64,000 nucleotides of DNA from an uncultured Chloroflexia bacterium (GCA_963743255.1 CAVUPD010000001.1:25025-89024); one strand, 5' to 3'. Positions 1 to 64,000 are shown, numbered from the stretch's first letter. Made by a program: numbers and translations. The notes: a model not told the origin generated them from the letters alone.

Positions 1-450
1 GCCGGTCAGCGCCAGCGCCCCGTGCGTGGCGCCGTGATACGAGCGGTAGCGGGCCAGGATCTTGTGCCGGCCGGTGTAGAAGCGGGCGATCTTGATGGCG
101 TTCTCATTGGCCTCCGCGCCGCCCAGGCAGAAGAACGTCTTCTTCAGGTCTCCGGGGGCGACCTCGGCGATCTTCTTCCCCAGGAGCCCGCGCGGCTCGG
201 TGGCCATGCCCGGATGGGCGAAACACAGCCGGGCGGCCTGCTCCTGGATGGCCTTGACCACCTTCGGGTGCTGATGGCCGATGTTGAGGTTCATCAGCTG
301 CGACGAGAAATCCAGATAGCGCTTCCCGTCCGCGTCCCAGAAGTAGATGCCCTCGGCCCGGGTGATGGGGATCGGCGCAGTCGCCGATTGGATCGACCAG
401 GAGAACAGGGTGTATTCCCGGTTCATCCGCACCATGTCTTCAGAGTTCAT
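1..450 (-). CDS. class-III (omega-type) PLP aminotransferase, N-terminal 150 codons; 3' end outside window
   Basis: Own translation of complement(1..450): MNSEDMVRMNREYTLFSWSIQSATAPIPITRAEGIYFWDADGKRYLDFSSQLMNLNIGHQHPKVV...LGGAEANENAIKIARFYTGRHKILARYRSYHGATHGALALTG, a typical class-III aminotransferase N-terminus. ATG at 448-450 with GGAGGGGAAGG upstream. Not in the ORF track because there is no stop inside the window. Confidence 0.8.
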   Translation of the reverse strand, partial: MNSEDMVRMNREYTLFSWSIQSATAPIPITRAEGIYFWDADGKRYLDFSSQLMNLNIGHQHPKVVKAIQEQAARLCFAHPGMATEPRGLLGKKIAEVAPGDLKKTFFCLGGAEANENAIKIARFYTGRHKILARYRSYHGATHGALALTG

Positions 451-512
451 CGTTGTCGTGGCTGCCACCTTCCCCTCCGCAAGCATGTGTGTGTCCGCCG
501 TGCAGACGCCGC

Positions 513-1819
513 CTACTTCCTGACGCTCCGGGCGGCATCCGCCATCACGTTCAGCGTCTCGTCGATGTCGGCATCCGTGTGTGCGTAGCACAGGAACCAG
601 GGTTCGCGCGGGTCGTGATCGGGCATGACGCCGCGTTCGATCGCCGCGTCGACCAGGCGCAGGTACAGAGTCCTTGTCCGACCCGTCCCAGTCCCGCTGA
701 CAGGTCACAGTTTCTACGCCGAAGGCGAAGGAGAACATGGACGGATGCCCGCGAAAGGAGACCGGCAGGTCCGCCGTCCTCGAACACCTGCTTCAGGCCG
801 TCCATCAGCCGTCGGCCGCGCAGGGCGATCGTCTCCAGGATCGGGTGCTTCTGGAGCAAGTCGAGCGTGGCATAGGCGGCCGCCACGCCGGGCTTGTTGT
901 TGTTGAACGTCCCGCCCTGTGAGACCCCGTGCCCGATGATGCTCATGATCTCCCGCCTTCCGCCCAGTGCCGCCAGCGGGTAGCCGTTGGCCAGCGACTT
1001 GGCGTAGGTCGCCAGGTCGGGCTGCAAGCCGAAGGCCTCCTGCGCCCCGCCGCGGGCGATGCGGAATCCGGTCTTGACCTCGTCCAGGATAAAGACGATG
1101 CCGTACTCGTCGCATTTCTGGCGCACGAACTGCAGGAAGCCGGGCAGCGGCTCGATCGCGCCGCAGTTGTCCTGCATGGGCTCGGTGATGATCGCGGCGA
1201 TCTCGTGGCCGACGCGTCGCAGCGCGTTCTCCAGCGCCTCGAAGTCATTGAACGGCAGCGTGACGATCAGCGAGTGCAGGCAGTTCGGCAGACCCGAACT
1301 GGCCGGCACGGGGATCGGGCTGCGCCGGCTGCCGTAGGTCTCCGAAGGTGCGTAGGTCGAGAAAAGCAGGTAGTCCTGAAAGCCGTGGTAGTTGCCTTCG
1401 AACTTGAGGATCTTCTCGCGGCCGGTGTACGCCCGGGCGACGCGCAGCGCGTGCATCGTCGCCTCGGTCCCCGAGCATGCGAAGCGCACCATCTCGACCG
1501 CCGGACACATGGCGACGATCATCTCGGCCACCGCCACTTCCAGCTCGCCGGTCATGGCGAAGAGCGACCCCTGGTCGATCTCGGCGTGGACTTTCGCATC
1601 CACTTCCGGGTAGGCGTGCCCGAGGATGATCGGTCCGAAAGCCAGCCGGTAGTCGATGTACCGGTTCCCGTCCACATCCCACAGGTAGCCGCCCTTGGCC
1701 TTCTGGACATAGGGCGTGATGCCCTCGCCCCAGTAGCGGAAGTTGGAGTGGACCCCCAGCGGCATCACGGCCGACGCCCGGCGCTGCATGGCGATGCTCT
1801 TGTCGTGCAAGATCGTCAC
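513..1819 (-). CDS. class-III aminotransferase, glutamate-1-semialdehyde 2,1-aminomutase-like (two frameshifts near the 3' end)
   Basis: Internal part of ORF 551..2164(-): VTILHDKSIAMQRRASAVMPLGVHSNFRYWGEG...FACSGTEATMHALRVARAYTGREKILKFEGNYHG...ILDEVKTGFR. GTG at 1819 follows AAGGAG. The C-terminus continues in two other frames (DLPVSFRGHPSMFSFAFGVE..., then LYLRLVDAAIERGVMPDHDPREPWFLCYAHTDADIDETLNVMADAARSVRK, stop 513-515). Confidence 0.8.
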
Positions 1820-1968
1820 GGCCTTCTCCTTGTGTGTCTCGTCGCCGCGCCCGCCGTACCCACCACCGGATCCGTCGCCTCGGCCTGGTTCACGAGCGGC
1901 AGTCGCAGGCCGGTCGTCAGGCGGCTCGCTCCGCCGAGCAGAACACGCACTCCTGGCGCGGGGGCGAC

Positions 1969-3337
1969 CTACATCGCCTTCTTCAACTCCACCAAACAGT
2001 CGGATAGGCGGTCGATGACTTGATCCAGCACCTCGTAGGGGATGACCAGCGGCGGCTCGATGCGGATCGGTGTGCGCACTGGTGAGCGTGCCGCCGACCA
2101 GCACGCCGCGCTTGAACAGCCCGGCCGCCACCTTGTAGCCGATCTCCGGGTTGTGGAAGTGCATGCCCGATGAGCAGGCCGCGGCCGGTGATGCGGTCGT
2201 AGATCTGCGGATACTGTGCGGCGAGCGCCTCCAGCTTCGGGATCAGGTACGCGCCCTTGGCAGCGGCCTGCTCCCACAGCGCTCGCGCAGCGTGACGTGG
2301 ATGGCGGCGATCGCCGCGCTGCAGGCCAGCGCACCGCCGCCCGTGGTGGTGGTGTGAATGAAGGGGTTGGGCTCCATCATCACCTGCCAGATCTCCTCCG
2401 TAGAGCAGAAGGCGCTGACCGGCATCACGCCGCCGCCCAGCGACTTGGCCACCGCCAGGATGTCCGGCACGACGTTCCAGTGGTCCACGCCCCACAGCTT
2501 GCCGGTGCGGCCCATGCCGGTCTGCACTTCATCGGCGATGAGCAGCACGCCGTAGTGGCGTGTCAGCTCGCGCAGCCGCGGCCAGAAGTCGTCCGGCGGG
2601 ACAATCGCGCCGGCCTCGCCCTGGATCGGCTCCATGAGCACGCCGGCAATGTCGACCCCGACCGTGCTGGCAGATGTCGAGCTGGCGCTCCACGGCGTCC
2701 GCGTCGCCGAAGGGCACGTGGTAGACCGGGCCCGCCGTACAGCATCCCGGCCGGCTGGCGGTAGTCGGCCTTGCCCATCATGCGACAGCGAGCCCATCGT
2801 CTTGCCGTGGAAGGCCTTGACGGCGACGATGAAGCCGCTCTTGCGCGTGTAGAGCTTGGCCAGCTTGATGGCGCCTTCGACGGCTTCGGTCCCGCTGGCG
2901 CAGAAGAAGCTGTACTTGATGTCGCCCGGGGTGATCTGCGCCATCAGACGCGCCAGCACGCCGCGCAGCGGGTCGATCAGCTCCTGGCTGGGCATCGGCG
3001 TGCGCAGGGTCAAGTTGGGCGCGCACCGCGTCGACGATTTCAGGGTTCGCCCAGCCCAGCTCGAGCAGGCCGTAGCCGCCCAGGCAGTCGATGTACTCCC
3101 GCCCGAGCACGTCGCGGAACACGCGCCCCACTGCCCGTCCATTCGGTCGCCGCCCAGTCGCCCGCCTCGGTCACGGACTTGCGGTACTCCAGCCAGCCGC
3201 GGTTGAAGTACTCGGCGAAGTTGAGCTTGCGATTCCTCGATGATCTGCTTCCCCAAGGACTCCGGCACCGAAGGCTGGCGGATCAACTCCACCCAGCGGT
3301 CGGCATATGTCAAAGCATCGTCGAGCGATTGAGGCAC
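1969..3337 (-). CDS. class-III aminotransferase (putrescine/acetylornithine aminotransferase-like), at least 4 frameshifts
   Basis: Pieces lie in three frames. 2243..3337: MPQSLDDALTYADRWVELIRQ...FFCASGTEAVEGAIKLAKLYTRKSGFIVAVKAFHGKTMGSLS...GVLLIADEVQTGMGRTGKLWGVDHWNVVPDILAVAKSLGGGVMPVSAF. 2778..3131: GRVFRDVLGREYIDCLGGYGLLELGWANPEIVDAVRAQL. 1983..2495 and 1969..2334: ...IEPPLVIPYEVLDQVIDRLSDCLVELKKAM-stop. GTG 3337 has GGAGG 7 nt upstream. Confidence 0.7.
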
Positions 3338-3395
3338 GTCGAGCCTCCGTAGGCAGCGGGCGGGCCATGTCCCGCCCGCTGGACGGCTGTCCGCG

Positions 3396-4606
3396 TCAGC
3401 CCATTTCCTTCATCCCGTAGGGGAAGTCGTATTGGGCCATGCGCTGCATGAACGGGTCGGGGTCGAAGGCTTCCGGCCCGAAGACCCCGGCGCCCTTCCA
3501 GATCCCCGGCCTCGAGCAATTCCATGGCGATCACCGGGTTGACCGCCGTCTGCCATACCACCGCCTGCACCCGGTACTTCTTCATGCAGGTCTCGTTGTC
3601 CGCCACCTGGTACAGGTAGACCTGACGCGGTCGGCCGTCCTTGCGGCCTTTCACCCACGTCCCGGCGCAGGTCTTGCCGAACATGCGGTCCCCCAGGTGC
3701 GCCGGGTCCGGCAGGCAGGCGGCAACGACATCGCGCGGGGCGACTTTGACGCCGCCGACCTTGATCGGGTTCTTGTTGTCCAGGCCGAGCATCTTGATCG
3801 TCTTGAGCACGCGGATGAAGTCGTCGCCCAGGCCGTACTTGAAGGTCACTCGCTTGCACTTGACCCAGCGCGGCACGAGCAGCACTTCCTCGTGCTCGAC
3901 GTTGACGCATCCCTGCGCGCCGATGCCCTCCGGAAACTCGAAGGTCTCGAGCTCGGAGAAGGGCTCGGTCGTGTACCAGCCGCGGGCCTTCTCCCAGATG
4001 ATGGGCGGATTGAGGCATTCCTCGATCGTGGTCCAGATCGAGAAGTTCGGGGCGAACTCGTAGCCCCGCACCTCGAGGTTGGCGCCGTCGCGCACGTTGA
4101 TCTCGTCGATCTCGTCGAACAGGTGCTTCTCGGCGTACTTGGCGAAGACATCCGCCATGCCCGGCTCGACCCCCATGCCCAGCAGGGCGAGCAGGCCCTT
4201 CTTCTCCCAGCTGCGCGGCGCGTTCGAACTGGTAGTCGCCCAGTTTCACGCCCGGCTCCTCGAACGGCCGGGTGGGATGGGGCGACGACAGCGTCATGGC
4301 CATGTCCATGTAGGTGCAGCCGTACTGGTATGCGGCGTCGAAGATCTTCTCGTTGAACAGCGGCTCGACGGCGTTCATGATCAGGTCGACCTTGTGCTTG
4401 CGGGCCAGCTCGACGATCTGCGCCTTGTTGCTGGCGTCGATCGCCGCGATCGGGAACTTCTTCGGGTCGCGCAGCTTGGCCCGCACCTCGCGGCAGCGCT
4501 TGGGATTGATGTCCGTCAGGACCATGCGCTCCAGCCACGGTGCCTTTTGCGCCACCACGGCGATCGCCTCGCCGACTCCCCCCGTCCCCACCAGCAGCAC
4601 TCTCAT
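3396..4606 (-). CDS. saccharopine dehydrogenase family NAD(P)-binding oxidoreductase (2 frameshifts)
   Basis: 3410..4684 frame from MRVLLVGTGGVGEAIAVVAQKAPWLERMVLTDINPKRCREVRAKL (Rossmann GxGxxG). It continues in the 3310..4176 frame (GMGVEPGMADVFAKYAEKHLFDEIDEINVRDGANL...VAPRDVVAACLPDPAHLGDRMFGKTCAGTWVKG). The last ~30 codons (GVFGPEAFDPDPFMQRMAQYDFPYGMKEMG, stop 3396-3398) are in a third frame. ATG 4604-4606 follows GGGAGG. Confidence 0.75.
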
Positions 4607-4691
4607 GCCTGCCTCCCGGGCTCGCGGGCCCTCGTGCCATCGCCCCCGGGGCGAGGGTGTCCCTCGCCCCGGGCCTCGATTCAATTCACGG

Positions 4692-6279
4692 CTACGCGTC
4701 CGCGCCCTCGGGGTTGAACGGATCGACGTCCGGCACCCCCGGTTTGAGGGTCCGCCGGATCGGGAAATACAGCAGGGCGCCGACCGCCATGGCCGCCAGC
4801 GCCAGCCACAGCGAACTCAAGCCTTCCTCCTGGATCTGACTGTAGATGGCCAGCAGGATGATCGCCGTCGGCCCGAGCGTCACCAGCAGCATCCCCAGCC
4901 ACCCGCCGGGCACTTTCTGGCGCGGCAGCTCGGGCCGGGTGATGCGCAGCTTCCACATCGCCCCGAACTCCGCCAGGATCACGAGCGTCTGCAGGAAGAC
5001 ATCGACGACGACCAGGAAGGCGAATGCCTGCAGCGAGAACAGCGTGAAGGCAAAGGCGCAGACCAGGATCGCCACCCAGGGCGTGCCGTAGCGCGGGTGG
5101 ACACGCACCAGCCACTTGGGCATCATCCCGTCTTCGGCTAGCGCGAAGGGGATACGCGATCCGCCCAGGCTGTTGCCGATGAACAGGCCGATCATGCTCA
5201 GCACGGCGGCGACGGTCAGGAACCCGCCCAGTACGCGCGGCAGGGCGCTGTCGGGGCCGGTCAGCTTGGCGGCAATGGCATGCCCGATGTCGGGGAACTC
5301 CCATCCGACGGCACTGGTCGGATCGACGCCCCAGGCCTCGTACTGCTCGGGCGCCACCCCGTATTCCTCGAGGACGACGCCGATGCCCTCGCCGTCGCCG
5401 TACTCCTCGATCCCCCACGCCTGGTAGCGCCCGTCCTCGCCCGCCGCCCCCGTACAGTCCGGCCAGCGTCGGTAGGGCGTAAGTGGCGACGGCGGCGATC
5501 AAGACCAGCAGCATGGCGCGCGGGTAGGTCTTCCGCGGGTTGACGATCTCATCGCCGGCGGCTGCCGGCAGTTCCCAGCCCATGTAGTTCCACATCACGA
5601 CAAACAGCCCGACGCTCAGCGCGCCCCCCAGCGTCTCGCCCTCGGGCAGGAACGGGAGAGACGCCGTGGTGCCGCCCTGGATCCAGACGATAAATCCCAG
5701 GACGGTCATCACCACGAGCGGCGCCATCACCAGCACGCCCAGCCAGCTGGTGGTCAACCCGGCCAGGCGCGCGCCTCGCACCTGGAGCGCCGACATGGCC
5801 CAGATGATGACGGCGGCGACCAGGAACGACATGAATCCGCCGCTCAACTCAAGACCGCCAAGCGTGATGCCGTTCCGGATTGCGGGGAAGAAGTAACCGA
5901 GGTAGTAGGCGGCCAGCACCGGGTAGATGGCCACGTCGACGAACGACATGATCCAATTCATCCAGCCGGCCATGAAGCCGGAGAAGGGCCCGAACGCCTG
6001 TTTGATCCAGTGATAATAGCCGCCCTCGACCGGCATCATCGAGTTGAGCTCGCGCACCATCAACATGTTCGGCAGGCTGAAGATCAGCGGGGTGATGATG
6101 ATCAGCAGCATCGCCAACCCCGGCCCCGACCACCCCACCAGCGCCTCGATGCCAAAGGACCCGCCCGAGACGGTGAAGTAGATCAGGCCGAACAGGGGCA
6201 ACAGTGTCAGCTCGCGTTTGAGCTTGCGTCGCTCGGCGACGATCTCCACGGCGGCCACATTCGATCCGGATTGTGTCAT
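4692..6279 (-). CDS. APC-superfamily amino acid/polyamine permease (1 frameshift near 5440)
   Basis: 4681..6420 frame from MTQSGSNVAAVEIVAERRKLKRELTLLPLFGLIYFTVSGGSFGIEALV..., a polytopic hydrophobic pattern. It joins the 4692..5357 frame (...IGNSLGGSRIPFALAEDGMMPKWLVRVHPRYGTPWVAILV...). ATG 6277-6279 follows GGAGGAG. Confidence 0.8.
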
Positions 6280-6424
6280 GATGCTCCTCCTCTGAAGCCT
6301 TCGAGTGTTCGCAGCGCGGATGCCCGCGTCAAGAGTTGTTCTCGTGTTCCGGCTTGCCGATCTCCGGCCCGATGCGGCGCCCAAGGCTGCTCTCCCCCGC
6401 ACCGAATCGGTTGACCCCACCGGC

Positions 6425-6916
6425 CTAGTCTTTCCGGACGGGCTTCTCCATGCAACCGGACCTTGGGATGCGCCACTGATACACGTCCTTGAGGACCATG
6501 GGAACGATCACGGTGGAAGTCTTGCGCACGCCGGGGATGTTGGCGATGACCTCGGTGGTGAACCGATAGACCTCGGCGTTGTCTCGAGCCACGACTTGCG
6601 TGCTGATGTCGGTCTCCCCCATCGAGCAGCCGACGTAGCTGACGCATTCGTACTCGGTCAGCTTGCGGGCGACGTCGAGGATGCTGGCGGCATCGACTTG
6701 AATGAAGACGTCGGCGGTGACGCCGTATCCGAGCGCCCGTGGATTCGGGATGGCGCCGACGTGCACCAGCCCGGCTGCGATCATCCGATCCAGACGATAG
6801 CGAACGACGCGTTCCGAGACCGCCCCCAGCCGGCGCGCAATCTCGGCGCACGGCATCCGCCCATCCTCGATGAGCAGGTCGACAATTCGGCGATCGACTT
6901 CGTCGATTTCCGACAT
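6425..6916 (-). CDS. Lrp/AsnC family transcriptional regulator
   Basis: Intact 163 aa: MSEIDEVDRRIVDLLIEDGRMPCAEIARRLGAVSERVVRYRLDRMIAAGLV (AsnC-type HTH) plus a C-terminal ligand-binding-like domain. It heads the co-directional permease/dehydrogenase/aminotransferase cluster. Confidence 0.85.
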   Translation of the reverse strand: MSEIDEVDRRIVDLLIEDGRMPCAEIARRLGAVSERVVRYRLDRMIAAGLVHVGAIPNPRALGYGVTADVFIQVDAASILDVARKLTEYECVSYVGCSMGETDISTQVVARDNAEVYRFTTEVIANIPGVRKTSTVIVPMVLKDVYQWRIPRSGCMEKPVRKD

Positions 6917-6949
6917 AATTCACTTCAGAACTGTTGGGAATGTACATCA

Positions 6950-6978
6950 AAAATAGCATGGCTGGGGTTTCGAGTCAA
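6950..6978 (-). promoter_or_regulatory. candidate sigma-70 promoter of the lrp-family gene
   Basis: Minus strand reads TTGACT (6978-6973), 17 nt spacer, TATTTT (6955-6950). It sits in a locally AT-rich divergent intergenic region about 35 nt upstream of the ATG at 6916. Confidence 0.45.
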
Positions 6979-7152
6979 TGAGCGTTCTCCGGTCTCCGAA
7001 ACTCAGCGAGGCATTCTGGTCAAAATTGATAAGATCTCACCTGTCGGCGCCGCCTCAGTCTGGATTAGATATGCCCCGGGGTCAGCCCGGTAGGAAACCG
7101 AAGGCGCCGGAGCGCCAGCGTTACGCCGCGGCGCCAAGGAGTCGTCCCTACG

Positions 7153-7729
7153 ATGCCCGGTCTTGACCACTTCGGCCTGCTGGCTCCACTCTACGACCGG
7201 CTGATCCGGCCCCCGGACCTGGGCCGACTGGTGGACCTGGCCGGGTTACCGACGCGTGGTCGGCTGCTGGACGTGGGGGGTGGCACGGGGCGCATCGCCC
7301 AGGGGCTGGCCGCCCTTGCGGCGCATGTCGTCGTGGTGGATGAGTCTTGGCGGATGCTCTCACCGCGCCCGCGCCAAGTCGGGCCTGCGCCTAACCGCTG
7401 GTCACGCCGAACGGCTGCCCTTCACCCCGGGCGCATTCGCACGCGTGATCATGGTCGATGCCTACCATCATCTGGAGGACCAGGAGCGCAGCCTGGCGGA
7501 AATGCTACGCGTGTGCGCACCCGGCGGCCGGGTCGTTGTCGAAGAGCCGGATATCGATCGCGTCGGCGTGTGGGCGATCGCGCTGTTCGAGCGGCTGGCA
7601 CTGATGCGGAGCCGCTTCCGCCGCGCCGAAGAGATCGCCTCCGGGTTCCGGGCACTGGGCGCCGACGTGAGCGTCCATCGCCAGGCGACGACAGCCTGGA
7701 TCGTCGCCCAGGCTCCCGCCCGCGCCTAA
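7153..7729 (+). CDS. class I SAM-dependent methyltransferase (1 frameshift near 7350)
   Basis: RLLDVGGGTGRIAQGLAALAAHVVVVDES (SAM motif I) in the 7153..7743 frame. It continues in the 7256..7729 frame: LPFTPGAFARVIMVDAYHHLEDQERSLAEMLRVCAPGGRVVVEEP. Confidence 0.75.
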
Positions 7730-7872
7730 CCGCCGTGGTTTGATGTCACGGGGCAGCACGCCGGCGCCGGCGACGACGCCGCGCTCAGCGCCCGCGTGCC
7801 GACTGCTGGTCCAGAGCGGGCGATCAGGACGGCGACTGCCGCGCCTTTCGACCCACCCTTGAGCTTGCCGCG

Positions 7873-9504
7873 CTAGTCGTAGACCGGATAGAAGCAGCCC
7901 GAGGGTCTTTCCCCGCGGGTCCTCGACCGTCCAGCCGTAGCGCGGCCCTTCGCTGTCGACGTGATACCCCGATAGGATCGCCCGCCACGGTTCGAGCGCC
8001 GATCGCGCCCGCAAGACGGACAGATGCGTGGAAGGCCATGCCTGTGAGGCGCGTTGATCGAGGGACACCAATTGGCATGCCAGCCTCGGCAGCAGGTCCT
8101 TCTGCATCTCCGGCGACGACTCCCCGGCCAGCGCGGCCAGCGCCGGAATGGAATCCTCGCTCAGCCCCGTGAGGTACACGGTGTCGAGCTCACCGCCGGC
8201 ACGGGCGCGTTCTGCATTCCGCCGCACGATGAAGTCGTCGACATTCAGGACATTGAGCGTGAGGGCGAACCCGAGTACGGTGCCGACCGCCGCCGGCGCG
8301 AAGGCACGCAGGTTGCCGGCGAGGAGCGTCAACAGGAACAACAGGAAGGACACACCCATCCACAGGATCGCGGCGTGGGTATAGGCTCGCAAGCGGGTGA
8401 ATCCGATAGGCCGCCTCGTACAGCTGCAGTCGCAGAAAGGCCGAGGTCAGGATCACACCCACCAGCGCCACCATCAAGGCACTCAGGCCGAGGAACCAGC
8501 CTTGCTGCCCTGGCGATCCCCGGCGCGTGTAGGCGCCCAGGCCAAGGATGAGCGCCAGCGTCAGGAAGGCGACCGCCACCAGTTCCCCGAACCCGCGCCG
8601 GGCATACTCCGAGTAGGTGAACCCTGAGGCGGTGATGTTCGGCCTCGCCTCCGAAGAGATAGCGGATCTGGATGAAGACGAACAATGCGAACAACAGATC
8701 GACCGCCGCCAGGACGACCACCAATTCGGTGAACCCCAGGAACGGCGCCAGAAGCGGTTTGTGTTCTCCGATCAATTTTCGGTCCCCGGGGTCGCGCAGC
8801 GCCGCAACCAGCGCGCCGAGGAAGAAGATCGCACAGACCAGGACGACGACCGTCCGGCGGGCGAGATCGGCCAGGCGCTCGAGGTCGAGCCACTCCAGCG
8901 CACGGCGCAGGTAGTCGGCGAAGATCAGATCGGCGGCTGTCAGCAGCGCGGCGAAGACCACCAGGATCGGCAACGCCAGGAGCATGCCGCGCAGGATGGC
9001 CACCAGCCGGCTGTTCGCGCCGCGGTCTCCCAGGGCCTGACGGTTGGCAGCCGAGAGCACTTGCCACGGGCGAAGGAGCGCTTCCAGCGGAACCCAGGCC
9101 ATCGCGACCAAGTAGTCCACCCAGCCGAAGGCGAGCAGCCTGCCGGTCCGGAACGTGCGCACCCAGAAGGCCAGCAGCGCAAGCACCACGACGATGTTCA
9201 GGAAGAGAGTCAGTGGTTCGAGGCGCACGAAGGCCAGCGCGGCGAAGCCCACGATCGGCACGACGAGCCACAGACTGCCCGTTGCCGGCCGGCGGGACTC
9301 TGCCCATGCCATGCCGACCCCCACCAGGCAGACGAGGGCGGCCCAGATGGGAAAGGAGATCCCGACGGGCCGTGCGTAGAACAGGATCTCGACTGCCAAT
9401 CCGAGCGCCAGCGCGGCGAGGCTCAGTCGAAGAGGATGGCGAAAGACGTCGACCTGAGGCACCGGCTCGCCGGTGCCGGGCAACGAAGAGCTCGAGTTAG
9501 TCAT
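7873..9504 (-). CDS. polytopic membrane protein, DUF4153/DUF4173-like (at least 2 frameshifts; 3' end uncertain)
   Basis: Starts MTNSSSSLPGTGEPVPQVDVFRHPLRLSLAALALGLAVEILFYARPVGISFPIWAALV (ATG 9502-9504 after AAGGAG). Hydrophobic segments continue through the 8329..9624, 8190..8579 and 7505..8392 frames. The tail of the last frame overlaps the opposite-strand methyltransferase and looks out of frame. A plausible stop is at 7873-7875 (GCFYPVYD-stop) after one more shift. Confidence 0.5.
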
Positions 9505-10304
9505 CCTGTGCTCCTTGGATCGATGTGTGACTCGTCTGACGGCAGCAGCCACAGCTGCTGGGCTTGGCGGTCGAGGATCAGGTGGACTTGCCCGCCGTCG
9601 CCACAATCCGCCCAGGCGCGCCATGCTTGGATGGGCGTCGGGCCCGCTGAGGGCTCACCGTCGGAAACCCGCGACCCCTGATGTCGTTCCACGCGTCTTC
9701 CCTTCCAACGCTCCGGGCCCGGGTTCCTCTGTGGGAGGCCGTTCATCCGGCCCTCCTGGAGTGTACTGCTACTGCCTGCCGCCCTTCTGCGATTCGTCGT
9801 GTTCGAGGCTCGAAGGACAAGGGAGTGAAGCACGAACCCGGCACAGGCGCCGACTGCGGCCACCAGAAGGAACGGGACGGGCAGAAGGACAAGCCCGATC
9901 GCTTCCGCCGCGCCGGGCGGGGCCTCGGCGCCAGCCGTCGAAGCGTAGCCTGGCATCAACCGCACCATCATGCTGCCGACCAGGAGCCAGATCACCAGGC
10001 TGCCTACCCCGACCAGCATCCCTCGCGCGGCCGGTGCCCATCCATCCGGGAAACCCGGGACGACGATCACCCCACCGAGCAGGCTTCCCAGAAGGAGGGC
10101 CAGTAACAGCGGAGCCAGGTACACGTAAGCCAGGGCGAACGCCCCCCACCGCCAGGCAGCCAGTCCTCCGATCAAGCGCGCCTGCGCCACCAGAACGGGC
10201 AGGGCGAACAACGCCTGTCCCACCAGCAGGCCGGCGGCAGCCGCGAACCACAGCCCGGAGAAGGCCTTCGGGTTCTCCACCGCCCATCGACTCAAGCCAG
10301 ACAC
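9501..10304 (-). CDS. hypothetical membrane protein
   Basis: 267-aa ORF whose N-terminal ~170 aa contain several hydrophobic spans. Its stop overlaps the downstream start (ATGA at 9501-9504), which suggests translational coupling with the DUF4153-like gene. Confidence 0.55.
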   Translation of the reverse strand: MSGLSRWAVENPKAFSGLWFAAAAGLLVGQALFALPVLVAQARLIGGLAAWRWGAFALAYVYLAPLLLALLLGSLLGGVIVVPGFPDGWAPAARGMLVGVGSLVIWLLVGSMMVRLMPGYASTAGAEAPPGAAEAIGLVLLPVPFLLVAAVGACAGFVLHSLVLRASNTTNRRRAAGSSSTLQEGRMNGLPQRNPGPERWKGRRVERHQGSRVSDGEPSAGPTPIQAWRAWADCGDGGQVHLILDRQAQQLWLLPSDESHIDPRSTG

Positions 10305-10644
10305 GAGGAGTCCCTTGATGTTGGGACAACTGGCGAGTCGGCTGGATCAGAGAATCGGAGCCTCCGTCGGGCCGCTCGCCTAAACGGACTGCGAGCGGAT
10401 GCCTGGGCGCCATGGTGGCGCGTCGCGTCTGTCAGACGACCACGGCCGGCTTTCAGGAAACCGCGAAGACGGTCAAAGGCTATCAGCCGGGCTGACCATA
10501 GGCAGGAAGCGGGTGGGGTCGTTCGCGGCAGGCTCGCCCAGGGCGGGTGGCCTATACTGGGGATGGCGCACTTGGGGGACTGATCGGGCGGGAACTAATG
10601 CGATTCCGCCAGCGTCTGCAGAGCAGGATGGAGGAGGTGGCGGC

Positions 10645-11160
10645 ATGAAGACTCCTATTGCCCGTTTGGTCGCGGGGTCCTGCATTGTCGTGGCCCTGGC
10701 CGCGTGCGCGGACGCACAGACCGCTCCGGCGACCACAACGCCGGCTGCCGCGCCATCGCCGACGGCGCTGGAAATGCTTCCGGCCGCGCCCACACGGTCG
10801 GCGGCTCCGCTTTCCGAGGCTACGCCCCCGGTGGCGGACGCCTACGTCGAGCGCGCCGTCATGGTCGTGGCGGCTGAGCTGAACCTGGCGCCGGAGGCGG
10901 TCAGCGTCAAGGACATTGAGCCCATGGACTGGCCGGATGCTGGCCTGGGTTGCACGCTGACAGGCATGGTCTACCTGCAGAAGGTGACGCCGGGGTTTCG
11001 GGTCACGCTCTCCGCTGCCGGGACTGAGTACGCCGTCCACATGGATGCAGCCGGGACGGCGATCCTCTGCTCGCCCGATGGCACGCCGCTCCCCGGGTCG
11101 ATCCCGATCCTGCCCGGCGAGCGCATTCAGGACGGCCAGCCCTGGATGCCGGTTAACTGA
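10645..11160 (+). CDS. hypothetical lipoprotein
   Basis: MKTPIARLVAGSCIVVALAAC (signal peptide with lipobox LAAC). ATG 10645 follows GGAGGAGGTGG. The longer ORF-track start at 10399 has no RBS. Confidence 0.6.
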   Translation: MKTPIARLVAGSCIVVALAACADAQTAPATTTPAAAPSPTALEMLPAAPTRSAAPLSEATPPVADAYVERAVMVVAAELNLAPEAVSVKDIEPMDWPDAGLGCTLTGMVYLQKVTPGFRVTLSAAGTEYAVHMDAAGTAILCSPDGTPLPGSIPILPGERIQDGQPWMPVN

Positions 11161-11181
11161 GCCGTCTCCGCAAAGAAAGTT

Positions 11182-11208
11182 GAGCCCGCCCCGGGCCGGG
11201 GCGGGCTC
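11182..11208. terminator. GC-rich hairpin between convergent genes (bidirectional terminator candidate)
   Basis: GAGCCCGCCCC-GGGCC-GGGGCGGGCTC, an 11-bp perfect stem. It lies 22 nt after the stop at 11160 and 23 nt before the minus-strand stop at 11231. Confidence 0.6.
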
Positions 11209-11230
11209 TCAGTCCCTCAGTTCTTTCCTC

Positions 11231-13343
11231 TTAGTGACGCGGACGCTCGAAGTGCGTCCCATGGCCGTGACCATGGACGGGCGGTCGAGAGTGCGGCTTC
11301 GAGTGCCGGGAGGTGAGCTCGTACGTGTAGTCCGCATAGAAGCTCACGCCCTCCGGCACGTCGAAGGTCACAATCATGACCGCCGAGTCGCACCACTTGA
11401 GGATGCTGCTCAGCTCGATCCAGCCGTCCTCGGTCTCATGATTCAGGCGCAGGCTCTTGATCTTGTACTGGACATTCCTACCTGAGCCCTTCCCCGCCAC
11501 GAAAGTGACGGTGAAATCGTTGTTGACCGGGACGATCTCGGTGATGTCCTCGAAGGGCGCCACGCTCGAGCCATCGGAGATCAGCGCACCATCGACTTTC
11601 ACATTGTCGATGAACCAGCCGGCGCCCGCTGTGGCCCAGTCGGTCACGTAGCGGAAGCCGACCAGGATGCTCTGCCCGGCGTAGGCACTCAGGTCGAAGG
11701 ACATTCCGACCAAGTCCAGGCTGCACTCGAGAGTATCGGGGTCCACAAAGCAACCCGTGAGGCCTGGAAGGTTGGCGACAACCGTCGGGTGGGCGCTGGG
11801 ATCGTGCAGGTCCGTAGTGAATGCGTTGGCCAGGCTCGTCCACGTGTACCCGCCGTCGGTCGACACCTGGACGAAGCCGAAGTCCCAGAACTCCTCGATA
11901 TCATACAGCGTGTCGAAAGTCAGTGTCCCGCCACCGGTGGTCGAGAAGATCGCCCAGTTGTCGATCAGGTCTCCGGTCCCGCCCCACAGCACGTTGCCAT
12001 CGCTCGTCCAGGATGTCGGAAAGGTACTGTAGTTGACCCCGTTGAAGGTCAGGCGAGCGAGGTCTTTCGGCTTTCCTGTCACCCATAAGTAGTCGCTGCC
12101 CCATGGCGGCGCGCCGGGTGCGCTGAACGCCTCCGGATTGGGGGCGCTGGGTGTTCCGACGTTGAGCTTGAAGCTCCTCAACAGGGCATCCTTGAACTGG
12201 TAGCGGCCGCTGCCCGGGTTCTTGCTGTTGATCAGCATGGCCACCGACCAGTCGTGGAACACGTCGGCGAAGGTCGGCTGCTTCTTGACGGTAGCCAGCG
12301 TCGAGTCGATGCCGCTGATGCCGTTGGCCTCGTTGTGGAACAGGGCCTGGATGAACGGCTTGCCGAATTGCTCCATCAGGTAGAACTGGAACAGGTAGGC
12401 CTGTCCGTAATCGGTCAGGATCTCCAGATCGCCCTGGTCTCCCCAGACCACCAGCGAGTTCTCCGGCTTAGCCGCCGCCGCATCGACATGGCCCTGCGCG
12501 GCAACTCCGTAGCCGGTCAGGAATTCCGCCAGGTCCGACATGCCCTCGTTGACGAAGTTCTCCTCGTCCGCGTCGTAGTCGCTATGCAGCAGGTGCTGGT
12601 ACTCGTGGGCGAAGACACCTTCATAGAGGTAGGGCTTGGCAGCGCTCGGCCCCGTGCGGTTCGCCCAGTCGTAGGCGTCGATCGTCATGACATTGCGGTC
12701 GAAGTACGCTTCGTATGTTGGGGAATAGAAGCCGGCGATGTAGAGTGGGTAGGTCGAGTCGAAGTAGTTCTCGTCTCTCACGTTCGAGACCAGCACGACC
12801 TGTCGACCGGCCGAGTCGCTGAAGTAACCAGGTTCGAAGTAACCCCACTCTTCCAAGAGCGAAGCCGACCCATCGTGGGCACCGGGCATCCCGAAGAACG
12901 ACGTCTCCTTCGGGTACATGTTGGTTTCGAACTGCCCGAGCATGTACTGGGCCTGCTCGCAAGTGATTTCCGGCGTGGGACGCGGATCACCGGCGGGCCA
13001 GGCAAGGCTGGTCTGGACCCAGATCTGCGCCAGTGAGCCCTCGGCCACCAGGAAGTAGTTGGTGAACCCGTAGCTTCCCGTGACGCTGTTCAAACGCATC
13101 CATGTCTTGGTGTCAAGAGTGCAGCTCGAGATGGGTGTGCTCGTCGCGGCGACTTCTGCCGCCGCGTCAGCCGGAGTGTCCGCAATCCGATCCTGAGTCG
13201 GTTCCCAACTTCGGATCTCGGGGCCAACATCCACAGGCACGTAGTCCGGCGGCTTGGGCGCCGCCAGCGCAGGCGCCGCGGGGCCAAGTACGCCCACTAG
13301 CATCGCCACACTCATCAACCAAGTTCAACGATCGGACTTTCAT
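11231..13343 (-). CDS. secreted zinc metalloprotease (HEXXH...NEG gluzincin type; frameshift inside the signal peptide)
   Basis: 695-aa ORF containing FAHEYQHLLHSDYDADEENFVNEGMSDLAEF. The likely true start is ATG 13341-13343 after GGAGGAGG (MKVRSLNLV...). It joins MSVAMLVGVLGPAAPALAAP after a 1-nt shift near 13318. I cannot assign the exact MEROPS family. Confidence 0.7.
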
Positions 13344-13772
13344 TGTGCCTCCTCCTCGGAAAGTGACCTCGGTCCTCGAACCGTCCTCATGAGAACCCCT
13401 GCCTGCGAAGCCTCGATCGTCACCTCCTCGTGCGGCCGTGGAGCGCATTCCGCGCTTCGCTATCTGTAGCGTATGCAACCCTCGACCGGCCTACTGGATT
13501 CGCCTTCCGGAACTCCAGCCTGGGCCTTGAATCACAAACGGCAATGCCCAGGCAAGCCGAACAGCCGAAGGCTGTCCGCCCTCAAGATGGCTTAGATGAA
13601 CACACGCAGGCTGCCACTTGAATTCGCACCCGGTCTCCCCGCTCGGAACCGTCCCCTGTGCGTGCGACCACTCTAGCAGAACCGAGACGCGGAATCAACC
13701 ACCAGTCGTGGCTGGCTTTGCTCCGATGCGCAAAGCCGTACGGCTAGGCCATCTGATTGCTCCTAAACGCAC

Positions 13773-13798
13773 AGGCGGCGCCCTTCCGGGCGCCGCCT
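13773..13798 (-). terminator. hairpin downstream of the small membrane-protein gene
   Basis: AGGCGGCGCCC-TTCC-GGGCGCCGCCT, 27 nt after the minus-strand stop at 13825. There is no clear U-tract. Confidence 0.35.
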
Positions 13799-13824
13799 TC
13801 GCACGAGTTCCATCCCGAGTGGGA

Positions 13825-14142
13825 TTACTTCCGCTTTCGGCTCTCTGCCCCCGACACGTCGTCTTCCTTGGATCTCGGCTGCACCATGCCCCAGATCAGC
13901 AGCCCGGCTCCGGCGCCCAGCCCGTATGCTCCCAATGTCGCCCCGCCGACCACCCAGTGGCCCAGAAGTACGAAGCTGGCCAATAGCCCGAGATAGACGG
14001 CCACCAGCAGCTGCCACGCTACCATTTCCTGCTTCACCATGCGGATGGTCAGCCAGCCAACGCCGAGCCCAAACACGAGCGCGCCCAGGAACCTGAACAC
14101 ATACCCCGCGATGTCGAGCACATCCAGAAACGTCATGGCCAT
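13825..14142 (-). CDS. small hypothetical membrane protein (105 aa, about 3 TM)
   Basis: MAMTFLDVLDIAGYVFRFLGALVFGLGVGWLTIRMVKQEMVAWQLLVAVYLGLLASFVLLGHWVVGGATLGAYGLGAGAGLLIWGMV... ATG 14140-14142 follows GAGAGGAGAC. The ORF-track start at 14223 lacks an RBS. Confidence 0.5.
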   Translation of the reverse strand: MAMTFLDVLDIAGYVFRFLGALVFGLGVGWLTIRMVKQEMVAWQLLVAVYLGLLASFVLLGHWVVGGATLGAYGLGAGAGLLIWGMVQPRSKEDDVSGAESRKRK

Positions 14143-14256
14143 GTCTCCTCTCTCCGGCTCCCCCCAGTATACCGGCCCGACCGAGAGAGGCAATAGGAGC
14201 ATAGCTGGACAGGCTCTCCCCACCGTGTTACCATCGCGGAAGCCCGGAGAATCAGT

Positions 14257-14388
14257 ATGGCCGCCAAGCGCACTCGCTCCGCCAACAAACGACCTCGCCG
14301 CCGGATCAACTGGCAGCGCGTGCTGTTCATGTCCCTTGGCCTTCTGGTCGTCCTGGCTTTCGTCCTCAGCATGATCACGAAGGGCTGA
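14257..14388 (+). CDS. 43-aa basic, C-terminally membrane-anchored peptide (hypothetical)
   Basis: Own translation: MAAKRTRSANKRPRRRINWQRVLFMSLGLLVVLAFVLSMITKG-stop. GGAGAATCAGT precedes the ATG. Below the ORF-track size cutoff. A CTGCGGGCCGG...CCGGCCGCAG hairpin follows it. Confidence 0.35.
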   Translation: MAAKRTRSANKRPRRRINWQRVLFMSLGLLVVLAFVLSMITKG

Positions 14389-14442
14389 GCCTGCGGGCCG
14401 GTCTTCGTCCTCCGGCCGCAGATCGATTCATAAGGAGACCCT

Positions 14443-14964
14443 ATGACCAACGAACGTTTTGGGTTGATCCAGTTCGATGGTGTCGACCGGACAGTCATCG
14501 GCCCGGACCTTAAGCCGGGCGATTCGGCGCCCGAATTCGTCGCCGTCGGCAACGACTGGGCCGAGGTACATCCGCTGAAGGCCAGCGCCGGCAAGGTCAT
14601 CGTCCTGGCCGCCGTGCTGTCCCTCGAAACCAGTGTCTGCGACCGGGAGATCCGACGCTTCAACACCGAGGCTTCCAGCCTCGGGCCCGCGGTCCAGATC
14701 TATGTCATCAGCACCGACCTGCCTTTCACATTGAAGCGCTCGTGCGTCGCCTCCGGCATCGACCAGGTGACGACGCTGACTGACCAACTGCACTCCGACT
14801 TCGGCCCACGCTACGGCTGCTGGGTCAAGGAGATGCGGGTCCTTCGCAGGGCGGTGTTCGTCATCGGTCGTGACGGCAAGCTGACCTATGTCGACTACAT
14901 GAAGGTATTCGGCGACGAGCCGCGTTATGACGACGTCCTGGCGGCGGTCAAGAAGGCTCTCTGA
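14443..14964 (+). CDS. tpx: thiol peroxidase (atypical 2-Cys peroxiredoxin, Tpx family)
   Basis: 173 aa intact. VIVLAAVLSLETSVCDREIRRFN (peroxidatic Cys context) and ISTDLPFTLKRSCVASGI (resolving Cys context). AAGGAG RBS. Confidence 0.85.
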   Translation: MTNERFGLIQFDGVDRTVIGPDLKPGDSAPEFVAVGNDWAEVHPLKASAGKVIVLAAVLSLETSVCDREIRRFNTEASSLGPAVQIYVISTDLPFTLKRSCVASGIDQVTTLTDQLHSDFGPRYGCWVKEMRVLRRAVFVIGRDGKLTYVDYMKVFGDEPRYDDVLAAVKKAL

Positions 14965-15287
14965 TTCCCGATCCGGCATGCCCGCCTGCCCACCATCGCC
15001 GGCATCCGGCATGGCTTGCTGCCCGAAGACCGCTGAGCAGTTGCGCGCCAGTACCCGGGTCCTCTTCGTTGAAACCACGCGACAGTTGCGCACGCCAGTA
15101 CTGGGCGCGTCGCCGGCAACTAGCCACCCCTGTGGCACGCGGCTTGCACGGAGACTGCAAGGGGACCGTAAGGTCCAACCCGCGGCGGGCGTGCTATCCT
15201 GTGGTCGTTGAAGGACGTTTCCGCCGCAACCTAGCGCTCTGCCTGAAGCGCAATGCAGGCAATACTTGAGGAAAGGAGGATACGCCG

Positions 15288-15434
15288 ATGTTGTTCGCCC
15301 CGAAGGAACGTGGTCAGGGTCTTGTTGAGTATGCGCTCATCCTCGTCTTGGTCGCCGTGGTCGTGATCGTCATCCTGGCGCTGCTCGGGCCCGCGATCGG
15401 CAATGTTTTCAGCAATATCGTTGGCAACATCTAG
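15288..15434 (+). CDS. flp: Flp/Fap family type IVb pilin, copy 1 (48 aa)
   Basis: MLFAPKERGQG/LVEYALILVLVAVVVIVILALLGPAIGNVFSNIVGNI: short basic leader, G followed by xxEY, then a hydrophobic helix, i.e. the Flp prepilin signature. AAAGGAGG RBS. Below the ORF-track cutoff, translated by hand. Confidence 0.8.
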   Translation: MLFAPKERGQGLVEYALILVLVAVVVIVILALLGPAIGNVFSNIVGNI

Positions 15435-15456
15435 TCCGTGCCGTGATCGTTGATCG

Positions 15457-15490
15457 GGAGCCCCGCCGCAAGGTGGGGCTCCTTGCTTTT
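15457..15490 (+). terminator. intrinsic terminator after flp copy 1
   Basis: GGAGCCCCGCC-GCAA-GGTGGGGCTCC followed by TTGCTTTT. Confidence 0.7.
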
Positions 15491-15758
15491 GAAAGCGGGA
15501 CTCGCGGTGAGGGGGCCACGTCATGCCCTGGCGCCTGTCCAAGATGGTGCAAGCGATGGTACGAAGGTCCTCTCCGATGAAGCCGCCAGGCTTCCCGGCT
15601 TCTGCGCACTCGACGTGCAGACCGAGTGTAAGCCAACCGAAAGGTCGGAGGCGGGGCAGATGTGTTATTCTGTTGCTGGTGGGTTTCAACGACGCTGCAA
15701 ACCTGCGCTCTGCCTGAGGCGCACATCAGGCGAAACTCAACGAAAGGAGGATACACCA

Positions 15759-15905
15759 ATGTTGTTCGCTCCGAAGGAACGTGGTCAGGGTCTTGTTGAG
15801 TATGCGCTCATCCTCGTCTTGGTCGCCGTGGTCGTGATCGTGATTTTGGCGCTGCTCGGGCCCGCGATCGGAAACGTCTTCAGCAATCTGGTTGCCAACA
15901 TCTAG
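15759..15905 (+). CDS. flp: Flp/Fap family type IVb pilin, copy 2 (48 aa)
   Basis: C-terminal 48 codons of ORF 15450..15905: MLFAPKERGQGLVEYALILVLVAVVVIVILALLGPAIGNVFSNLVANI. AAAGGAGG RBS. About 93% nt identity to copy 1, with only 2 aa changes. Confidence 0.8.
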   Translation: MLFAPKERGQGLVEYALILVLVAVVVIVILALLGPAIGNVFSNLVANI

Positions 15906-15934
15906 TCCTGTTCCGCCGGGAGATCCTTCTCCCT

Positions 15935-15975
15935 GAGAAGGAGCCCCACCTTCGGGTGGGGCTCCTTCTCGTTCC
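15935..15975 (+). terminator. intrinsic terminator after flp copy 2
   Basis: GAGAAGGAGCCCCACC-TTCG-GGTGGGGCTCCTTCTC, a 16-bp perfect stem, followed by GTTCC. Confidence 0.65.
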
Positions 15976-15999
15976 AGAGTGAACGCGCGGGCGGAGTGG

Positions 16000-18900
16000 C
16001 TAGCGCGGGAACCGGGTGAGGACCGTCGCCGCGGCCGGCACCGGCGTCCGATCGCCCGTGTGCAGTCGCTTGACCGGCTTCACCGGGTCAGCCGTCGCGC
16101 CCTGATAGACGGCGACCGGGGTCCCCTCGGCCGTCGACTTGCGCTGCAGGTAGGCCTGCCCGAGCAAGTACCCGTCTCGGTCGACGGCGCACGACGTGAC
16201 CGTGCCGATCACCTTGCCGCGCGGATCGACCACCGGGTCGCCGTTGTGGGCCATGCGCACGCCCTTCTCGTTGAAGCGGAAGCGCACCACTTCGCCGTCG
16301 CGGGAGGCCTCCTGTTCCAGGAACGCCTGCCGGCCTATGAACCACGGCTTGTTCGTCTTGCAGTACGAGCCGAAGCCGGCGTGCCCGACACCCAGGCCAA
16401 GGGCGCCAGCCATCTCATGTCCATAGAGCGGCAGCCCTGCTTCGGTGCGGAGGGAATTACGCGCCCCCAGGCCGATCGGTTTGAGCCCCAGCGGCGCCCC
16501 CACCTTGAACAGCGCCTTCCACAATCCCAAGCTCTTCTCCGGGTGGACGAACAGTTCGAACGCCACTCGCTCGCCTGTGTATCCGGTGCGGCTGACCACC
16601 AGATCCATCCCCCCGAAGGTGCCCTCCATCACGCCCGCCCACGGGAGCTTCTTCAGCTTGCGGGCCGTTCCGGCATCGCAGCCCAGCGCCAGCAGGATGT
16701 CGCGGCTCTTGGGTCCTTGCAAGGCGATGTCGACGCGCTGTTCGTCGCCCGCCTTCGGATCGCGCAGGTTGCGAAGCCGGCAGGTGCGGCCGAAGGCCAG
16801 CGCCCACGGGCGGGCATTGTCGATGCGGACCTGCCCGTCCTTGACGGCGTTCAACCAGGCCCAGTCTTTGTCGTCGTTCGAGGCGTTGACCACCACCAGG
16901 TACATCGCTTCCCGGCGACGATAGACCATCGTGTCGTCGATGACCTGCCCGTCCGGGTCGAGGAACTGCGTGTAGAGCGATTCGCCGACGGCCAGCGAGG
17001 CAACATCGTTGGTGACCACGCTGTCGAGGAACGCGCACGCCTGCGAGCCCTCCACCTGGTAGACACCCATATGGCTGACGTCGAACAACCCGGCGGCATT
17101 GCGCGTCGCCAGATGTTCCTCGATGACCGACGTGTACCACACGGGCATGTCCCAGCCAGCGAACGGGACCATCCTGGCGCCCATCTCCCGATGGGTGGCG
17201 TGCAGGGCGGTCTTCTTCGGCTCCCCCTCCGCCGGCTCGACCCACTTGAAGCGCGGCAGGGCGCGGCCTTTCGTCTCCGGCATACCGACGAACCAAGGCT
17301 TGTCGCCCCCTGCGTCGCTCGAGCCTTCGGGGAGCTTGGGGACGGTGCCGGCGAGTGTGACCACCACCGGACCGGGAATGCGCTTCAAGAAATCGGAGGC
17401 ATCGAAGGCGACGAACCCATCCGAGAGATCGCGCAGCCACGTGGCGACGCGCTGGGCGTCCTCCCCGGGAACCGTCAACTGCCACGCCTCCAGCGTACGG
17501 GTGACGACGGCCTTGAGGGGAGCGCCGGCGGCGCTCAGCGTGCAGCGCGCCGAGACGCCCGGTTTCAGGTCCTCCGTTCGAGCGCTGATCCCCCAGCGCA
17601 GCATGTCCTCCGCCAACGGGCCGCGCAGCTCAAGGACGGCGTACTTGCCTCGGGGCGCTGGGTCGTCCGGGTAGGCGAAGTGCGGGTACCCGTGGCTGGT
17701 GGCGCGGAAGTCGATGCCTTTGGATTGCGCCAGGTCACGCACCTTGATCTGCGTGGCGTGCAGCACGTCGAAATCAACCTTGGCGCGCGGCTGCGGCCCC
17801 TTGCGCGCCGACTGCACGTAGGGCACGCAGGCCTTGAGCAACTCAGCGATCCAGGTCCCCAGCGACTCACTCTCGCCGGTAGTGAAGCCCCGCTGCGTGA
17901 TCCACGGGGTCCCCAGGCGTACGCCGGACGGATTGGCGGCGGTCGTGTCGCCCGGGATGGTGTTGCGATTGACGACGATGCCTGCCAGATCGAGGACCCG
18001 GGCCGCAACGTCGCCCGAGAGCGGCGTCCCCAGCGGGCCGGTGACCGACTTACAGTCGACGTTGGTCATGTGCGTGTCGGTGCCGCCGAAGGAGATGCGC
18101 ATCCCGGCGCGTTCGAGGCCGCGGGTCAGCGCGGCGGCGTTGGCGACGATCTGCTTCTGCAGGGCAGCGAACTCCTGGGTGGCCGCGAGTTTGAAAGTCA
18201 ACGCCTGGGCAGCCATCGTGTTGACGTGCGGCCCACCCTGCTCGCCGGGGAAGACGGCCCGGTCGAGCAGCTTGGAGAGCGACTCGAGGTGGGTGACGAT
18301 CGCCGCGCCGCGCGGGCCGCACAGCGACTTGTGCGTGGTGAAAGTGACGACGTGCGCGAGTCCAACCGGGGACGGGTAGGCGCCTCCGGCCACCAGCCCG
18401 GCCACGTGGGCAATATCGGCCAGCAGGTAGGCGCCGACCTCATCGGCGATCGCCCGAAACTTCTTCCAATCCACCGACCAGGGGTAGGAAGAATAGCCGG
18501 CAATGATCATTTTAGGGCGGTGCTCACGGGCAAGCGCGGCCACAGCCTCGTAGTCGATGCGCTCGGTCGCCGGGTCGACCTTGTAGTGCACTGCCTTGTA
18601 CAGCTTGCCCGAGCGGTTGACCGGGGATCCGTGCGTCAGGTGGCCGCCATGCAACAAGCTCATCCCGAGCACGACCGCACCGGGTTCGAGCAACGCGTGG
18701 TACACGGCGTTGTTTGCCGGCGCGCCGGACAGCGGCTGGACGTTGACGAACAGCTCATCGGGCGTCAGCCCGTTGGCGGCGAAAGCCTCGGCGCAACGGC
18801 GGCGGGCCAGCGCCTCGACGATGTCGGCGTACTCCACGCCCTTGTAGTAGCGCGGGTCGGCAAAGCGGCGGTAGCCGGCCAACTGAAGCTCGTAGTCGAG

Positions 18901-19122
18901 GATCTCGGCCTCGGTCTGGGTGCGGGTCGCGTCGTCCGGATAGCCTTCGGCGTAGATATTCTGGAAAGCAGACGACAGCGCCTCGCGCACGGCCAACGGC
19001 GAGCTGCTCTCGGAGGGGATCAGAATCAGTCGGCGGAATTGGCGCTCGGATTCGATCTGTAGCAATTCGTGGAGCGCAGGGTCGAGGTCGGCCAGCCGGC
19101 CGCGTACGAGGAAGTCGGTCAT
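16000..19122 (-). CDS. fusion protein: serine hydroxymethyltransferase (N-terminal) + ~200-aa linker + glycine-cleavage aminomethyltransferase GcvT (C-terminal)
   Basis: Intact ORF 16000..19131. SHMT motifs: LILIPSESSSPLAVREALSSAFQNIYAEGYP and VVTFTTHKSLCGPRGA. GcvT motifs: ALHATHREMGARMVPFAGWDMPVWYTSVIEEHLATRNAAGLFDVSHMGVYQVEG and FIGRQAFL. The likely start is ATG 19120-19122 (MTDFLVRG...), 9 nt after GGGAG, rather than the GTG at 19131. Confidence 0.85.
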   Translation of the reverse strand: MTDFLVRGRLADLDPALHELLQIESERQFRRLILIPSESSSPLAVREALSSAFQNIYAEGYPDDATRTQTEAEILDYELQLAGYRRFADPRYYKGVEYADIVEALARRRCAEAFAANGLTPDELFVNVQPLSGAPANNAVYHALLEPGAVVLGMSLLHGGHLTHGSPVNRSGKLYKAVHYKVDPATERIDYEAVAALAREHRPKMIIAGYSSYPWSVDWKKFRAIADEVGAYLLADIAHVAGLVAGGAYPSPVGLAHVVTFTTHKSLCGPRGAAIVTHLESLSKLLDRAVFPGEQGGPHVNTMAAQALTFKLAATQEFAALQKQIVANAAALTRGLERAGMRISFGGTDTHMTNVDCKSVTGPLGTPLSGDVAARVLDLAGIVVNRNTIPGDTTAANPSGVRLGTPWITQRGFTTGESESLGTWIAELLKACVPYVQSARKGPQPRAKVDFDVLHATQIKVRDLAQSKGIDFRATSHGYPHFAYPDDPAPRGKYAVLELRGPLAEDMLRWGISARTEDLKPGVSARCTLSAAGAPLKAVVTRTLEAWQLTVPGEDAQRVATWLRDLSDGFVAFDASDFLKRIPGPVVVTLAGTVPKLPEGSSDAGGDKPWFVGMPETKGRALPRFKWVEPAEGEPKKTALHATHREMGARMVPFAGWDMPVWYTSVIEEHLATRNAAGLFDVSHMGVYQVEGSQACAFLDSVVTNDVASLAVGESLYTQFLDPDGQVIDDTMVYRRREAMYLVVVNASNDDKDWAWLNAVKDGQVRIDNARPWALAFGRTCRLRNLRDPKAGDEQRVDIALQGPKSRDILLALGCDAGTARKLKKLPWAGVMEGTFGGMDLVVSRTGYTGERVAFELFVHPEKSLGLWKALFKVGAPLGLKPIGLGARNSLRTEAGLPLYGHEMAGALGLGVGHAGFGSYCKTNKPWFIGRQAFLEQEASRDGEVVRFRFNEKGVRMAHNGDPVVDPRGKVIGTVTSCAVDRDGYLLGQAYLQRKSTAEGTPVAVYQGATADPVKPVKRLHTGDRTPVPAAATVLTRFPR

Positions 19123-19176
19123 AGATATCACTCCCGGAGGCTTGGGTCGTGTCCGATCAGGATGTCAGACAACTCG

Positions 19177-19206
19177 ATTGTAGGCCCGCGGGAGGGGGTT
19201 GGTCAA
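19177..19206 (-). promoter_or_regulatory. candidate sigma-70 promoter of the SHMT-GcvT gene
   Basis: Minus strand reads TTGACC (19206-19201), 18 nt spacer, TACAAT (19182-19177). This leaves a ~50-nt 5' UTR. Confidence 0.5.
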
Positions 19207-19426
19207 GCGATACGCGGCATGCAGGGACACATGCCGAAGGGCACGTGGGGATTCGCATGCCTCACCGGCCGCCTGTCTGGATGACTCCATCCGCAGACAG
19301 GCGCGAGGCCGGATCCTTGACCTCTGCTCTCCAGGACCGACCGTATCCTCAAGGGCATGGGGGAGCCGGAAGCCAACCCGCAGACTCCAGGGACACCCCC
19401 AGACCACTTGACGGCGGAAGTGAGGC

Positions 19427-20420
19427 TCACCCTCCCGGCGGATGTGGGTGCCGGACAAAGAACTCCCAGAGCATGAGCGTGGCATCAATGTCGGTTGTCG
19501 TCTCTCCCAGCACCGGTAGGGAGGGCCCGCCCGGCCAGGCATGCCCCATGCCGCCAACAGATACGAGAACGACTTCGGCGGATTGCGCGCAGCCCGCGTA
19601 GCGTTGGGCCGTGATCCCGGACGCAAGGGTTTCGGTAATTGCCGGATGCATGCATCCGTTGCGCTCTGCCCAGCCGGCGGCCCAGATCTCGGGCGACTCA
19701 GGGCCCGGCAGGGCGTCTTCGAGGGAGACATTGAAGACGATGTCCGTCAGCCAAGTCGGTATGGCCGGCAGTAGAGGCTGCCGGTCCATGGGCGATACGA
19801 ACGCCATGACCGGCATCGGGCGGATGGGATGGCAGCCCTGCACAGGATCAGCATCCGACCCGGAGACCATGCCCACCGCGGCAATTCGATCCGCCAGCGC
19901 ACAGGCCAGCAGGTGCGACATGTGGCCGCCATTGGAAAAGCCACTCATGTACACCCGCGCCGGATCGATCGTCCGCCGCGCCGACAGCTCCTCCAGGATA
20001 TCGATGATGAACTGGACATCGTCGACGCCATCGAGTTCTCGCCTGGGGGCCGACGTTCCAGCGCAACGGGAAGGACGAACCTTGCGGGTAGACGACGAGG
20101 AAGCCGTGGTCGGATGCCAGCGTTTCCCAGCGGGCGTTGGCGCGCTGTCCATCTGGATTGGCGCCGAAGCCGTGCAGGCTAAACACCACCGGCACGGCCT
20201 GCGCCCGATCCGAGGCCGGGGGCACGTACACCAGGTAGCACCGTTCCCGGTTGCCGGACAGGATCCCCCGATAGGACAAGCCCTCGCGCAGTTCCCCCCA
20301 CTCTGGTGACCAACAACCCGGAGCAGAGCCGACGTCCCGGCCGGCCAAGGTGGCAACCAAGAAAAGAACGGCGCATCCCGCCAGGATCATCGGCAGACAC
20401 CCGCGGCGCACAGACTTCAT
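19427..20420 (-). CDS. secreted esterase, PHB-depolymerase/LpqC-like alpha/beta hydrolase (1 frameshift near 20040)
   Basis: 19848..20420 frame: MKSVRRGCLPMILAGCAVLFLVATLAG...CYLVYVPPASDRAQAVPVVFSLHGFGANPDGQ. It joins the 19427..20356 frame: DDVQFIIDILEELSARRTIDPARVYMSGFSNGGHMSHLLACALADRIAAVGMVSG (GxSxG nucleophile elbow). Confidence 0.7.
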
Positions 20421-20468
20421 CTCACATCCCTTTCCGGGAGGAGACGCCCGCCGACATGCCCGGTCTGC

Positions 20469-22055
20469 CTATGGGAGAGGCAGCTCCCCGCCCTCGTACA
20501 CCCACAAGTCGAACAGGTCCTCCAAGTCGCATTCGCAGGTCGCTTCGGCCGTCGCCTGGAACGCCCGCGCCGTAGCGAAGCCGTAGCGGTAGCTTGTGAA
20601 ATAGGTTTGCAGGAAGGTCCGGAAGCCGGGCTCTCCCAGTTGGCCCCGGAGCGCATCGAAGAACAGTGCACCCTTGAGATACACGAACACGGCGTAGTCC
20701 CGCTCGCTCGGATACTCACCCACCCCCTGGCCGATCGGCGTTTCCGTCCGCCCGAAGGCGCGCAGGATCCTCCGGTCATCGTCCAGCAGGCGGGTGGCCG
20801 TCCGCACATCGCCAACGGCCTCGTAGTACAGCGTCTCCAGGTACGATGCCGCGCCTTCATCCAGCCAGGGCTCGAGGAGCTGGTCGTTGCCGATCAGCGC
20901 GTAGAACCATTGGTGGGCAACCTCATGGATGACCACGTCGTCGTCCGCCCGATCCCCCACGACGCCGATGAAGATCAGCCCGGGGTACTCGATCCCACCG
21001 AAGGCCCCCGGTGCGTCGATCACATCCAGCTCATCATAGGGATACGGACCGATCCAGGCCTCGAATGCCTGGAGGGCACGCGCCGCCGTCTCGGCCAGCG
21101 ATTCGGCCTGCGCCGCATGCTCCGGCAGCACCCAGGCACGGGCGACGACCGCACCGGCTTGCGCCTGAGCCGTGACAAACGGGCCCAGGGCGAAGGCAAA
21201 GTCGCGGACCGGGCCGCTGACGTAATGGACGACGACCGTCCCGTCGGACGCGGGTGTCCGCCCGAGCTCGATACCGGTGGCAACCAACGTCAGCTCCTCC
21301 GGAACGGTCAGTTGGACGTCGTAGAACGCGATGTCGGTGTTCGTGGTGTCACCCCCGGGCGGCGCGGGCATGACCTGCCACTCGCCGTTCGGCGTCAGCC
21401 TCGGGACGAGAGGGTAGAACGTGGGAGCCAGCAGCATTCCCTCCGAGACGCCGAAGCGTTTGGGGGAGGCCAGGGTGATCGGGTCGGTGGTGACAACGCG
21501 GAACGAGACCGTCAGATCGACCACCTCGCCTGGAGCGAGCGGCTGGCCCAGCAGCACACGCAGCCCGACGCCCTCCGTCTCGGCCTCGGGGATCACCACG
21601 CGGCCGTCCACGACTGCCGGCCCGGCCTGCATCTCGGCGGCGTACTGCTCGTCATTCGGCCATAGCATCAGGGATAAATCCGTGAGCGGGCGGTCGAGCG
21701 GATTGGTGTAGCGGATGCGCACTTGCCCCTCGATCACGGCGCGCGTGACGGCCGCGTCGAGCGTGACACTCGCCGTGATCCAGTAGCGTGTGGCGGTGGG
21801 GAAATTCGCGGCGTCAGAAGCGAACGCCTCGAGCAGCGCCAGGGCCTGGGCTTCTTCGTTCAGCCAATCGACTTCCGGCGTCGGGGGTGCGGGGGAAGTG
21901 GCGACCTGGGTGGAGGCAGCCGGCGGTTCGGGCGTCCCAGTCGATGGGAGGGCAGTCGAGGAGGGCTGCACCCGGGTGAGCAGCGGGGACGGGACCAGCG
22001 AACAGCTCACGCACAGCACGAGCAGCAGGGCAGCATGCGTCGCACGCATCCTCAC
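20469..22055 (-). CDS. M1 family zinc metallopeptidase, lipoprotein/secreted
   Basis: Intact 528 aa. VIHEVAHQWFYALIGNDQLLEPWLDEGAASY (HEXXH-X18-E). N-terminal MRMRATHAALLLVLCVSCS signal. Confidence 0.85.
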   Translation of the reverse strand: MRMRATHAALLLVLCVSCSLVPSPLLTRVQPSSTALPSTGTPEPPAASTQVATSPAPPTPEVDWLNEEAQALALLEAFASDAANFPTATRYWITASVTLDAAVTRAVIEGQVRIRYTNPLDRPLTDLSLMLWPNDEQYAAEMQAGPAVVDGRVVIPEAETEGVGLRVLLGQPLAPGEVVDLTVSFRVVTTDPITLASPKRFGVSEGMLLAPTFYPLVPRLTPNGEWQVMPAPPGGDTTNTDIAFYDVQLTVPEELTLVATGIELGRTPASDGTVVVHYVSGPVRDFAFALGPFVTAQAQAGAVVARAWVLPEHAAQAESLAETAARALQAFEAWIGPYPYDELDVIDAPGAFGGIEYPGLIFIGVVGDRADDDVVIHEVAHQWFYALIGNDQLLEPWLDEGAASYLETLYYEAVGDVRTATRLLDDDRRILRAFGRTETPIGQGVGEYPSERDYAVFVYLKGALFFDALRGQLGEPGFRTFLQTYFTSYRYGFATARAFQATAEATCECDLEDLFDLWVYEGGELPLP

Positions 22056-22098
22056 CTCCCGCAGCCTGAATGGGCAAGGGGCGTCGCCGGGACGCCCC

Positions 22099-22175
22099 TG
22101 GTGGGCGGAACAGGACTCGAACCTGCGACCCCTTCTGTGTAAGAGAAGTGCTCTAACCAGCTGAGCTATCCGCCC
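22099..22175 (-). tRNA. tRNA-Val (anticodon UAC), CCA encoded
   Basis: Minus strand: GGGCGGA-TA-GCTC-AGCTGGTTA-GAGC-A-CTTCT-CTTACAC-AGAAG-GGGTC-GCAGG-TTCGAGT-CCTGT-TCCGCCC-ACCA. Cloverleaf folded by hand; anticodon loop is CT-TAC-AC. Confidence 0.9.
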
Positions 22176-22183
22176 GCGTCGGC

Positions 22184-22212
22184 ATTATAGCCGCCCGACA
22201 GGGTCGGGTCAA
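22184..22212 (-). promoter_or_regulatory. sigma-70 promoter of tRNA-Val
   Basis: Minus strand reads TTGACC (22212-22207), 17 nt spacer, TATAAT (22189-22184), ending 8 nt before the mature tRNA 5' end. Confidence 0.6.
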
Positions 22213-22280
22213 CGCGCCCGCGCTGCGTCCGACCGCCCGACTTCCTAGAGCCTCGGAGGTCTGACGGTCTGCAAGCCGAA

Positions 22281-22309
22281 TTGCGTTACAGGACGTGCTG
22301 TGCTACAGT
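22281..22309 (+). promoter_or_regulatory. candidate promoter of the RpiR-family gene
   Basis: TTGCGT (22281-22286), 17 nt spacer, TACAGT (22304-22309), about 45 nt upstream of ATG 22356. Confidence 0.4.
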
Positions 22310-22355
22310 CCGTGGCCCCGGGGGTTCCCACCCCGACCCCATCTGGAGTGGCAGG

Positions 22356-23190
22356 ATGGCCACCTACGAAGAGCGCATCCGCGAAGTACGCGGCGGGCTG
22401 TCCCCCAGCTTCGTCCGCCTGGCCGATTACCTGCTCAATTCTTACGCCGAGGCTTCCTTCCTCACCGCGACCGAGCTCGCCCACACGCTCGACCTCGATC
22501 CGGCGACGGTCGTCCGCTTCGCCCAACGACTGGGCTACCCGGGGTATCCCGAACTGCAGCGCGAAATCCGTCAGAAGGTGAAGGACCAGCTCCTTGCCCG
22601 CCCGCAAGCGGAGCCCGGGACCGCGGAGGCAGCTTGTGACGCCGCGCTGCTCGAGGTCTCGCAGGCGCTTGATCTGACGCGCCGCGGGTTCCCGAGCCAG
22701 GCAGCGCAAGGCCTCCTCGAACGCCCTCGACGGCGCCAAGCGCATCGTCGTCCTGGCCGAAGGGCTGGCCTATTCGCCGGCGCGCACGCTGGCGGCCTGG
22801 CTCGAGTCGGCCGGGTTCGCCATCGCCATCGCCGGCAACGGTGTGCCGGAGATGGCACGCGCGGTGGCCGGTGTCCGCAAGGGCGATCTTCTGTTGACGG
22901 TGATCGTTGACGAACAGACCCCGTTCATTGCCCGGGCGATGGCCGAAGCCCGCGCCTCCGGCGTCCGTACGGCGGCGCTCGTCGCCTCACCTTCCGCCCA
23001 GGCCGCCCAGCATGCCGACCTGCTGCTCACGGCGCACGCCAGCCCGGAACCTGCGGTGGGAACCATCCTCATCCAGGCGCTGGTCTACGGCCTGGTGCGT
23101 ATGCTCCTGCACGCCCGCCCCGGGCTGTTCCGGCCGGTCCAGGAGCGCGTGAAGGACATGACCCACCGCCTGCTGGAAGGCGGCCGCTAG
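22356..23190 (+). CDS. MurR/RpiR family transcriptional regulator (HTH + SIS domain; 1 frameshift near 22720)
   Basis: MATYEERIREVRGGLSPSFVRLADYLLNSYAEASFLTATELAHTLDLDPATVVRFAQRLGYPGYPELQREI (RpiR HTH). It then continues in another frame: KRIVVLAEGLAYSPARTLAAWLESAGF...GDLLLTVIVDEQTPFIARAMAEARASGVRTAALV (SIS). Confidence 0.75.
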
Positions 23191-23261
23191 CCCTCGATGT
23201 CCGGACGACCCGTCTACCCTGCCGCGTGTCCCCCATCCATCTCGTCTGACGCAACCGCTCC

Positions 23262-23927
23262 ATGATCGTGTTGATCCTGAGCCTCGTGCTCGTCGCGGCG
23301 CTGTTGGTCTGGGAGTTGTGGATCTGTGAAGGCGCACATCTGGGCCGACGCTTTGTCGTCTCGATGTACGACCTGGCCGCCGATCGCTACGACTCGATCA
23401 AGCACTTCGACCCCGACTGGGAGCGGCGCTTCCTGGGCGAGGCGCTGGCCGGCGCCATCGGCTCCCTGCCCGGGGCGCGGCTCCTGGATGTTGGCGCCGG
23501 CACCGGCCGCACCGGCCGCGCTCTGCTCCCGGCGACGGATCTCGACGGGCTGCTGGTGTGCCTGGAGCCCTCACGTCGGATGCTTTCCCTCGGCCGCCGT
23601 CTCACGGCCGATCCCGCCGTGGCCTGGGTCCGCGGGTGGGCGCTGCCGCTCCCATTTCCGGAGGCAACATTCGACTTCGTCGTCTCGCTCGAGATGCTCG
23701 AATTCACCCCGAACCCACGGCGAACGGTGCAGGAACTCGTGCGGGTGCTGCGCCCCGGCGGCTGGCTGTTGATCACCAACCGGGTGAGCCGCGACGCCCG
23801 CTGGATCTTCGGCCGCACCGTTCGGCGCAAGGACTTTCCCGCGTTCCTGGAATCTGTCGGCCTGGACGATATCGACGTCCTGCCCTGGCAGGTCGATTAT
23901 GATTTGGCGTGGGCGCACAAGGCCTGA
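23262..23927 (+). CDS. class I SAM-dependent methyltransferase with N-terminal TM helix
   Basis: Intact 221 aa. LLDVGAGTGRTGRALL (motif I) and VLRPGGWLLITNRV. N-terminal MIVLILSLVLVAALLVWELWI. Confidence 0.75.
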   Translation: MIVLILSLVLVAALLVWELWICEGAHLGRRFVVSMYDLAADRYDSIKHFDPDWERRFLGEALAGAIGSLPGARLLDVGAGTGRTGRALLPATDLDGLLVCLEPSRRMLSLGRRLTADPAVAWVRGWALPLPFPEATFDFVVSLEMLEFTPNPRRTVQELVRVLRPGGWLLITNRVSRDARWIFGRTVRRKDFPAFLESVGLDDIDVLPWQVDYDLAWAHKA

Positions 23928-23948
23928 AGCGCCCGTCGGGAGATCTGC

Positions 23949-24737
23949 ATGAGAATCATCCGCTTCCGCGAACACCCGGAGGCCTGGCCGGCGTGGGGTT
24001 GGGTGTCCGAGGACCGCGTGGGGCTGATCGCCGGCTCGCCGTTCAGCGATTTCCGGCGCGAGTCGGCTGAGCGCCCTCTGGCCTCCGTCCAGCTCCTCCC
24101 GCCGGTCGTCCCGGGGAAGATCATCTGCGTCGGCCGCAACTACGCCGCGCACGCCGCCGAGCATGCCGCCGAGATCCCGGCCTTGCCCCTGCTGTTCTCC
24201 AAGCCCCCGAGTGCGGTCATCGGCCCGGGCGAACCGATCGTGCTTCCCCCGCAGTCGAAGCGCGTGGAGCACGAGGCCGAGCTGGGGGTGGTGATCGGCC
24301 AGCGGGCGCGCTGGATCAGTCCCGAGGAAGCCTCCGGCTACATCCTCGGCTACACCGCGGCCAACGACGTGACCGCCCGAGACCTGCAGGAGAGCGATGG
24401 GCAGTGGACGCGCGCCAAGGGCTTCGATACCTTCTGCCCTCTCGGACCGTGGATCGACACACATCTCGACCCGTCGGACCTCCTGGTGACCTGTCACGTC
24501 AACGGGCAGCTGCGCCAGATGGCGTCGACCCGCGACATGGTCTTCCCGGTCCCGCAGCTGGTGGCTTACATCTCCTCCATCATGACCCTCGAGCCCGGCG
24601 ACCTGCTGCTGACCGGGACGCCCTCGGGCGTCGGGCTGCTCTCCGCCGGCGACGAGGTCCAGGTGGAGATCGAAGGCCTGGGCCTGCTGACCAATCCGGT
24701 GCGCAATGATCCGCACCGAGGATCATCCACTTCCTGA
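23949..24737 (+). CDS. fumarylacetoacetate hydrolase (FAH) family protein
   Basis: Intact 262 aa. KIICVGRNYAAHAAE...HEAELGVVIG...GYTAANDVTARDLQ...WTRAKGFDTFCPLGPW...LEPGDLLLTGTPSGVG. Confidence 0.85.
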   Translation: MRIIRFREHPEAWPAWGWVSEDRVGLIAGSPFSDFRRESAERPLASVQLLPPVVPGKIICVGRNYAAHAAEHAAEIPALPLLFSKPPSAVIGPGEPIVLPPQSKRVEHEAELGVVIGQRARWISPEEASGYILGYTAANDVTARDLQESDGQWTRAKGFDTFCPLGPWIDTHLDPSDLLVTCHVNGQLRQMASTRDMVFPVPQLVAYISSIMTLEPGDLLLTGTPSGVGLLSAGDEVQVEIEGLGLLTNPVRNDPHRGSSTS

Positions 24738-24752
24738 TCGCTGGAGGCCGTC

Positions 24753-25307
24753 ATGGGGCTGAAGCCCGATACCTGGATCGTGCGCATGGCGCGTGAACAT
24801 CGCATGATCGAACCCTTCGTCGAGGACCAGGTCCGAGACGGGGTGATTTCTTACGGCGTGTCGTCCTACGGCTACGACATCCGGGTGGCCGACGAGTTCA
24901 AGATCTTCACCAATGTCTACTCGGCCGTGGTCGATCCCAAGCACTTCGACCCGAAGTCGATGATCGACTTCAAGGGCGAGATCTGCGTCATCCCGCCCAA
25001 TTCGTTCGCGCTGGCGCGCACGGTCGAGTACTTCCGCATCCCGCGCAGCGTGCTGACCGTGTGCCTGGGCAAGTCGACCTACGCCCGCTGCGGGATCATC
25101 GTCAACGTGACGCCCTTCGAGCCGGAGTGGGAGGGCTTCGTCACGCTGGAGATCTCCAACACCACGCCCCTCCCCGCCCGCATCTACGCCAACGAGGGGA
25201 TCGCCCAGGTGCTGTTCTTCGAAGCCGACGAGGTGTGTCGCACGTCGTACGCCGACAAGAAGGGCAAGTACCAGGCGCAGAAGACCATCGCCCTGCCGCG
25301 GCTGTAA
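24753..25307 (+). CDS. dcd: dCTP deaminase
   Basis: Intact 184 aa. [21 protein letters not shown]...[52 protein letters not shown]. Confidence 0.9.
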
Positions 25308-25326
25308 GCCGAGACGGTCGCGCGAA

Positions 25327-26534
25327 GTGACGGCCCCCACCCCAGCCACCGCCACGAAGACCCTCTCCGCACTGTGGCGCGCCGTCTTCCTGGTCTCCTT
25401 CCCATTCGGCATCCTGGCCTTCGTCCTGCCGATCTACGGGCGCGAGTTGGGCGCTTCGGCCCTCGAGGTAGGCGCCTTCTTCTCCGCCTTCTCGATCGTC
25501 CCCGTGGTGGTGCGGCCGCTCCTCGGACGCGCGCTCGACCGGTGGGGCCGCCGCCCGTTCCTGCTCGCCGGCCTGGCCGGATACCTGGCAGCCGTGCTGG
25601 CCTTCGCCTTCGCCACTTCGGTCTGGATGCTGACCCTGGCGCGCTTCCTCCAGGGGATCGGCGCCGCCTTCCTGTGGTTGACGGCCTTCACCATGCTGGC
25701 CGACCTGGCGACCGTCGGACGGGCGCGGGCTGAGCTTCGGGCTGATCGATGAGGCGACGAATCGCGGGGCGATCCTCGGAACGACTCTCGGCTTCACGCT
25801 CATTTTCACTCTCCAGCGCGGCGGGGACATGGACTGGCGGCGCGTGTGGTGGATCCTGTTCGCCGTCTACGGCGTGACGACGATCGCCGCCCTCGTCACC
25901 GCCTGGCGCGGGGCGCGCGAAACGCGTCCGTCGACGCCGGGCAATGCTCCAACCTCACGCGCCGTGAGCCGCCGCCTGCTCACGCTGATGGGCATCGTCT
26001 TCGTGACCGGCGCATCGGGCGCCATGGTCTGGCCGATGCTGATGATCTTCCTGCAGGACTCGCTGCATGCCCAGGTCGATGGACTGGCCCTGGCCTATCT
26101 GCCGGCCGCGCTGATCAGCTCGTTCCTGCCTTCGCGGATGGGGATCGTCTCCGATCGGTTTGGGCGGCGGAAGCCGATGATCCTCGGTCTGCTGGTCGGC
26201 GCAGCCGCCTCGGCCCTCATCCCGCACCTGCGATCGCTGGCGGCGCTGGCCGGGCTGTGGGCGGTCGAATCGGCTGGGCTATGCCGCCTCGATCCCGGCG
26301 GAACGGGCGTTCGTGGCCGACATCGCCGGCGAAGATGTCCGCGGGACGAGCTACGGCCTGTACACCTTCGCCTACTTCCTGGGATCGGCGATCGGTCCGC
26401 TGGCCGGGGGCTGGATGTACGACCAGGTCAGCCCGGCGATGCCCTTCTACTTGAACACGGCCGTCCTGGCCTTCGGTGCATTCCTGGTGGCCGTGGCGCT
26501 GCGCGAGCCGGCCCGCGCCATCAAACCGGCCTGA
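25327..26534 (+). CDS. MFS transporter (at least 2 frameshifts near 25730 and 26290)
   Basis: Three frame pieces: 25327..25752 (RPLLGRALDRWGRRPFLLAG, MFS motif A-like), 25829 onward (WRRVWWILFAVYG...SRMGIVSDRFGRRKPMILG) and 26313..26534 (TSYGLYTFAYFLGSAIGPLAGGWMYD). Confidence 0.7.
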
Positions 26535-26644
26535 CAGGTGTCCTCACCACCGGCCACGTCTTGGCTTACGCGACCGGGACATACACGGCCGGGCAGCGCG
26601 CTGCGCGGCGGACGTTGGAGGAATGGATAGATGGATCACAAGCG

Positions 26645-27520
26645 ATGACCGACAAGAGCGAGCCTGCCGGCGCCGACCCGGCGGTCCTGCTGCTGTGTGA
26701 TGACTTCTTTGTGATCCCGCGACTTCAGGACGCAGCGCGCGCGGCCGGGCTCACGCCGGTCATTATCGATCACCCGCAGGCGCTCGATGCCGAAGGGGAT
26801 CCCGCCCCGCGCCGGGTTCCGATCACCGAGCCGCTGGAGGGCAGCGATGCCCGTTTCCTGCGCGGCGTGATCGATCAGCAGCCAGCGCTGATGGTCTTCG
26901 ACCTTAGCTCCTCGGCCTTGCCCTGGGCTCGATGGATCCAGATCCTGACCACCTCAGCCGCCACGCGTCGGATCCCGCTGCTGGCATTCGGCCCTCATGT
27001 CGACGAGCGCAGCCTGCAGCGCGCCCGCGAGCTGGGCGCCTGGAAGGTCCTGCCTCGCGGCGCATTTCTGGGCGCTCTTCCCGGCCTGATGGCCGAACAT
27101 GCCGTGCGACCCGATCGGGCGGCGATCGAGGCCGCCTGCGACGGGGAGCTGGATGCCCGCGTGGTGGAGGGGATCCGTCTGGTGCGGGCCGGGAATTACT
27201 TCGCCGCGCACGAGCATCTTGAGGCCGCCGTTCTGAGCACGGACGGTCCGGACTCTGCGCTCTACCGCGTCTTACTCCAGGTGGCCGTTGCCTACCTACA
27301 CCTCGAACGCGGCAATCTGCGCGGGGCGCGCAAGATGCTTCTCCGCTTGCGCAGCTGGCTGGCGCCTCTTCCCGCCGTGTGCCGCGGTGTCGACCTCGCG
27401 CAGCTTCGGGAGGATTTGAATACCCTCCAGGCGGCACTCGACGCGGCCTCGAGCGAAGCGCCGATCCCGATCCCGGCCGGCCTGCGGCGCCCGATCCCGC
27501 TTAGGGACGCCTCCGACTAG
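26645..27520 (+). CDS. receiver-like (CheY-fold) domain fused to a DUF309 domain, hypothetical
   Basis: Tail of ORF 25829..27520 from MTDKSEPAGADPAVLLLCDDFFV...ALMVFDLSS...PLLAFGPHVD...AWKVLPRG (receiver-like acidic pocket, D and K). C-terminal part: YFAAHEHLEAAVL...LYRVLLQVAVAYLHLERGNLRGARKML, which matches the DUF309 pattern as I recall it. The start codon choice is uncertain. Confidence 0.55.
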   Translation: MTDKSEPAGADPAVLLLCDDFFVIPRLQDAARAAGLTPVIIDHPQALDAEGDPAPRRVPITEPLEGSDARFLRGVIDQQPALMVFDLSSSALPWARWIQILTTSAATRRIPLLAFGPHVDERSLQRARELGAWKVLPRGAFLGALPGLMAEHAVRPDRAAIEAACDGELDARVVEGIRLVRAGNYFAAHEHLEAAVLSTDGPDSALYRVLLQVAVAYLHLERGNLRGARKMLLRLRSWLAPLPAVCRGVDLAQLREDLNTLQAALDAASSEAPIPIPAGLRRPIPLRDASD

Positions 27521-27610
27521 TCCCTCACCTTCGGCCCGATCCTTGACTCTCCATCTCTTCGACACGACGACCTGACAGGTGGCTTTACCGCCCGTCAGGT
27601 AGGTCTGCAC

Positions 27611-27649
27611 AACGACATGACACGTGGCGTCGCCACGTGTCATGTCGTT
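27611..27649. repeat. 39-nt perfect palindrome (REP-like, bidirectional terminator candidate) between convergent genes
   Basis: AACGACATGACACGTGGCG-T-CGCCACGTGTCATGTCGTT. A related imperfect hairpin, CCTGACAGG...CCCGTCAGG, sits at ~27571-27600. Confidence 0.6.
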
Positions 27650-27704
27650 CATCCGATGTGCACGCGTGAGGTATAGACGCCGCTGGGCGCCGTGTCCGAC
27701 CCCG

Positions 27705-28826
27705 TTACACGGTGAACTTACCCGAGTCGTAGAACAGATCACCGTCCACCAGGATCTGCCCACCCTGGCGCATGTCGCAGATCAGGTCCCAGTGAATCGC
27801 GCTGTGGTTCTTCGAGCCCGTCTCGGGATATCCGGCGCCGAGTGCCAGGTGGAAGGAGCCGGCGATCTTCTCGTCGAACAGGATGTCCTTGGTGAAGCGG
27901 TTGATGCGCGCGTTGTTGCCGATGGCCCACTCGCCCAGGTAACGCGACCCGGCATCCGTGTCCAGCCCGCTGAGCAGGAAGGCTTCATTCTTGGCGGCGG
28001 TCGCCCGCACGACCCGGCCGCGCTCGAAGGTCAGCTCGATGCCGTCGACCTCGATCCCGTCGGCGACCGCCGGATAGGTGAAGCGCACCGTGCCCTCGAC
28101 CGAGTCTTCCACCGGGCCGGTGTAGATCTCCCCGTCGGGCATGTTGAACAGGCCGCACGAGTTGACGAAGGTGCGCCCGTCGATCGACAGGCGCAGGTCG
28201 GCGTTCGGCCCGCGCACCACGACCTGCTTCCGGCCCCGCAGCCACTCGACCAACCGCGCCTGTTCGTCGCGCTGCTGCCGCCAACGCGCGGCGGCGTCCG
28301 GCTCGTCGGCGTACATGCCGGCGAAGACGAACCGCTCGTAGTCCTCCAGGCTCATCTCGGCGTCCTGCGCCAGCGCCGCCGTAGGGAACAGGCTGAAGCA
28401 CCAGCGCAGTTCGCCCCGGGCGCTCCGCTGGCGGAAGAGGTCCTGCAAGGGAAGATGGGCGCGGTTGCGGATCGCCCTCCGTTCGTTATCGACCCCGGCC
28501 AGGCTGCGCGTGTTCTCACGGCTGCGCAGGACGATCATCGCCTCGAATTCGCCGCGCAGCATCGATTCGATGCGCGAAACATGCTCAAGCTGGTCGTCGT
28601 TAGCTTCGGTCAGGAAGACGTCGTCGAAACCGAAGTAGCCGATGTAGGTGTCGTAGCCCATCAGCGGATATGGGTAGGCGCCGGCGCGCAGCACCTGGCG
28701 CACGATCTCGCGCACCAGCGGCGTGGCCAACGGCGAGGCGACCACGGCGACATGATCGCCCGGCTTGACCTCGGTCGAGTAGTTCACCAGAACGCGGGCC
28801 AACTGCTCCAGGCGCGGGTCGGGCAT
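27705..28826 (-). CDS. M29 family aminopeptidase (AmpS/PepS-like)
   Basis: Intact 373 aa. NMPDGEIYTGPVEDSVEGTVRFTYPA...GEWAIGNN...KDILFDEKIAGSFHLALGAGYPETGSKNHSAIHWDLICDM. Confidence 0.85.
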   Translation of the reverse strand: MPDPRLEQLARVLVNYSTEVKPGDHVAVVASPLATPLVREIVRQVLRAGAYPYPLMGYDTYIGYFGFDDVFLTEANDDQLEHVSRIESMLRGEFEAMIVLRSRENTRSLAGVDNERRAIRNRAHLPLQDLFRQRSARGELRWCFSLFPTAALAQDAEMSLEDYERFVFAGMYADEPDAAARWRQQRDEQARLVEWLRGRKQVVVRGPNADLRLSIDGRTFVNSCGLFNMPDGEIYTGPVEDSVEGTVRFTYPAVADGIEVDGIELTFERGRVVRATAAKNEAFLLSGLDTDAGSRYLGEWAIGNNARINRFTKDILFDEKIAGSFHLALGAGYPETGSKNHSAIHWDLICDMRQGGQILVDGDLFYDSGKFTV

Positions 28827-28892
28827 CGGACGATTCTCCTGGCGGCGCGCGGCCGCCTCAGTGGTTTGAGGTTATCGCCAAGATCTGCCCGA

Positions 28893-30368
28893 TCAGGGGA
28901 CGGACAGGGTGCAGCCGCCGGTGAAGACCAGATCGACGCGCAGCAGCAGGTCGATCTCGGGCCAGGTGAAGACCAGGGTGAAGTCTTTCCCGCTCTGGTC
29001 GGCGACGTGCGTCCGCTCGTCGCGCGGGATGGAGAATGCCGCGTCTCCGGTGATCAAGACGCCGGGAGGCGGCAGGATCGTCTGACCGCCCATCCGCACC
29101 TCGGTCAGCGGGTTGCGGTCCTCCCACTTTAGGACCGGAATGCCCTCCAGGTAGAGCTCCGCGCCGGTGGCGTTGTCGATCGTCCACGTCGCCCTGGCGC
29201 CGTCGCGCTGGAATCCGATAAGCTGGAGCATTGGACATGTGTCCGAGACAATCGCCGTGGGGATGGGCGTCGGCTCAGGGCTCGGGCTTGGCGCGAGGGC
29301 GGCGACAGGCGCGGTCACAGGGGATTCGGCCGGCGCCGTGACCACCGGCGGGCTGGTCCCACCGGAGCCGGTGCCATTCAGCGCCGGCCATGCAAGGGCG
29401 GTCGCCAGGCCCACCACGGCGACGCCCAGGACGCCGATCAGGGCCCAGCCGAGGCGAGTCCCGGTGCGTCGAGGCGACTGCACACGTCCTACAGCCTCAC
29501 GCCGCGGCGCCGGGATGACCTGCGTCGCCTCACCTTCTGCCTCACCGCCGCCCATCAGCGCCGCCTGGTACGCGGCGTTGAGCGCCGCCACGTTCGGAAA
29601 GCGCTCCTCCGGGTCTTTGGCCATGGCCTTGGCGATCACGCGCTCGAGCGCCGGAGAGGCGTCCTTGTTGAACCGCCGCAGTGGGGGCAGCGGTTCCTGA
29701 ATATGCATTAAGACAGTGCCCATTGGAGAATCGCCCTCGAACGGCAGCCGCCCGGCGGCGATCTGGTACAGGATGACGCCGAGCGCGTACTGATCCGAGC
29801 GCGCGTCGAGCATCTGCCCGCGCCCCTGCTCGGGCGAGACGTACGCCGGCGTGCCCATCAGCATCGACCCGGTCAGGGAATGCGAGCCTTCGACCAGCCG
29901 CGCCAGGCCGAAGTCGGTCAGGAGTGCGTTCCCCGTGCGGCTGATCATCACATTCGCCGGCTTGATGTCGCGGTGGATCACGCCCTGATCGTGCGCGAAC
30001 TGCAGGGCGTCAGACACCTGGCCGATCCACCGGGACAGGTCCGGGACGGACAGCTTCTGCTGGGTCAGGCGATCGTGGAGCGTGTCGCCCAGCACCAGGG
30101 GCATGACCAGGTAGACGACGCCCTTAGCCTCGCCGTAGTCGGTGACCGGAACGATGTTGGGATGGCGCAATCGGAAGAGCAGTCCGGCCTCGCGACGGAA
30201 GCGCCGGACGAAGCGCTTGTCGGACGAGATGGTCGGCGAGAGGGCCTTGACCGCCACCTCCTGCTGCGTGCGGGTGTCGACGGCGCGGTAGACGGTCGAC
30301 ATGCCGCCCTGGCCGATCTGATCGACCAAGCGGTACGAGTTGAGCGTCGTTCCCACCAGTCCGGGCAT
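28893..30368 (-). CDS. membrane-anchored Ser/Thr protein kinase
   Basis: Intact 491 aa. GQGGMSTVYRAVD...VAVKAL, HRDIKPANVMI, DFGLAR, GTPAYVSPEQ. One TM helix (LGWALIGVLGVAVVGLATALAW) and a ~150-aa C-terminal ectodomain. Confidence 0.9.
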   Translation of the reverse strand: MPGLVGTTLNSYRLVDQIGQGGMSTVYRAVDTRTQQEVAVKALSPTISSDKRFVRRFRREAGLLFRLRHPNIVPVTDYGEAKGVVYLVMPLVLGDTLHDRLTQQKLSVPDLSRWIGQVSDALQFAHDQGVIHRDIKPANVMISRTGNALLTDFGLARLVEGSHSLTGSMLMGTPAYVSPEQGRGQMLDARSDQYALGVILYQIAAGRLPFEGDSPMGTVLMHIQEPLPPLRRFNKDASPALERVIAKAMAKDPEERFPNVAALNAAYQAALMGGGEAEGEATQVIPAPRREAVGRVQSPRRTGTRLGWALIGVLGVAVVGLATALAWPALNGTGSGGTSPPVVTAPAESPVTAPVAALAPSPSPEPTPIPTAIVSDTCPMLQLIGFQRDGARATWTIDNATGAELYLEGIPVLKWEDRNPLTEVRMGGQTILPPPGVLITGDAAFSIPRDERTHVADQSGKDFTLVFTWPEIDLLLRVDLVFTGGCTLSVP

Positions 30369-30449
30369 TCCGCGCTCCTCCGCTTCAGGCAGAATCGCCT
30401 GACTCTATCATGGAAGGCGCACGGGTCAGAGGGGGAGGAAGGTCAGGCC

Positions 30450-30869
30450 CTAGGGCAGGACGAATTCTTCGACCTGCTGGCCGTTGACGAAGACGGCGAA
30501 CGAGCCGCGTTCGAAGGAGCCGATCGGAATCGTCTCCGCGTACGACGCCAGCACCTGGACGCAAGCCGTCCCGGTCGGTTGATCCGTGAACAGCGCCACC
30601 TCGATCCGTCCCTGATCGTCCCCCGGCTTCACAGCCCAGCCGAGGCGGGCGCAGGGATTGGGAAGATCACCCGCTATGAAGAGCCGCACCTGAACGGGGA
30701 AGCTCTCGAGCAGGAGGAGGTCGGTCTCCGCGGGCGTGAGCGCGGTGCGAACCATGCCGGGTTCCACCGTGGGCGCCAGGGAGACAGGTCCGGGCTGCCC
30801 GCCGCATCCGCTGACCAACAACGGGAGAGCAAGGCTAATCGCCACCAGCCAGCGATGGGGGTTCATCAT
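30450..30869 (-). CDS. hypothetical lipoprotein
   Basis: MMNPHRWLVAISLALPLLVSGC (lipobox). 139 aa intact. Lies directly upstream of the kinase gene on the same strand. Confidence 0.6.
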   Translation of the reverse strand: MMNPHRWLVAISLALPLLVSGCGGQPGPVSLAPTVEPGMVRTALTPAETDLLLLESFPVQVRLFIAGDLPNPCARLGWAVKPGDDQGRIEVALFTDQPTGTACVQVLASYAETIPIGSFERGSFAVFVNGQQVEEFVLP

Positions 30870-31280
30870 TCGTTTCCTCCAGACAACCAGCAGACCCGCA
30901 CGCTTCTATTGTAGTTCGTGATTGGCGGGGTTGGCGCGCAGCGTCCCGATCTCCGAACTGCAGCCGAGGAAAGAGCGCGGCGCGAGGGCTTGCGACTCCG
31001 GTGATGTCTCTCGCCCCCTCACCCCCAGCCTCTTCCTCCAACCAGCGGGGGACTTGCTCGGCCCTACGGGAGAGGGAGACCTGCCCTCGCCCGGGCACTT
31101 CTGCCTTCTCAAGACAGCTGTCGCTGGGTATGATTGCCCATCGGCGTGAGGGAGAGAGTCTGTGCTGCCCATCGATCGTGGCGCGTGGATCAAGTTCCCG
31201 GTTCGTCTGTTCGAGGTGCCCGGCCCTTCGGGCAACACTGCGGCCGCTCCCCTCCCACTCGCCGCCGAGCGAGGCGCGCG

Positions 31281-32009
31281 GTGACCGACAGTACTCGGGC
31301 CAGTCCGCGATGGGAATTCTTCACCGGGGCGCGTGATCAACTTCCACTGCTGCTCGGCGTCGTCCCCTTTGGGCTGATCTTCGGCGCGCTGGCGGTCTCG
31401 GCCGGCATCCCGGCGTTCGAGGCCCAGGCCTTCTCGTTCTTCATCTTCGCAGGCAGCGCACAGTTCGTCGCCATCGGGCTAGTCGCCGGGCAGACCCCGG
31501 CGCTGCTGATCGTAGCCACGATCCTGGTCGTCAACCTGCGCCACATGCTGTACAGCGCCGCCCTCGGCCCGCATGTCCAGCACCTGTCGCTCCGCTGGAA
31601 GGTGCCGCTGGCGTGGCTGCTGACCGACGAGGCCTTCGCCACCGCTTCCCTGCGCTACCGGCGGGATGACCGGCAGCACGCGCACTGGTACTTCCTCGGC
31701 ACCGGTCTGACGCTGTGGGCCTTCTGGCAGTTGAGTACGCTGCTCGGCATTGCCCTCGGGGCGCGCGTCCCCGAGAGCTGGTCGCTCGACTTCGCCCTGC
31801 CCCTGACCTTCCTGGCGATCCTTGTCCCACAGGTCCGCGATCGTCCGTCCCTGGCAGCGGCGTTGGTGGCGGGCGTGCTCGCTGTCGCGCTGGCGGGCAT
31901 GCCGCTCAAGCTTGGGCTGATGGTCTCGATCCTGGCCGGTGTCGCCGTGGGCGGGCTGCTCGAGATCCGGCCCCGAGCCCGCGCCACGGCCGAGGATGGA
32001 TCCCGATGA
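31281..32009 (+). CDS. azlC: AzlC family branched-chain amino acid exporter subunit
   Basis: C-terminal 242 codons of ORF 31134..32009: LLLGVVPFGLIFGALAVSAGIPAFEAQAFSFFIFAGSAQFVAIGL...NLRHMLYSAALGPH. The proposed GTG start at 31281 is tentative. Confidence 0.75.
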   Translation: MTDSTRASPRWEFFTGARDQLPLLLGVVPFGLIFGALAVSAGIPAFEAQAFSFFIFAGSAQFVAIGLVAGQTPALLIVATILVVNLRHMLYSAALGPHVQHLSLRWKVPLAWLLTDEAFATASLRYRRDDRQHAHWYFLGTGLTLWAFWQLSTLLGIALGARVPESWSLDFALPLTFLAILVPQVRDRPSLAAALVAGVLAVALAGMPLKLGLMVSILAGVAVGGLLEIRPRARATAEDGSR

Positions 32010-32326
32010 ATCGCCCTGAGTTGTGGGTCGTGATCGTTGGCGGAGCGCTGGCGACGTTCGCTGTTCGCCTGTCTTTCATCGCCCTGGTGCCGCCCGAACG
32101 GCTGCCGGAGGCGGTCCGGCGCGTTCTGCGGCTTGTTCCGCCCGCCGTGCTCTCGGCCATCATCCTGCCGGCGGTCGTCGCACCGGCGGGGCACCTCGAA
32201 CTCGTGCTGGGCAACGACCGGCTGTGGGCGGGGTTGCTGGCGACGCTCGTCGCCTGGCGCACGCGCAGCACGTGGCTGACGATTGCTGTCGGAATGCTTG
32301 CGCTATGGGGGCTTGGGCTGGTGTAG
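32006..32326 (+). CDS. azlD: AzlD family branched-chain amino acid exporter subunit
   Basis: MNRPELWVVIVGGALATFAVRLSFIALV...LWAGLLATLVAWRTRSTWLTIAVGMLALWGL. The ATG overlaps the azlC stop (ATGA at 32006-32009). Confidence 0.75.
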   Translation: MNRPELWVVIVGGALATFAVRLSFIALVPPERLPEAVRRVLRLVPPAVLSAIILPAVVAPAGHLELVLGNDRLWAGLLATLVAWRTRSTWLTIAVGMLALWGLGLV

Positions 32327-32330
32327 AGAG

Positions 32331-32381
32331 CGGCTAGAGTCTAGCGACTAGCAGCTAGCTGCTGGCGGTCAGCATTCAGCC
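32331..32381. repeat. stop-codon-dense TAGC/CAGC spacer, related to 48322..48571
   Basis: GGCTAGAGTCTAGCGACTAGCAGCTAGCTGCTGGCGGTCAGCATTCAGCC directly after the azlD stop. It shares GCTGCTGGC and GGCGGTCAGC with the 48.3-kb element. Confidence 0.5.
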
Positions 32382-32692
32382 ATCGGCGTGGAGGTTCCAG
32401 CCAACACCGAGATAGCACGTGGATGGATGGCCACGGCGCCGCGCTGGACCGAGTGAGCTACCTAGCGAGGTAGAGTGTGCCCGCCCCCCTCTTGGGTGAA
32501 GTCTGCCCATCCGATCCGCGATCCCCCGCCCCCATCCCATTTGCCCATTCGTTCCCCTCCGACACCCGCGCGATGCCGCGTGGATGCGACGGCTGCAAGC
32601 GCGCTGACTTCCTGCCGGAGGCCGACTTTGTTCGCTGCGGTTTGGGCCGGGGTGTTCGGGAGGAATGGCCTCCGCCAGGGGACGATGGCCCC

Positions 32693-34289
32693 TCAAGAGG
32701 GCGTCGGCGTGCAGTACTTCTGGCTGTTCGTGTCGGTACTGCACGAATGAGGATTGATGGGTTTGTCCGTCGGAGGGACGGGCGTGTTTGTGGGCGGTGG
32801 GGCGGACGTGTTCGTGGGGGGGACGGGCGTGCTTGTCCACGCTTGTGTGTTGGTCGGCACGAGAATGTCCGTTGCCGTCGCTCCGCCCGGCAAGGTGGGA
32901 ACCACACTGGTCGGAGTGGGCGTCCGGCTTGGCGTCCAGGTGGGCTCGCCCGGCAGCAGCGTCTGCTGGCCTCCGCCCGAGCCGGATGTGGGCGTGGGCG
33001 TCCGATAGCCAATGTGCGTCATCGACGGCGAGGGGGTGGGACCCAGAGTGGTTTCGCCGACGACGGCCAGCAGCGCCTGCTGCGTCATCTCCTCCAGGTC
33101 CGCCGGCGGGAAGCCCATGGCGACGACGGTGCCATAGACGGAGGTCTCAATCGCACCGGGGACAAGCGCCGTCCCTTCGGCCGGTGCGTTCTGGGTGGAC
33201 AGCGCATTGATCGTGGACTGGAACTCGGCCGACTGGCCGCTCGCCTGCGCGACGGAGGTGCCGGTCAGCACGGGCGGGAACATGCCGAAGCCCCACGCCG
33301 CGGCCGGGCAACCGAGCAGGAACACGGCGGCAATAAGCGGGGCGAAGCGGCGTGTCCGGCGCGCAGCCTCGCGCGCCCAGGCACGCGCAACCACGGACCG
33401 CGGCAGCGTCTCCGTCGGCTGCTCGGCGCGCAGCTGCCTCAGCCGGTAGGTCCCGCTCGGGTCGAGCGACGCCTTGAGCGCCCCCTGAAAGGCCTGGTTC
33501 ATGGCCGAGACCGAATTCGAACCGGCCGGCGGGAGTCTTGGACAGCACCCGGATCAGCACATCTTCGACGGCCACCGGCAGGTTCGGGTTCGCCAGGCGC
33601 GGCGCCGGGAGCGGATGGCTGGCCTGCTTGATGACCACGCCCATCGGCGTATCAGCTTCGTAGGGCAGCCGCCCGCTGCACAGCTGATACAGCACGACCC
33701 CGAACGAGTACTGGTCCGACGTCGGCCCGACGTCCTCGCCGCGGCATTGCTCGGGCGACATATACGCCGGCGTCCCAATCAGCAGTGAACCGGTCAGGCT
33801 GGCCGATTCCCACGGGACGTGCGCAAAGCCGAAGTCCGTGAGCATGGCCTGGCCGTTTTCGTCGAGCAGGATGTTCGACGGCTTGACGTCGCGATGGATG
33901 ATGCCCTGCTGATGGGCGAAGTCCAGGGCCGAGCTGATCTGATCGACGATCCGCCCGCCCTCCAAGGGCAGCAGCGGTCCCATACGAAGCCGTTCATGCA
34001 GCGTCCCGCCCGAGAGATAGGGCATGACGATGTAGTGGTAACCGTCGGCCTGGCCGAAGGCCAGGATCGGGACGATGTGGGGATGCTCGAGGCGCCGCAA
34101 CAGCTCGACCTCGCGGTCGAACCGGCCGCGGAATTTGGGGTCGGCGGCGATGTACGGGGAGAGGACCTTGACGGCCACCGTGCGCCCGTCGCGCATGTCC
34201 CGGGCGCGGTACACCGTCGCCATGCCACCTTGACCGATGGCATCCAGGATGGTGTAGTTTCCCAGCGTGCGCCCGATTAGCTCAGTCAT
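32693..34289 (-). CDS. membrane-anchored Ser/Thr protein kinase with Pro/Thr-rich ectodomain (1 frameshift near 33500)
   Basis: 33147..34289 frame: GQGGMATVYRARD...VAVKVL, HRDVKPSNILL, DFGFAH, GTPAYMSPEQ. It joins the 32693..33502 frame: a TM helix (FAPLIAAVFLLGCPAAAWGF) and a C-terminal PTNTSAPPPTNTPVPPTDKP repeat region. Confidence 0.8.
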
Positions 34290-34412
34290 CCATTAAAACG
34301 CAAATAGCCGAAGGTGGCCCCGGGGCGCCCTCCGGCCGGTCTGACACTTGAGGCACGCCTAATATCGCGCCGAATGGGTCCGAGAAACAAGGCCCTAATC
34401 CCCGCCCCGGCG

Positions 34413-36138
34413 CTAGGCTGCGCCTGGGGGCTGCCAGGGGGTGAACTCCGTCAGGATCGAGCCTCCGAGGAATTCCCGCAAGATCGAGTTGTCCGGGATC
34501 AACCCCGGGTCGACTGGCAGGAACCACTCCAGGAAGCGCAGCAGCCGCTTCGCCTCGACGTGTTCGGGCGTCCCGAAGGCCACCTGGCGCAGCAGCGGCT
34601 CGGCCATCGGCGCCAGCGCCGAGCCTTCGTAGACCAGGGCCGAGTTGAAGGTCACGTCGGCGTTCTCCTGATAGGGGAAGATGTTGCGCTTCTCCCCGCG
34701 CCGCACGGACTCCCAGCGGTGGATCGTCTCGGCCGCCGGGTAGCCGCGCTGCGCGGCGTCTCGAACGATCCGGCGGATGAGCCGGGTATCAGTGGTCGAG
34801 ACCCGGTTGTAGCGGTCCAGGTTGAGCTGGGTCAGCGCCGAGGCGTAGATGCGAAACGTCCGGGCGGCGGGGATCTCAGGCAGTAAGTCGGGGTTGAGGC
34901 CGTGGATGCCTTCGAGGACCAGGACTTGTGTCGGGCCGAGGCGAACGGCCTCGCCCTCGAGCTGACGCCCGGCCTTGAAATCGTAGCGCGGCAGGCGGAC
35001 GGGTTGGCCGGAGATCAGGGCGCCCAGATCGCGGTTCAGCCTGGGCAAATCGAGGGCGCCCAGCGCCTCGTAGTCGTACTCGCCATTCTCATCCCGCGGC
35101 GTCCGCTCGCGGTCGACGAAGAATCCGTCGAGCTCGACGGGCAATGGTGAGACGCCTTGCGCCAGGAGTTGGATCGACAGCCGTTTCGAGAACGTCGTCT
35201 TCCCGGAACATGACGGTCCGGCGATCAGAATGACACTTGCCGCCTCGCGCCGAGCGACGATCTGCTGGGCGATGGCGGCGATCTGCGCCTCCTGCAGCGC
35301 CTCGGCCACCAGGATGATCTCGCGCCCCGACCGGCAACGATGGCATCGTCCAGCGCTCCGACGCTGCTGATGCCCAGCCGATCGAGCCAGTCGCCGTACA
35401 GGCGGAAGGCCGTCAGAAGTTTGGCGTAGCGCGGCGGCGCGAGCACTTCGGTCGGCTTGTGTCGCCGGGGAAACTGGAGCGTGAACCCGTTGTCGGACGA
35501 TCGAAGCGCAAACCAGCGCAAGTAGCCCGTCGATGGGACCATGTAGCCGTGATGGTAGTCGCGCAGCGTCCCCAGCGTGTACAGCACGAGCGTGGGCTTG
35601 CGGCGATGGACGAGGAGGCGCGCCTTGTCGTCGTAACCTTTCTCGCGAAAGTAGGCGATGGCGTCTGAGGTCCTGGACTCCGCCTTGGCGAAGGGAGCGT
35701 CTTGCTCGACCAGGGAACGCATGCGCGCCTCGAGCGCGCGCAGCTCGAGCTCGCCGAACGCCCCCCCGGTCACCTGGCAGAAGTACCCGCCGGAGGAGAC
35801 CGAGTGATCGACGGTGAGGATCAAGTCCGAGAAGAGCTCCTCGAAAGCGGCGGCAAGCAGGAAGGTCAACGACCGGCGGTAGATGCGCATGCCGTCGGCC
35901 TCGCCCATGGTGACCGGGCGGACGCGCGCTTCGGTCTCGATCGGGTAAGTCAGCTCGCGCAGCTCGCCGTTGACTACGCCGCCGACGATCGGTGCCGGGG
36001 TCAAGTTCGGAGAGAGAGAAACGCTGCCAGACTTGCGCCGCGTGGTCCTTCCAGCGCGCGGCCATCCGGCAGGACGATCTGCACCGTCGCGCGCAGTGGC
36101 ACCTCTTGGATCTGGCTCTCGGGGGCAGCGACCTTCAC
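34413..36138 (-). CDS. uridine kinase/PRK-family P-loop kinase with N-terminal ThrRS-like (TGS/second additional domain-like) region (at least 2 frameshifts)
   Basis: C-terminal part: VILIAGPSCSGKTTFSKRLSIQLL (Walker A)...VLVLEGIHGLNPDLLPEIP...TDTRLIRRIVRDAAQRGY. N-terminal part in the 35225..36169 frame: PIVGGVVNGELRELTYPIETEARVRPVTMGEADGMRIYRRSLTFLLAAAFEELF. GTG 36136-36138 follows AAGGAG (VKVAAPESQIQEVPLRATVQIVLPDGRALEG...). Confidence 0.65.
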
Positions 36139-36298
36139 GCGGTGTTCTCCTTGGGGGGCCGGATTTCACCGCGAAACCCGGGTCCGCCCTCTGGCGCCTG
36201 CTCCCGACCCCTGCATTTGCTCACGCGGGAGCGTGGGCGAGGCGCGGTGCATTGGGTTCCAGTGATCGTGTAGCTCTTGGTCCGGACCCGGGAGACAC

Positions 36299-36325
36299 GA
36301 GAGCGGCCACACAGCGGCCGCTCTC
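36299..36325 (-). terminator. hairpin after gcvPB
   Basis: Minus strand: GAGAGCGGCC-GCTGTGT-GGCCGCTCTC, 30 nt after the stop at 36355. The U-tract is weak. Confidence 0.45.
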
Positions 36326-36354
36326 GATGATCGTGGACGGATTTGTGCCGAACG

Positions 36355-37828
36355 TCAGCCCTTCTTGGCCGGCTCCCCCATCTCCGCCGGCCGGCAGCAC
36401 AACACCAGGTCTTTGGCGGCCTTGACCTCGTCCAGACGGCCAACTGGTGTATGGTGCGGCGCGCTCTGGAGCAGTTCCGGATTCGTGTGCGCTTCGCCGG
36501 CGATCTTGACCATCGCTTCGGCAAACGCGTCCAGAACCTGCAGGCTCTCGCTCTCGGTCGGCTCGATCATCAGTGCCTCGTGCACGATGAGCGGGAAGTA
36601 GTTCGTCGGCGGGTGGAAGCCGAAGTCCATCAGGCGCTTGGCGACGTCGAGGGCGCGGATCTCGGGCGCGTCGGCCCAGCGTCCCTCGGCTACGAACTCG
36701 TGCATGCAGATGCGGTCGTAGGGGACGTGATACGTCTCGCGCAGCTTCGTCCGCAGGTAGTTGGCGTTCAGCACGGCATGGTCGGAGATGGCGCGCATCC
36801 CCTGCTTGCCCTGCATCCGGATGTAGGTGTAGGCGCGCACCAGCATCCCGAAGTGGCCATGGAACGACTTGACCCTGCCGATCGTGTTCTTGGGCATCGC
36901 CAGCCCGAAGAGCGGCGCCTCGTCCTCGTCGCCGACCTCGATCACCTCGACGATCGGCCCGGGGAGGAAGTCGACCAGCGCCTGGCGCACGCCGACCGGC
37001 CCGGATCCGGGGCCCCCGCCGCCGTGCGGCGTCGAGAAGGTCTTGTGCAGGTTGTAGTGCATGACATCGATGCCCAGGTCGCCGGGACGGACGATGCCCA
37101 GCAGGGCGTTCATGTTGGCGCCGTCGCCGTAGACAAGGCCCCCGCACGCGTGGATCTGGTCGACCACCTCCTGCACGTGCTCCTCAAACAACCCGAGCGT
37201 GTTCGGGTTGGTGAGCATCAGGCCGGCGACGGTGTCGTCACACACCGCCCGCAGCGCCTGCAGGTCGACGTTGCCGCGATCGTCCGACGGCAATTCGACC
37301 ACCTCCAGCCCGCTCATGGCCGTGCTAGCCGGGTTGGTACCGTGGGCCGAGTTGGGGATCAGGATCTTGGTGCGTCGAAGATCGCCGCGCGAGCGGTGAT
37401 AGGCGCGGATGATCAGGATGCCGGTCAGCTCACCGTGTGCGCCGGCGGCCGGCTGCAAGCTCATGCCCTCGAAACCGCCGATCTCCTTCAGCCACTCCTG
37501 GACCGAGTACATCAGCGCCAGGTTGCCCTGAGCCGTTTCCGGATCCTGCAGCGGGTGGGAGAAGGCGAAGCCGGGGAGCCGAGCGGCGTCCTCGTTGACC
37601 TTCGGGTTGTACTTCATCGTGCACGAACCCAGAGGGTAGAAGCCGGTGTCGATGCTGTGGTTGAGGTGGGACAGGCGAACGAAATGACGCACGACGTCGA
37701 GCTCGGACAGCTCCGGCAGGGGCAGGTCTTTGCGCACGAGCCCTTTCGGCAGCGCCGTGAGGGGCACATCCGGCGCCGGCAGCGTCACGCCCGGACGGCC
37801 GGGCGCCGACAGATCGTAGATCAGGGGC

Positions 37829-37836
<8 letters not shown>
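36355..37836 (-). CDS. gcvPB: glycine dehydrogenase (aminomethyl-transferring) subunit 2
   Basis: Intact 493 aa. YPLGSCTMKYNPKVNE...NLHKTFSTPHGGGGPGSGPVGV (PLP-lysine region). Confidence 0.9.
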
Positions 37837-39174
<1,338 letters not shown>

Positions 39175-39175
<1 letters not shown>

Positions 39176-39567
39176 TAGTGGCTCCGTTCGTCGCAGTGCT
39201 TGGCGTAGGCCCCGGCGTCCATCAACCCGGCTACCTCACCCGGATCGGCGACCTCCATCCGGATCATCCACGCCTTCCCGTACGGGTCGCTGTTGACCAC
39301 CTCGGGCGACCCGGGCAGTGCGTCGTTCACCGCCACGATCTTGCCCTTCACCGGCATGTAGATCTCCGAGGCTGCCTTGACGGACTCGACCGAGGCGAAG
39401 GCCTTGCCCTTATCCAGCGTCTCGCCGACCGCCGCCGTCACCTCGACGAAGACGATGTCGGACAGCTGGCTCTGGGCGTAGTCGCTCACCCCGACCGTCG
39501 CCGTCTTGCCCTCGAGGCGGACCCATTCATCGCTGGCCGTGTACTTGAGGTCCTTCGGGAACTCCAT
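39175..39567 (-). CDS. gcvH: glycine cleavage system H protein
   Basis: Intact 130 aa. YTASDEWVRLEG...GVSDYAQSQLSDIVFVEV...FASVESVKAASEIYMPVKG (lipoyl-lysine context). CAGGAGG RBS. Confidence 0.9.
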
Positions 39568-39608
39568 CGTATCCTCCTGATTCGTGTGGCATCCTGGCGC
39601 AGGGATCG

Positions 39609-39645
39609 AAGGGAAAAGGGCGCACCCGTAGGCTTGGGTGCGCCC
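39609..39645 (-). terminator. intrinsic terminator forming the riboswitch expression platform
   Basis: Minus strand: GGGCGCACCC-AAGCCTAC-GGGTGCGCCC followed by TTTTCCCTT. It lies immediately 3' of aptamer 2 and 40 nt before the gcvH ATG. Confidence 0.7.
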
Positions 39646-39820
39646 TCTGTCTGCGGCCTGAGAGATTCGTCCCGTGCGGGACTTGCCCCATCGGCGCCTT
39701 GCGGCTTTCCAGAGGTGCGGCCAGAAGGGTCCTTGGACCTGAGAGTTTCGCCCGGGACTGCACCGGCCCTCGAGCTTGCCCCTTCGGTGCCCGGCCGGCC
39801 GGCCGGGGCTCTTCCCTGTC
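39644..39820 (-). promoter_or_regulatory. tandem glycine riboswitch (two aptamers)
   Basis: Aptamer 1 on the minus strand: GACAGGGAAGAG...GCACCGAAGGGGCAA...CTCTCAGGTCCAAGGAC. Aptamer 2: CTCTGGAAAG...GGCGCCGATGGGGCAA...CTCTCAGGCCGCAGACAGAGG. These match the conserved GGAGAG / CACCGAAGGGGCAA / CUCUCAGG cores of the glycine riboswitch, in the classic position upstream of gcv genes. Confidence 0.85.
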
Positions 39821-39839
39821 TGTGCTCGCTTGTCAGATG

Positions 39840-39868
39840 ATTCTACGGAGCGCGCAGGCGGAAGTCAA
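39840..39868 (-). promoter_or_regulatory. sigma-70 promoter of the riboswitch-gcvH-PA-PB transcript
   Basis: Minus strand: TTGACT (39868-39863), 17 nt spacer, TAGAAT (39845-39840), about 20 nt upstream of aptamer 1. Confidence 0.6.
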
Positions 39869-39990
39869 GCTGAAAGGCACGACATGACAGGTGACAAAGC
39901 CACCTTCCAGGTCATGCTCTCCCTCTCCCGCCGGACCGCCTGTGCTAAACTCCTGGCTCCAACCCCGAAGTCTGCGTGAGGCCATCGCCC

Positions 39991-41013
39991 ATGCCCCAGG
40001 ACGACACCGTTCTGATCACCGGCGCCAACGGTGAGATCGGCCACGGGCTGATCCACCATCTGTGTTCTGGAGGCGCCAGCCGGATTGTCGCCACCGACAT
40101 CCAGGCTCTGGACCCCGGCCTGCGGGCTGACTGCCAGATTTTCCTCCAGGGGGATATCACTGATCCGGAGTTGATCAAGCGCCTCGGGCGCGAGTACGTC
40201 TTCACCACGATCTATCACCTGGCGTCGATCCTGTCGACCAAAGGCGAGCGCGATCCGGAGCTCGCCCACCGAATCAATGTCGACGGGACGCTGCAACTCC
40301 TTCGGATGGCGACGGAGCAATCCCGCGCCGCGGGACGCTCGGTCAAGTTCATCTACCCGTCGTCGATCGCTGCGTACGGCCTCCCCGATCTGGAGACCAA
40401 AGGGCGTGAGGGGCGCGTCGTGCGCGAAGACGAGTGGTGTTTTCCAGCCACGATGTACGGGGTCAACAAGCTGACCTGCGAGCACCTGGGCCGCTACTAC
40501 GCACTGCACTACCGGCGCCTGGAGCCCGGGGCGGCCGCGCCGCGGATCGATTTCCGCGCCCTGCGGTTCCCGGGGTTGATCAGCGCCCTGACCGTCCCCA
40601 CCGGCGGCACGAGCGACTACGGCCCCGAGATGCTGCACCATGCGGCGCAGGGCAAGGCCTACGCCTGCTTCGTCCGGCGGGATAGCCAGCTGCCATTCAT
40701 GGTCATGCCCGACGCCATCAAGGCGCTGCTGCTCCTCGAGTCGGCGCCGCGCGAGAACCTGCGCCAGCTGGTGTACAACGTCACCAGCTACAGCCCCACG
40801 GCGGCAAAGATCCTGGACATGATCGTCCGCGCCTTTCCCTCGGCAAAGATCAGCTTCGCCCCCGACGCGCCCCGCCAGGGGATCGTCGACAGCTGGCCGG
40901 CGGACGTCGACGACAGCGCCGCCCGCCGCGACTGGGGCTGGAAGCCCGATTACGATTTCCGGCGCTCCTTCGAAGAGTATCTGATCCCCAGCGTGCGGCA
41001 GCGGTACGCATAA
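39991..41013 (+). CDS. NAD-dependent epimerase/dehydratase family SDR, L-threonine 3-dehydrogenase-like
   Basis: VLITGANGEIGHGLIHHL (GxxGxxG), MYGVNKLTCEHLGRYY (YxxxK), PGLISALTVPTGGTSDYGPEML. The ORF-track start is GTG 39976; ATG 39991 is preferred. The substrate assignment is inference. Confidence 0.7.
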   Translation: MPQDDTVLITGANGEIGHGLIHHLCSGGASRIVATDIQALDPGLRADCQIFLQGDITDPELIKRLGREYVFTTIYHLASILSTKGERDPELAHRINVDGTLQLLRMATEQSRAAGRSVKFIYPSSIAAYGLPDLETKGREGRVVREDEWCFPATMYGVNKLTCEHLGRYYALHYRRLEPGAAAPRIDFRALRFPGLISALTVPTGGTSDYGPEMLHHAAQGKAYACFVRRDSQLPFMVMPDAIKALLLLESAPRENLRQLVYNVTSYSPTAAKILDMIVRAFPSAKISFAPDAPRQGIVDSWPADVDDSAARRDWGWKPDYDFRRSFEEYLIPSVRQRYA

Positions 41014-41034
41014 GGGATAGGTCCAAGCGTCACC

Positions 41035-41077
41035 GTAGGGGCGAAGCACCCTTAACTGCCGGGTGCTTCGCCCCTAC
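41035..41077. repeat. REP-like GC-rich palindrome / terminator (GTAGGGGCGAAGCA family)
   Basis: GTAGGGGCGAAGCACCC-TTAACTGCC-GGGTGCTTCGCCCCTAC, a 17-bp perfect stem 22 nt after the stop at 41013. Confidence 0.7.
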
Positions 41078-41171
41078 CTGTCTATCAACTAGGCTGCAAC
41101 CTGCACGCCCTCCGCCCTGTATGTCCTACAGCCGTCGCGAATGCGTTCATCCCATTCCGGGAGGGTTGCGG

Positions 41172-42297
41172 ATGTCGAAGGTCTGGCTGATGGTGGTCGC
41201 GCTGCTCCTGGCCGGTCTGGCCTGCGGGTCTCCAGGTATCCCGGCGCCAGTGCCTACCCCTCACATTACTCCGCTGCCGCCCGGGGTGACGGCTTACGGG
41301 TTCTTCCCCTCCCCACCGGAGGTCTCGCTCGAGAGCGTCCTGAACCATTTCACCGACATGGCGCGCCACGCCGACGTCGTTCTGCTCCAGCAGAACATCC
41401 CCTGGCAGGCGTTTCCGCTGGAGGGCGAGGCCGAAACGCAGCCGCTGCTCGACATCCGCAATCAGGTCACGCTGGCGCACCAGAACGGGCTGGAGCCGAT
41501 CTTCGTCGTCGATCCGCTGAATGGCCTCAACCGGCGCGAGTTCATGGGGCTGCCCGGAGGACTGGCCGGCGAGCTTCGAGAATCCGGACGTGCGAGGCGC
41601 CTTCACCGAGTTCACAGCTTGGGTCGTGCGCACTTTCCATCCGCGCTATCTGGGCCTGGCGTCGGAGATCAATACCTACGCCGACGCCCACCCTGAGGAC
41701 TTCCCGCACTTCCTCAGCCTGTACCGCGAGGTCTACGCCGCCGTCAAGCAGGAGTCGCCCGAGACGCAGGTCTTCGTGACATTCCAGTGGGAGGATCTGA
41801 ACAACCTGTTCGCCGCCGCCGCCGAGGGACGCCAGGCATACCAGACCAACTGGGAGCAGGTCGAAGCCTTCGAACCTCAATTGGACCTTTGGGTGATCTC
41901 GTCCTATCCCTTCGCCGCGTTCGGCGGGGGTGACGAGATCCCCGACGACTACTACACGCCGCTGCTTGCCCGGACGGACAAACCTTTGGCGGTGGCCGAA
42001 GGCGGATACACGTCTTCGCCGGTTGGGCCCTTCGTCGGTGCCCCGCAGGATCAGGTGGCCTACTTGCAGGCCATCGACGTGCAGATCGGCTCGCGTTTGA
42101 GGTTCTGGATCTACCTGCTGCTCACGGACTTCAACACCGAGTCCTACTCCAAGGTGATGCGCCAGAATGGCGTTGGGGAGCAGGACGTCGACACGCTGGG
42201 GCTCTTCTCGTCCGTCGGGCTACAGTCACAAGACGGCTCGCCCAAGCCGGCGTTGGCGGTGTGGGATGCGCTGAGGGCCAGGCGATCTTTGCCGTGA
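41172..42297 (+). CDS. lipoprotein, putative TIM-barrel glycoside-hydrolase-like (1 frameshift near 41550)
   Basis: MSKVWLMVVALLLAGLACGS (lipobox) after GGGAGG. 41121..41696 frame (FFPSPPEVSLESVLNHFTDMARHADVVLLQQNIPW) joins the 41521..42297 frame (YLGLASEINTY...VFVTFQWEDL...WVISSYPF...LAVAEGGYTS). The function call is weak. Confidence 0.55.
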
Positions 42298-42435
42298 TGC
42301 CGCACGGGCGGTGCCACCGTGTAGCGATCGCGAACTGCCCTTGTCCGTCATTCGGAGCGCCGCGCATGCTCGCGCCTTACCTGGCGTCCTCACGAGGATG
42401 GTTCTTCCTGACGGGCCAATTCCACCGTGTGCGGC

Positions 42436-42464
42436 GTAGGGGCGGGTTTGAAACCCGCCCATAC
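42436..42464. repeat. REP-like palindrome (GTAGGGGCGGGTTTGAAACCCGCCC variant)
   Basis: GTAGGGGCGGGTTT/GAAACCCGCCCATAC in the 257-nt spacer between convergent genes 41172..42297(+) and alr(-). Confidence 0.55.
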
Positions 42465-42554
42465 GCATCTCCATCAGGCTACCCCGCCGCGCGTGATTGC
42501 AGTTCGGGGGGGAGCACACCTTGTTCCTTTAGCCACACGGCGATCAGGTGAGAT

Positions 42555-43688
42555 TCAAGTGTAGCGGCGCGGGACACGGGCGGTGATCCCGCATACGACT
42601 TCGTAGGCGATCGTCCCCCAGGCCGACGCCAGGTCCTCGGCGCGCAGCCGTTCCCCGTCCTGAGCGCCGATCAGCACCACCTCATCGCCGGCCCGGGCCT
42701 CCGGCGCCGCATCCAACTGCACCAGCACCTGGTCCATGCACACTCGGCCGACGATGGGCACGCGTCGTCCGCCGACGAGCACCTGGTTTCCGTCGGTGCG
42801 GCGATATCCGTCGCCATACCCCACGGCGGCAGTCCCGATGCGCTCGTCGCGCGCCGTGGTGTATTGGTGACTGTAGCTCACCCCGCGCCCAGACGGCACA
42901 ACCTTCACCTGGGTCAACACGGCTTTCCAGGAGAGCGCCGGTTGCAGCGCCGACGGTAAGGGGCACAGGGGGGAGGGCTCGAGGCCGTACAGGGCGATGC
43001 CGGGCCGCACCAGGTCGAAGCGCGCGCTCCGCCGCAGGAGCATGCCGGCGGAGTTGGCCGCGTGGACCAACCCGGGGCGCAACCCTGCGGCAGTCAGTGC
43101 CGATTCGACGGAACGAAGTTCTGATTCCTGGGTTTGTGTGACGCCGGAGGCAGGGTCGTCGGCGTACGCAAAGTGGGTGAATACGCCCTCGAGTGTGACG
43201 CCGTCGGTTTCTCCAATCCGGCGGGCAAACTCGACTGCCTCGGGCGGTTGCACGCCCAGGCGGGCCATCCCGGTGTCGACCTTGAGGTGCAGGCGCGCCT
43301 TCCGGCCGAGGGTGCGCGCCACGCCGGCGATCTCTTCGACCTGCGACGCGCTCCACACGGTCAGCGAGACGGACCCGGCCACCAGTTCCGCCAGCGCCTC
43401 GCGGGGCGCCCAACCGAGCAGCAGGATCGGGCAGCCCAACCCGCCTCGACGCAGCTCGAGGGCCTCCTCGGGCCGAGCCACGCCGCACCACGTCGCCCCG
43501 CCGCGCAGCGCGGCGGTGGCGGCCGGAACCGCACCGTGACCGTAGCCGTTGGCTTTCACCACGGCCATCAGCGGCACCGATGCCAGGCGCACCAGGTGGC
43601 GAACGTTGGTCTCGAGACAGGCGAGATCGACTTCAACCCATGTCGCCAGTCGGGGTGCGGTGCGGGGAGCCGGAGCGGATGACGTCAT
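42555..43688 (-). CDS. alr: alanine racemase
   Basis: Intact 377 aa. AVVKANGYGHGAV (PLP lysine)...GVFTHFAYADD...RPGIALYG...YGDGYRR...GRVCMDQ. Confidence 0.9.
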   Translation of the reverse strand: MTSSAPAPRTAPRLATWVEVDLACLETNVRHLVRLASVPLMAVVKANGYGHGAVPAATAALRGGATWCGVARPEEALELRRGGLGCPILLLGWAPREALAELVAGSVSLTVWSASQVEEIAGVARTLGRKARLHLKVDTGMARLGVQPPEAVEFARRIGETDGVTLEGVFTHFAYADDPASGVTQTQESELRSVESALTAAGLRPGLVHAANSAGMLLRRSARFDLVRPGIALYGLEPSPLCPLPSALQPALSWKAVLTQVKVVPSGRGVSYSHQYTTARDERIGTAAVGYGDGYRRTDGNQVLVGGRRVPIVGRVCMDQVLVQLDAAPEARAGDEVVLIGAQDGERLRAEDLASAWGTIAYEVVCGITARVPRRYT

Positions 43689-43748
43689 GGACGAGGCGCG
43701 CCTCAGGTGGCCGATTCTAGCACGCGGACAGGCTATAATCGGCGCGTC

Positions 43749-45552
43749 ATGCCCCCCTCCGCCGTCTTCCTGTTGGCGGTCATCACGATCGCCGCGGTCC
43801 TGCTCATCGCCACCCGGATCCGAGCCGACCTGGTCGCCCTGCTAACGCTCGTGACGCTGGCGCTCTCACGCCTGGTCACACCGGCGGAGGCGTTCGCCGG
43901 CTTCAGCAGCCCGGCCGTCCTGACGATCCTGGCGATCTTCATCATCTCGAGAGGCGATGCAGCAGACGGGCCTGACGCTTTTGCTCGGCCAACGCTTGCT
44001 CCGTTTCAGCGGCGGCGGGGAACGGCGGGCGGTCTTGTTCACCACGCTGGCGGCTGCGTTGCTCTCCCTGTTCATGAACAACCTGGCCGCCGCCGGCGTC
44101 CTGCTGCCAGCCGTGATCAGCGTCTCCCGACAGACGCGCACGGCGCCGTCGCGATTGCTGATGCCGCTGGCCTTCGGCACGATCCTCGGCGGCATGGCCA
44201 CGCTGCTGACGACCGCCAACATCATCGTCAGCGGGACGTTGCGCGACGCCGGGCTCGCGCCGTTCACGCTGCTGTCGTTCCTCCCCATCGGGATTCCGAT
44301 TGTCGCCGCAGGGGCGGCTTACCTGACGCTTGCCGGGCGGCGCTTGCTGCCCGAGCGCTATCCCGCCGGGCAGAGCGCCAGGGCCGTCCGGCTCCGCGCC
44401 GAGCTGACCACGATGTACGGAATCGAGCACACCTTGTGCGAGGTGCGCGTGCTGCCTGGTTCGGCCATGGCCGGGTTGTCGCTGCGTCAGGGCGAATGGG
44501 CCGGGCGGCTCGGCCTGACGGTCGTCGGCGTGGCGCACAACGGTCACGTGATCGTCTCGCCGTCACCGGACGAGATCATCCTCGAAGGCGATGTCGTGCT
44601 CGCCCAGGGGACAGCCGCACGATTGGACGTCCTGGCGTCCTACGGGCTGCGACAGCAGGCCGAACCCGAGATGGCTCATGAGGTCGCCAACTCCGAGGCG
44701 ATCCTGGGCGAGATCGTTCTTTCCCCCCACGCCCGGTCGGCGGGCAAGACACTGCGCGAGCTGCACTTCCGCGAGAAGTACGGGCTGAACGTCCTGGCCC
44801 TATGGCGCCGCGACAAGCCGGTGGTGGAGGGCGTGCCCGAGATGCGCCTGCAGCCCGGCGACGCGCTGCTCGTTCAGGGACCGGCGGAACGCTTCGGCCT
44901 GCTGCGCGATGAGCGCGACTTCCTGCTGTTGGAAGAGGATCCGGATGCGGTCCTGCGGCCGCGCAAGACGCGCCTGGCGGCCGGTATCACGCTGGTGACC
45001 TTGATCGTCGCGGCCATGGCCTGGTTGCCCGTCCCGGTGGCGGCGCTGGCGGGGACGGCGCTGCTGCTGCTTACCGGCTGTGTCTCGATGGACGACGGCT
45101 ACCGGGCGATCGAATGGAAGGCGATCTTCCTGATCGCCGGCATGTGGCCGCTGGGCACCGCCCTGGTCAGCACCGGGCTGGCCGACGTCGCCGCCAACGG
45201 GCTGCTAAGCGTCGCCCGCGATATGCCGTCACTCGCCCTGGCAGCGATCCTGCTCCTCGTCGCCGGGGTGCTCAGCCAGGTGATCGGCGGCCAGGTCGCC
45301 GTGCCGATCCTGCTGGCGCCGATCGCGGTGGCCATCGGACACGAGACGGGCGCCGACCCCCGCGGCCTGGCGATGGCCGTCGCCCTCGGCTCGTCCCTCG
45401 GGTTCCTCACCCCCGTCGGGCATCCGGTGAATACGCTGGTGATGGGCCCGGGCGGGTATGCCACACGCGATTTCCTCCGGGTCGGCGGATGGCTACTGTT
45501 GATCCTCGTGCCGCTCATCCTGGCCGGCCTTCATCTATTCTGGAACTTGTGA
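43749..45552 (+). CDS. SLC13/DASS-family permease with two central TrkA-C (RCK-C) domains (1 frameshift near 43950)
   Basis: MPPSAVFLLAVITIAAVLLIATRIRADLVALL...FAGFSSPAVLTILAIFIIS joins ORF 43957..45552 (FMNNLAAAGVLLPAV...). Two RCK-C-like segments: LCEVRVLPGSAMAGLSLRQ... and LGEIVLSPHARSAGKTLRELHFREKYGLNVLALWR. Confidence 0.75.
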
Positions 45553-45555
45553 CGC

Positions 45556-46678
45556 ATGATGCCTTTCACCTTTGACCTGGTGGGCCGCGATGGTCGCGGC
45601 CGCGCCGGAGTTTTCCACACCCCTCACGGCGACCTGCATACGCCGGTCTTCGCTCCCGTCGGCACGCAGGCCACCGTCAAGGCCGTCACGCCCGATCAAC
45701 TCCGGACCCTCGGCGCCAGCCTGGTGCTGGCCAACACCTACCATCTTTACTTGCGCCCCGGGGCACGCCGCGTGGCGGAGCGCGGCGGCCTGCACGCCTT
45801 CATGGCCTGGGACGGCCCGCTGCTCACGGACTTCGGCGGCTTCCAGGTCTTCTCGCTCGCCGACCGTCGCCAGATCGACGACGACGGTGTCACCTTCCAA
45901 TCGCACCTCGACGGTTCGACGCACCGCTTCACGCCCGAGTTGGTCATCGCCACCGAGGAGGACCTCGGGGCGGATATCATCATGGTGCTCGACGAGTGCG
46001 CCGAGCCTCATGACCGGGCCTACAACGAGCAGGCGCTGAAGCGCACGCACGTGTGGGCCGAACGCTGCCTGCGCGCCAAGCGGCGCGACGATCAGGCGCT
46101 GTTCGGGATCGTGCAGGGGGGCATCTTCCCCGACCTGCGGGCGCATTCGGCCGCTCACATCGCTTCCCTGGACTTCCCCGGCATCGCCATCGGGGGACTC
46201 TCGGTCGGTGAGTTCGAAGGACGACATGTTGGCGATGCTCGAGGCGGTCGATCCGATCCTTCCGGAAGACAGGCCGCGTTACCTGATGGGCGTCGGATCG
46301 CCGGAGGACCTGGTGGAAGGCGTCGTGCGCGGGATCGATCTGTTCGACTGCGTCCTCCCGACGCGCATGGCGCGCAACCACGCCGCCCTGACACGCCAGG
46401 GCCGGCTCAACCTGCATAACGCGGCGTATGCCGAGGACGAGCGCCCGATCGACGGCGACTGCGACTGCTACGCCTGCCGCACCTTCACCCGCGCCTACCT
46501 GCGGCATCTGATCGTGGCCGGCGAGATGTTGTCGGCCACCCTGCTCTCGATCCACAACCTGCGCCTCTTGATCTCTCTGGCCGCCGATCTGCGCGTGGCG
46601 GTCCTCGCCGGATCGCTGCCGGCGTTCGCCGCCGATTTCCGTGCCGGCTACCAAAAGCACCGGCCGGAGGAGGAGTAG
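45556..46678 (+). CDS. tgt: tRNA-guanine transglycosylase (queuine tRNA-ribosyltransferase) (1 frameshift at ~46213)
   Basis: RAGVFHTPHGDLHTPVFAPVGTQATVKAV...LANTYHLYLRPG...GIVQGG...GIAIGGLSVGE joins the 46208..46678 frame: RPRYLMGVGSPEDLVEGVVRGIDLFDCVLPTRMARN...CDCYACRTFTRAYLRHL (zinc site). Confidence 0.85.
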
Positions 46679-46681
46679 TCG

Positions 46682-47511
46682 TTGACCCTGTTCCAGGCGC
46701 TCGTCCTCGGGATCGTCCAGGGCCTCACCGAATACCTGCCGGTGTCGTCGTCGGCCCACCTGGTTCTGGTGCCGTGGGCGCTCGGATGGGAGTTCGATCC
46801 CGGCGCGGCGTTCGCCTTCGACGTCCTGGTGCAGATGGGGACGCTCGTGGCCGTCATCGCCTACTTCTGGAAAGACCTGGTCCACATGCTGCGCGCCACC
46901 CTCCAGGCGCTGGTCCACCGCCAGGCTATCCAGGATCCCTATGTACGGCTGGCGGTCTTGATTGTCCTGGGGACGATCCCCGCCGTCATCGCCGGCGTGG
47001 CATTGAAGGACATCGTGGAAACCGCCTTCGGCAGTCCCGCTGGCAACCTCCGGCTTCCTGCTGGCAACCGCAGCGCTGCTTCTGGCGGGCGAGCGGATCG
47101 GCAAGCGCCTCAGGCCCCTCGAGTTGGCCACATGGACGGACGCCGTCTGGATCGGCCTGGCGCAGGCACTGGCGTTGTTCCCGGGTCTCTCGCGATCGGG
47201 AGCAACCATCTCGGCCGGGCTGATGCGCGGCCTCGATCGGCCCGGCGCGGCGCGCTTCTCGTTCTTGCTTTCGATCCCGGTCATGATCGGCGCCGGTGTG
47301 CTTGCCCTCGGCGACCTCGCCGCGCTGCCCAGCGCCGCGGCCTACGTGCCTGCCGGTGCTGGTCGGATTCGCTTCCGCCGCGATCGTCGGCTACGCCTCG
47401 ATCCGCTGGCTGCTGGGTTTCGTCACGCGGCACTCGCTGGCCGTCTTCAGCGCCTACTGCGCGCTCGTCGGGCTGCTCGGTCTGACGATCGGGCTCGTGC
47501 GAGGCGGCTGA
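46682..47511 (+). CDS. uppP: undecaprenyl-diphosphate phosphatase (at least 2 frameshifts near 47046 and 47340)
   Basis: TTG start. [29 protein letters not shown]; then [20 protein letters not shown]...[14 protein letters not shown]; then the tail of ORF 47296..47511. Confidence 0.85.
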
Positions 47512-48321
47512 TGTCCTGGAGACTCTCCACGGTTCTCCCTGGGATGGCCGCGCGGCTGGCGCCCGGTGCGGCGGCGCTGTCGATGGTGATCAGCGCCGCG
47601 CTCGGCGCCTGCTCACCCACGCCCACCCCGACGCCGGTCCCCGGCCCTGTCCCGCGGGTGGCCGTGACACCCGCCTTTGCGCCTCGCGTCCTGGCATGGG
47701 CGCACGCTTATCTGGAGGAGCTCGGCCCCCTTCCGTTCGACCTGGAGATCGTGCAGGCCGGCGTGGCACTCGAAGGGGTTGGGTCGGGGAGAGTATGTCG
47801 TCGCCATCGGAGCGCTCGTGCCGCAGGACGGCTGGTTCGCGACCACGCTGGCCCGCGATCCGATCGCGGTCGTGTCGGGCAGCGGCTCGGGCGTGAGCGA
47901 GGTGACGCGGCGTGCCCTGGTCGACCTGCTTGCCGGCCGCACCCTCCGCTGGTCTGAGCTTGGCGGGAATGACCGGGCCGTGCAGCCCGTCCTCTCATTG
48001 CCCGGGGACGACTTGCGACAGGTCCTCGACGAATTGCTGATGCTCGGTCGGCCTTACGCCTCCGGCTCGCGCCTGATCGCCACACCCGACCAGGCACTCG
48101 GGCTGCTGGAAGAAGATCCTGGGGCATTGGCTTTGCTCCCGCTCAGCTCCCTGCCTGCCGGGAGCATTCCCCTTCGTCTGGATGGCGTGCTGCCTGAGTC
48201 CGAGGCGCGTGTCCCGGACAGCTACGGGCTGGTGGCACAGGTCGTCGCCATCGCACCGAGCGAGCCGCGAGGGCCGGTGCGCGATTGGCTGGCGTGGATT
48301 CAGGCGGTGGAGGGGAAGTGA
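47511..48321 (+). CDS. periplasmic substrate-binding-like lipoprotein (PBP-like, phosphate-binding-type fold; 1 frameshift near 47790)
   Basis: [34 protein letters not shown] (lipobox). The ATG overlaps the uppP stop (TGATG). 47677..48321 frame: [35 protein letters not shown]. Confidence 0.55.
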
Positions 48322-48571
<250 letters not shown>

Positions 48572-49223
48572 TCATCCCCCCAGAAACGGATTCGTCGTCC
48601 GCTCCCTGCCGACCGTCGTCGAAGGCCCATGCCCGGGGTAGATCTGGACCTCATCCGGCAGGTTGAGGATGCGGCTGTGGATGCTGGCCAGCAGTGTCTC
48701 CCAATCCCCGCCCGGCAGGTCGGTGCGGCCGACACTGCCTTCGAAGAGCACGTCGCCGCAGAACAGACAGCTTTGCCGCGCGCAGTAGAACATGACGTGA
48801 CCGGGCGCATGCCCGGGGGCATGCCGCACCTCGAAGGTGAATGCACCGAGCAAGAGCTGCATGCCGTCGGCCAGCTCGATCGTCGGCTCCGGACCCGGAT
48901 CAAACGCGGGAATGCCGAACCATGCCGCGCCGCCATTCAAGCGCCACATGGGCTGGTCGAGCGGGTGCAGGGCGACGCGCTGGCGCCGGATCAACCCCGT
49001 CGGCCACTCCTCCGGCCCCGCCGAAATGATCGAAATGCGCGTGCGTCAGCCAGAGATCGGTGATCTGCCACCCGCGCTGTTCGGCCTCCCGGACGATCGC
49101 CGCACCGTCCCACGCCGGATCGATCACCGCCGCCACCCGGGCCTCCGGGTCGGCCACCAGATACGAATTGGTTTGCACCGGACCAAGCGTCATCGTCACG
49201 ATGGACAGGGCAGCAGGCTCCAT
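48572..49223 (-). CDS. MBL-fold metallo-hydrolase, hydroxyacylglutathione hydrolase-like (1 frameshift near 48990)
   Basis: 48900..49223 frame: TNSYLVADPEARVAAVIDP...LWLTHAHFDHFGG (HxHxDH). It joins the 48572..48994 frame: FEVRHAPGHAPGHVMFY...LFCGDVLFEGSVGRTDLPGGD...IYPGHGPSTTVGRE. Confidence 0.8.
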
Positions 49224-49232
49224 GCAATCTCC

Positions 49233-49862
49233 TCAACGTGTGCGCGGCAGGCAGGCAGCGAACCACAAGATCCCGCCGGCAAGCCCCAGGATGCCGGCGG
49301 CCCACGTCGCGGCGGGCGCCGAGAGGCCGGCTAGCGTGCGAACCGGGAGCAACGAGCTCGCGGGCCAGAAGCAGACGCTCCGCTTCGACTTCCCCTCCCG
49401 CCGCATGCCGCCGCAACCGGACCAGTATCGTAGCGGTGGCCTCGGGCGTGTGCCGTGCGACGAGGTTCCATGTGAAGGCAGTCGCTGGCCGCAGCGCCTG
49501 GCCCGATTCTCCAGCAGGGCTGACCTGGACCTCCGCCGAGACGACCTCGGCGGCCAGGGTGTAGACCGGAAGTTCGCGGCTGTCCGGCGAGACATGGACG
49601 GTTAGTTCGAGCCGCTCGCGACGGCCTTTCAGACGCCAGGCCGGGCGAATCGATCGCCACCGTCAGACCCGGAGCCGACGCAGCGTCACTCGATGTGGAC
49701 TCCGTCCGCAGGGAGACCCATGCGGACTGCACCTGTTCGGCGGACCATGCCAGCTCGACGCGCTGCCCGCGGGGACGGCCAGACGAGCCCTGCCGCCAGC
49801 AAGCCGCACGCCGTCAGGCTGACTGCACCCACCCATCGCAAGCCCCGGGTCCCCAGCCGCAT
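49233..49862 (-). CDS. hypothetical membrane-anchored protein (several frameshifts; boundaries tentative)
   Basis: MRLGTRGLRWVGAVSLTACGLLAAGLVWP (N-terminal anchor) at 49860-49862. Plausible continuations lie in the 49331..49732, 48991..49416 and 49233..49595 frames, ending in a hydrophobic tail (AATWAAGILGLAGGILWFAACL). No recognisable domain. Confidence 0.3.
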
Positions 49863-49941
49863 GCGCGCAGTATACCGCGGCACTTTGCTCCTCCGTGCGG
49901 CGATGCTAGACTCGTGGCAGTCTGAATAGGGGGAGGCGTGT

Positions 49942-51319
49942 ATGCCAGCGTACCCGGCTGAGCCGTTTCGCATCAAGGTCGTCGAGCCGATCCGCAGCCT
50001 CGATCGGGCACAACGCCTGTCGGCCATGAAGGCCGCCGGCTACAACGTGTTCGGGCTGCGCTCGGACGACATCTACGTCGACCTGCTGACCGACTCCGGG
50101 ACCGGCGCGATGAGCGACCGGCAGTGGGCAGCCATGATGCTGGGCGACGAGTTGTATGCCGGGGCACGCTCCTTCTATCGCCTGAAAGATGCCATCGACA
50201 CGATCTTCGGATTCCGCCACTTCATGCCCACCCATCAGGGCCGCGCCGCCGAGAACATCCTGACCAAGCTGCTGGTCAAGCCCGGACTGTTCATCCCGTC
50301 CAACACGCATTTCGACACGACCGAGGGCAACATCCTCGACCGCGGCGGCCGGCCGACGAACCTGGCCATTCCGGAAGCAGCGCATGCTTCCGATCTGCAT
50401 CCGTTCAAGGGCAACATGGACCTGGCGGCGCTGGAGGCGTTCATCGAGCGCGTTCGGCGCGGAGAACATCCCTCTGGGCATGATGACCATCACCAGCAAC
50501 GGCGTGGGCGGGCAGCCGGTCTCGCTCGAGAATCTGCGCCAGGTGAGTGCGATCTACCGCCGGCACCGGATTCCGTTCTTCATCGACGCCTGCCGCTACG
50601 CCGAGAATGCCTTCTTCATCCAACAGCGGGAGCCGGGCTGCTCCCAGTTGCCGGTGCGCGAGATCGCCCGGCAGATGTTCGCGCTGGCCGACGGCGCCAC
50701 GATGAGCGCCAAGAAGGACGCCATTGTCAACATGGGCGGCTTCCTGGCGATGAACGATGACGAGCTGTATCAGAGCGCCTGCAACGAGCTGATCTTGCGC
50801 GAGGGGTTCCCAACTTACGGCGGGCTGTCCGGCCGCGATCTCGACGCGATGGCCGTCGGCCTGTGGGAGGGCCTGGAGGAAGGGTATCTGGCGTACCAGG
50901 TCGGCCAGGTGGCCTACCTGGCGCAGCGCATGTTGGACCTCGGCGTGCCGGTGATCCAGCCTCCAGGCGGCCACGCCGTGTACATCGATGCCGGCGCGTT
51001 CCTGGCGCACATCCCGCGCGGCGAATTCCCCGGTCAGGCGTTGGCCGTCGAGCTGTACCTGGAAGGCGGCGTGCGCGGCGTCGAGCTGGGCTCGGTGATG
51101 TTTGCGCGGGTAGAGGAAGCAACCGGCGAAATGGTCTACCCGTTGATGGAGCTTGTGCGTCTGGCGCTGCCGCGGCGCACGTACACGCAGGCCCACCTTG
51201 ATTTCGTGGCGGAGGCGGTCGGCCGCATCGCCGCCCGCAAGACCGAGGTCCGCGGCTACCGCATCACCTACCAGCCCCGGCTGATGCGCCACTTCACGGC
51301 GCGATTCGAGCCGCTCTGA
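49942..51319 (+). CDS. tnaA: beta-eliminating lyase, tryptophanase/tyrosine phenol-lyase family (1 frameshift at ~50453)
   Basis: [52 protein letters not shown]...HQGRAAE joins the 50384..51319 frame: [19 protein letters not shown]...[15 protein letters not shown]...[17 protein letters not shown] (PLP lysine). GGGAGG RBS. Trp versus Tyr specificity is not resolvable by eye. Confidence 0.8.
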
Positions 51320-51574
51320 TCCCCGATCGCGCGACGATCTGCCCATCGCGTGAAGGGGCAAGGCATGCCGTGGAGCGGGGTGCGCAATGCGGCAAGTCGA
51401 GTCTGCCCTCCGGCCTGCATCGGACTAGATTCGCCCTGTTGGGCGTCTGATTCCGAAACTGGCAGCACATGCCGTCTGTTCCCACCGGGAAGGGGGTGAT
51501 AGGTCGCACAAACGCATCGCGCATGATGACCGCTTGTTGGGCAGCAACTCACTCTTCCAGCTAGGGAGGCATCG

Positions 51575-51892
51575 ATGCCACTCTTTGGATCCAAACCCAA
51601 GAAGGGCTATTTGTTCATCTCTTACAGACAAAGCCCTCCAACAGATGCGCAGAAAGAGGAGATCGTGTCCTCCTTCGGGAGGGGCAAGATGCCAGTTGTG
51701 TTCGCCGAGGCGCGTCCGTTGCCGAACGAATGGGAGACATGGTCTAGCCAGCTCCGCGATGCCCATCTCGGACTGGAGACCAGTGTTTACCTTGCCCAAA
51801 AAGGCATAGGGCAGGGGCCCGGGAAACTGAAGCAGGAGTCTCGTGAGATGAGCGGATTCTTGGTGACCATCGTAAGTGGTGACCTAGACTAG
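51575..51892 (+). CDS. hypothetical 105-aa protein in a lower-GC islet
   Basis: GGGAGG 7 nt before the ATG. A/T-ending codon usage unlike the neighbours. N-terminal KKGYLFISYRQ is vaguely TIR-like, but the protein is too short for a domain call. Confidence 0.45.
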   Translation: MPLFGSKPKKGYLFISYRQSPPTDAQKEEIVSSFGRGKMPVVFAEARPLPNEWETWSSQLRDAHLGLETSVYLAQKGIGQGPGKLKQESREMSGFLVTIVSGDLD

Positions 51893-52105
51893 GGGATCCT
51901 GCTACTTCCGGCCGGCGCCACTTCAGGGCTTGGGACGGCTTGCCAGACATGGCCTGAAGGTGAATGAGCGCTTCGGAGGAACCCGGTATGGTGATCGCGC
52001 AAACCGGGAGAGGTCGGCGTCCGTCACACGATTGGCAACTCTCCAGCTGCTTCCCGCAGTGCAGGCAAGTTGTCGCGAGCGATCCCCAGGGAGAGGATTC
52101 TCGGG

Positions 52106-52180
52106 CCGCCCTAGAACGGACTGAAGTTGACCCGGCGGGCTGGGCATCAATCGGAGCTTGCCCGGTCTACCGAATGATCC
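52106..52180 (+). repeat. decayed attC-like element (same family as 60396, 62111, 62963)
   Basis: GCCGCCCTAGAACGGACTGAAGTTGACCCGGCGGGCTGGGC aligns with GCCGCCTAACAACTCGCTGAAGCTGACCCGGCGGGCTGGGC of the 60.4-kb site. The RYYYAAC box is mutated (CTAGAAC), no GTTRRRY partner is present, and the 3' arm is partial (GCTTGCCCGGTC). Confidence 0.5.
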
Positions 52181-52315
52181 GATCCTTCGTGCCGTGCCCG
52201 TGCAGCCAGATCCAGCCCGCACTCGCCCCCCGAGGCAACCTTCAAATGCGATGCACGCCAAATGTCCCACGCGGGTGATGCTCCATCCGGACGCCGATCA
52301 TCCCTGCCCGGAAAA

Positions 52316-52347
52316 GTGCAGGGGCACGGCATGCCGTGCCCCTGCAC
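52316..52347. repeat. REP-like perfect palindrome / terminator after the MFS gene
   Basis: GTGCAGGGGCACGGCATGCCGTGCCCCTGCAC, a 32-nt perfect palindrome centred on GCATGC, 39 nt downstream of the minus-strand stop at 52386. Confidence 0.65.
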
Positions 52348-52385
52348 CGTCATCTCCCACCCGGCCACCTTCCCGCCGTGGTGGG

Positions 52386-53657
52386 CTACAGGAGCCGAGG
52401 GCCCGTTTCGTCCTGCACCGGCTGGTGACGGAACCCGCGATACAGGAGCAGGTCATAGGCCAGCTTGATGCTCCCCGCCAGGAAGAAGGGAAGACTCATC
52501 CACGCGCCTGAGGCGACCATCGCCGAGGCCAGTCCGGGCGACAGCGCTGCGCCGGTCGTGCGGGCAACACCCGTGACGCCGGCCGCGGCCGAGCGTTCCT
52601 CGGGGTCCACCAGACCCATCGTGTACGACTGCCGGGCGGGGACATCCATCTGCGAAATCATGTAGCGAAGCAGCAGGAGTGCGACCGCCAGCGGCAGGGA
52701 AGGCATGAGCGGCACCAGGACGAGCAGCAAGTTGGAGGGGATGTGGGTGAAGACCATCGTCCGGATCAACCCGAAGCGTCGGGCAAGCCGCGCCGCCATA
52801 AGGGCTGAGATCCCGGCCAGCAGGTTCGTGGCAAAGAAGATCGCTCCCAGCGCGGCCGGCGAGACCTGGAAGCGCAGGTGAAACCAGTACGCCACGACGG
52901 TCTGGACGACGAAGCCGCCCCCGAACGCATCCAGCGAGAACAGTCCCGAGAGACGGAGAACGGCCCGGCGCGACCGCCCCAACCCCCACCAGCCTCGATC
53001 ACCGCGCGAGTCGCGAAGAGTCTCAACCCTGGGGGAAAGAAATCCGAACGCCACGGCCAGCACCAGGCCCATGGCAGCGTACAGCATCAGTACGGCCCGA
53101 TAGCCCTCCAGGGCCGAACTCCCGGCATCGATTCGGGACTGCGTCAGGATGCCTGCGACAACGGCGCCAAGCGCCGTGGCAAAAGACCCACACAGGTTGT
53201 ACCAGGCGAAGACCGAGGTTCGCTTAGCCGGTGAGACCAGGAGCGTGAGGCCTGCCTGTTCGACGGCTAGAAACGGTCCCACCTCATACCCGCTCGGGCT
53301 GATGACCCCGATGGTCGCCGCCGCCAGCAGCAGGGGTACGTTTCCGGTGGCGGCAAAGACGGCCCCGGCGCCGATCATCAATCCGGCACCGGTCAAGAGC
53401 GTGCGGCGGCGGCCGAACCGGTCGGCGTGCGTCGTCAGCCAAAGCGAGATGGCCGTGTCGCCAAGCAGCGTCAGCGTCAGCAACAGGCCGATGGTGGCTT
53501 CGCCGAGGCCGCGCTGCACGAGGTAGAGAACCAGGATGACGGAGACGGCGCCGTAGGCGAACATGCGCGCCATGCGCGTGCCGAACAGCAGGTACAGATC
53601 GAGGCTCGGGCGAGGCACGCGCGCCGTCAGCCTGCGCGGCTTACCTGGAGCCGGCAC
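52386..53657 (-). CDS. MFS transporter
   Basis: Intact 423-aa ORF with a 12-TM-like pattern. LGDTAISLWLTTHADRFGRRRTLL (motif A). The real start may be the internal MARMFAYG (53573), because the first 31 nt overlap the upstream gene. Confidence 0.8.
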   Translation of the reverse strand: MPAPGKPRRLTARVPRPSLDLYLLFGTRMARMFAYGAVSVILVLYLVQRGLGEATIGLLLTLTLLGDTAISLWLTTHADRFGRRRTLLTGAGLMIGAGAVFAATGNVPLLLAAATIGVISPSGYEVGPFLAVEQAGLTLLVSPAKRTSVFAWYNLCGSFATALGAVVAGILTQSRIDAGSSALEGYRAVLMLYAAMGLVLAVAFGFLSPRVETLRDSRGDRGWWGLGRSRRAVLRLSGLFSLDAFGGGFVVQTVVAYWFHLRFQVSPAALGAIFFATNLLAGISALMAARLARRFGLIRTMVFTHIPSNLLLVLVPLMPSLPLAVALLLLRYMISQMDVPARQSYTMGLVDPEERSAAAGVTGVARTTGAALSPGLASAMVASGAWMSLPFFLAGSIKLAYDLLLYRGFRHQPVQDETGPRLL

Positions 53658-54064
53658 CAGGCGTAGAGCGCGTCGTAGACCTCGAACTGGATGGCCAGGT
53701 TTTCCTCGTCGTCCGGGTAACGCAGGCTGAAACCGGCTGCGATCGCTTCCAGGCCGCGGGCGACGGGATCCGTATCAAGATCGGCGGCCACATCGGCAGC
53801 GTGGACGATTCGCGCCAGCCGCTGAAGGGCCGGGTCTTTCAGGTCGTACTTAAGCAGAAACGACTCGAAGGAACAGCGGCCGTCCTGGTGGCCCAGCTCG
53901 ACGCCGGGCACGTCGAACGGGATGGCGTCCGTTTCTTTGGCCAGCCGATCGATCTGGCTCTTGGGCGCAAACAGGAACTCGGCCTGGTTGTCGATGAAAC
54001 GAGTGATCAGCCAGGGACAGGCCACGCGATCAACGTGGACGTGGGAACGTGTGATCCACTTCAT
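53627..54064 (-). CDS. chromate-resistance (ChrB C-terminal-like, Chrome_Resist) domain protein
   Basis: MKWITRSHVHVDRVACPWLITRFIDNQAEFLFAPKSQIDRLAKETDAIPFDVPGVELGHQDGRCSFESFLLKYDLKDPAL, which matches my recollection of that family. ATG 54062-54064 follows GAGGAGG. Confidence 0.65.
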   Translation of the reverse strand: MKWITRSHVHVDRVACPWLITRFIDNQAEFLFAPKSQIDRLAKETDAIPFDVPGVELGHQDGRCSFESFLLKYDLKDPALQRLARIVHAADVAADLDTDPVARGLEAIAAGFSLRYPDDEENLAIQFEVYDALYAWCRLQVSRAG

Positions 54065-54132
54065 GCGACCTCCTCGCAGCGACGGCGGGGCGGCGTAGGC
54101 CGCCCCGGCCATATGTCGGTCCTCCGCATTAC

Positions 54133-54160
54133 GTAGGGGCGAAGCATGCTTCGCCCCTAC
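54133..54160. repeat. REP-like perfect palindrome / terminator (GTAGGGGCGAAGCA family)
   Basis: GTAGGGGCGAAGCATGCTTCGCCCCTAC, a 28-nt perfect palindrome downstream of the minus-strand stop at 54242. Confidence 0.65.
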
Positions 54161-54241
54161 ACCTGCCGATGCTCGCCTGTCATTGCCGAATTCCCGCCGG
54201 CGCGTGTGCGACGCGCCGAAGGCCCGGGGGGCCGCGTCGGC

Positions 54242-55626
54242 CTACCCCTCCGGAGCCCGCCGCGCGTCGTCGATCGCCTTCTTGACGTTGACGAACGGCA
54301 GCAGGATCAGCCCCATGATGAAGAAGAAGATCAGCGACAGGATCGCCGGGCGCAGGCTGCCGAACACCTGGTTCATCACGCCGAACAGCAGCGGCCCGGT
54401 CCATGACGTGCCGCGCTCGCTGACCTCGTAGAACGAATAGAACTCGGCCTCCCTGCCGGCCGGGATCATCTGGGCGAACAGGCTGCGGCTGATCGCCTGG
54501 CTGCCGCCCATCACGACGGCGATGAAGGCACCCAGGATCCAGAACTGGAGCACGCGGGTGTCGCCCTGCAGCCCGGCGTAGGCGTAGATCACGACCCCGG
54601 CCCAGATCACCAGGCTGATCAGGATCGACTGCTTGGCGCCCACCCACCCGGCCAGCTTGCCCCAGAAGAGCGCACCGCCGAAGGCCACGAACTGGATCAT
54701 CAGGATCACGACGATCAGCGTCGACTGGTCGATCGCCAGGCCGCCGCGCAGCACCGGTGCGGCGGCGAACGTCGCCGAGACGGCGATCACCGTCTGGATG
54801 CCGTCGTTGTACAGGAAGTAGGCCAGCAGGAACTTGAGCGTCTCCGGGTAATGCTTCAGCTCGCGGCAGCGTGCTCGCAAGCTGCTTGAAGCCGACGCGG
54901 ACATAGGTCTCGCCGGCCGGCAGCGCCCGCCGCGGCATGCCGCGCCCGCAAGCGCGACCAGGTGTAGAACGACCATCCCAGCCACCACACGCCGGCGGAC
55001 GCCAGGTTGATGCGCACCGCCAGATCGGTCGGCACCCCCAGCGCCTCGTGGAACTGGTAGAACACCAGGTTGAGGACCAGCAGCAGGCCGCCGCCCAGGT
55101 AGCCCATCGCCCAGCCGTAGGACGAGACGCTGTCGCGCTTGTCCTCGCTGGCGATGTCCGGCAGGTAGGAGTTGTAGAAGACCATCGCCGCGCCGAACGC
55201 CAGGTTGGCCAGGATGAAGAGCAGTCCGCCCAGCCACCACACGCTCGCCGTGGTCAGGAACAACAGGACGGTCGCCACCCCGCCGAGCGTGGCGAACAGG
55301 CGCATCATCTGCTTGCGCAGGTGCGAGTAGTCGGCGATGGCGCCCAGGATCGGCAGGAACAGCACCTGCAGCCCGACGGAGATCGAGACACAGTACGGCA
55401 GGAAGGAGTCCGGAGCGATCGGGATTCCGCCCAGCCGTGCCATCCCGTCGGCGAAGGGCGTCGCCGCCTGGGCGGCCAGCGATGCCAGGTAGGGCCCAAG
55501 GAAGACCGTCCCGACGGTCGTGCTGAAGGCCGAGTTGGCCCAGTCGTAGAACGCCCAGCCGCGGATCTCGCGCTTGTCGTTGACCGGCACGCCCTGAACG
55601 GCCACGGGGATCGCGGTCATCTCCAC
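54242..55626 (-). CDS. MFS transporter, UMF1/Atg22-like (at least 2 frameshifts near 54860-54950)
   Basis: 54856..55626 frame: REIRGWAFYDWANSAFSTTVGTVFLGPYL...MVFYNSYLPDIAS. It joins the 54242..55240 frame: LKHYPETLKFLLAYFLYNDGIQTV...GGSQAISRSLFAQMIPAGREAEFYSFYEVSERGTSWTGPLLFG. Confidence 0.75.
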
Positions 55627-55954
55627 CTCCCTACGCGTTGGGGATTCTGCCGGTGCCCGGGGTTTGGGCGCCGAGTTGCATGATTATGCAACGAAACGGA
55701 CCAGCAAGGGAGCGTGGTTGGCTCCGTGGCGTCCCCCATTCCCGAGCAGGCGGAGGGCCCGCCCCTGCTGCCGGCAGCAAACTGGAAGGGCAGGCTCCGC
55801 CAGGGTGTAATCCCGCTCGAGAACTCCCCGGGAGCCGACGGGCGTCGGCCTCCCCCCCCGGTCAAGTGCCGGACCATAGCACAGCCGTCGCTGCCGCGCC
55901 CCGCGCGGGGGCTGTGAAATCACCCGTGTGGTATCCTGACTCCGCACAAACCCC

Positions 55955-57723
55955 ATGACCGTTTCTGAGTTCGTCCTCCCGCAGGCATTGCGATCGGATC
56001 GCCGCACACCGCTGCGCTGGGTGCTGTCCCATGCCCGGCGGCAGTGGTGGCTGTTGATCCTGCTGCTCGTCGGCGCACTGGGCAACGCCTCCCTGGCGGC
56101 GGTCGTGCCGGTGCTGGTCGGGCGCGCCTTCAACGTGATGTTGAGCGCCAAGCCGGACCTGCGCCTGGTCGGCACGCTGGCGCTGGTGATCGCCGGCTCG
56201 CAGATCGGCCGCGGCGTGCTGCAGCTCGGACGCAACTTCAGCGCCGAGCTCTCGGCGCAGCGCGTCGAGCGCGATGTCCGCCAGGAGCTGTACCTCAGCC
56301 TGCTGGGCAAGAGCATGACCTTCCACAGCCTGCAGCCGGTCGGCGACACGATGGCCCGGGCGACGAACGACGTGCGTCAGGTCAATTACCTGTTCAGCCC
56401 CGGGCTGAACCTGGTGATCGGCTCGGCCAATTTCATGATCGTGCCGCTGATCGTCGCCCCTACCTATCACCCGTCGCTGGTCCTGGTCCCGGCGCTGTAC
56501 ATCCTTGGCTACGGTCTGGCCGTGGCGCAGTATCTGCGTCAGCTCGAACCGGTCACCGAGCGCGTGCGCCAGGCGTTCGGGACGCTGAACGCTCGCCTGG
56601 CGGAAGCGCTCGACGGCATCGAGGTGGTCAAGGGGCACGCGCGCGAGGCGCGAGGAGGTCGATGGGTTCGAGGCAACGCGGCGCGCGTCGTTCGCGACGC
56701 CTCCGTCCGTCAGGGCGACATCGAGGCGCGCTTCCTGCCGCTGCTGCTCCTGGCGCTGGCCGAGGCCGGCGCCTTCCTGCACGGGCTGCTGCTCTACCGC
56801 CAGGGGCTGCTGGACGTTGGCCAGGTGATCGCCTTCGTCGGGTTGATCCAACTGTTCGGCTTCCCGACCTTCGTCTCACTTTGGGCTTACTCGCAGCTCT
56901 CGATGGGGCTGGCCAGCGCGCAGCGCATCCTCGAGCTGATCAACCGCGAGACCGAGCTCGATCAGAACCCGCGCGGCCACGCCGCCCCGATGCGCGGCGA
57001 GATCGAATTCCGAGACGTGACCTTCGGTTACACCGGATCGCGGTCCAAGCCTGGAGCAGGTGACCTTCCGCGTCCAGCCGGGACAGACGGTGGCGATCGT
57101 CGGGCAGACCGGCGCCGGCAAGACATCGCTGGCCAAGCTGGTCAACCGCACGTACGACGTCTCGGACGGCGCGGTTCTGGTCGACGGGATCGACGTGCGC
57201 GCAGTGGGAGCTGGGCTCGCTGCGGCGTCAGATCGCCATCATCGAGCAGGACGTATTCCTGTTCTCGCGCACCATCGCCGAGAACATCGCCTTCGGCCGG
57301 CCGGGCGCTACGCCGGCCGAGATCGAGGCGGCGGCCGAGGCGGCGCAGGCCCACGAGTTCATCAGCGCTTTTTCCGACGGCTACCGCACGCTGGTCGGCG
57401 AGCGCGGCGTGACGCTTTCGGGCGGCCAGCGTCAGCGCATCGCCCTGGCCCGCGCCTTGCTGACCGACCCGCGCATCCTGATCCTGGACGACTCGACCAG
57501 CTCGATCGACAGCGCCACCGAGGACCAGATCCAGCGCGCCCTGTTCCAGGCGTCGCGCGGCCGGACGACGATCCTGATCACGCACCGGCTGTCGCAGATC
57601 CGCTGGGCCGACTTGATCGTCGTGCTGCGCCGCGGCCGGCTGGCGGCCGCCGGGTCGCATGACGACCTGATGCGCACGTCGGACGCTTACCGGCGCATCT
57701 TCACCCGTTACGAGGGCGCGTAG
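55955..57723 (+). CDS. ABC exporter, fused permease/ATPase subunit 1 (at least 2-3 frameshifts, ~57040, ~57200)
   Basis: TMD in the 55955..57412 frame. NBD pieces: [25 protein letters not shown] (Walker A, 57060 frame) and [32 protein letters not shown] (signature plus Walker B, 57409..57723 frame). Confidence 0.8.
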
Positions 57724-57725
57724 GT

Positions 57726-59561
57726 ATGGGCTTCTTCGACGGACTGGAAGCCGAGCCCTACGACCGCACCTACCGCGACCGCGACCTGGTGCGCCGGATG
57801 GCGGACGCCTTCCGGCCGAAGGGGCGCGCCATCGGCGTGATCCTTGCCTGCAATCTGATCGCCGCTGCCGCCGGCGTGGGGATCCCGATCCTGATGGCCC
57901 GCGGCGTCGACATGATGGTGAAGTCCGGAACACCGGCGGGCATGTCGGCGCTGGCCGCGGCGCTGTTCATCCTGGGCGCCGCCGGCTGGGGCGTGAATTG
58001 GATCCGCCGCCGGGTGACAGCGCGGGCCGTCGGCGACGTGATGCTGGCGCTGCGCCGCCGGGCGTTCGCCGCCGCTGCCGAGCACGACCTTTCCTTCTAT
58101 GACGAGCACTCGTCGGGCCGCATCGTCAGCCGCATCACGTCCGACACCGAGGAGTTCGCCAACGTCGTCACGCTGGTCGCCGACCTGCTGAGCTCGTTCG
58201 TCCAGGCCGGCATCCTGCTCATCGTCCTGGCGCGCATCGAGGTCCGGCTGCTGCCCTGGCTGCTGGTAACGCTGCCGCCGGTGTTCTTCTGTGCCTATGC
58301 CTTTCGGCGCCTGGCGCGCACGGTGACGCGGCGCGGCTTCCGCGCCATGGCCAATGTCAACGCTCTGACCAAGGAAGCGGTGAGCGGCATCGCCGTGGCT
58401 AAGAACTTCCGCCAGGAAGGCGCTATCTTCACCGAGTTCGACCGGGTCAACCAGCAGTCGTACGCGATCAACGTCCGGCGCGGGTTCGTGCTGGGGATGG
58501 TCTTTCCGGTGTTGAACGCGCTGGCCGGGCCGGGGACGGCGCTGCTGTTGTACGCCGGCGCAGTCAACGTCGCCGGGGCGCTGATCACCTACGGGTCGTG
58601 GTACCTGTTCGTCACCAGCCTGGATTACTTCTGGGACCCGATGCTGGCCTTCTCGTCGTACTGGAGCCGGATCCAGGGCGGGCTGTCGGCGGCCGAGCGC
58701 GTCTTTGCGCTGATCGACGCCGAGTCCGCCGTGGTGCAGGCGGAGCGGCGCGCCGTGCCGACGCTGCGGGGCGAGATCCGCTTCGAGCACGTCGGGTTCT
58801 ACTACAAGTCGAGCGAGCCCGTGCTGAAGGACTTCGACCTGCTCGTGCGACCCGGGGAGACGCTGGCGCTCGTCGGGCACACCGGCGCCGGCAAGTCGTC
58901 GATCGCCAAACTGGTGACGCGCTTCTACGAGTTCCAGAGCGGGCGGTTGCTGATCGACGGGATGGACATCCGCACGCTCGACCTGCAGGCCTACCGCCGG
59001 CAGTTGGGCATTGTGCCGCAGTCGCCGTTCCTGTTTTCGGGGACGGTGATCGACAACATCCGCTATGCGCGCCCGGTGGCGCCGCTGGGCGAGATCGAGG
59101 CGCTTGCTCGGCGCATCGGCGGGGGCGAGTGGCTCGAGTCGCTGCCCGAGGGGCTGGCGACCGAGGTCGGCGAGCGCGGGGCGCGGCTCTCGATGGGCCA
59201 GCGGCAGTTGGTGTCGTTGATGCGCGTGCTGGTGCAGAAGCCGGCGATCTTCATCTTAGATGAGGCGACGGCCAACATCGACCCGTTCACCGAGGCGCAG
59301 ATCCAGGAGGCGTTGGGGCTGATCCTGGCCGAGACAACGGCGCTGCTGATCGCCCACCGCCTGTCGACCGTGCGCGCCGCCGACCGGATCCTCGTCCTGC
59401 GCCAGGGCGTGATCCTCGAGGAAGGCGACCACGACGGCCTGCTCAAGCGCGGCGGCCACTACGCCGAGCTGTACAACACGTATTTCAGGCACCAAGCCCT
59501 TGGCTACGTCCCCGAGGGGATGGAGATCGTGGACGGGAGGTTGAGCGTGAAGGAGACGTGA
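57726..59561 (+). CDS. ABC exporter, fused permease/ATPase subunit 2
   Basis: Intact 611 aa. ETLALVGHTGAGKSSIAKLV (Walker A), LSMGQRQLVSLMRVLVQKPAIFILDEATANID. Starts 3 nt after the stop of subunit 1, so this is a typical heterodimeric pair. Confidence 0.9.
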   Translation: MGFFDGLEAEPYDRTYRDRDLVRRMADAFRPKGRAIGVILACNLIAAAAGVGIPILMARGVDMMVKSGTPAGMSALAAALFILGAAGWGVNWIRRRVTARAVGDVMLALRRRAFAAAAEHDLSFYDEHSSGRIVSRITSDTEEFANVVTLVADLLSSFVQAGILLIVLARIEVRLLPWLLVTLPPVFFCAYAFRRLARTVTRRGFRAMANVNALTKEAVSGIAVAKNFRQEGAIFTEFDRVNQQSYAINVRRGFVLGMVFPVLNALAGPGTALLLYAGAVNVAGALITYGSWYLFVTSLDYFWDPMLAFSSYWSRIQGGLSAAERVFALIDAESAVVQAERRAVPTLRGEIRFEHVGFYYKSSEPVLKDFDLLVRPGETLALVGHTGAGKSSIAKLVTRFYEFQSGRLLIDGMDIRTLDLQAYRRQLGIVPQSPFLFSGTVIDNIRYARPVAPLGEIEALARRIGGGEWLESLPEGLATEVGERGARLSMGQRQLVSLMRVLVQKPAIFILDEATANIDPFTEAQIQEALGLILAETTALLIAHRLSTVRAADRILVLRQGVILEEGDHDGLLKRGGHYAELYNTYFRHQALGYVPEGMEIVDGRLSVKET

Positions 59562-59927
59562 GGGTCGTTCCCCGGTCGACTAACCCCACCACTCTGCTTC
59601 GAACTCACGTTCAGCATCCCAGGCCTCCTATTCCCCTTCGCGCACGTGTCTGGTTCCTTCTCGAAAGTGCCCAGATCACAAGTCCTGCTTCACAGTAGAA
59701 TCCGTTGTTGGTGATTGTGTGGCGGCTTCGCGCCACACCAATCCCTTAATTCGTTAGGCGGCTAACATCCGTGAGCCGTCTTCGCCTTCACTAGACCAAT
59801 ATGCGCCAAAAACGGGCGCGACTTCAAGTCGGACGATTCTGTCACGCTCGCAGAGCGCAACACGCCCCTTCTGACAACTTCCAAGAGCTAGAATGGGGCA
59901 TCTCCAATCTGCGAAAGGTAACGCTCA

Positions 59928-60323
59928 ATGGCAAGAACCAAGTCTGGCCACGTTCAGCCTGGCGGAGTGGATGAGTACATCGCAAGATGCCCCAAGGAGG
60001 TACAGGGAAAGTTGAAGAAGATCAGGGCTGCGATTCGAGAAGTCGCGCCTGGGTCCACGGAGACCGTCAGCTACTTCCACATACCCGGCTACTCCTATGA
60101 GGGCTATGACTACAACGGCATGTTCGCCTGGTTCAGCTACAAGGACCCGCATGTGCGCCTGCACCTGCGTCCCCCAGTAGTAGAAGACCACAAGCGGGAA
60201 GTAAAGAGCTATGCGACAAGCAAGGCGATTGTTAGTTTCCCGGCGGATGAAGAGGTACCAGTGGCCTTGGTGAAGAAGCTGGTGAAAGCAAGCCTTAAGG
60301 CGATGAGGGACAGGCCAGCCTAG
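59928..60323 (+). CDS. DUF1801 (YdhG-like) domain protein
   Basis: Intact 131 aa. GGVDEYIARCPKEVQGKLKKIRAAIREVAPGSTETVSYFHIPGYSYEG...HVRLHLRP...SKAIVSFPADEEVPVALVKKLVKASL. Confidence 0.75.
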   Translation: MARTKSGHVQPGGVDEYIARCPKEVQGKLKKIRAAIREVAPGSTETVSYFHIPGYSYEGYDYNGMFAWFSYKDPHVRLHLRPPVVEDHKREVKSYATSKAIVSFPADEEVPVALVKKLVKASLKAMRDRPA

Positions 60324-60395
60324 GTTCGATACGTTCATAGCGCGGGTTCTGCGTTGTTCTAAAGGCAGACTCCCGACGCCCCGAACCTGTTAGCC

Positions 60396-60526
60396 GCCTA
60401 ACAACTCGCTGAAGCTGACCCGGCGGGCTGGGCCTCCGGTGCTGCTTGTCTTGCCCGCTGGCTTCGCCTAGAGTCCATGTAGAGTTGCCCGCTTCCGCCG
60501 GGCAGCTTAGCTCGAGGCCGTTAGGC
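60396..60526 (+). repeat. attC-like recombination site 1 (131 nt)
   Basis: Starts GCCTAAC (RYYYAAC) and ends GTTAGGC (GTTRRRY), its exact complement. Inner arms AACTCGCTGAAGCTGACCCGGCGGGC and GCCCGCTTCCGCCGGGCAGCTTAGCTCGAGGCC pair imperfectly, with a bulged A and a non-pairing spacer next to the R boxes. The centre is variable. Confidence 0.65.
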
Positions 60527-60581
60527 GGCTCGACTATCGGCGCAATCATTGCGGCCAAGAGCATGCCAGAGGACAGTGCGA

Positions 60582-61667
60582 ATGCGATTAGAAGCTCAGA
60601 GAAGCAATAGCTCAGCGCAGCACGGATCTTCCCCACCTATCTACAACGGTAGCTGGGTCGATCGGCTTTTCGTTTGGATCGAACACCGCCCATTCCCTCC
60701 ATGGTTGTTCTATTTGCTCATCATCCTGGCTCTCGCCATTCTTGGCCACGTCGTAAGGTGGATTGACGGGTCGCTGTCTGCCGGCTCACTCCAAGTCATT
60801 CCCCTAGTCGAAGCTCCCTTCGCTGTGTACTTTCTCGCACTGATTCACTACCTGAACTTCGCGGCCCGACGGGCCCTCGCCACCTTTCGGCCCATTCTCG
60901 ATGTGACGGACGAAGAAACGAAGCAACTCGAGCATGCTCTGAATGGGCTTCCCGGATGGACAGGAATCCTCGCTGTCCTCGCCGGTGCCTTCGTGGGCTT
61001 TGCCAATGTCTACTCGAGGCCTGAATCCTGGGGCGTGTCCGCGGCCCCTTCCCTCGGCCTCACCGCCCTAATTGCGGCGGTGGCCAATGTCGGCTCCATT
61101 CTTTGGGTTGTGCACACTATCCGGCAGTTGCGAGCTGTTGATCTCATCCACCGTATGCCCAAGAAAATCAACCCCTTCCACAGGGAGCCCCTTTACGCGT
61201 TCTCCACGCTGACTCTGCCTACGGCAATTGGCGGATTGCTTCCCGTCTATATCTACTTGTTCCTCGCGTACTACTTTGGCGTCCTCGGGCCTTTGCCACT
61301 CCCCTCGGCCTTCGAGGCGGCGGGGCTTGGCCTCGTCATCGTCCTCGCGCTCGCAGCCTTTGTCCTGCCCCTGTCATCCATGCACCATCGTCTCGCCCAA
61401 GAGAAGGCCCGGCTCGTCGCCGAAGCGGATCAGCGGTACTCCGTCATGGTCGACAGATTCAACGATGAGCTCGACCAGGCTAGATTCAAAGACCTAGATG
61501 CCACATCACGTGCAATCGCCAGCCTTACGAGCCAGCGAGAGGTCCTTGCAAGGATCTCCACGTGGCCCTGGAAGCCGGAGACCCTCAGATCGCTCCTGAC
61601 CACCGTTGCGCTACCAGTCCTCTTGTATCTTCTCAGCCGTTTCGTCGGACGCTATTTGGGTTTGTGA
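60582..61667 (+). CDS. hypothetical polytopic membrane protein
   Basis: ORF 60549..61667. The preferred start is ATG 60582, after GAGGAC. Several TM spans plus a C-terminal coiled-coil-like segment and a final TM. No recognisable family. Confidence 0.55.
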   Translation: MRLEAQRSNSSAQHGSSPPIYNGSWVDRLFVWIEHRPFPPWLFYLLIILALAILGHVVRWIDGSLSAGSLQVIPLVEAPFAVYFLALIHYLNFAARRALATFRPILDVTDEETKQLEHALNGLPGWTGILAVLAGAFVGFANVYSRPESWGVSAAPSLGLTALIAAVANVGSILWVVHTIRQLRAVDLIHRMPKKINPFHREPLYAFSTLTLPTAIGGLLPVYIYLFLAYYFGVLGPLPLPSAFEAAGLGLVIVLALAAFVLPLSSMHHRLAQEKARLVAEADQRYSVMVDRFNDELDQARFKDLDATSRAIASLTSQREVLARISTWPWKPETLRSLLTTVALPVLLYLLSRFVGRYLGL

Positions 61668-61718
61668 GCTGACGCCGCATCACAGGGCGAATGTTCCCAT
61701 GATAGAGGAGGCGATACA

Positions 61719-62096
61719 ATGGACAGGTTTACAGCCCTCAGCAAGGACCATCTGCCAGAAGGCCCAGGTAGCCCAGGGGTCAAAAGACACATCGCGTTCA
61801 AGGGAGAGGATTTCACCATCCTCCGGTCGCGCCTCGATCCCGACACGATGTCCGGCTGGCATCACCACGGGCAATACTCCGTCCACGGTTATGTCGTCAG
61901 TGGATCCTCCCGCTTCGACTCTGGCCCAGGTGGCAAGGACGTCACATCCCTCGGACCAGGCGACTTCTTCTTCGTCCCCCCGTTCGCAATCCACCGGGAT
62001 GGAAATCCCTCGCCATCGGAGCCGCAGGAAGTCATCATCTTCCTCCGCGGAAGTGGGCCCTTGGTTGTCAATGTCGAACAACCAGAGCCTGGCTAA
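61719..62096 (+). CDS. cupin domain protein
   Basis: Intact 125 aa. GWHHHGQYSVHGYVVSG...GPGDFFFVPPFAIHRDGNP (cupin motifs 1 and 2). GAGGAGG RBS. Confidence 0.75.
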   Translation: MDRFTALSKDHLPEGPGSPGVKRHIAFKGEDFTILRSRLDPDTMSGWHHHGQYSVHGYVVSGSSRFDSGPGGKDVTSLGPGDFFFVPPFAIHRDGNPSPSEPQEVIIFLRGSGPLVVNVEQPEPG

Positions 62097-62110
62097 TTCA
62101 AGGTGCGGTC

Positions 62111-62267
62111 GCCTAACAACTCGCTGAAGCCCTGGGAGATCACCAGGATCTTCGACTGACCCGGCGGGCGGCGCTTTCGGGCCCGCCTGCCTGGCCCGTC
62201 GACGGGGCGCAGAAACCTGCAGGGTCCTCCCGCTTCCGCGGGGCAGCCAACATCGAGGCCGTTAGGC
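62111..62267 (+). repeat. attC-like recombination site 2 (157 nt)
   Basis: GCCTAACAACTCGCTGAAGC...TGACCCGGCGGGC...CCCGCTTCCGCGGGGCAGCC...CGAGGCCGTTAGGC. Same R boxes and arms as site 1, with a 26-nt insertion (CCTGGGAGATCACCAGGATCTTCGAC) in the 5' arm. Confidence 0.65.
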
Positions 62268-62302
62268 CGCACAGGTCCATCTTCTGCGGAGGTTCTTTTG
62301 CC

Positions 62303-62944
62303 ATGATGCATCGCCACAGCGTACTCCTAACCCTTGCGTTCTTGGCGCTCTGCCCAATTGCCGTCACCGCCTGCGGCTCAGCACCTGACGAGGCCGCCGC
62401 GACGACCGAGGCCGGAGCCGATGAGGCGGCTCTCCAATGGTCCTCGCCGCCTCCAATGCAGATCGATCCTTCCAAGTCCTACGAAGCGGTGTTCAAGACG
62501 GAGCTAGGCGATTTCAAGGTGCGGCTCTTTCCCGATCAAGCACCGATCACGGTCAACAACTTCGTCTTTCTCGCCAAGCAGGGTTACTACGACAACACGA
62601 CGTTCCACCGTGTGTTGCCCGGTTTCATGGCCCAGGGTGGCGATCCCACTGGCACAGGCACAGGCGGGCCAGGTTATACCTTTGAGGATGAGTTCGACCC
62701 GGATCTCCAGTTCGACCGGGCTGGCTTGTTGGCGATGGCCAATCGTGGGCCCAATACCAACGGAGGGCAGTTCTTCATCACCTACGCCCCAACGCCTCAC
62801 CTCACCGGCCTTCACACCATCTTTGGCGAGGTAGTTGAAGGTGCTGAGGTCCTCAACAGCCTGACGCCGCGGGACCCGCAAGCCAATCCCGACTTCCAGG
62901 GCGATCGTCTGATTTCCGTTGAGATCATCGAGGCCGATGGCTAG
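62303..62944 (+). CDS. cyclophilin-type peptidyl-prolyl cis-trans isomerase, lipoprotein
   Basis: Intact 213 aa. [24 protein letters not shown] signal. [31 protein letters not shown]...[19 protein letters not shown]. Confidence 0.9.
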
Positions 62945-62962
62945 GTGCCGAAGTCCCATGCC

Positions 62963-63439
62963 GCCCAACAAACTCGCCCATGCCCTTGAGAAGCACCACC
63001 CCCCCTCGGCCCTAGAAGGACACTAGGGCCTTCGACATTGGAAGACCACCCCCGCCTACTGCGCCCCACCAAGTATGCGGGGCCTGCGGCGGGGCCAATG
63101 GCAGGGCCTTCGGCTGACCCCCGGGGACAACGTCCCGCCTACTACGCCCCACTTTGAACGTGGGGCCTACGGCGATACCCCGGCAAGGCCATCCAGGACG
63201 AACGGCCTACGGCGGGACCCCGGTCCGGACATAAGGGATAAACGCTCCACGACTGACCCGGCGGGCTGGGCCTTCGGTGATGCTTGTCCTGCGCGCTGGC
63301 GAGGCGTAGAGTGGTAGGAGTCTGCCCGCTTCCGCCCGGCAGCTTCCCACTTAGGACGTGGGACCTTGTCCTGCAACGAGCGAAGGATCTTCGATCCTGC
63401 AATGAGCGCAGGACCTTCGGTTGCTTGAGGCCGATAGGC
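62963..63439 (+). repeat. attC-like site 3, expanded (477 nt) with degenerate R' core
   Basis: Starts GCCCAACAAACTCGCC and ends GAGGCCGATAGGCGGCT (GAT instead of GTT). It contains the family arms TGACCCGGCGGGCTGGGCC (63254) and TGCCCGCTTCCGCCCGGCAGCTT (~63323), plus extra internal hairpin repeats. Confidence 0.5.
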
Positions 63440-63568
63440 GGCTTCCATTGCTGAGGGCCGCAGAGGCATGCGACAGTCGGCCCCCTGTCACGTTACTCCC
63501 AAGGACCGTGCAACTGGGAGGGTATCTGCAGATTCTCGCCCGATAGACTGCCGATGGAGGCAATCAGG

Positions 63569-64000
63569 ATGAAGGCAGGCAAGCTCGTTCTACTCCTTGC
63601 TGTCGCGCTGATGGCGGGGTGTACCACCGGACCTTCTGCCCCAGCGGCTCCTCTCCCAGCCGCGGTGATCTCGACACCGCCTTCGACCAGTGCAACGCTA
63701 CCAGTACCAGTGATAGCGACAGCCACACCGCTCGTTCCCAAGGAGCGCCCGGGCACAGTCTGGGTAGTCGCCTCCGATACTCTTGCGGGCTATGCATTGC
63801 GGTCGTTCCTCCAGATCCCGGTCGGTATGACATGGGGCCCCGACCATAAGCTCTACATCGCCGACTGGTCCGGGCACCATGTCGTCCGTGCAGACAAGAG
63901 CGGCGTGATAGACGATCTTCCATTTTGGGCCGCAATCAAGGAATTCCAGGATGACGGCCCGAGATCCGTTGCCTTTGACTCGGCGGGGAACCTGTATGTC
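63569..64000 (+). CDS. lipoprotein with NHL/SMP-30-like beta-propeller repeats, N-terminal 144 codons; 3' end outside window
   Basis: Own translation: MKAGKLVLLLAVALMAGCTTGPSAP...GMTWGPDHKLYIADWSGHHVVRADKSG...PRSVAFDSAGNLYV. GGAGGCAATCAGG precedes the ATG. Not in the ORF track because there is no stop in the window. Confidence 0.7.
   Translation, partial: MKAGKLVLLLAVALMAGCTTGPSAPAAPLPAAVISTPPSTSATLPVPVIATATPLVPKERPGTVWVVASDTLAGYALRSFLQIPVGMTWGPDHKLYIADWSGHHVVRADKSGVIDDLPFWAAIKEFQDDGPRSVAFDSAGNLYV

Follow-up and report, generated by a model that had tools for sequence, protein, structure and literature searches.

A probable integron gene-cassette array without a nearby integrase, downstream of an attI-like site in a Chloroflexota bacterium

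The window analyzed here is a 64,000-nt stretch of DNA from an uncultured Chloroflexia bacterium, at the right end of which small plus-strand ORFs are punctuated by three copies of a repeated element. Cassette 1 (59753–60520, + strand) starts with G/TTAGGC at 59753 and contains a DUF1801 ORF (59928–60323; Pfam DUF1801, E = 6.6e-11); its ends (59753–59767 and 60388–60402) are complementary at 15/15 positions. The DUF1801 cassette was not found in other arrays, and its closest homologue, 78% identical, lies amid ordinary chromosomal genes. Cassette 2 (60521–62261, +) comprises an ORF for a 372-residue membrane protein (start 60549 or 60582, end 61667), for which a Pfam search returned no match, and a cupin ORF (61719–62096; Pfam Cupin_2). 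Cassette 3 (62262–63433, +) carries a cyclophilin-type ORF with a lipoprotein signal (62303–62944; Pfam Pro_isomerase, E = 1.2e-45), and a cassette 90% identical to it occurs with different neighbours at two other loci, L077 and L019. The next unit (63434–64000, +; GC 0.63) holds an NHL-repeat lipoprotein ORF that begins at 63569 and runs off the window end (Pfam NHL, E = 2e-4). The Pfam names agree with the functions assigned in the initial annotation (DUF1801, a membrane protein, a cupin and a cyclophilin lipoprotein). GC content is 0.58–0.63 across 60–64 kb versus 0.68–0.70 across 56–59 kb, in line with the lower GC that had been claimed for the region. None of the cassette products (DUF1801 protein, membrane protein, cupin, two lipoproteins) has a role in resistance or virulence.

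A repeat-family search of the window identified the three elements as same-strand direct repeats, each following plus-strand ORFs. They open with GCCTAAC at 60396–60402 and 62111–62117 and GCCCAAC at 62963–62969, and close with GTTAGGC at 60520–60526 and 62261–62267 and a degenerate GATAGGC at 63433–63439; a lone GTTAGGC occupies 59753–59759. Every box position in the initial annotation was recovered on the window sequence. That annotation had also placed an attC-like site after each small ORF block, which holds for all three elements; within cassette 2, two ORFs follow each other with no attC between them. At another locus (L004), an 80%-identical cupin gene forms a single-ORF cassette with an attC on either side, and cassette 2 is probably two cassettes fused through attC loss.

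attC sites are defined by RYYYAAC/GTTRRRY boxes and by extrahelical bases separated by a 6-bp stem, the last being a T on the bottom strand (PMC5027507). The GCCTAAC...GTTAGGC ends of the first two elements fit these boxes, and the third, GCCCAAC...GATAGGC, has a mutated core. We scanned the window with a covariance model built solely from related elements of other genomes, which returned significant matches at all three sites. The first, attC1 (60396–60526, +), is intact and 131 nt long (148.8 bits, E = 2e-36), and consists of R'' GCCTAAC, the spacer AACTC, L'' GCT[G]AAGC followed by TG[A]C..., a centre, L' GCTTAGC and R' GTTAGGC. The DNA fold of its bottom strand (-37.5 kcal/mol, z = -4.1) pairs the R boxes and the L boxes and leaves a T bulged, which bears out the previously described arms with a bulged base and a non-pairing spacer. 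The second, attC2 (62111–62267, +; 157 nt; 52.2 bits, E = 1.4e-11), retains both R boxes; a hairpin module of 26 nt interrupts it after GCTGAAGC, and its L' box has decayed (GCCAACA instead of GCTTAGC); its fold is no better than that of shuffled sequences (z = -1.7). The third, attC3 (62963–63439, +), is a decayed composite with R'' GCCCAAC and R' mutated to GATAGGC. As a correction to the initial annotation, both arms of this 477-nt site contain large insertions: the left arm holds approximately 270 nt of hairpin modules and the right arm approximately 85 nt, about 350 nt in all, on either side of a family core at 63253–63342 (58 bits, E = 4.6e-13). A comparable 386-nt composite attC is present at locus L016. 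We considered attC3 as two attCs flanking an empty cassette and rejected this arrangement because there is no internal GTTRRRY.

The scan of the remainder of the 64 kb yielded no other credible site beyond attC1–3; a match at 2487–2599 (E = 0.037) lies inside a coding region and was taken as chance. An Rfam scan of the window, with a library that holds no attC family, found a tRNA and a glycine riboswitch only. Searching attC1 against plasmids by BLAST gave only short chance matches and is uninformative because BLAST is too insensitive for attC sites.

The elements belong to a strongly conserved family of attC sites, approximately 134 nt long, whose members are arrayed on one strand at about 55 further loci, most of them in Chloroflexota metagenome-assembled genomes (MAGs). 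The R boxes are conserved over 106 members. GCT[G]AAGCTG[A]C pairs with GCAGCTTAGC, so that L'' and L' form inverted repeats with extra bases: one inside L'' and a second exactly 6 bp further, the latter being a T on the bottom strand. At least five subtypes keep both extra bases through compensatory changes, and the two are retained in all of the subtypes GATGGAGC/GCTCATC, GCTGGAGC/GCTCAGC and GCTGATGC/GCATAGC. Between the R and L boxes, the '' arm has the 5-nt spacer AACTC and the ' arm the 8-nt spacer TCGAGGCC; both show weak pairing or none when folded. Subtype lengths are 103–106, approximately 134, approximately 160, approximately 201 and 386–477 nt, with shared arms and centres that vary from 103 to over 200 nt. 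An RNAalifold consensus was poor because the centre is badly aligned, and covariation was evaluated with a hand-written arm structure: 93% of cells are paired and 11 pairs are doubly changed, a result equalled by 0/500 shuffles.

The cassette ends provide a second line of evidence. The 10 nt past the GTT of one attC match the reverse complement of the 10 nt preceding the AAC of the next attC at a mean of 7.87/10 positions, with 19 of the 62 perfect, versus a mean of 5.71/10 and none perfect among 106 when the two ends of a single attC are compared (paired p = 2e-7; 0/5000 permutations equal the observed value). As the cassette ends are complementary and those of single attCs are not, we interpret this pattern as the signature of a G/TT crossover. 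Moreover, a covariance model built from the family only found the aadA1 attC of In2 in plasmid R100 in register (49.1 bits, E = 7e-12), with no other match in the same 5-kb R100 region. Taken as features of the sequence, these results support the assignment of the window elements as attC sites. The geometry would favour the bottom strand as the recombining strand. The top strand folds slightly better than the bottom one across the family, and the first extrahelical base is a C on the bottom strand; in classical attC sites it is usually a G (PMC5027507).

Palindromes of the REP/MITE type lying between genes and merely mimicking attC boxes would also be GC-rich, imperfect and intergenic, and small hairpin modules do gather in these elements. 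We regard this explanation as extremely improbable, since all copies at each locus share a single orientation and lie at ORF ends (in the window and in about 55 related loci), integron integrases adjoin some of the arrays, the cassette-end complementarity points to a G/TT crossover and the family model recognises a classical attC. In the window, three copies and a decayed one all lie on the plus strand after ORFs, with none elsewhere. The hairpin modules, considered as a genome-wide REP in their own right, were rejected: four perfect copies occur in attC2 and attC3 versus two in the remaining ~62 kb, where 1.4 are expected by chance.

Upstream of cassette 1 lies a 19-nt array-start motif, GTAGAATCCGTTGTTGGTG (59695–59713, +), with its GTT 46 nt upstream of the point where cassette 1 begins; directly next to that point is an incomplete second copy, AATCCCTT. 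The counterpart at L072, GTAAAATCCCTTGTTAGGC, sits at the first-cassette junction beside an integrase gene and is matched by the window motif at 16/19 positions, and that at L080, GTAGAATCCGTTGTTGGGC, matches at 17/20 (both counted from the sequences). The motif occurs once in the window versus 0.07 expected, and in 758 kb of retrieved DNA its first 13 bases (with at most one mismatch) occur only at array starts and in array orientation. No inverted copy exists in the same 758 kb, and we discarded a transposon end as its identity. With one integrase-linked locus sharing the motif (L072) and two having variants of it, the motif is a candidate attI. A metagenome scan retrieved 23 loci, about the number estimated for chance, none with an integrase; in 3/23 a family attC follows the motif. 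The link between motif and integrase therefore rests mainly on L072.

The window may hold a second mini-unit, a possible single-cassette remnant at 51425–52241 (+), composed of a motif-like CTAGATTCGCCCTGTTGGGC (51425–51444), a small ORF (51575–51892) and a fourth, decayed attC copy (52123–52241) that the initial annotation had missed. The left arm of this copy, GACCCGGCGGGCTGGGC, is exact, and the covariance model scores it at 12.9 bits (E = 0.003 in a 1.1-kb search with filters off). The remnant lies inside a stretch of approximately 4.6 kb, from a Beta_elim_lyase gene to the ABC pair, that is absent from the relative L105.

Six-frame searches of the window for a tyrosine recombinase (box II pattern, tblastn and phmmer --max) were negative, with a best E of 0.18, and positive controls matched at 1e-31 to 1e-221, in agreement with the initial reading that none occurs in the 64 kb. 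A CALIN is a cluster of attC sites without an integron integrase (Cury et al. 2016, PMC4889954): two or more same-strand attCs spaced by less than 4 kb, and no neighbouring intI. The attCs of the window, all on the plus strand, are 1.7 and 1.1 kb apart, within this definition, and since no integron integrase lies nearby we classify the array as a CALIN. We thus interpret the 59.7–64 kb region, with a probability of about 0.9, as an integron gene-cassette array in a single orientation, downstream of an attI-like site and without a nearby integrase. The initial reading of attC sites and integron cassettes with no integrase in view is likewise supported by the covariance model, the fold, the integrase linkage at other loci and the cassette turnover described below.

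In three loci, an integrase gene divergently adjoins an array of the same attC family. L038 encodes an intact 330-residue IntI, oriented divergently from the first cassette with its attC (TIGR02249, 409 bits versus a cutoff of 265), and the IntI genes that L062 and L072 carry at this position are frameshifted. The intI expected of a complete integron is present in L038 and, in frameshifted form, in L062 and L072, and is absent from the window. The window's right end truncates the array, whose source contig measures 551,723 bp, and rearrangements are known to split integrons into an integron and a CALIN (Cury et al., PMC4889954), so an integrase could lie beyond position 64000 or have been split off, making the CALIN label an artefact of the window. 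We consider such a complete integron improbable. The integrases of L038, L062 and L072 are on the attI side and divergent from the cassettes, whereas the attI side of the window is occupied by the ABC exporter, with 59.7 kb of integrase-free upstream sequence (the visible downstream part being only 0.56 kb), and the array of L077 finishes at a FEN-like exonuclease gene with no integrase.

Relatives share the chromosomal site. L077, whose ABC protein is 98% identical to that of the window (94.8% at the nucleotide level for the gene), has the order ABC, ORF119, cyclophilin, a two-ORF cassette and the FEN-like exonuclease gene; L080 (84% identical ABC protein) has other cassettes at the same site; and L104 and L105 (79% and 70%) have neither attC nor start motif. 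Cassette content differs at attC boundaries among relatives, a variation that the initial annotation had named as a check. The earlier guess of a Chloroflexota host also fits. The array would have been seeded in a common ancestor of the window, L077 and L080 lineages, with cassettes turning over afterwards.

Decay is apparent both in the window and in its closest relative, L077. The array may be a fossil, a cassette array by descent that is no longer recombined and whose differences arose by ordinary deletions and homologous exchange, a serious contender that we place somewhat short of even odds. It would account for the missing L' box of attC2 and GTT of attC3, the still more decayed attCs of L077, the 64 kb without an integrase and the cupin cassette fused to its neighbour. 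Against it, attC1 is intact at 148.8 bits, cassette 1 has fully complementary ends and occupies the first position, the entry point of new cassettes, and some cassettes of L077 are missing from the window and vice versa, so that deletions alone are insufficient. We describe the array as a partly decayed CALIN. On sequence grounds, only cassette 1 is clearly mobilisable, because it combines an intact attC with perfectly complementary ends. The loss of L' in attC2, and of GTT together with the large insertions in attC3, imply that the cassettes preceding them are probably becoming fixed, and most of the array may be dead because two of its three attCs are visibly damaged.

In integrons, the bottom strand of attC forms a hairpin in which the R and L boxes pair, the spacer stays unpaired and two bases are extrahelical; the tyrosine recombinase IntI cuts the R' box between G and TT, and the cassette is either released as a circle or integrated at attI. 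The same folding, G/TT cutting, excision and insertion would apply at this array. No integrase of this genome lies in the 64 kb that was searched, and any that serves the array would be encoded elsewhere and work in trans. The ORFs appear promoterless, each then followed by an attC, and their transcription would most likely start either in the ABC-exporter operon, reading through into the array, or at a TAGAAT box within the attI-like motif.

Integrase-less arrays that start with the same attI-like 19-mer recur in unrelated genomic contexts: behind an ABC exporter (the window and L080), next to a GH57 gene in divergent orientation (L088), behind a binding-protein gene (L102), and at L015 and L087. 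It is conceivable, although we consider it unlikely, that such orphan platforms of an attI plus an array are regular and functional, with a single integrase elsewhere in the genome serving them in trans, rather than just lost-integrase debris. Joined to this doubtful proposal is the suggestion that attCs of this family accept small hairpin modules, each with a 5-bp stem, a 7-nt loop and the tail RYCTWCGR, at two fixed positions, which would be in the stem between the two extrahelical bases and opposite the first of them. The size of attC is usually quoted as 57–141 bp, and sites of this family reach 386–477 nt. The orphan attI-like starts and composite attCs are minor unusual features.

Our data add a well-documented cassette array to a phylum where integrons were reported but little described. 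The attC family has arms that stay conserved across MAGs labelled as several phyla, shows clear covariation and comes with linked integrases and candidate attI sites; it could serve to annotate integrons in MAGs from soil and freshwater. Comparing close relatives shows that cassettes turn over at a fixed chromosomal site that lacks a local integrase, which bears on whether CALINs are reservoirs still in use.

Integrons in Chloroflexi and CALINs were both already described (PMC4889954). The array resembles known CALINs in having at least two attCs less than 4 kb apart on one strand without intI, cassettes of accessory or unknown function without resistance genes, and a small size, as in most CALINs; it differs in that its attCs decay stepwise and that it retains an attI-like site at its start, which the definition does not require. 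With sedentary chromosomal arrays (Vibrio cholerae VCR, Xanthomonas) it shares a fixed chromosomal site within a lineage, attCs of approximately 130 nt that are very similar within the family (the VCR2 attC is 133 bp, PMC5027507) and cassette content that varies between close strains, but it has no integrase in cis, only 3–4 cassettes in view and a Chloroflexota (Anaerolineae-like) host. The '' arm is in a register identical to that of the aadA1 59-base element (In2, R100, L106:2501–2560), with R'' (7), 5 nt, L'' with an extra base at the fourth position, 6 bp and an extra A, and approximately 19 of the first 25 bases are identical by eye; the family differs from aadA1 by a centre of approximately 60 nt versus 3–4 nt, a first extra base that is G on the top strand (bottom C) versus C (bottom G), and an R'-side spacer of 8 versus 6 nt. 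The complete integrons of Chloroflexota MAGs (L038, together with L062 and L072, whose intI is frameshifted) share the attC family and the GTTRGGC cassette starts of the window, and their attI motif is related; their divergent intI lies 130–180 nt from attI, a place taken in the window by the end of an ABC-exporter gene.

The three elements that the initial annotation had read as integron attC sites lie in the window at 60396-60526 (attC1), 62111-62267 (attC2) and 62963-63439 (attC3) as direct repeats on the + strand, each after + strand ORFs. Their R'' boxes (GCCTAAC at 60396 and 62111, GCCCAAC at 62963), their R' boxes (GTTAGGC at 60520 and 62261, degenerate GATAGGC at 63433) and a lone GTTAGGC at 59753 all stand where that annotation had placed them. 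By the published definition (Nivina et al. 2016, PMC5027507), an attC site has R boxes RYYYAAC and GTTRRRY and a central spacer of 5-6 nt that stays unpaired. Its R''-L'' arm bears extrahelical bases, of which the first lies within L'' and is in most cases a bottom-strand G, and the last is a conserved T separated from it by a 6-bp stem. The terminal structure is variable, for a total of 57-141 bp, with longer and branched forms in sedentary integrons (PMC5027507). attC1 (GCCTAAC-AACTC-GCT[G]AAGCTG[A]CCCGGCGGGC ... GCCCGCTTCCGCCGGGCAGCTTAGC-TCGAGGCC-GTTAGGC) has both R boxes, a 5-nt spacer and two extra bases, one in L'' and the other, a T on the bottom strand, 6 bp further on. It shows the proposed R''-L''-variable-L'-R' architecture with a sole departure from the published definition (PMC5027507), the first extra base being a C on the bottom strand and not a G. 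Bottom-strand folding, which had been suggested as a check, gave -37.5 kcal/mol for attC1 as single-stranded DNA (z = -4.1); in this fold the R boxes and the L boxes pair and the T bulges out.

Whereas attC1 is intact, the other two window sites are decayed. attC2 keeps its R boxes, but GCCAACA replaces GCTTAGC as its L', a hairpin module of 26 nt is inserted after GCTGAAGC, and its fold is not better than those of shuffled sequences. attC3 extends over 477 nt, carries hairpin modules in both arms and has its R' mutated to GAT. A covariance model of the attC family (R1), trained on Chloroflexota-type elements only and with the window left out, nevertheless matched all three significantly, as the annotation's reading predicted (attC1, 148.8 bits, E = 2e-36; attC3 core, 58 bits, E = 4.6e-13; attC2, 52.2 bits, E = 1.4e-11).

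The functions assigned to the enclosed ORFs also hold: Pfam searches identified DUF1801 in cassette 1, Cupin_2 in cassette 2 and a cyclophilin with a lipoprotein signal in cassette 3, and the membrane protein of cassette 2 has no Pfam match. An NHL-repeat lipoprotein ORF (Pfam) follows attC3 on the + strand and extends past the window end. The array is lower in GC, as described (0.58-0.63 versus 0.68-0.70 before it). The ends of cassette 1 are complementary at 15 of 15 positions, and we infer that this DUF1801 cassette was inserted last, because it occupies the first place, its attC is intact, its ends match perfectly and its GC is the lowest. Cassette 2 comprises two ORFs, and it has probably lost one attC, since in another genome's locus (L004) the cupin gene, 80% identical, is alone in a cassette that has attCs of other subtypes on both sides. 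Elsewhere in the window, a second stretch of lower GC (11001-16000, 0.61-0.63) contains an InhA-like metalloprotease ORF (11234-13324) and a peroxiredoxin (14434-14961) and has no match to the attC model; a tRNA lies at 22102-22175 and a glycine riboswitch at 39717-39827 on the - strand.

If cassettes are exchanged at G/TT, the bases after GTT of one attC and those before AAC of the next would derive from a single cassette and are expected to be complementary, whereas the two ends of a single in-array attC need not be. Over 10 nt, cassette ends matched at a mean of 7.87 positions and perfectly in 19 of 62 cassettes, against 5.71 for the two ends within one attC (perfect in 0 of 106) and 5.54 for random pairs. 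The difference between cassette-end and attC-end matching is significant (paired Wilcoxon p = 2e-7), and none of 5000 permutations reached the observed value.

An inner-arm scan over 185,579 species genomes returned 76 loci. About 55 of these, mostly in MAGs labelled Chloroflexia, Chloroflexota or Anaerolineales, carry the full attC element, with the outer ~35 and ~45 nt almost invariant. The elements form same-strand arrays of up to 11 copies in 8 kb whose orientation is never mixed, and not the genome-wide dispersal in both orientations that would mark an ordinary REP repeat. Subtypes ranging from 103 to more than 200 nt have common arms and differing centres, and the arm subtypes (GCTGAAGC/GCTTAGC, GATGGAGC/GCTCATC, GCTGGAGC/GCTCAGC, GCTGATGC/GCATAGC and ACTGGTGC/GCACAGT) differ by compensatory changes that keep the two extra bases. 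In an alignment of 72 sequences, pairing holds in 93% of cells, with changes on both sides at 11 pairs; none of 500 shuffles equalled this, and slid registers dropped to 26-50% paired. Family attCs with near-identical arms also occur on a 5.97-Mb scaffold labelled Planctomycetota (L047 and L066), a 1.5-Mb contig labelled Acidobacteriota (L049) and a 58-kb Bacteroidota sequence (L025). The presence of one attC family on large contigs assigned to other phyla, unusual where these reach megabase size, suggests a cassette pool common to several phyla; binning errors could account for small contigs found in MAGs labelled Actinomycetota.

A tyrosine-recombinase box II pattern search of the family loci identified integrases at three of them. 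The L038 ORF (330 aa) is intact and includes the IntI-specific stretch; its score on TIGR02249 'integron integrase' is 409 bits against a cutoff of 265, and it diverges from a GTTAGGC, the first cassette ORF and a family attC. The IntI genes of L062 and L072, 51-56% identical, are placed likewise and have one frameshift apiece; these frameshifts may be assembly errors, as the genomes are long-read MAGs and housekeeping genes of the window are frameshifted too. In the window, the first ABC-exporter gene (55955-57723) and the Beta_elim_lyase gene (49942-51319) are each split over two frames, most simply through long-read assembly indel errors, and a single stop-to-stop frame of 1054 codons (16003-19164, - strand) joins serine hydroxymethyltransferase and glycine-cleavage T-protein (GCV_T) domains, either as a fusion or as two genes sharing one frame. 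The claim that the 64 kb contain no tyrosine recombinase stands for every frame: the box II pattern, tblastn and phmmer --max gave a best E of 0.18 in the window, with controls at 1e-31 to 1e-221. We therefore read the array as a cluster of attC sites lacking an integron integrase (CALIN), whose folded bottom strands would be recombined by an IntI acting in trans. It may instead be a fossil that is no longer recombined, an option within the CALIN reading to which we give somewhat less than even odds.

Cassette content at this CALIN differs among relatives, a variation that the annotation had proposed to look for. Homologues of the flanking ABC exporter belong to genomes named Anaerolineales or Anaerolineae. 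In the closest loci (L077 and L078; ABC protein 98%, 93-95% at the nucleotide level), the ABC gene is followed by ORF119, a decayed attC, the cyclophilin cassette, a short decayed attC, a two-ORF cassette, module remnants and a FEN-like exonuclease gene. Homology with the window ends 11 nt past the ABC stop and restarts right behind the attC2 R' (window 62269), and the cyclophilin cassettes are 90% identical. L080 (ABC protein 84%) holds other cassettes (BP74_N, GAF/SpoIIE) with family attCs, and neither attC nor start motif follows the ABC gene in L104 (79%) and L105 (70%). From this comparison, the array site is fixed within a sub-lineage and its cassette content is variable. The attC2-cyclophilin block recurs in L019 (89.6% identical) in a different context, again with the FEN-like gene after it. 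In L080 (11837-13581), an opposite-strand DUF3179 gene separates the ABC gene from a 203-nt duplicate of its 3' end, 90.6% identical to window 59361-59563, and the duplicate is followed by the array with its attI-like start motif.

About 135 nt past the ABC stop, the window and L080 share GTAGAATCCGTTGTTGG(G/T)(C/G), which L077 has in degenerate form; behind it, read by eye, each of the three loci can form a hairpin, with a sequence that differs among them. A nearly identical GTAAAATCCCTTGTTAGGC marks the junction of the integrase side with the first cassette in L072, and variants occur in L038, L062, L015 and L061. The 19-nt motif (window 59695-59713; L072 4802-4820; L080 13714-13732; L088 1957-1975; L087 1800-1818; L102 809-827; L015 5368-5386) opens arrays in unrelated genomic contexts and adjoins an integrase in L072 only, and with variant motifs in L038 and L062. 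Across 758 kb of DNA it is confined to array starts in array orientation, and no inverted copy was found. A metagenome scan returned about as many matches as estimated by chance; three have a family attC 0.5-0.6 kb downstream amid unrelated neighbours, and no integrase was found at these three loci. We read the motif as the putative attI of this integron family, retained while intI was lost; such orphan attI-like starts in several contexts are unusual. Its TAGAAT could be a -10 box, but a consensus promoter scan found nothing; the cassettes are probably expressed by read-through from the ABC operon or from the motif. At window 51425-52241, a motif-like CTAGATTCGCCCTGTTGGGC, a 105-aa ORF without Pfam match and a decayed attC (52123-52241) possibly constitute a second, single-cassette unit. 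They fall in a ~4.6-kb stretch, missing from L105, that separates the Beta_elim_lyase gene from the ABC pair and also carries MFS, ChrB_C and Atg22-like genes.

The hairpin modules consist of a 5-bp stem, a 7-nt loop and the tail RYCTWCGR. Perfect copies lie at 62131-62155, 63011-63035, 63148-63172 and 63396-63420, four in attC2 and attC3 against two in the other ~62 kb of the window (1.4 expected), and modules also occur in L014, L016, L022 and L028. Two positions are used across the family: 7 elements have modules after GCTGAAGC, and 5 have them between CAGCTT and AGC, facing the first extrahelical base. The module order in attC3 differs from that at L077 4591-4702. Modules at two fixed attC-arm positions, enlarging sites up to 477 nt, are unusual.

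Integrons in Chloroflexi and CALINs have both been described (Cury et al. 2016, PMC4889954), and work on sul4 includes integron integrases from MAGs of Chloroflexota (PMC12772301). Long branched attC centres are known from sedentary integrons (PMC5027507), and cassette insertion outside att sites has likewise been described (bioRxiv 10.1101/2022.09.11.507474). The classical 60-nt 59-base element is 100% identical in R100, directly after aadA1 in intI1-aadA1-qacEdelta1-sul1. Within the 5-kb In2 region, R1 matched this aadA1 attC alone at a significant level (49.1 bits, E = 7e-12); the match is on the correct strand, spans the whole site and aligns the two arms and the two extra bases in register. 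The family differs from classical attCs in folding: as DNA, its 72 aligned sites give -34.6 kcal/mol on the top strand versus -33.8 on the bottom, the top being better at 46 sites and the bottom at 26 (p = 0.0014), a slight advantage that reverses the bias reported for classical sites. That the first extrahelical base is a C on the bottom strand, and that this strand has no folding advantage, is unusual.
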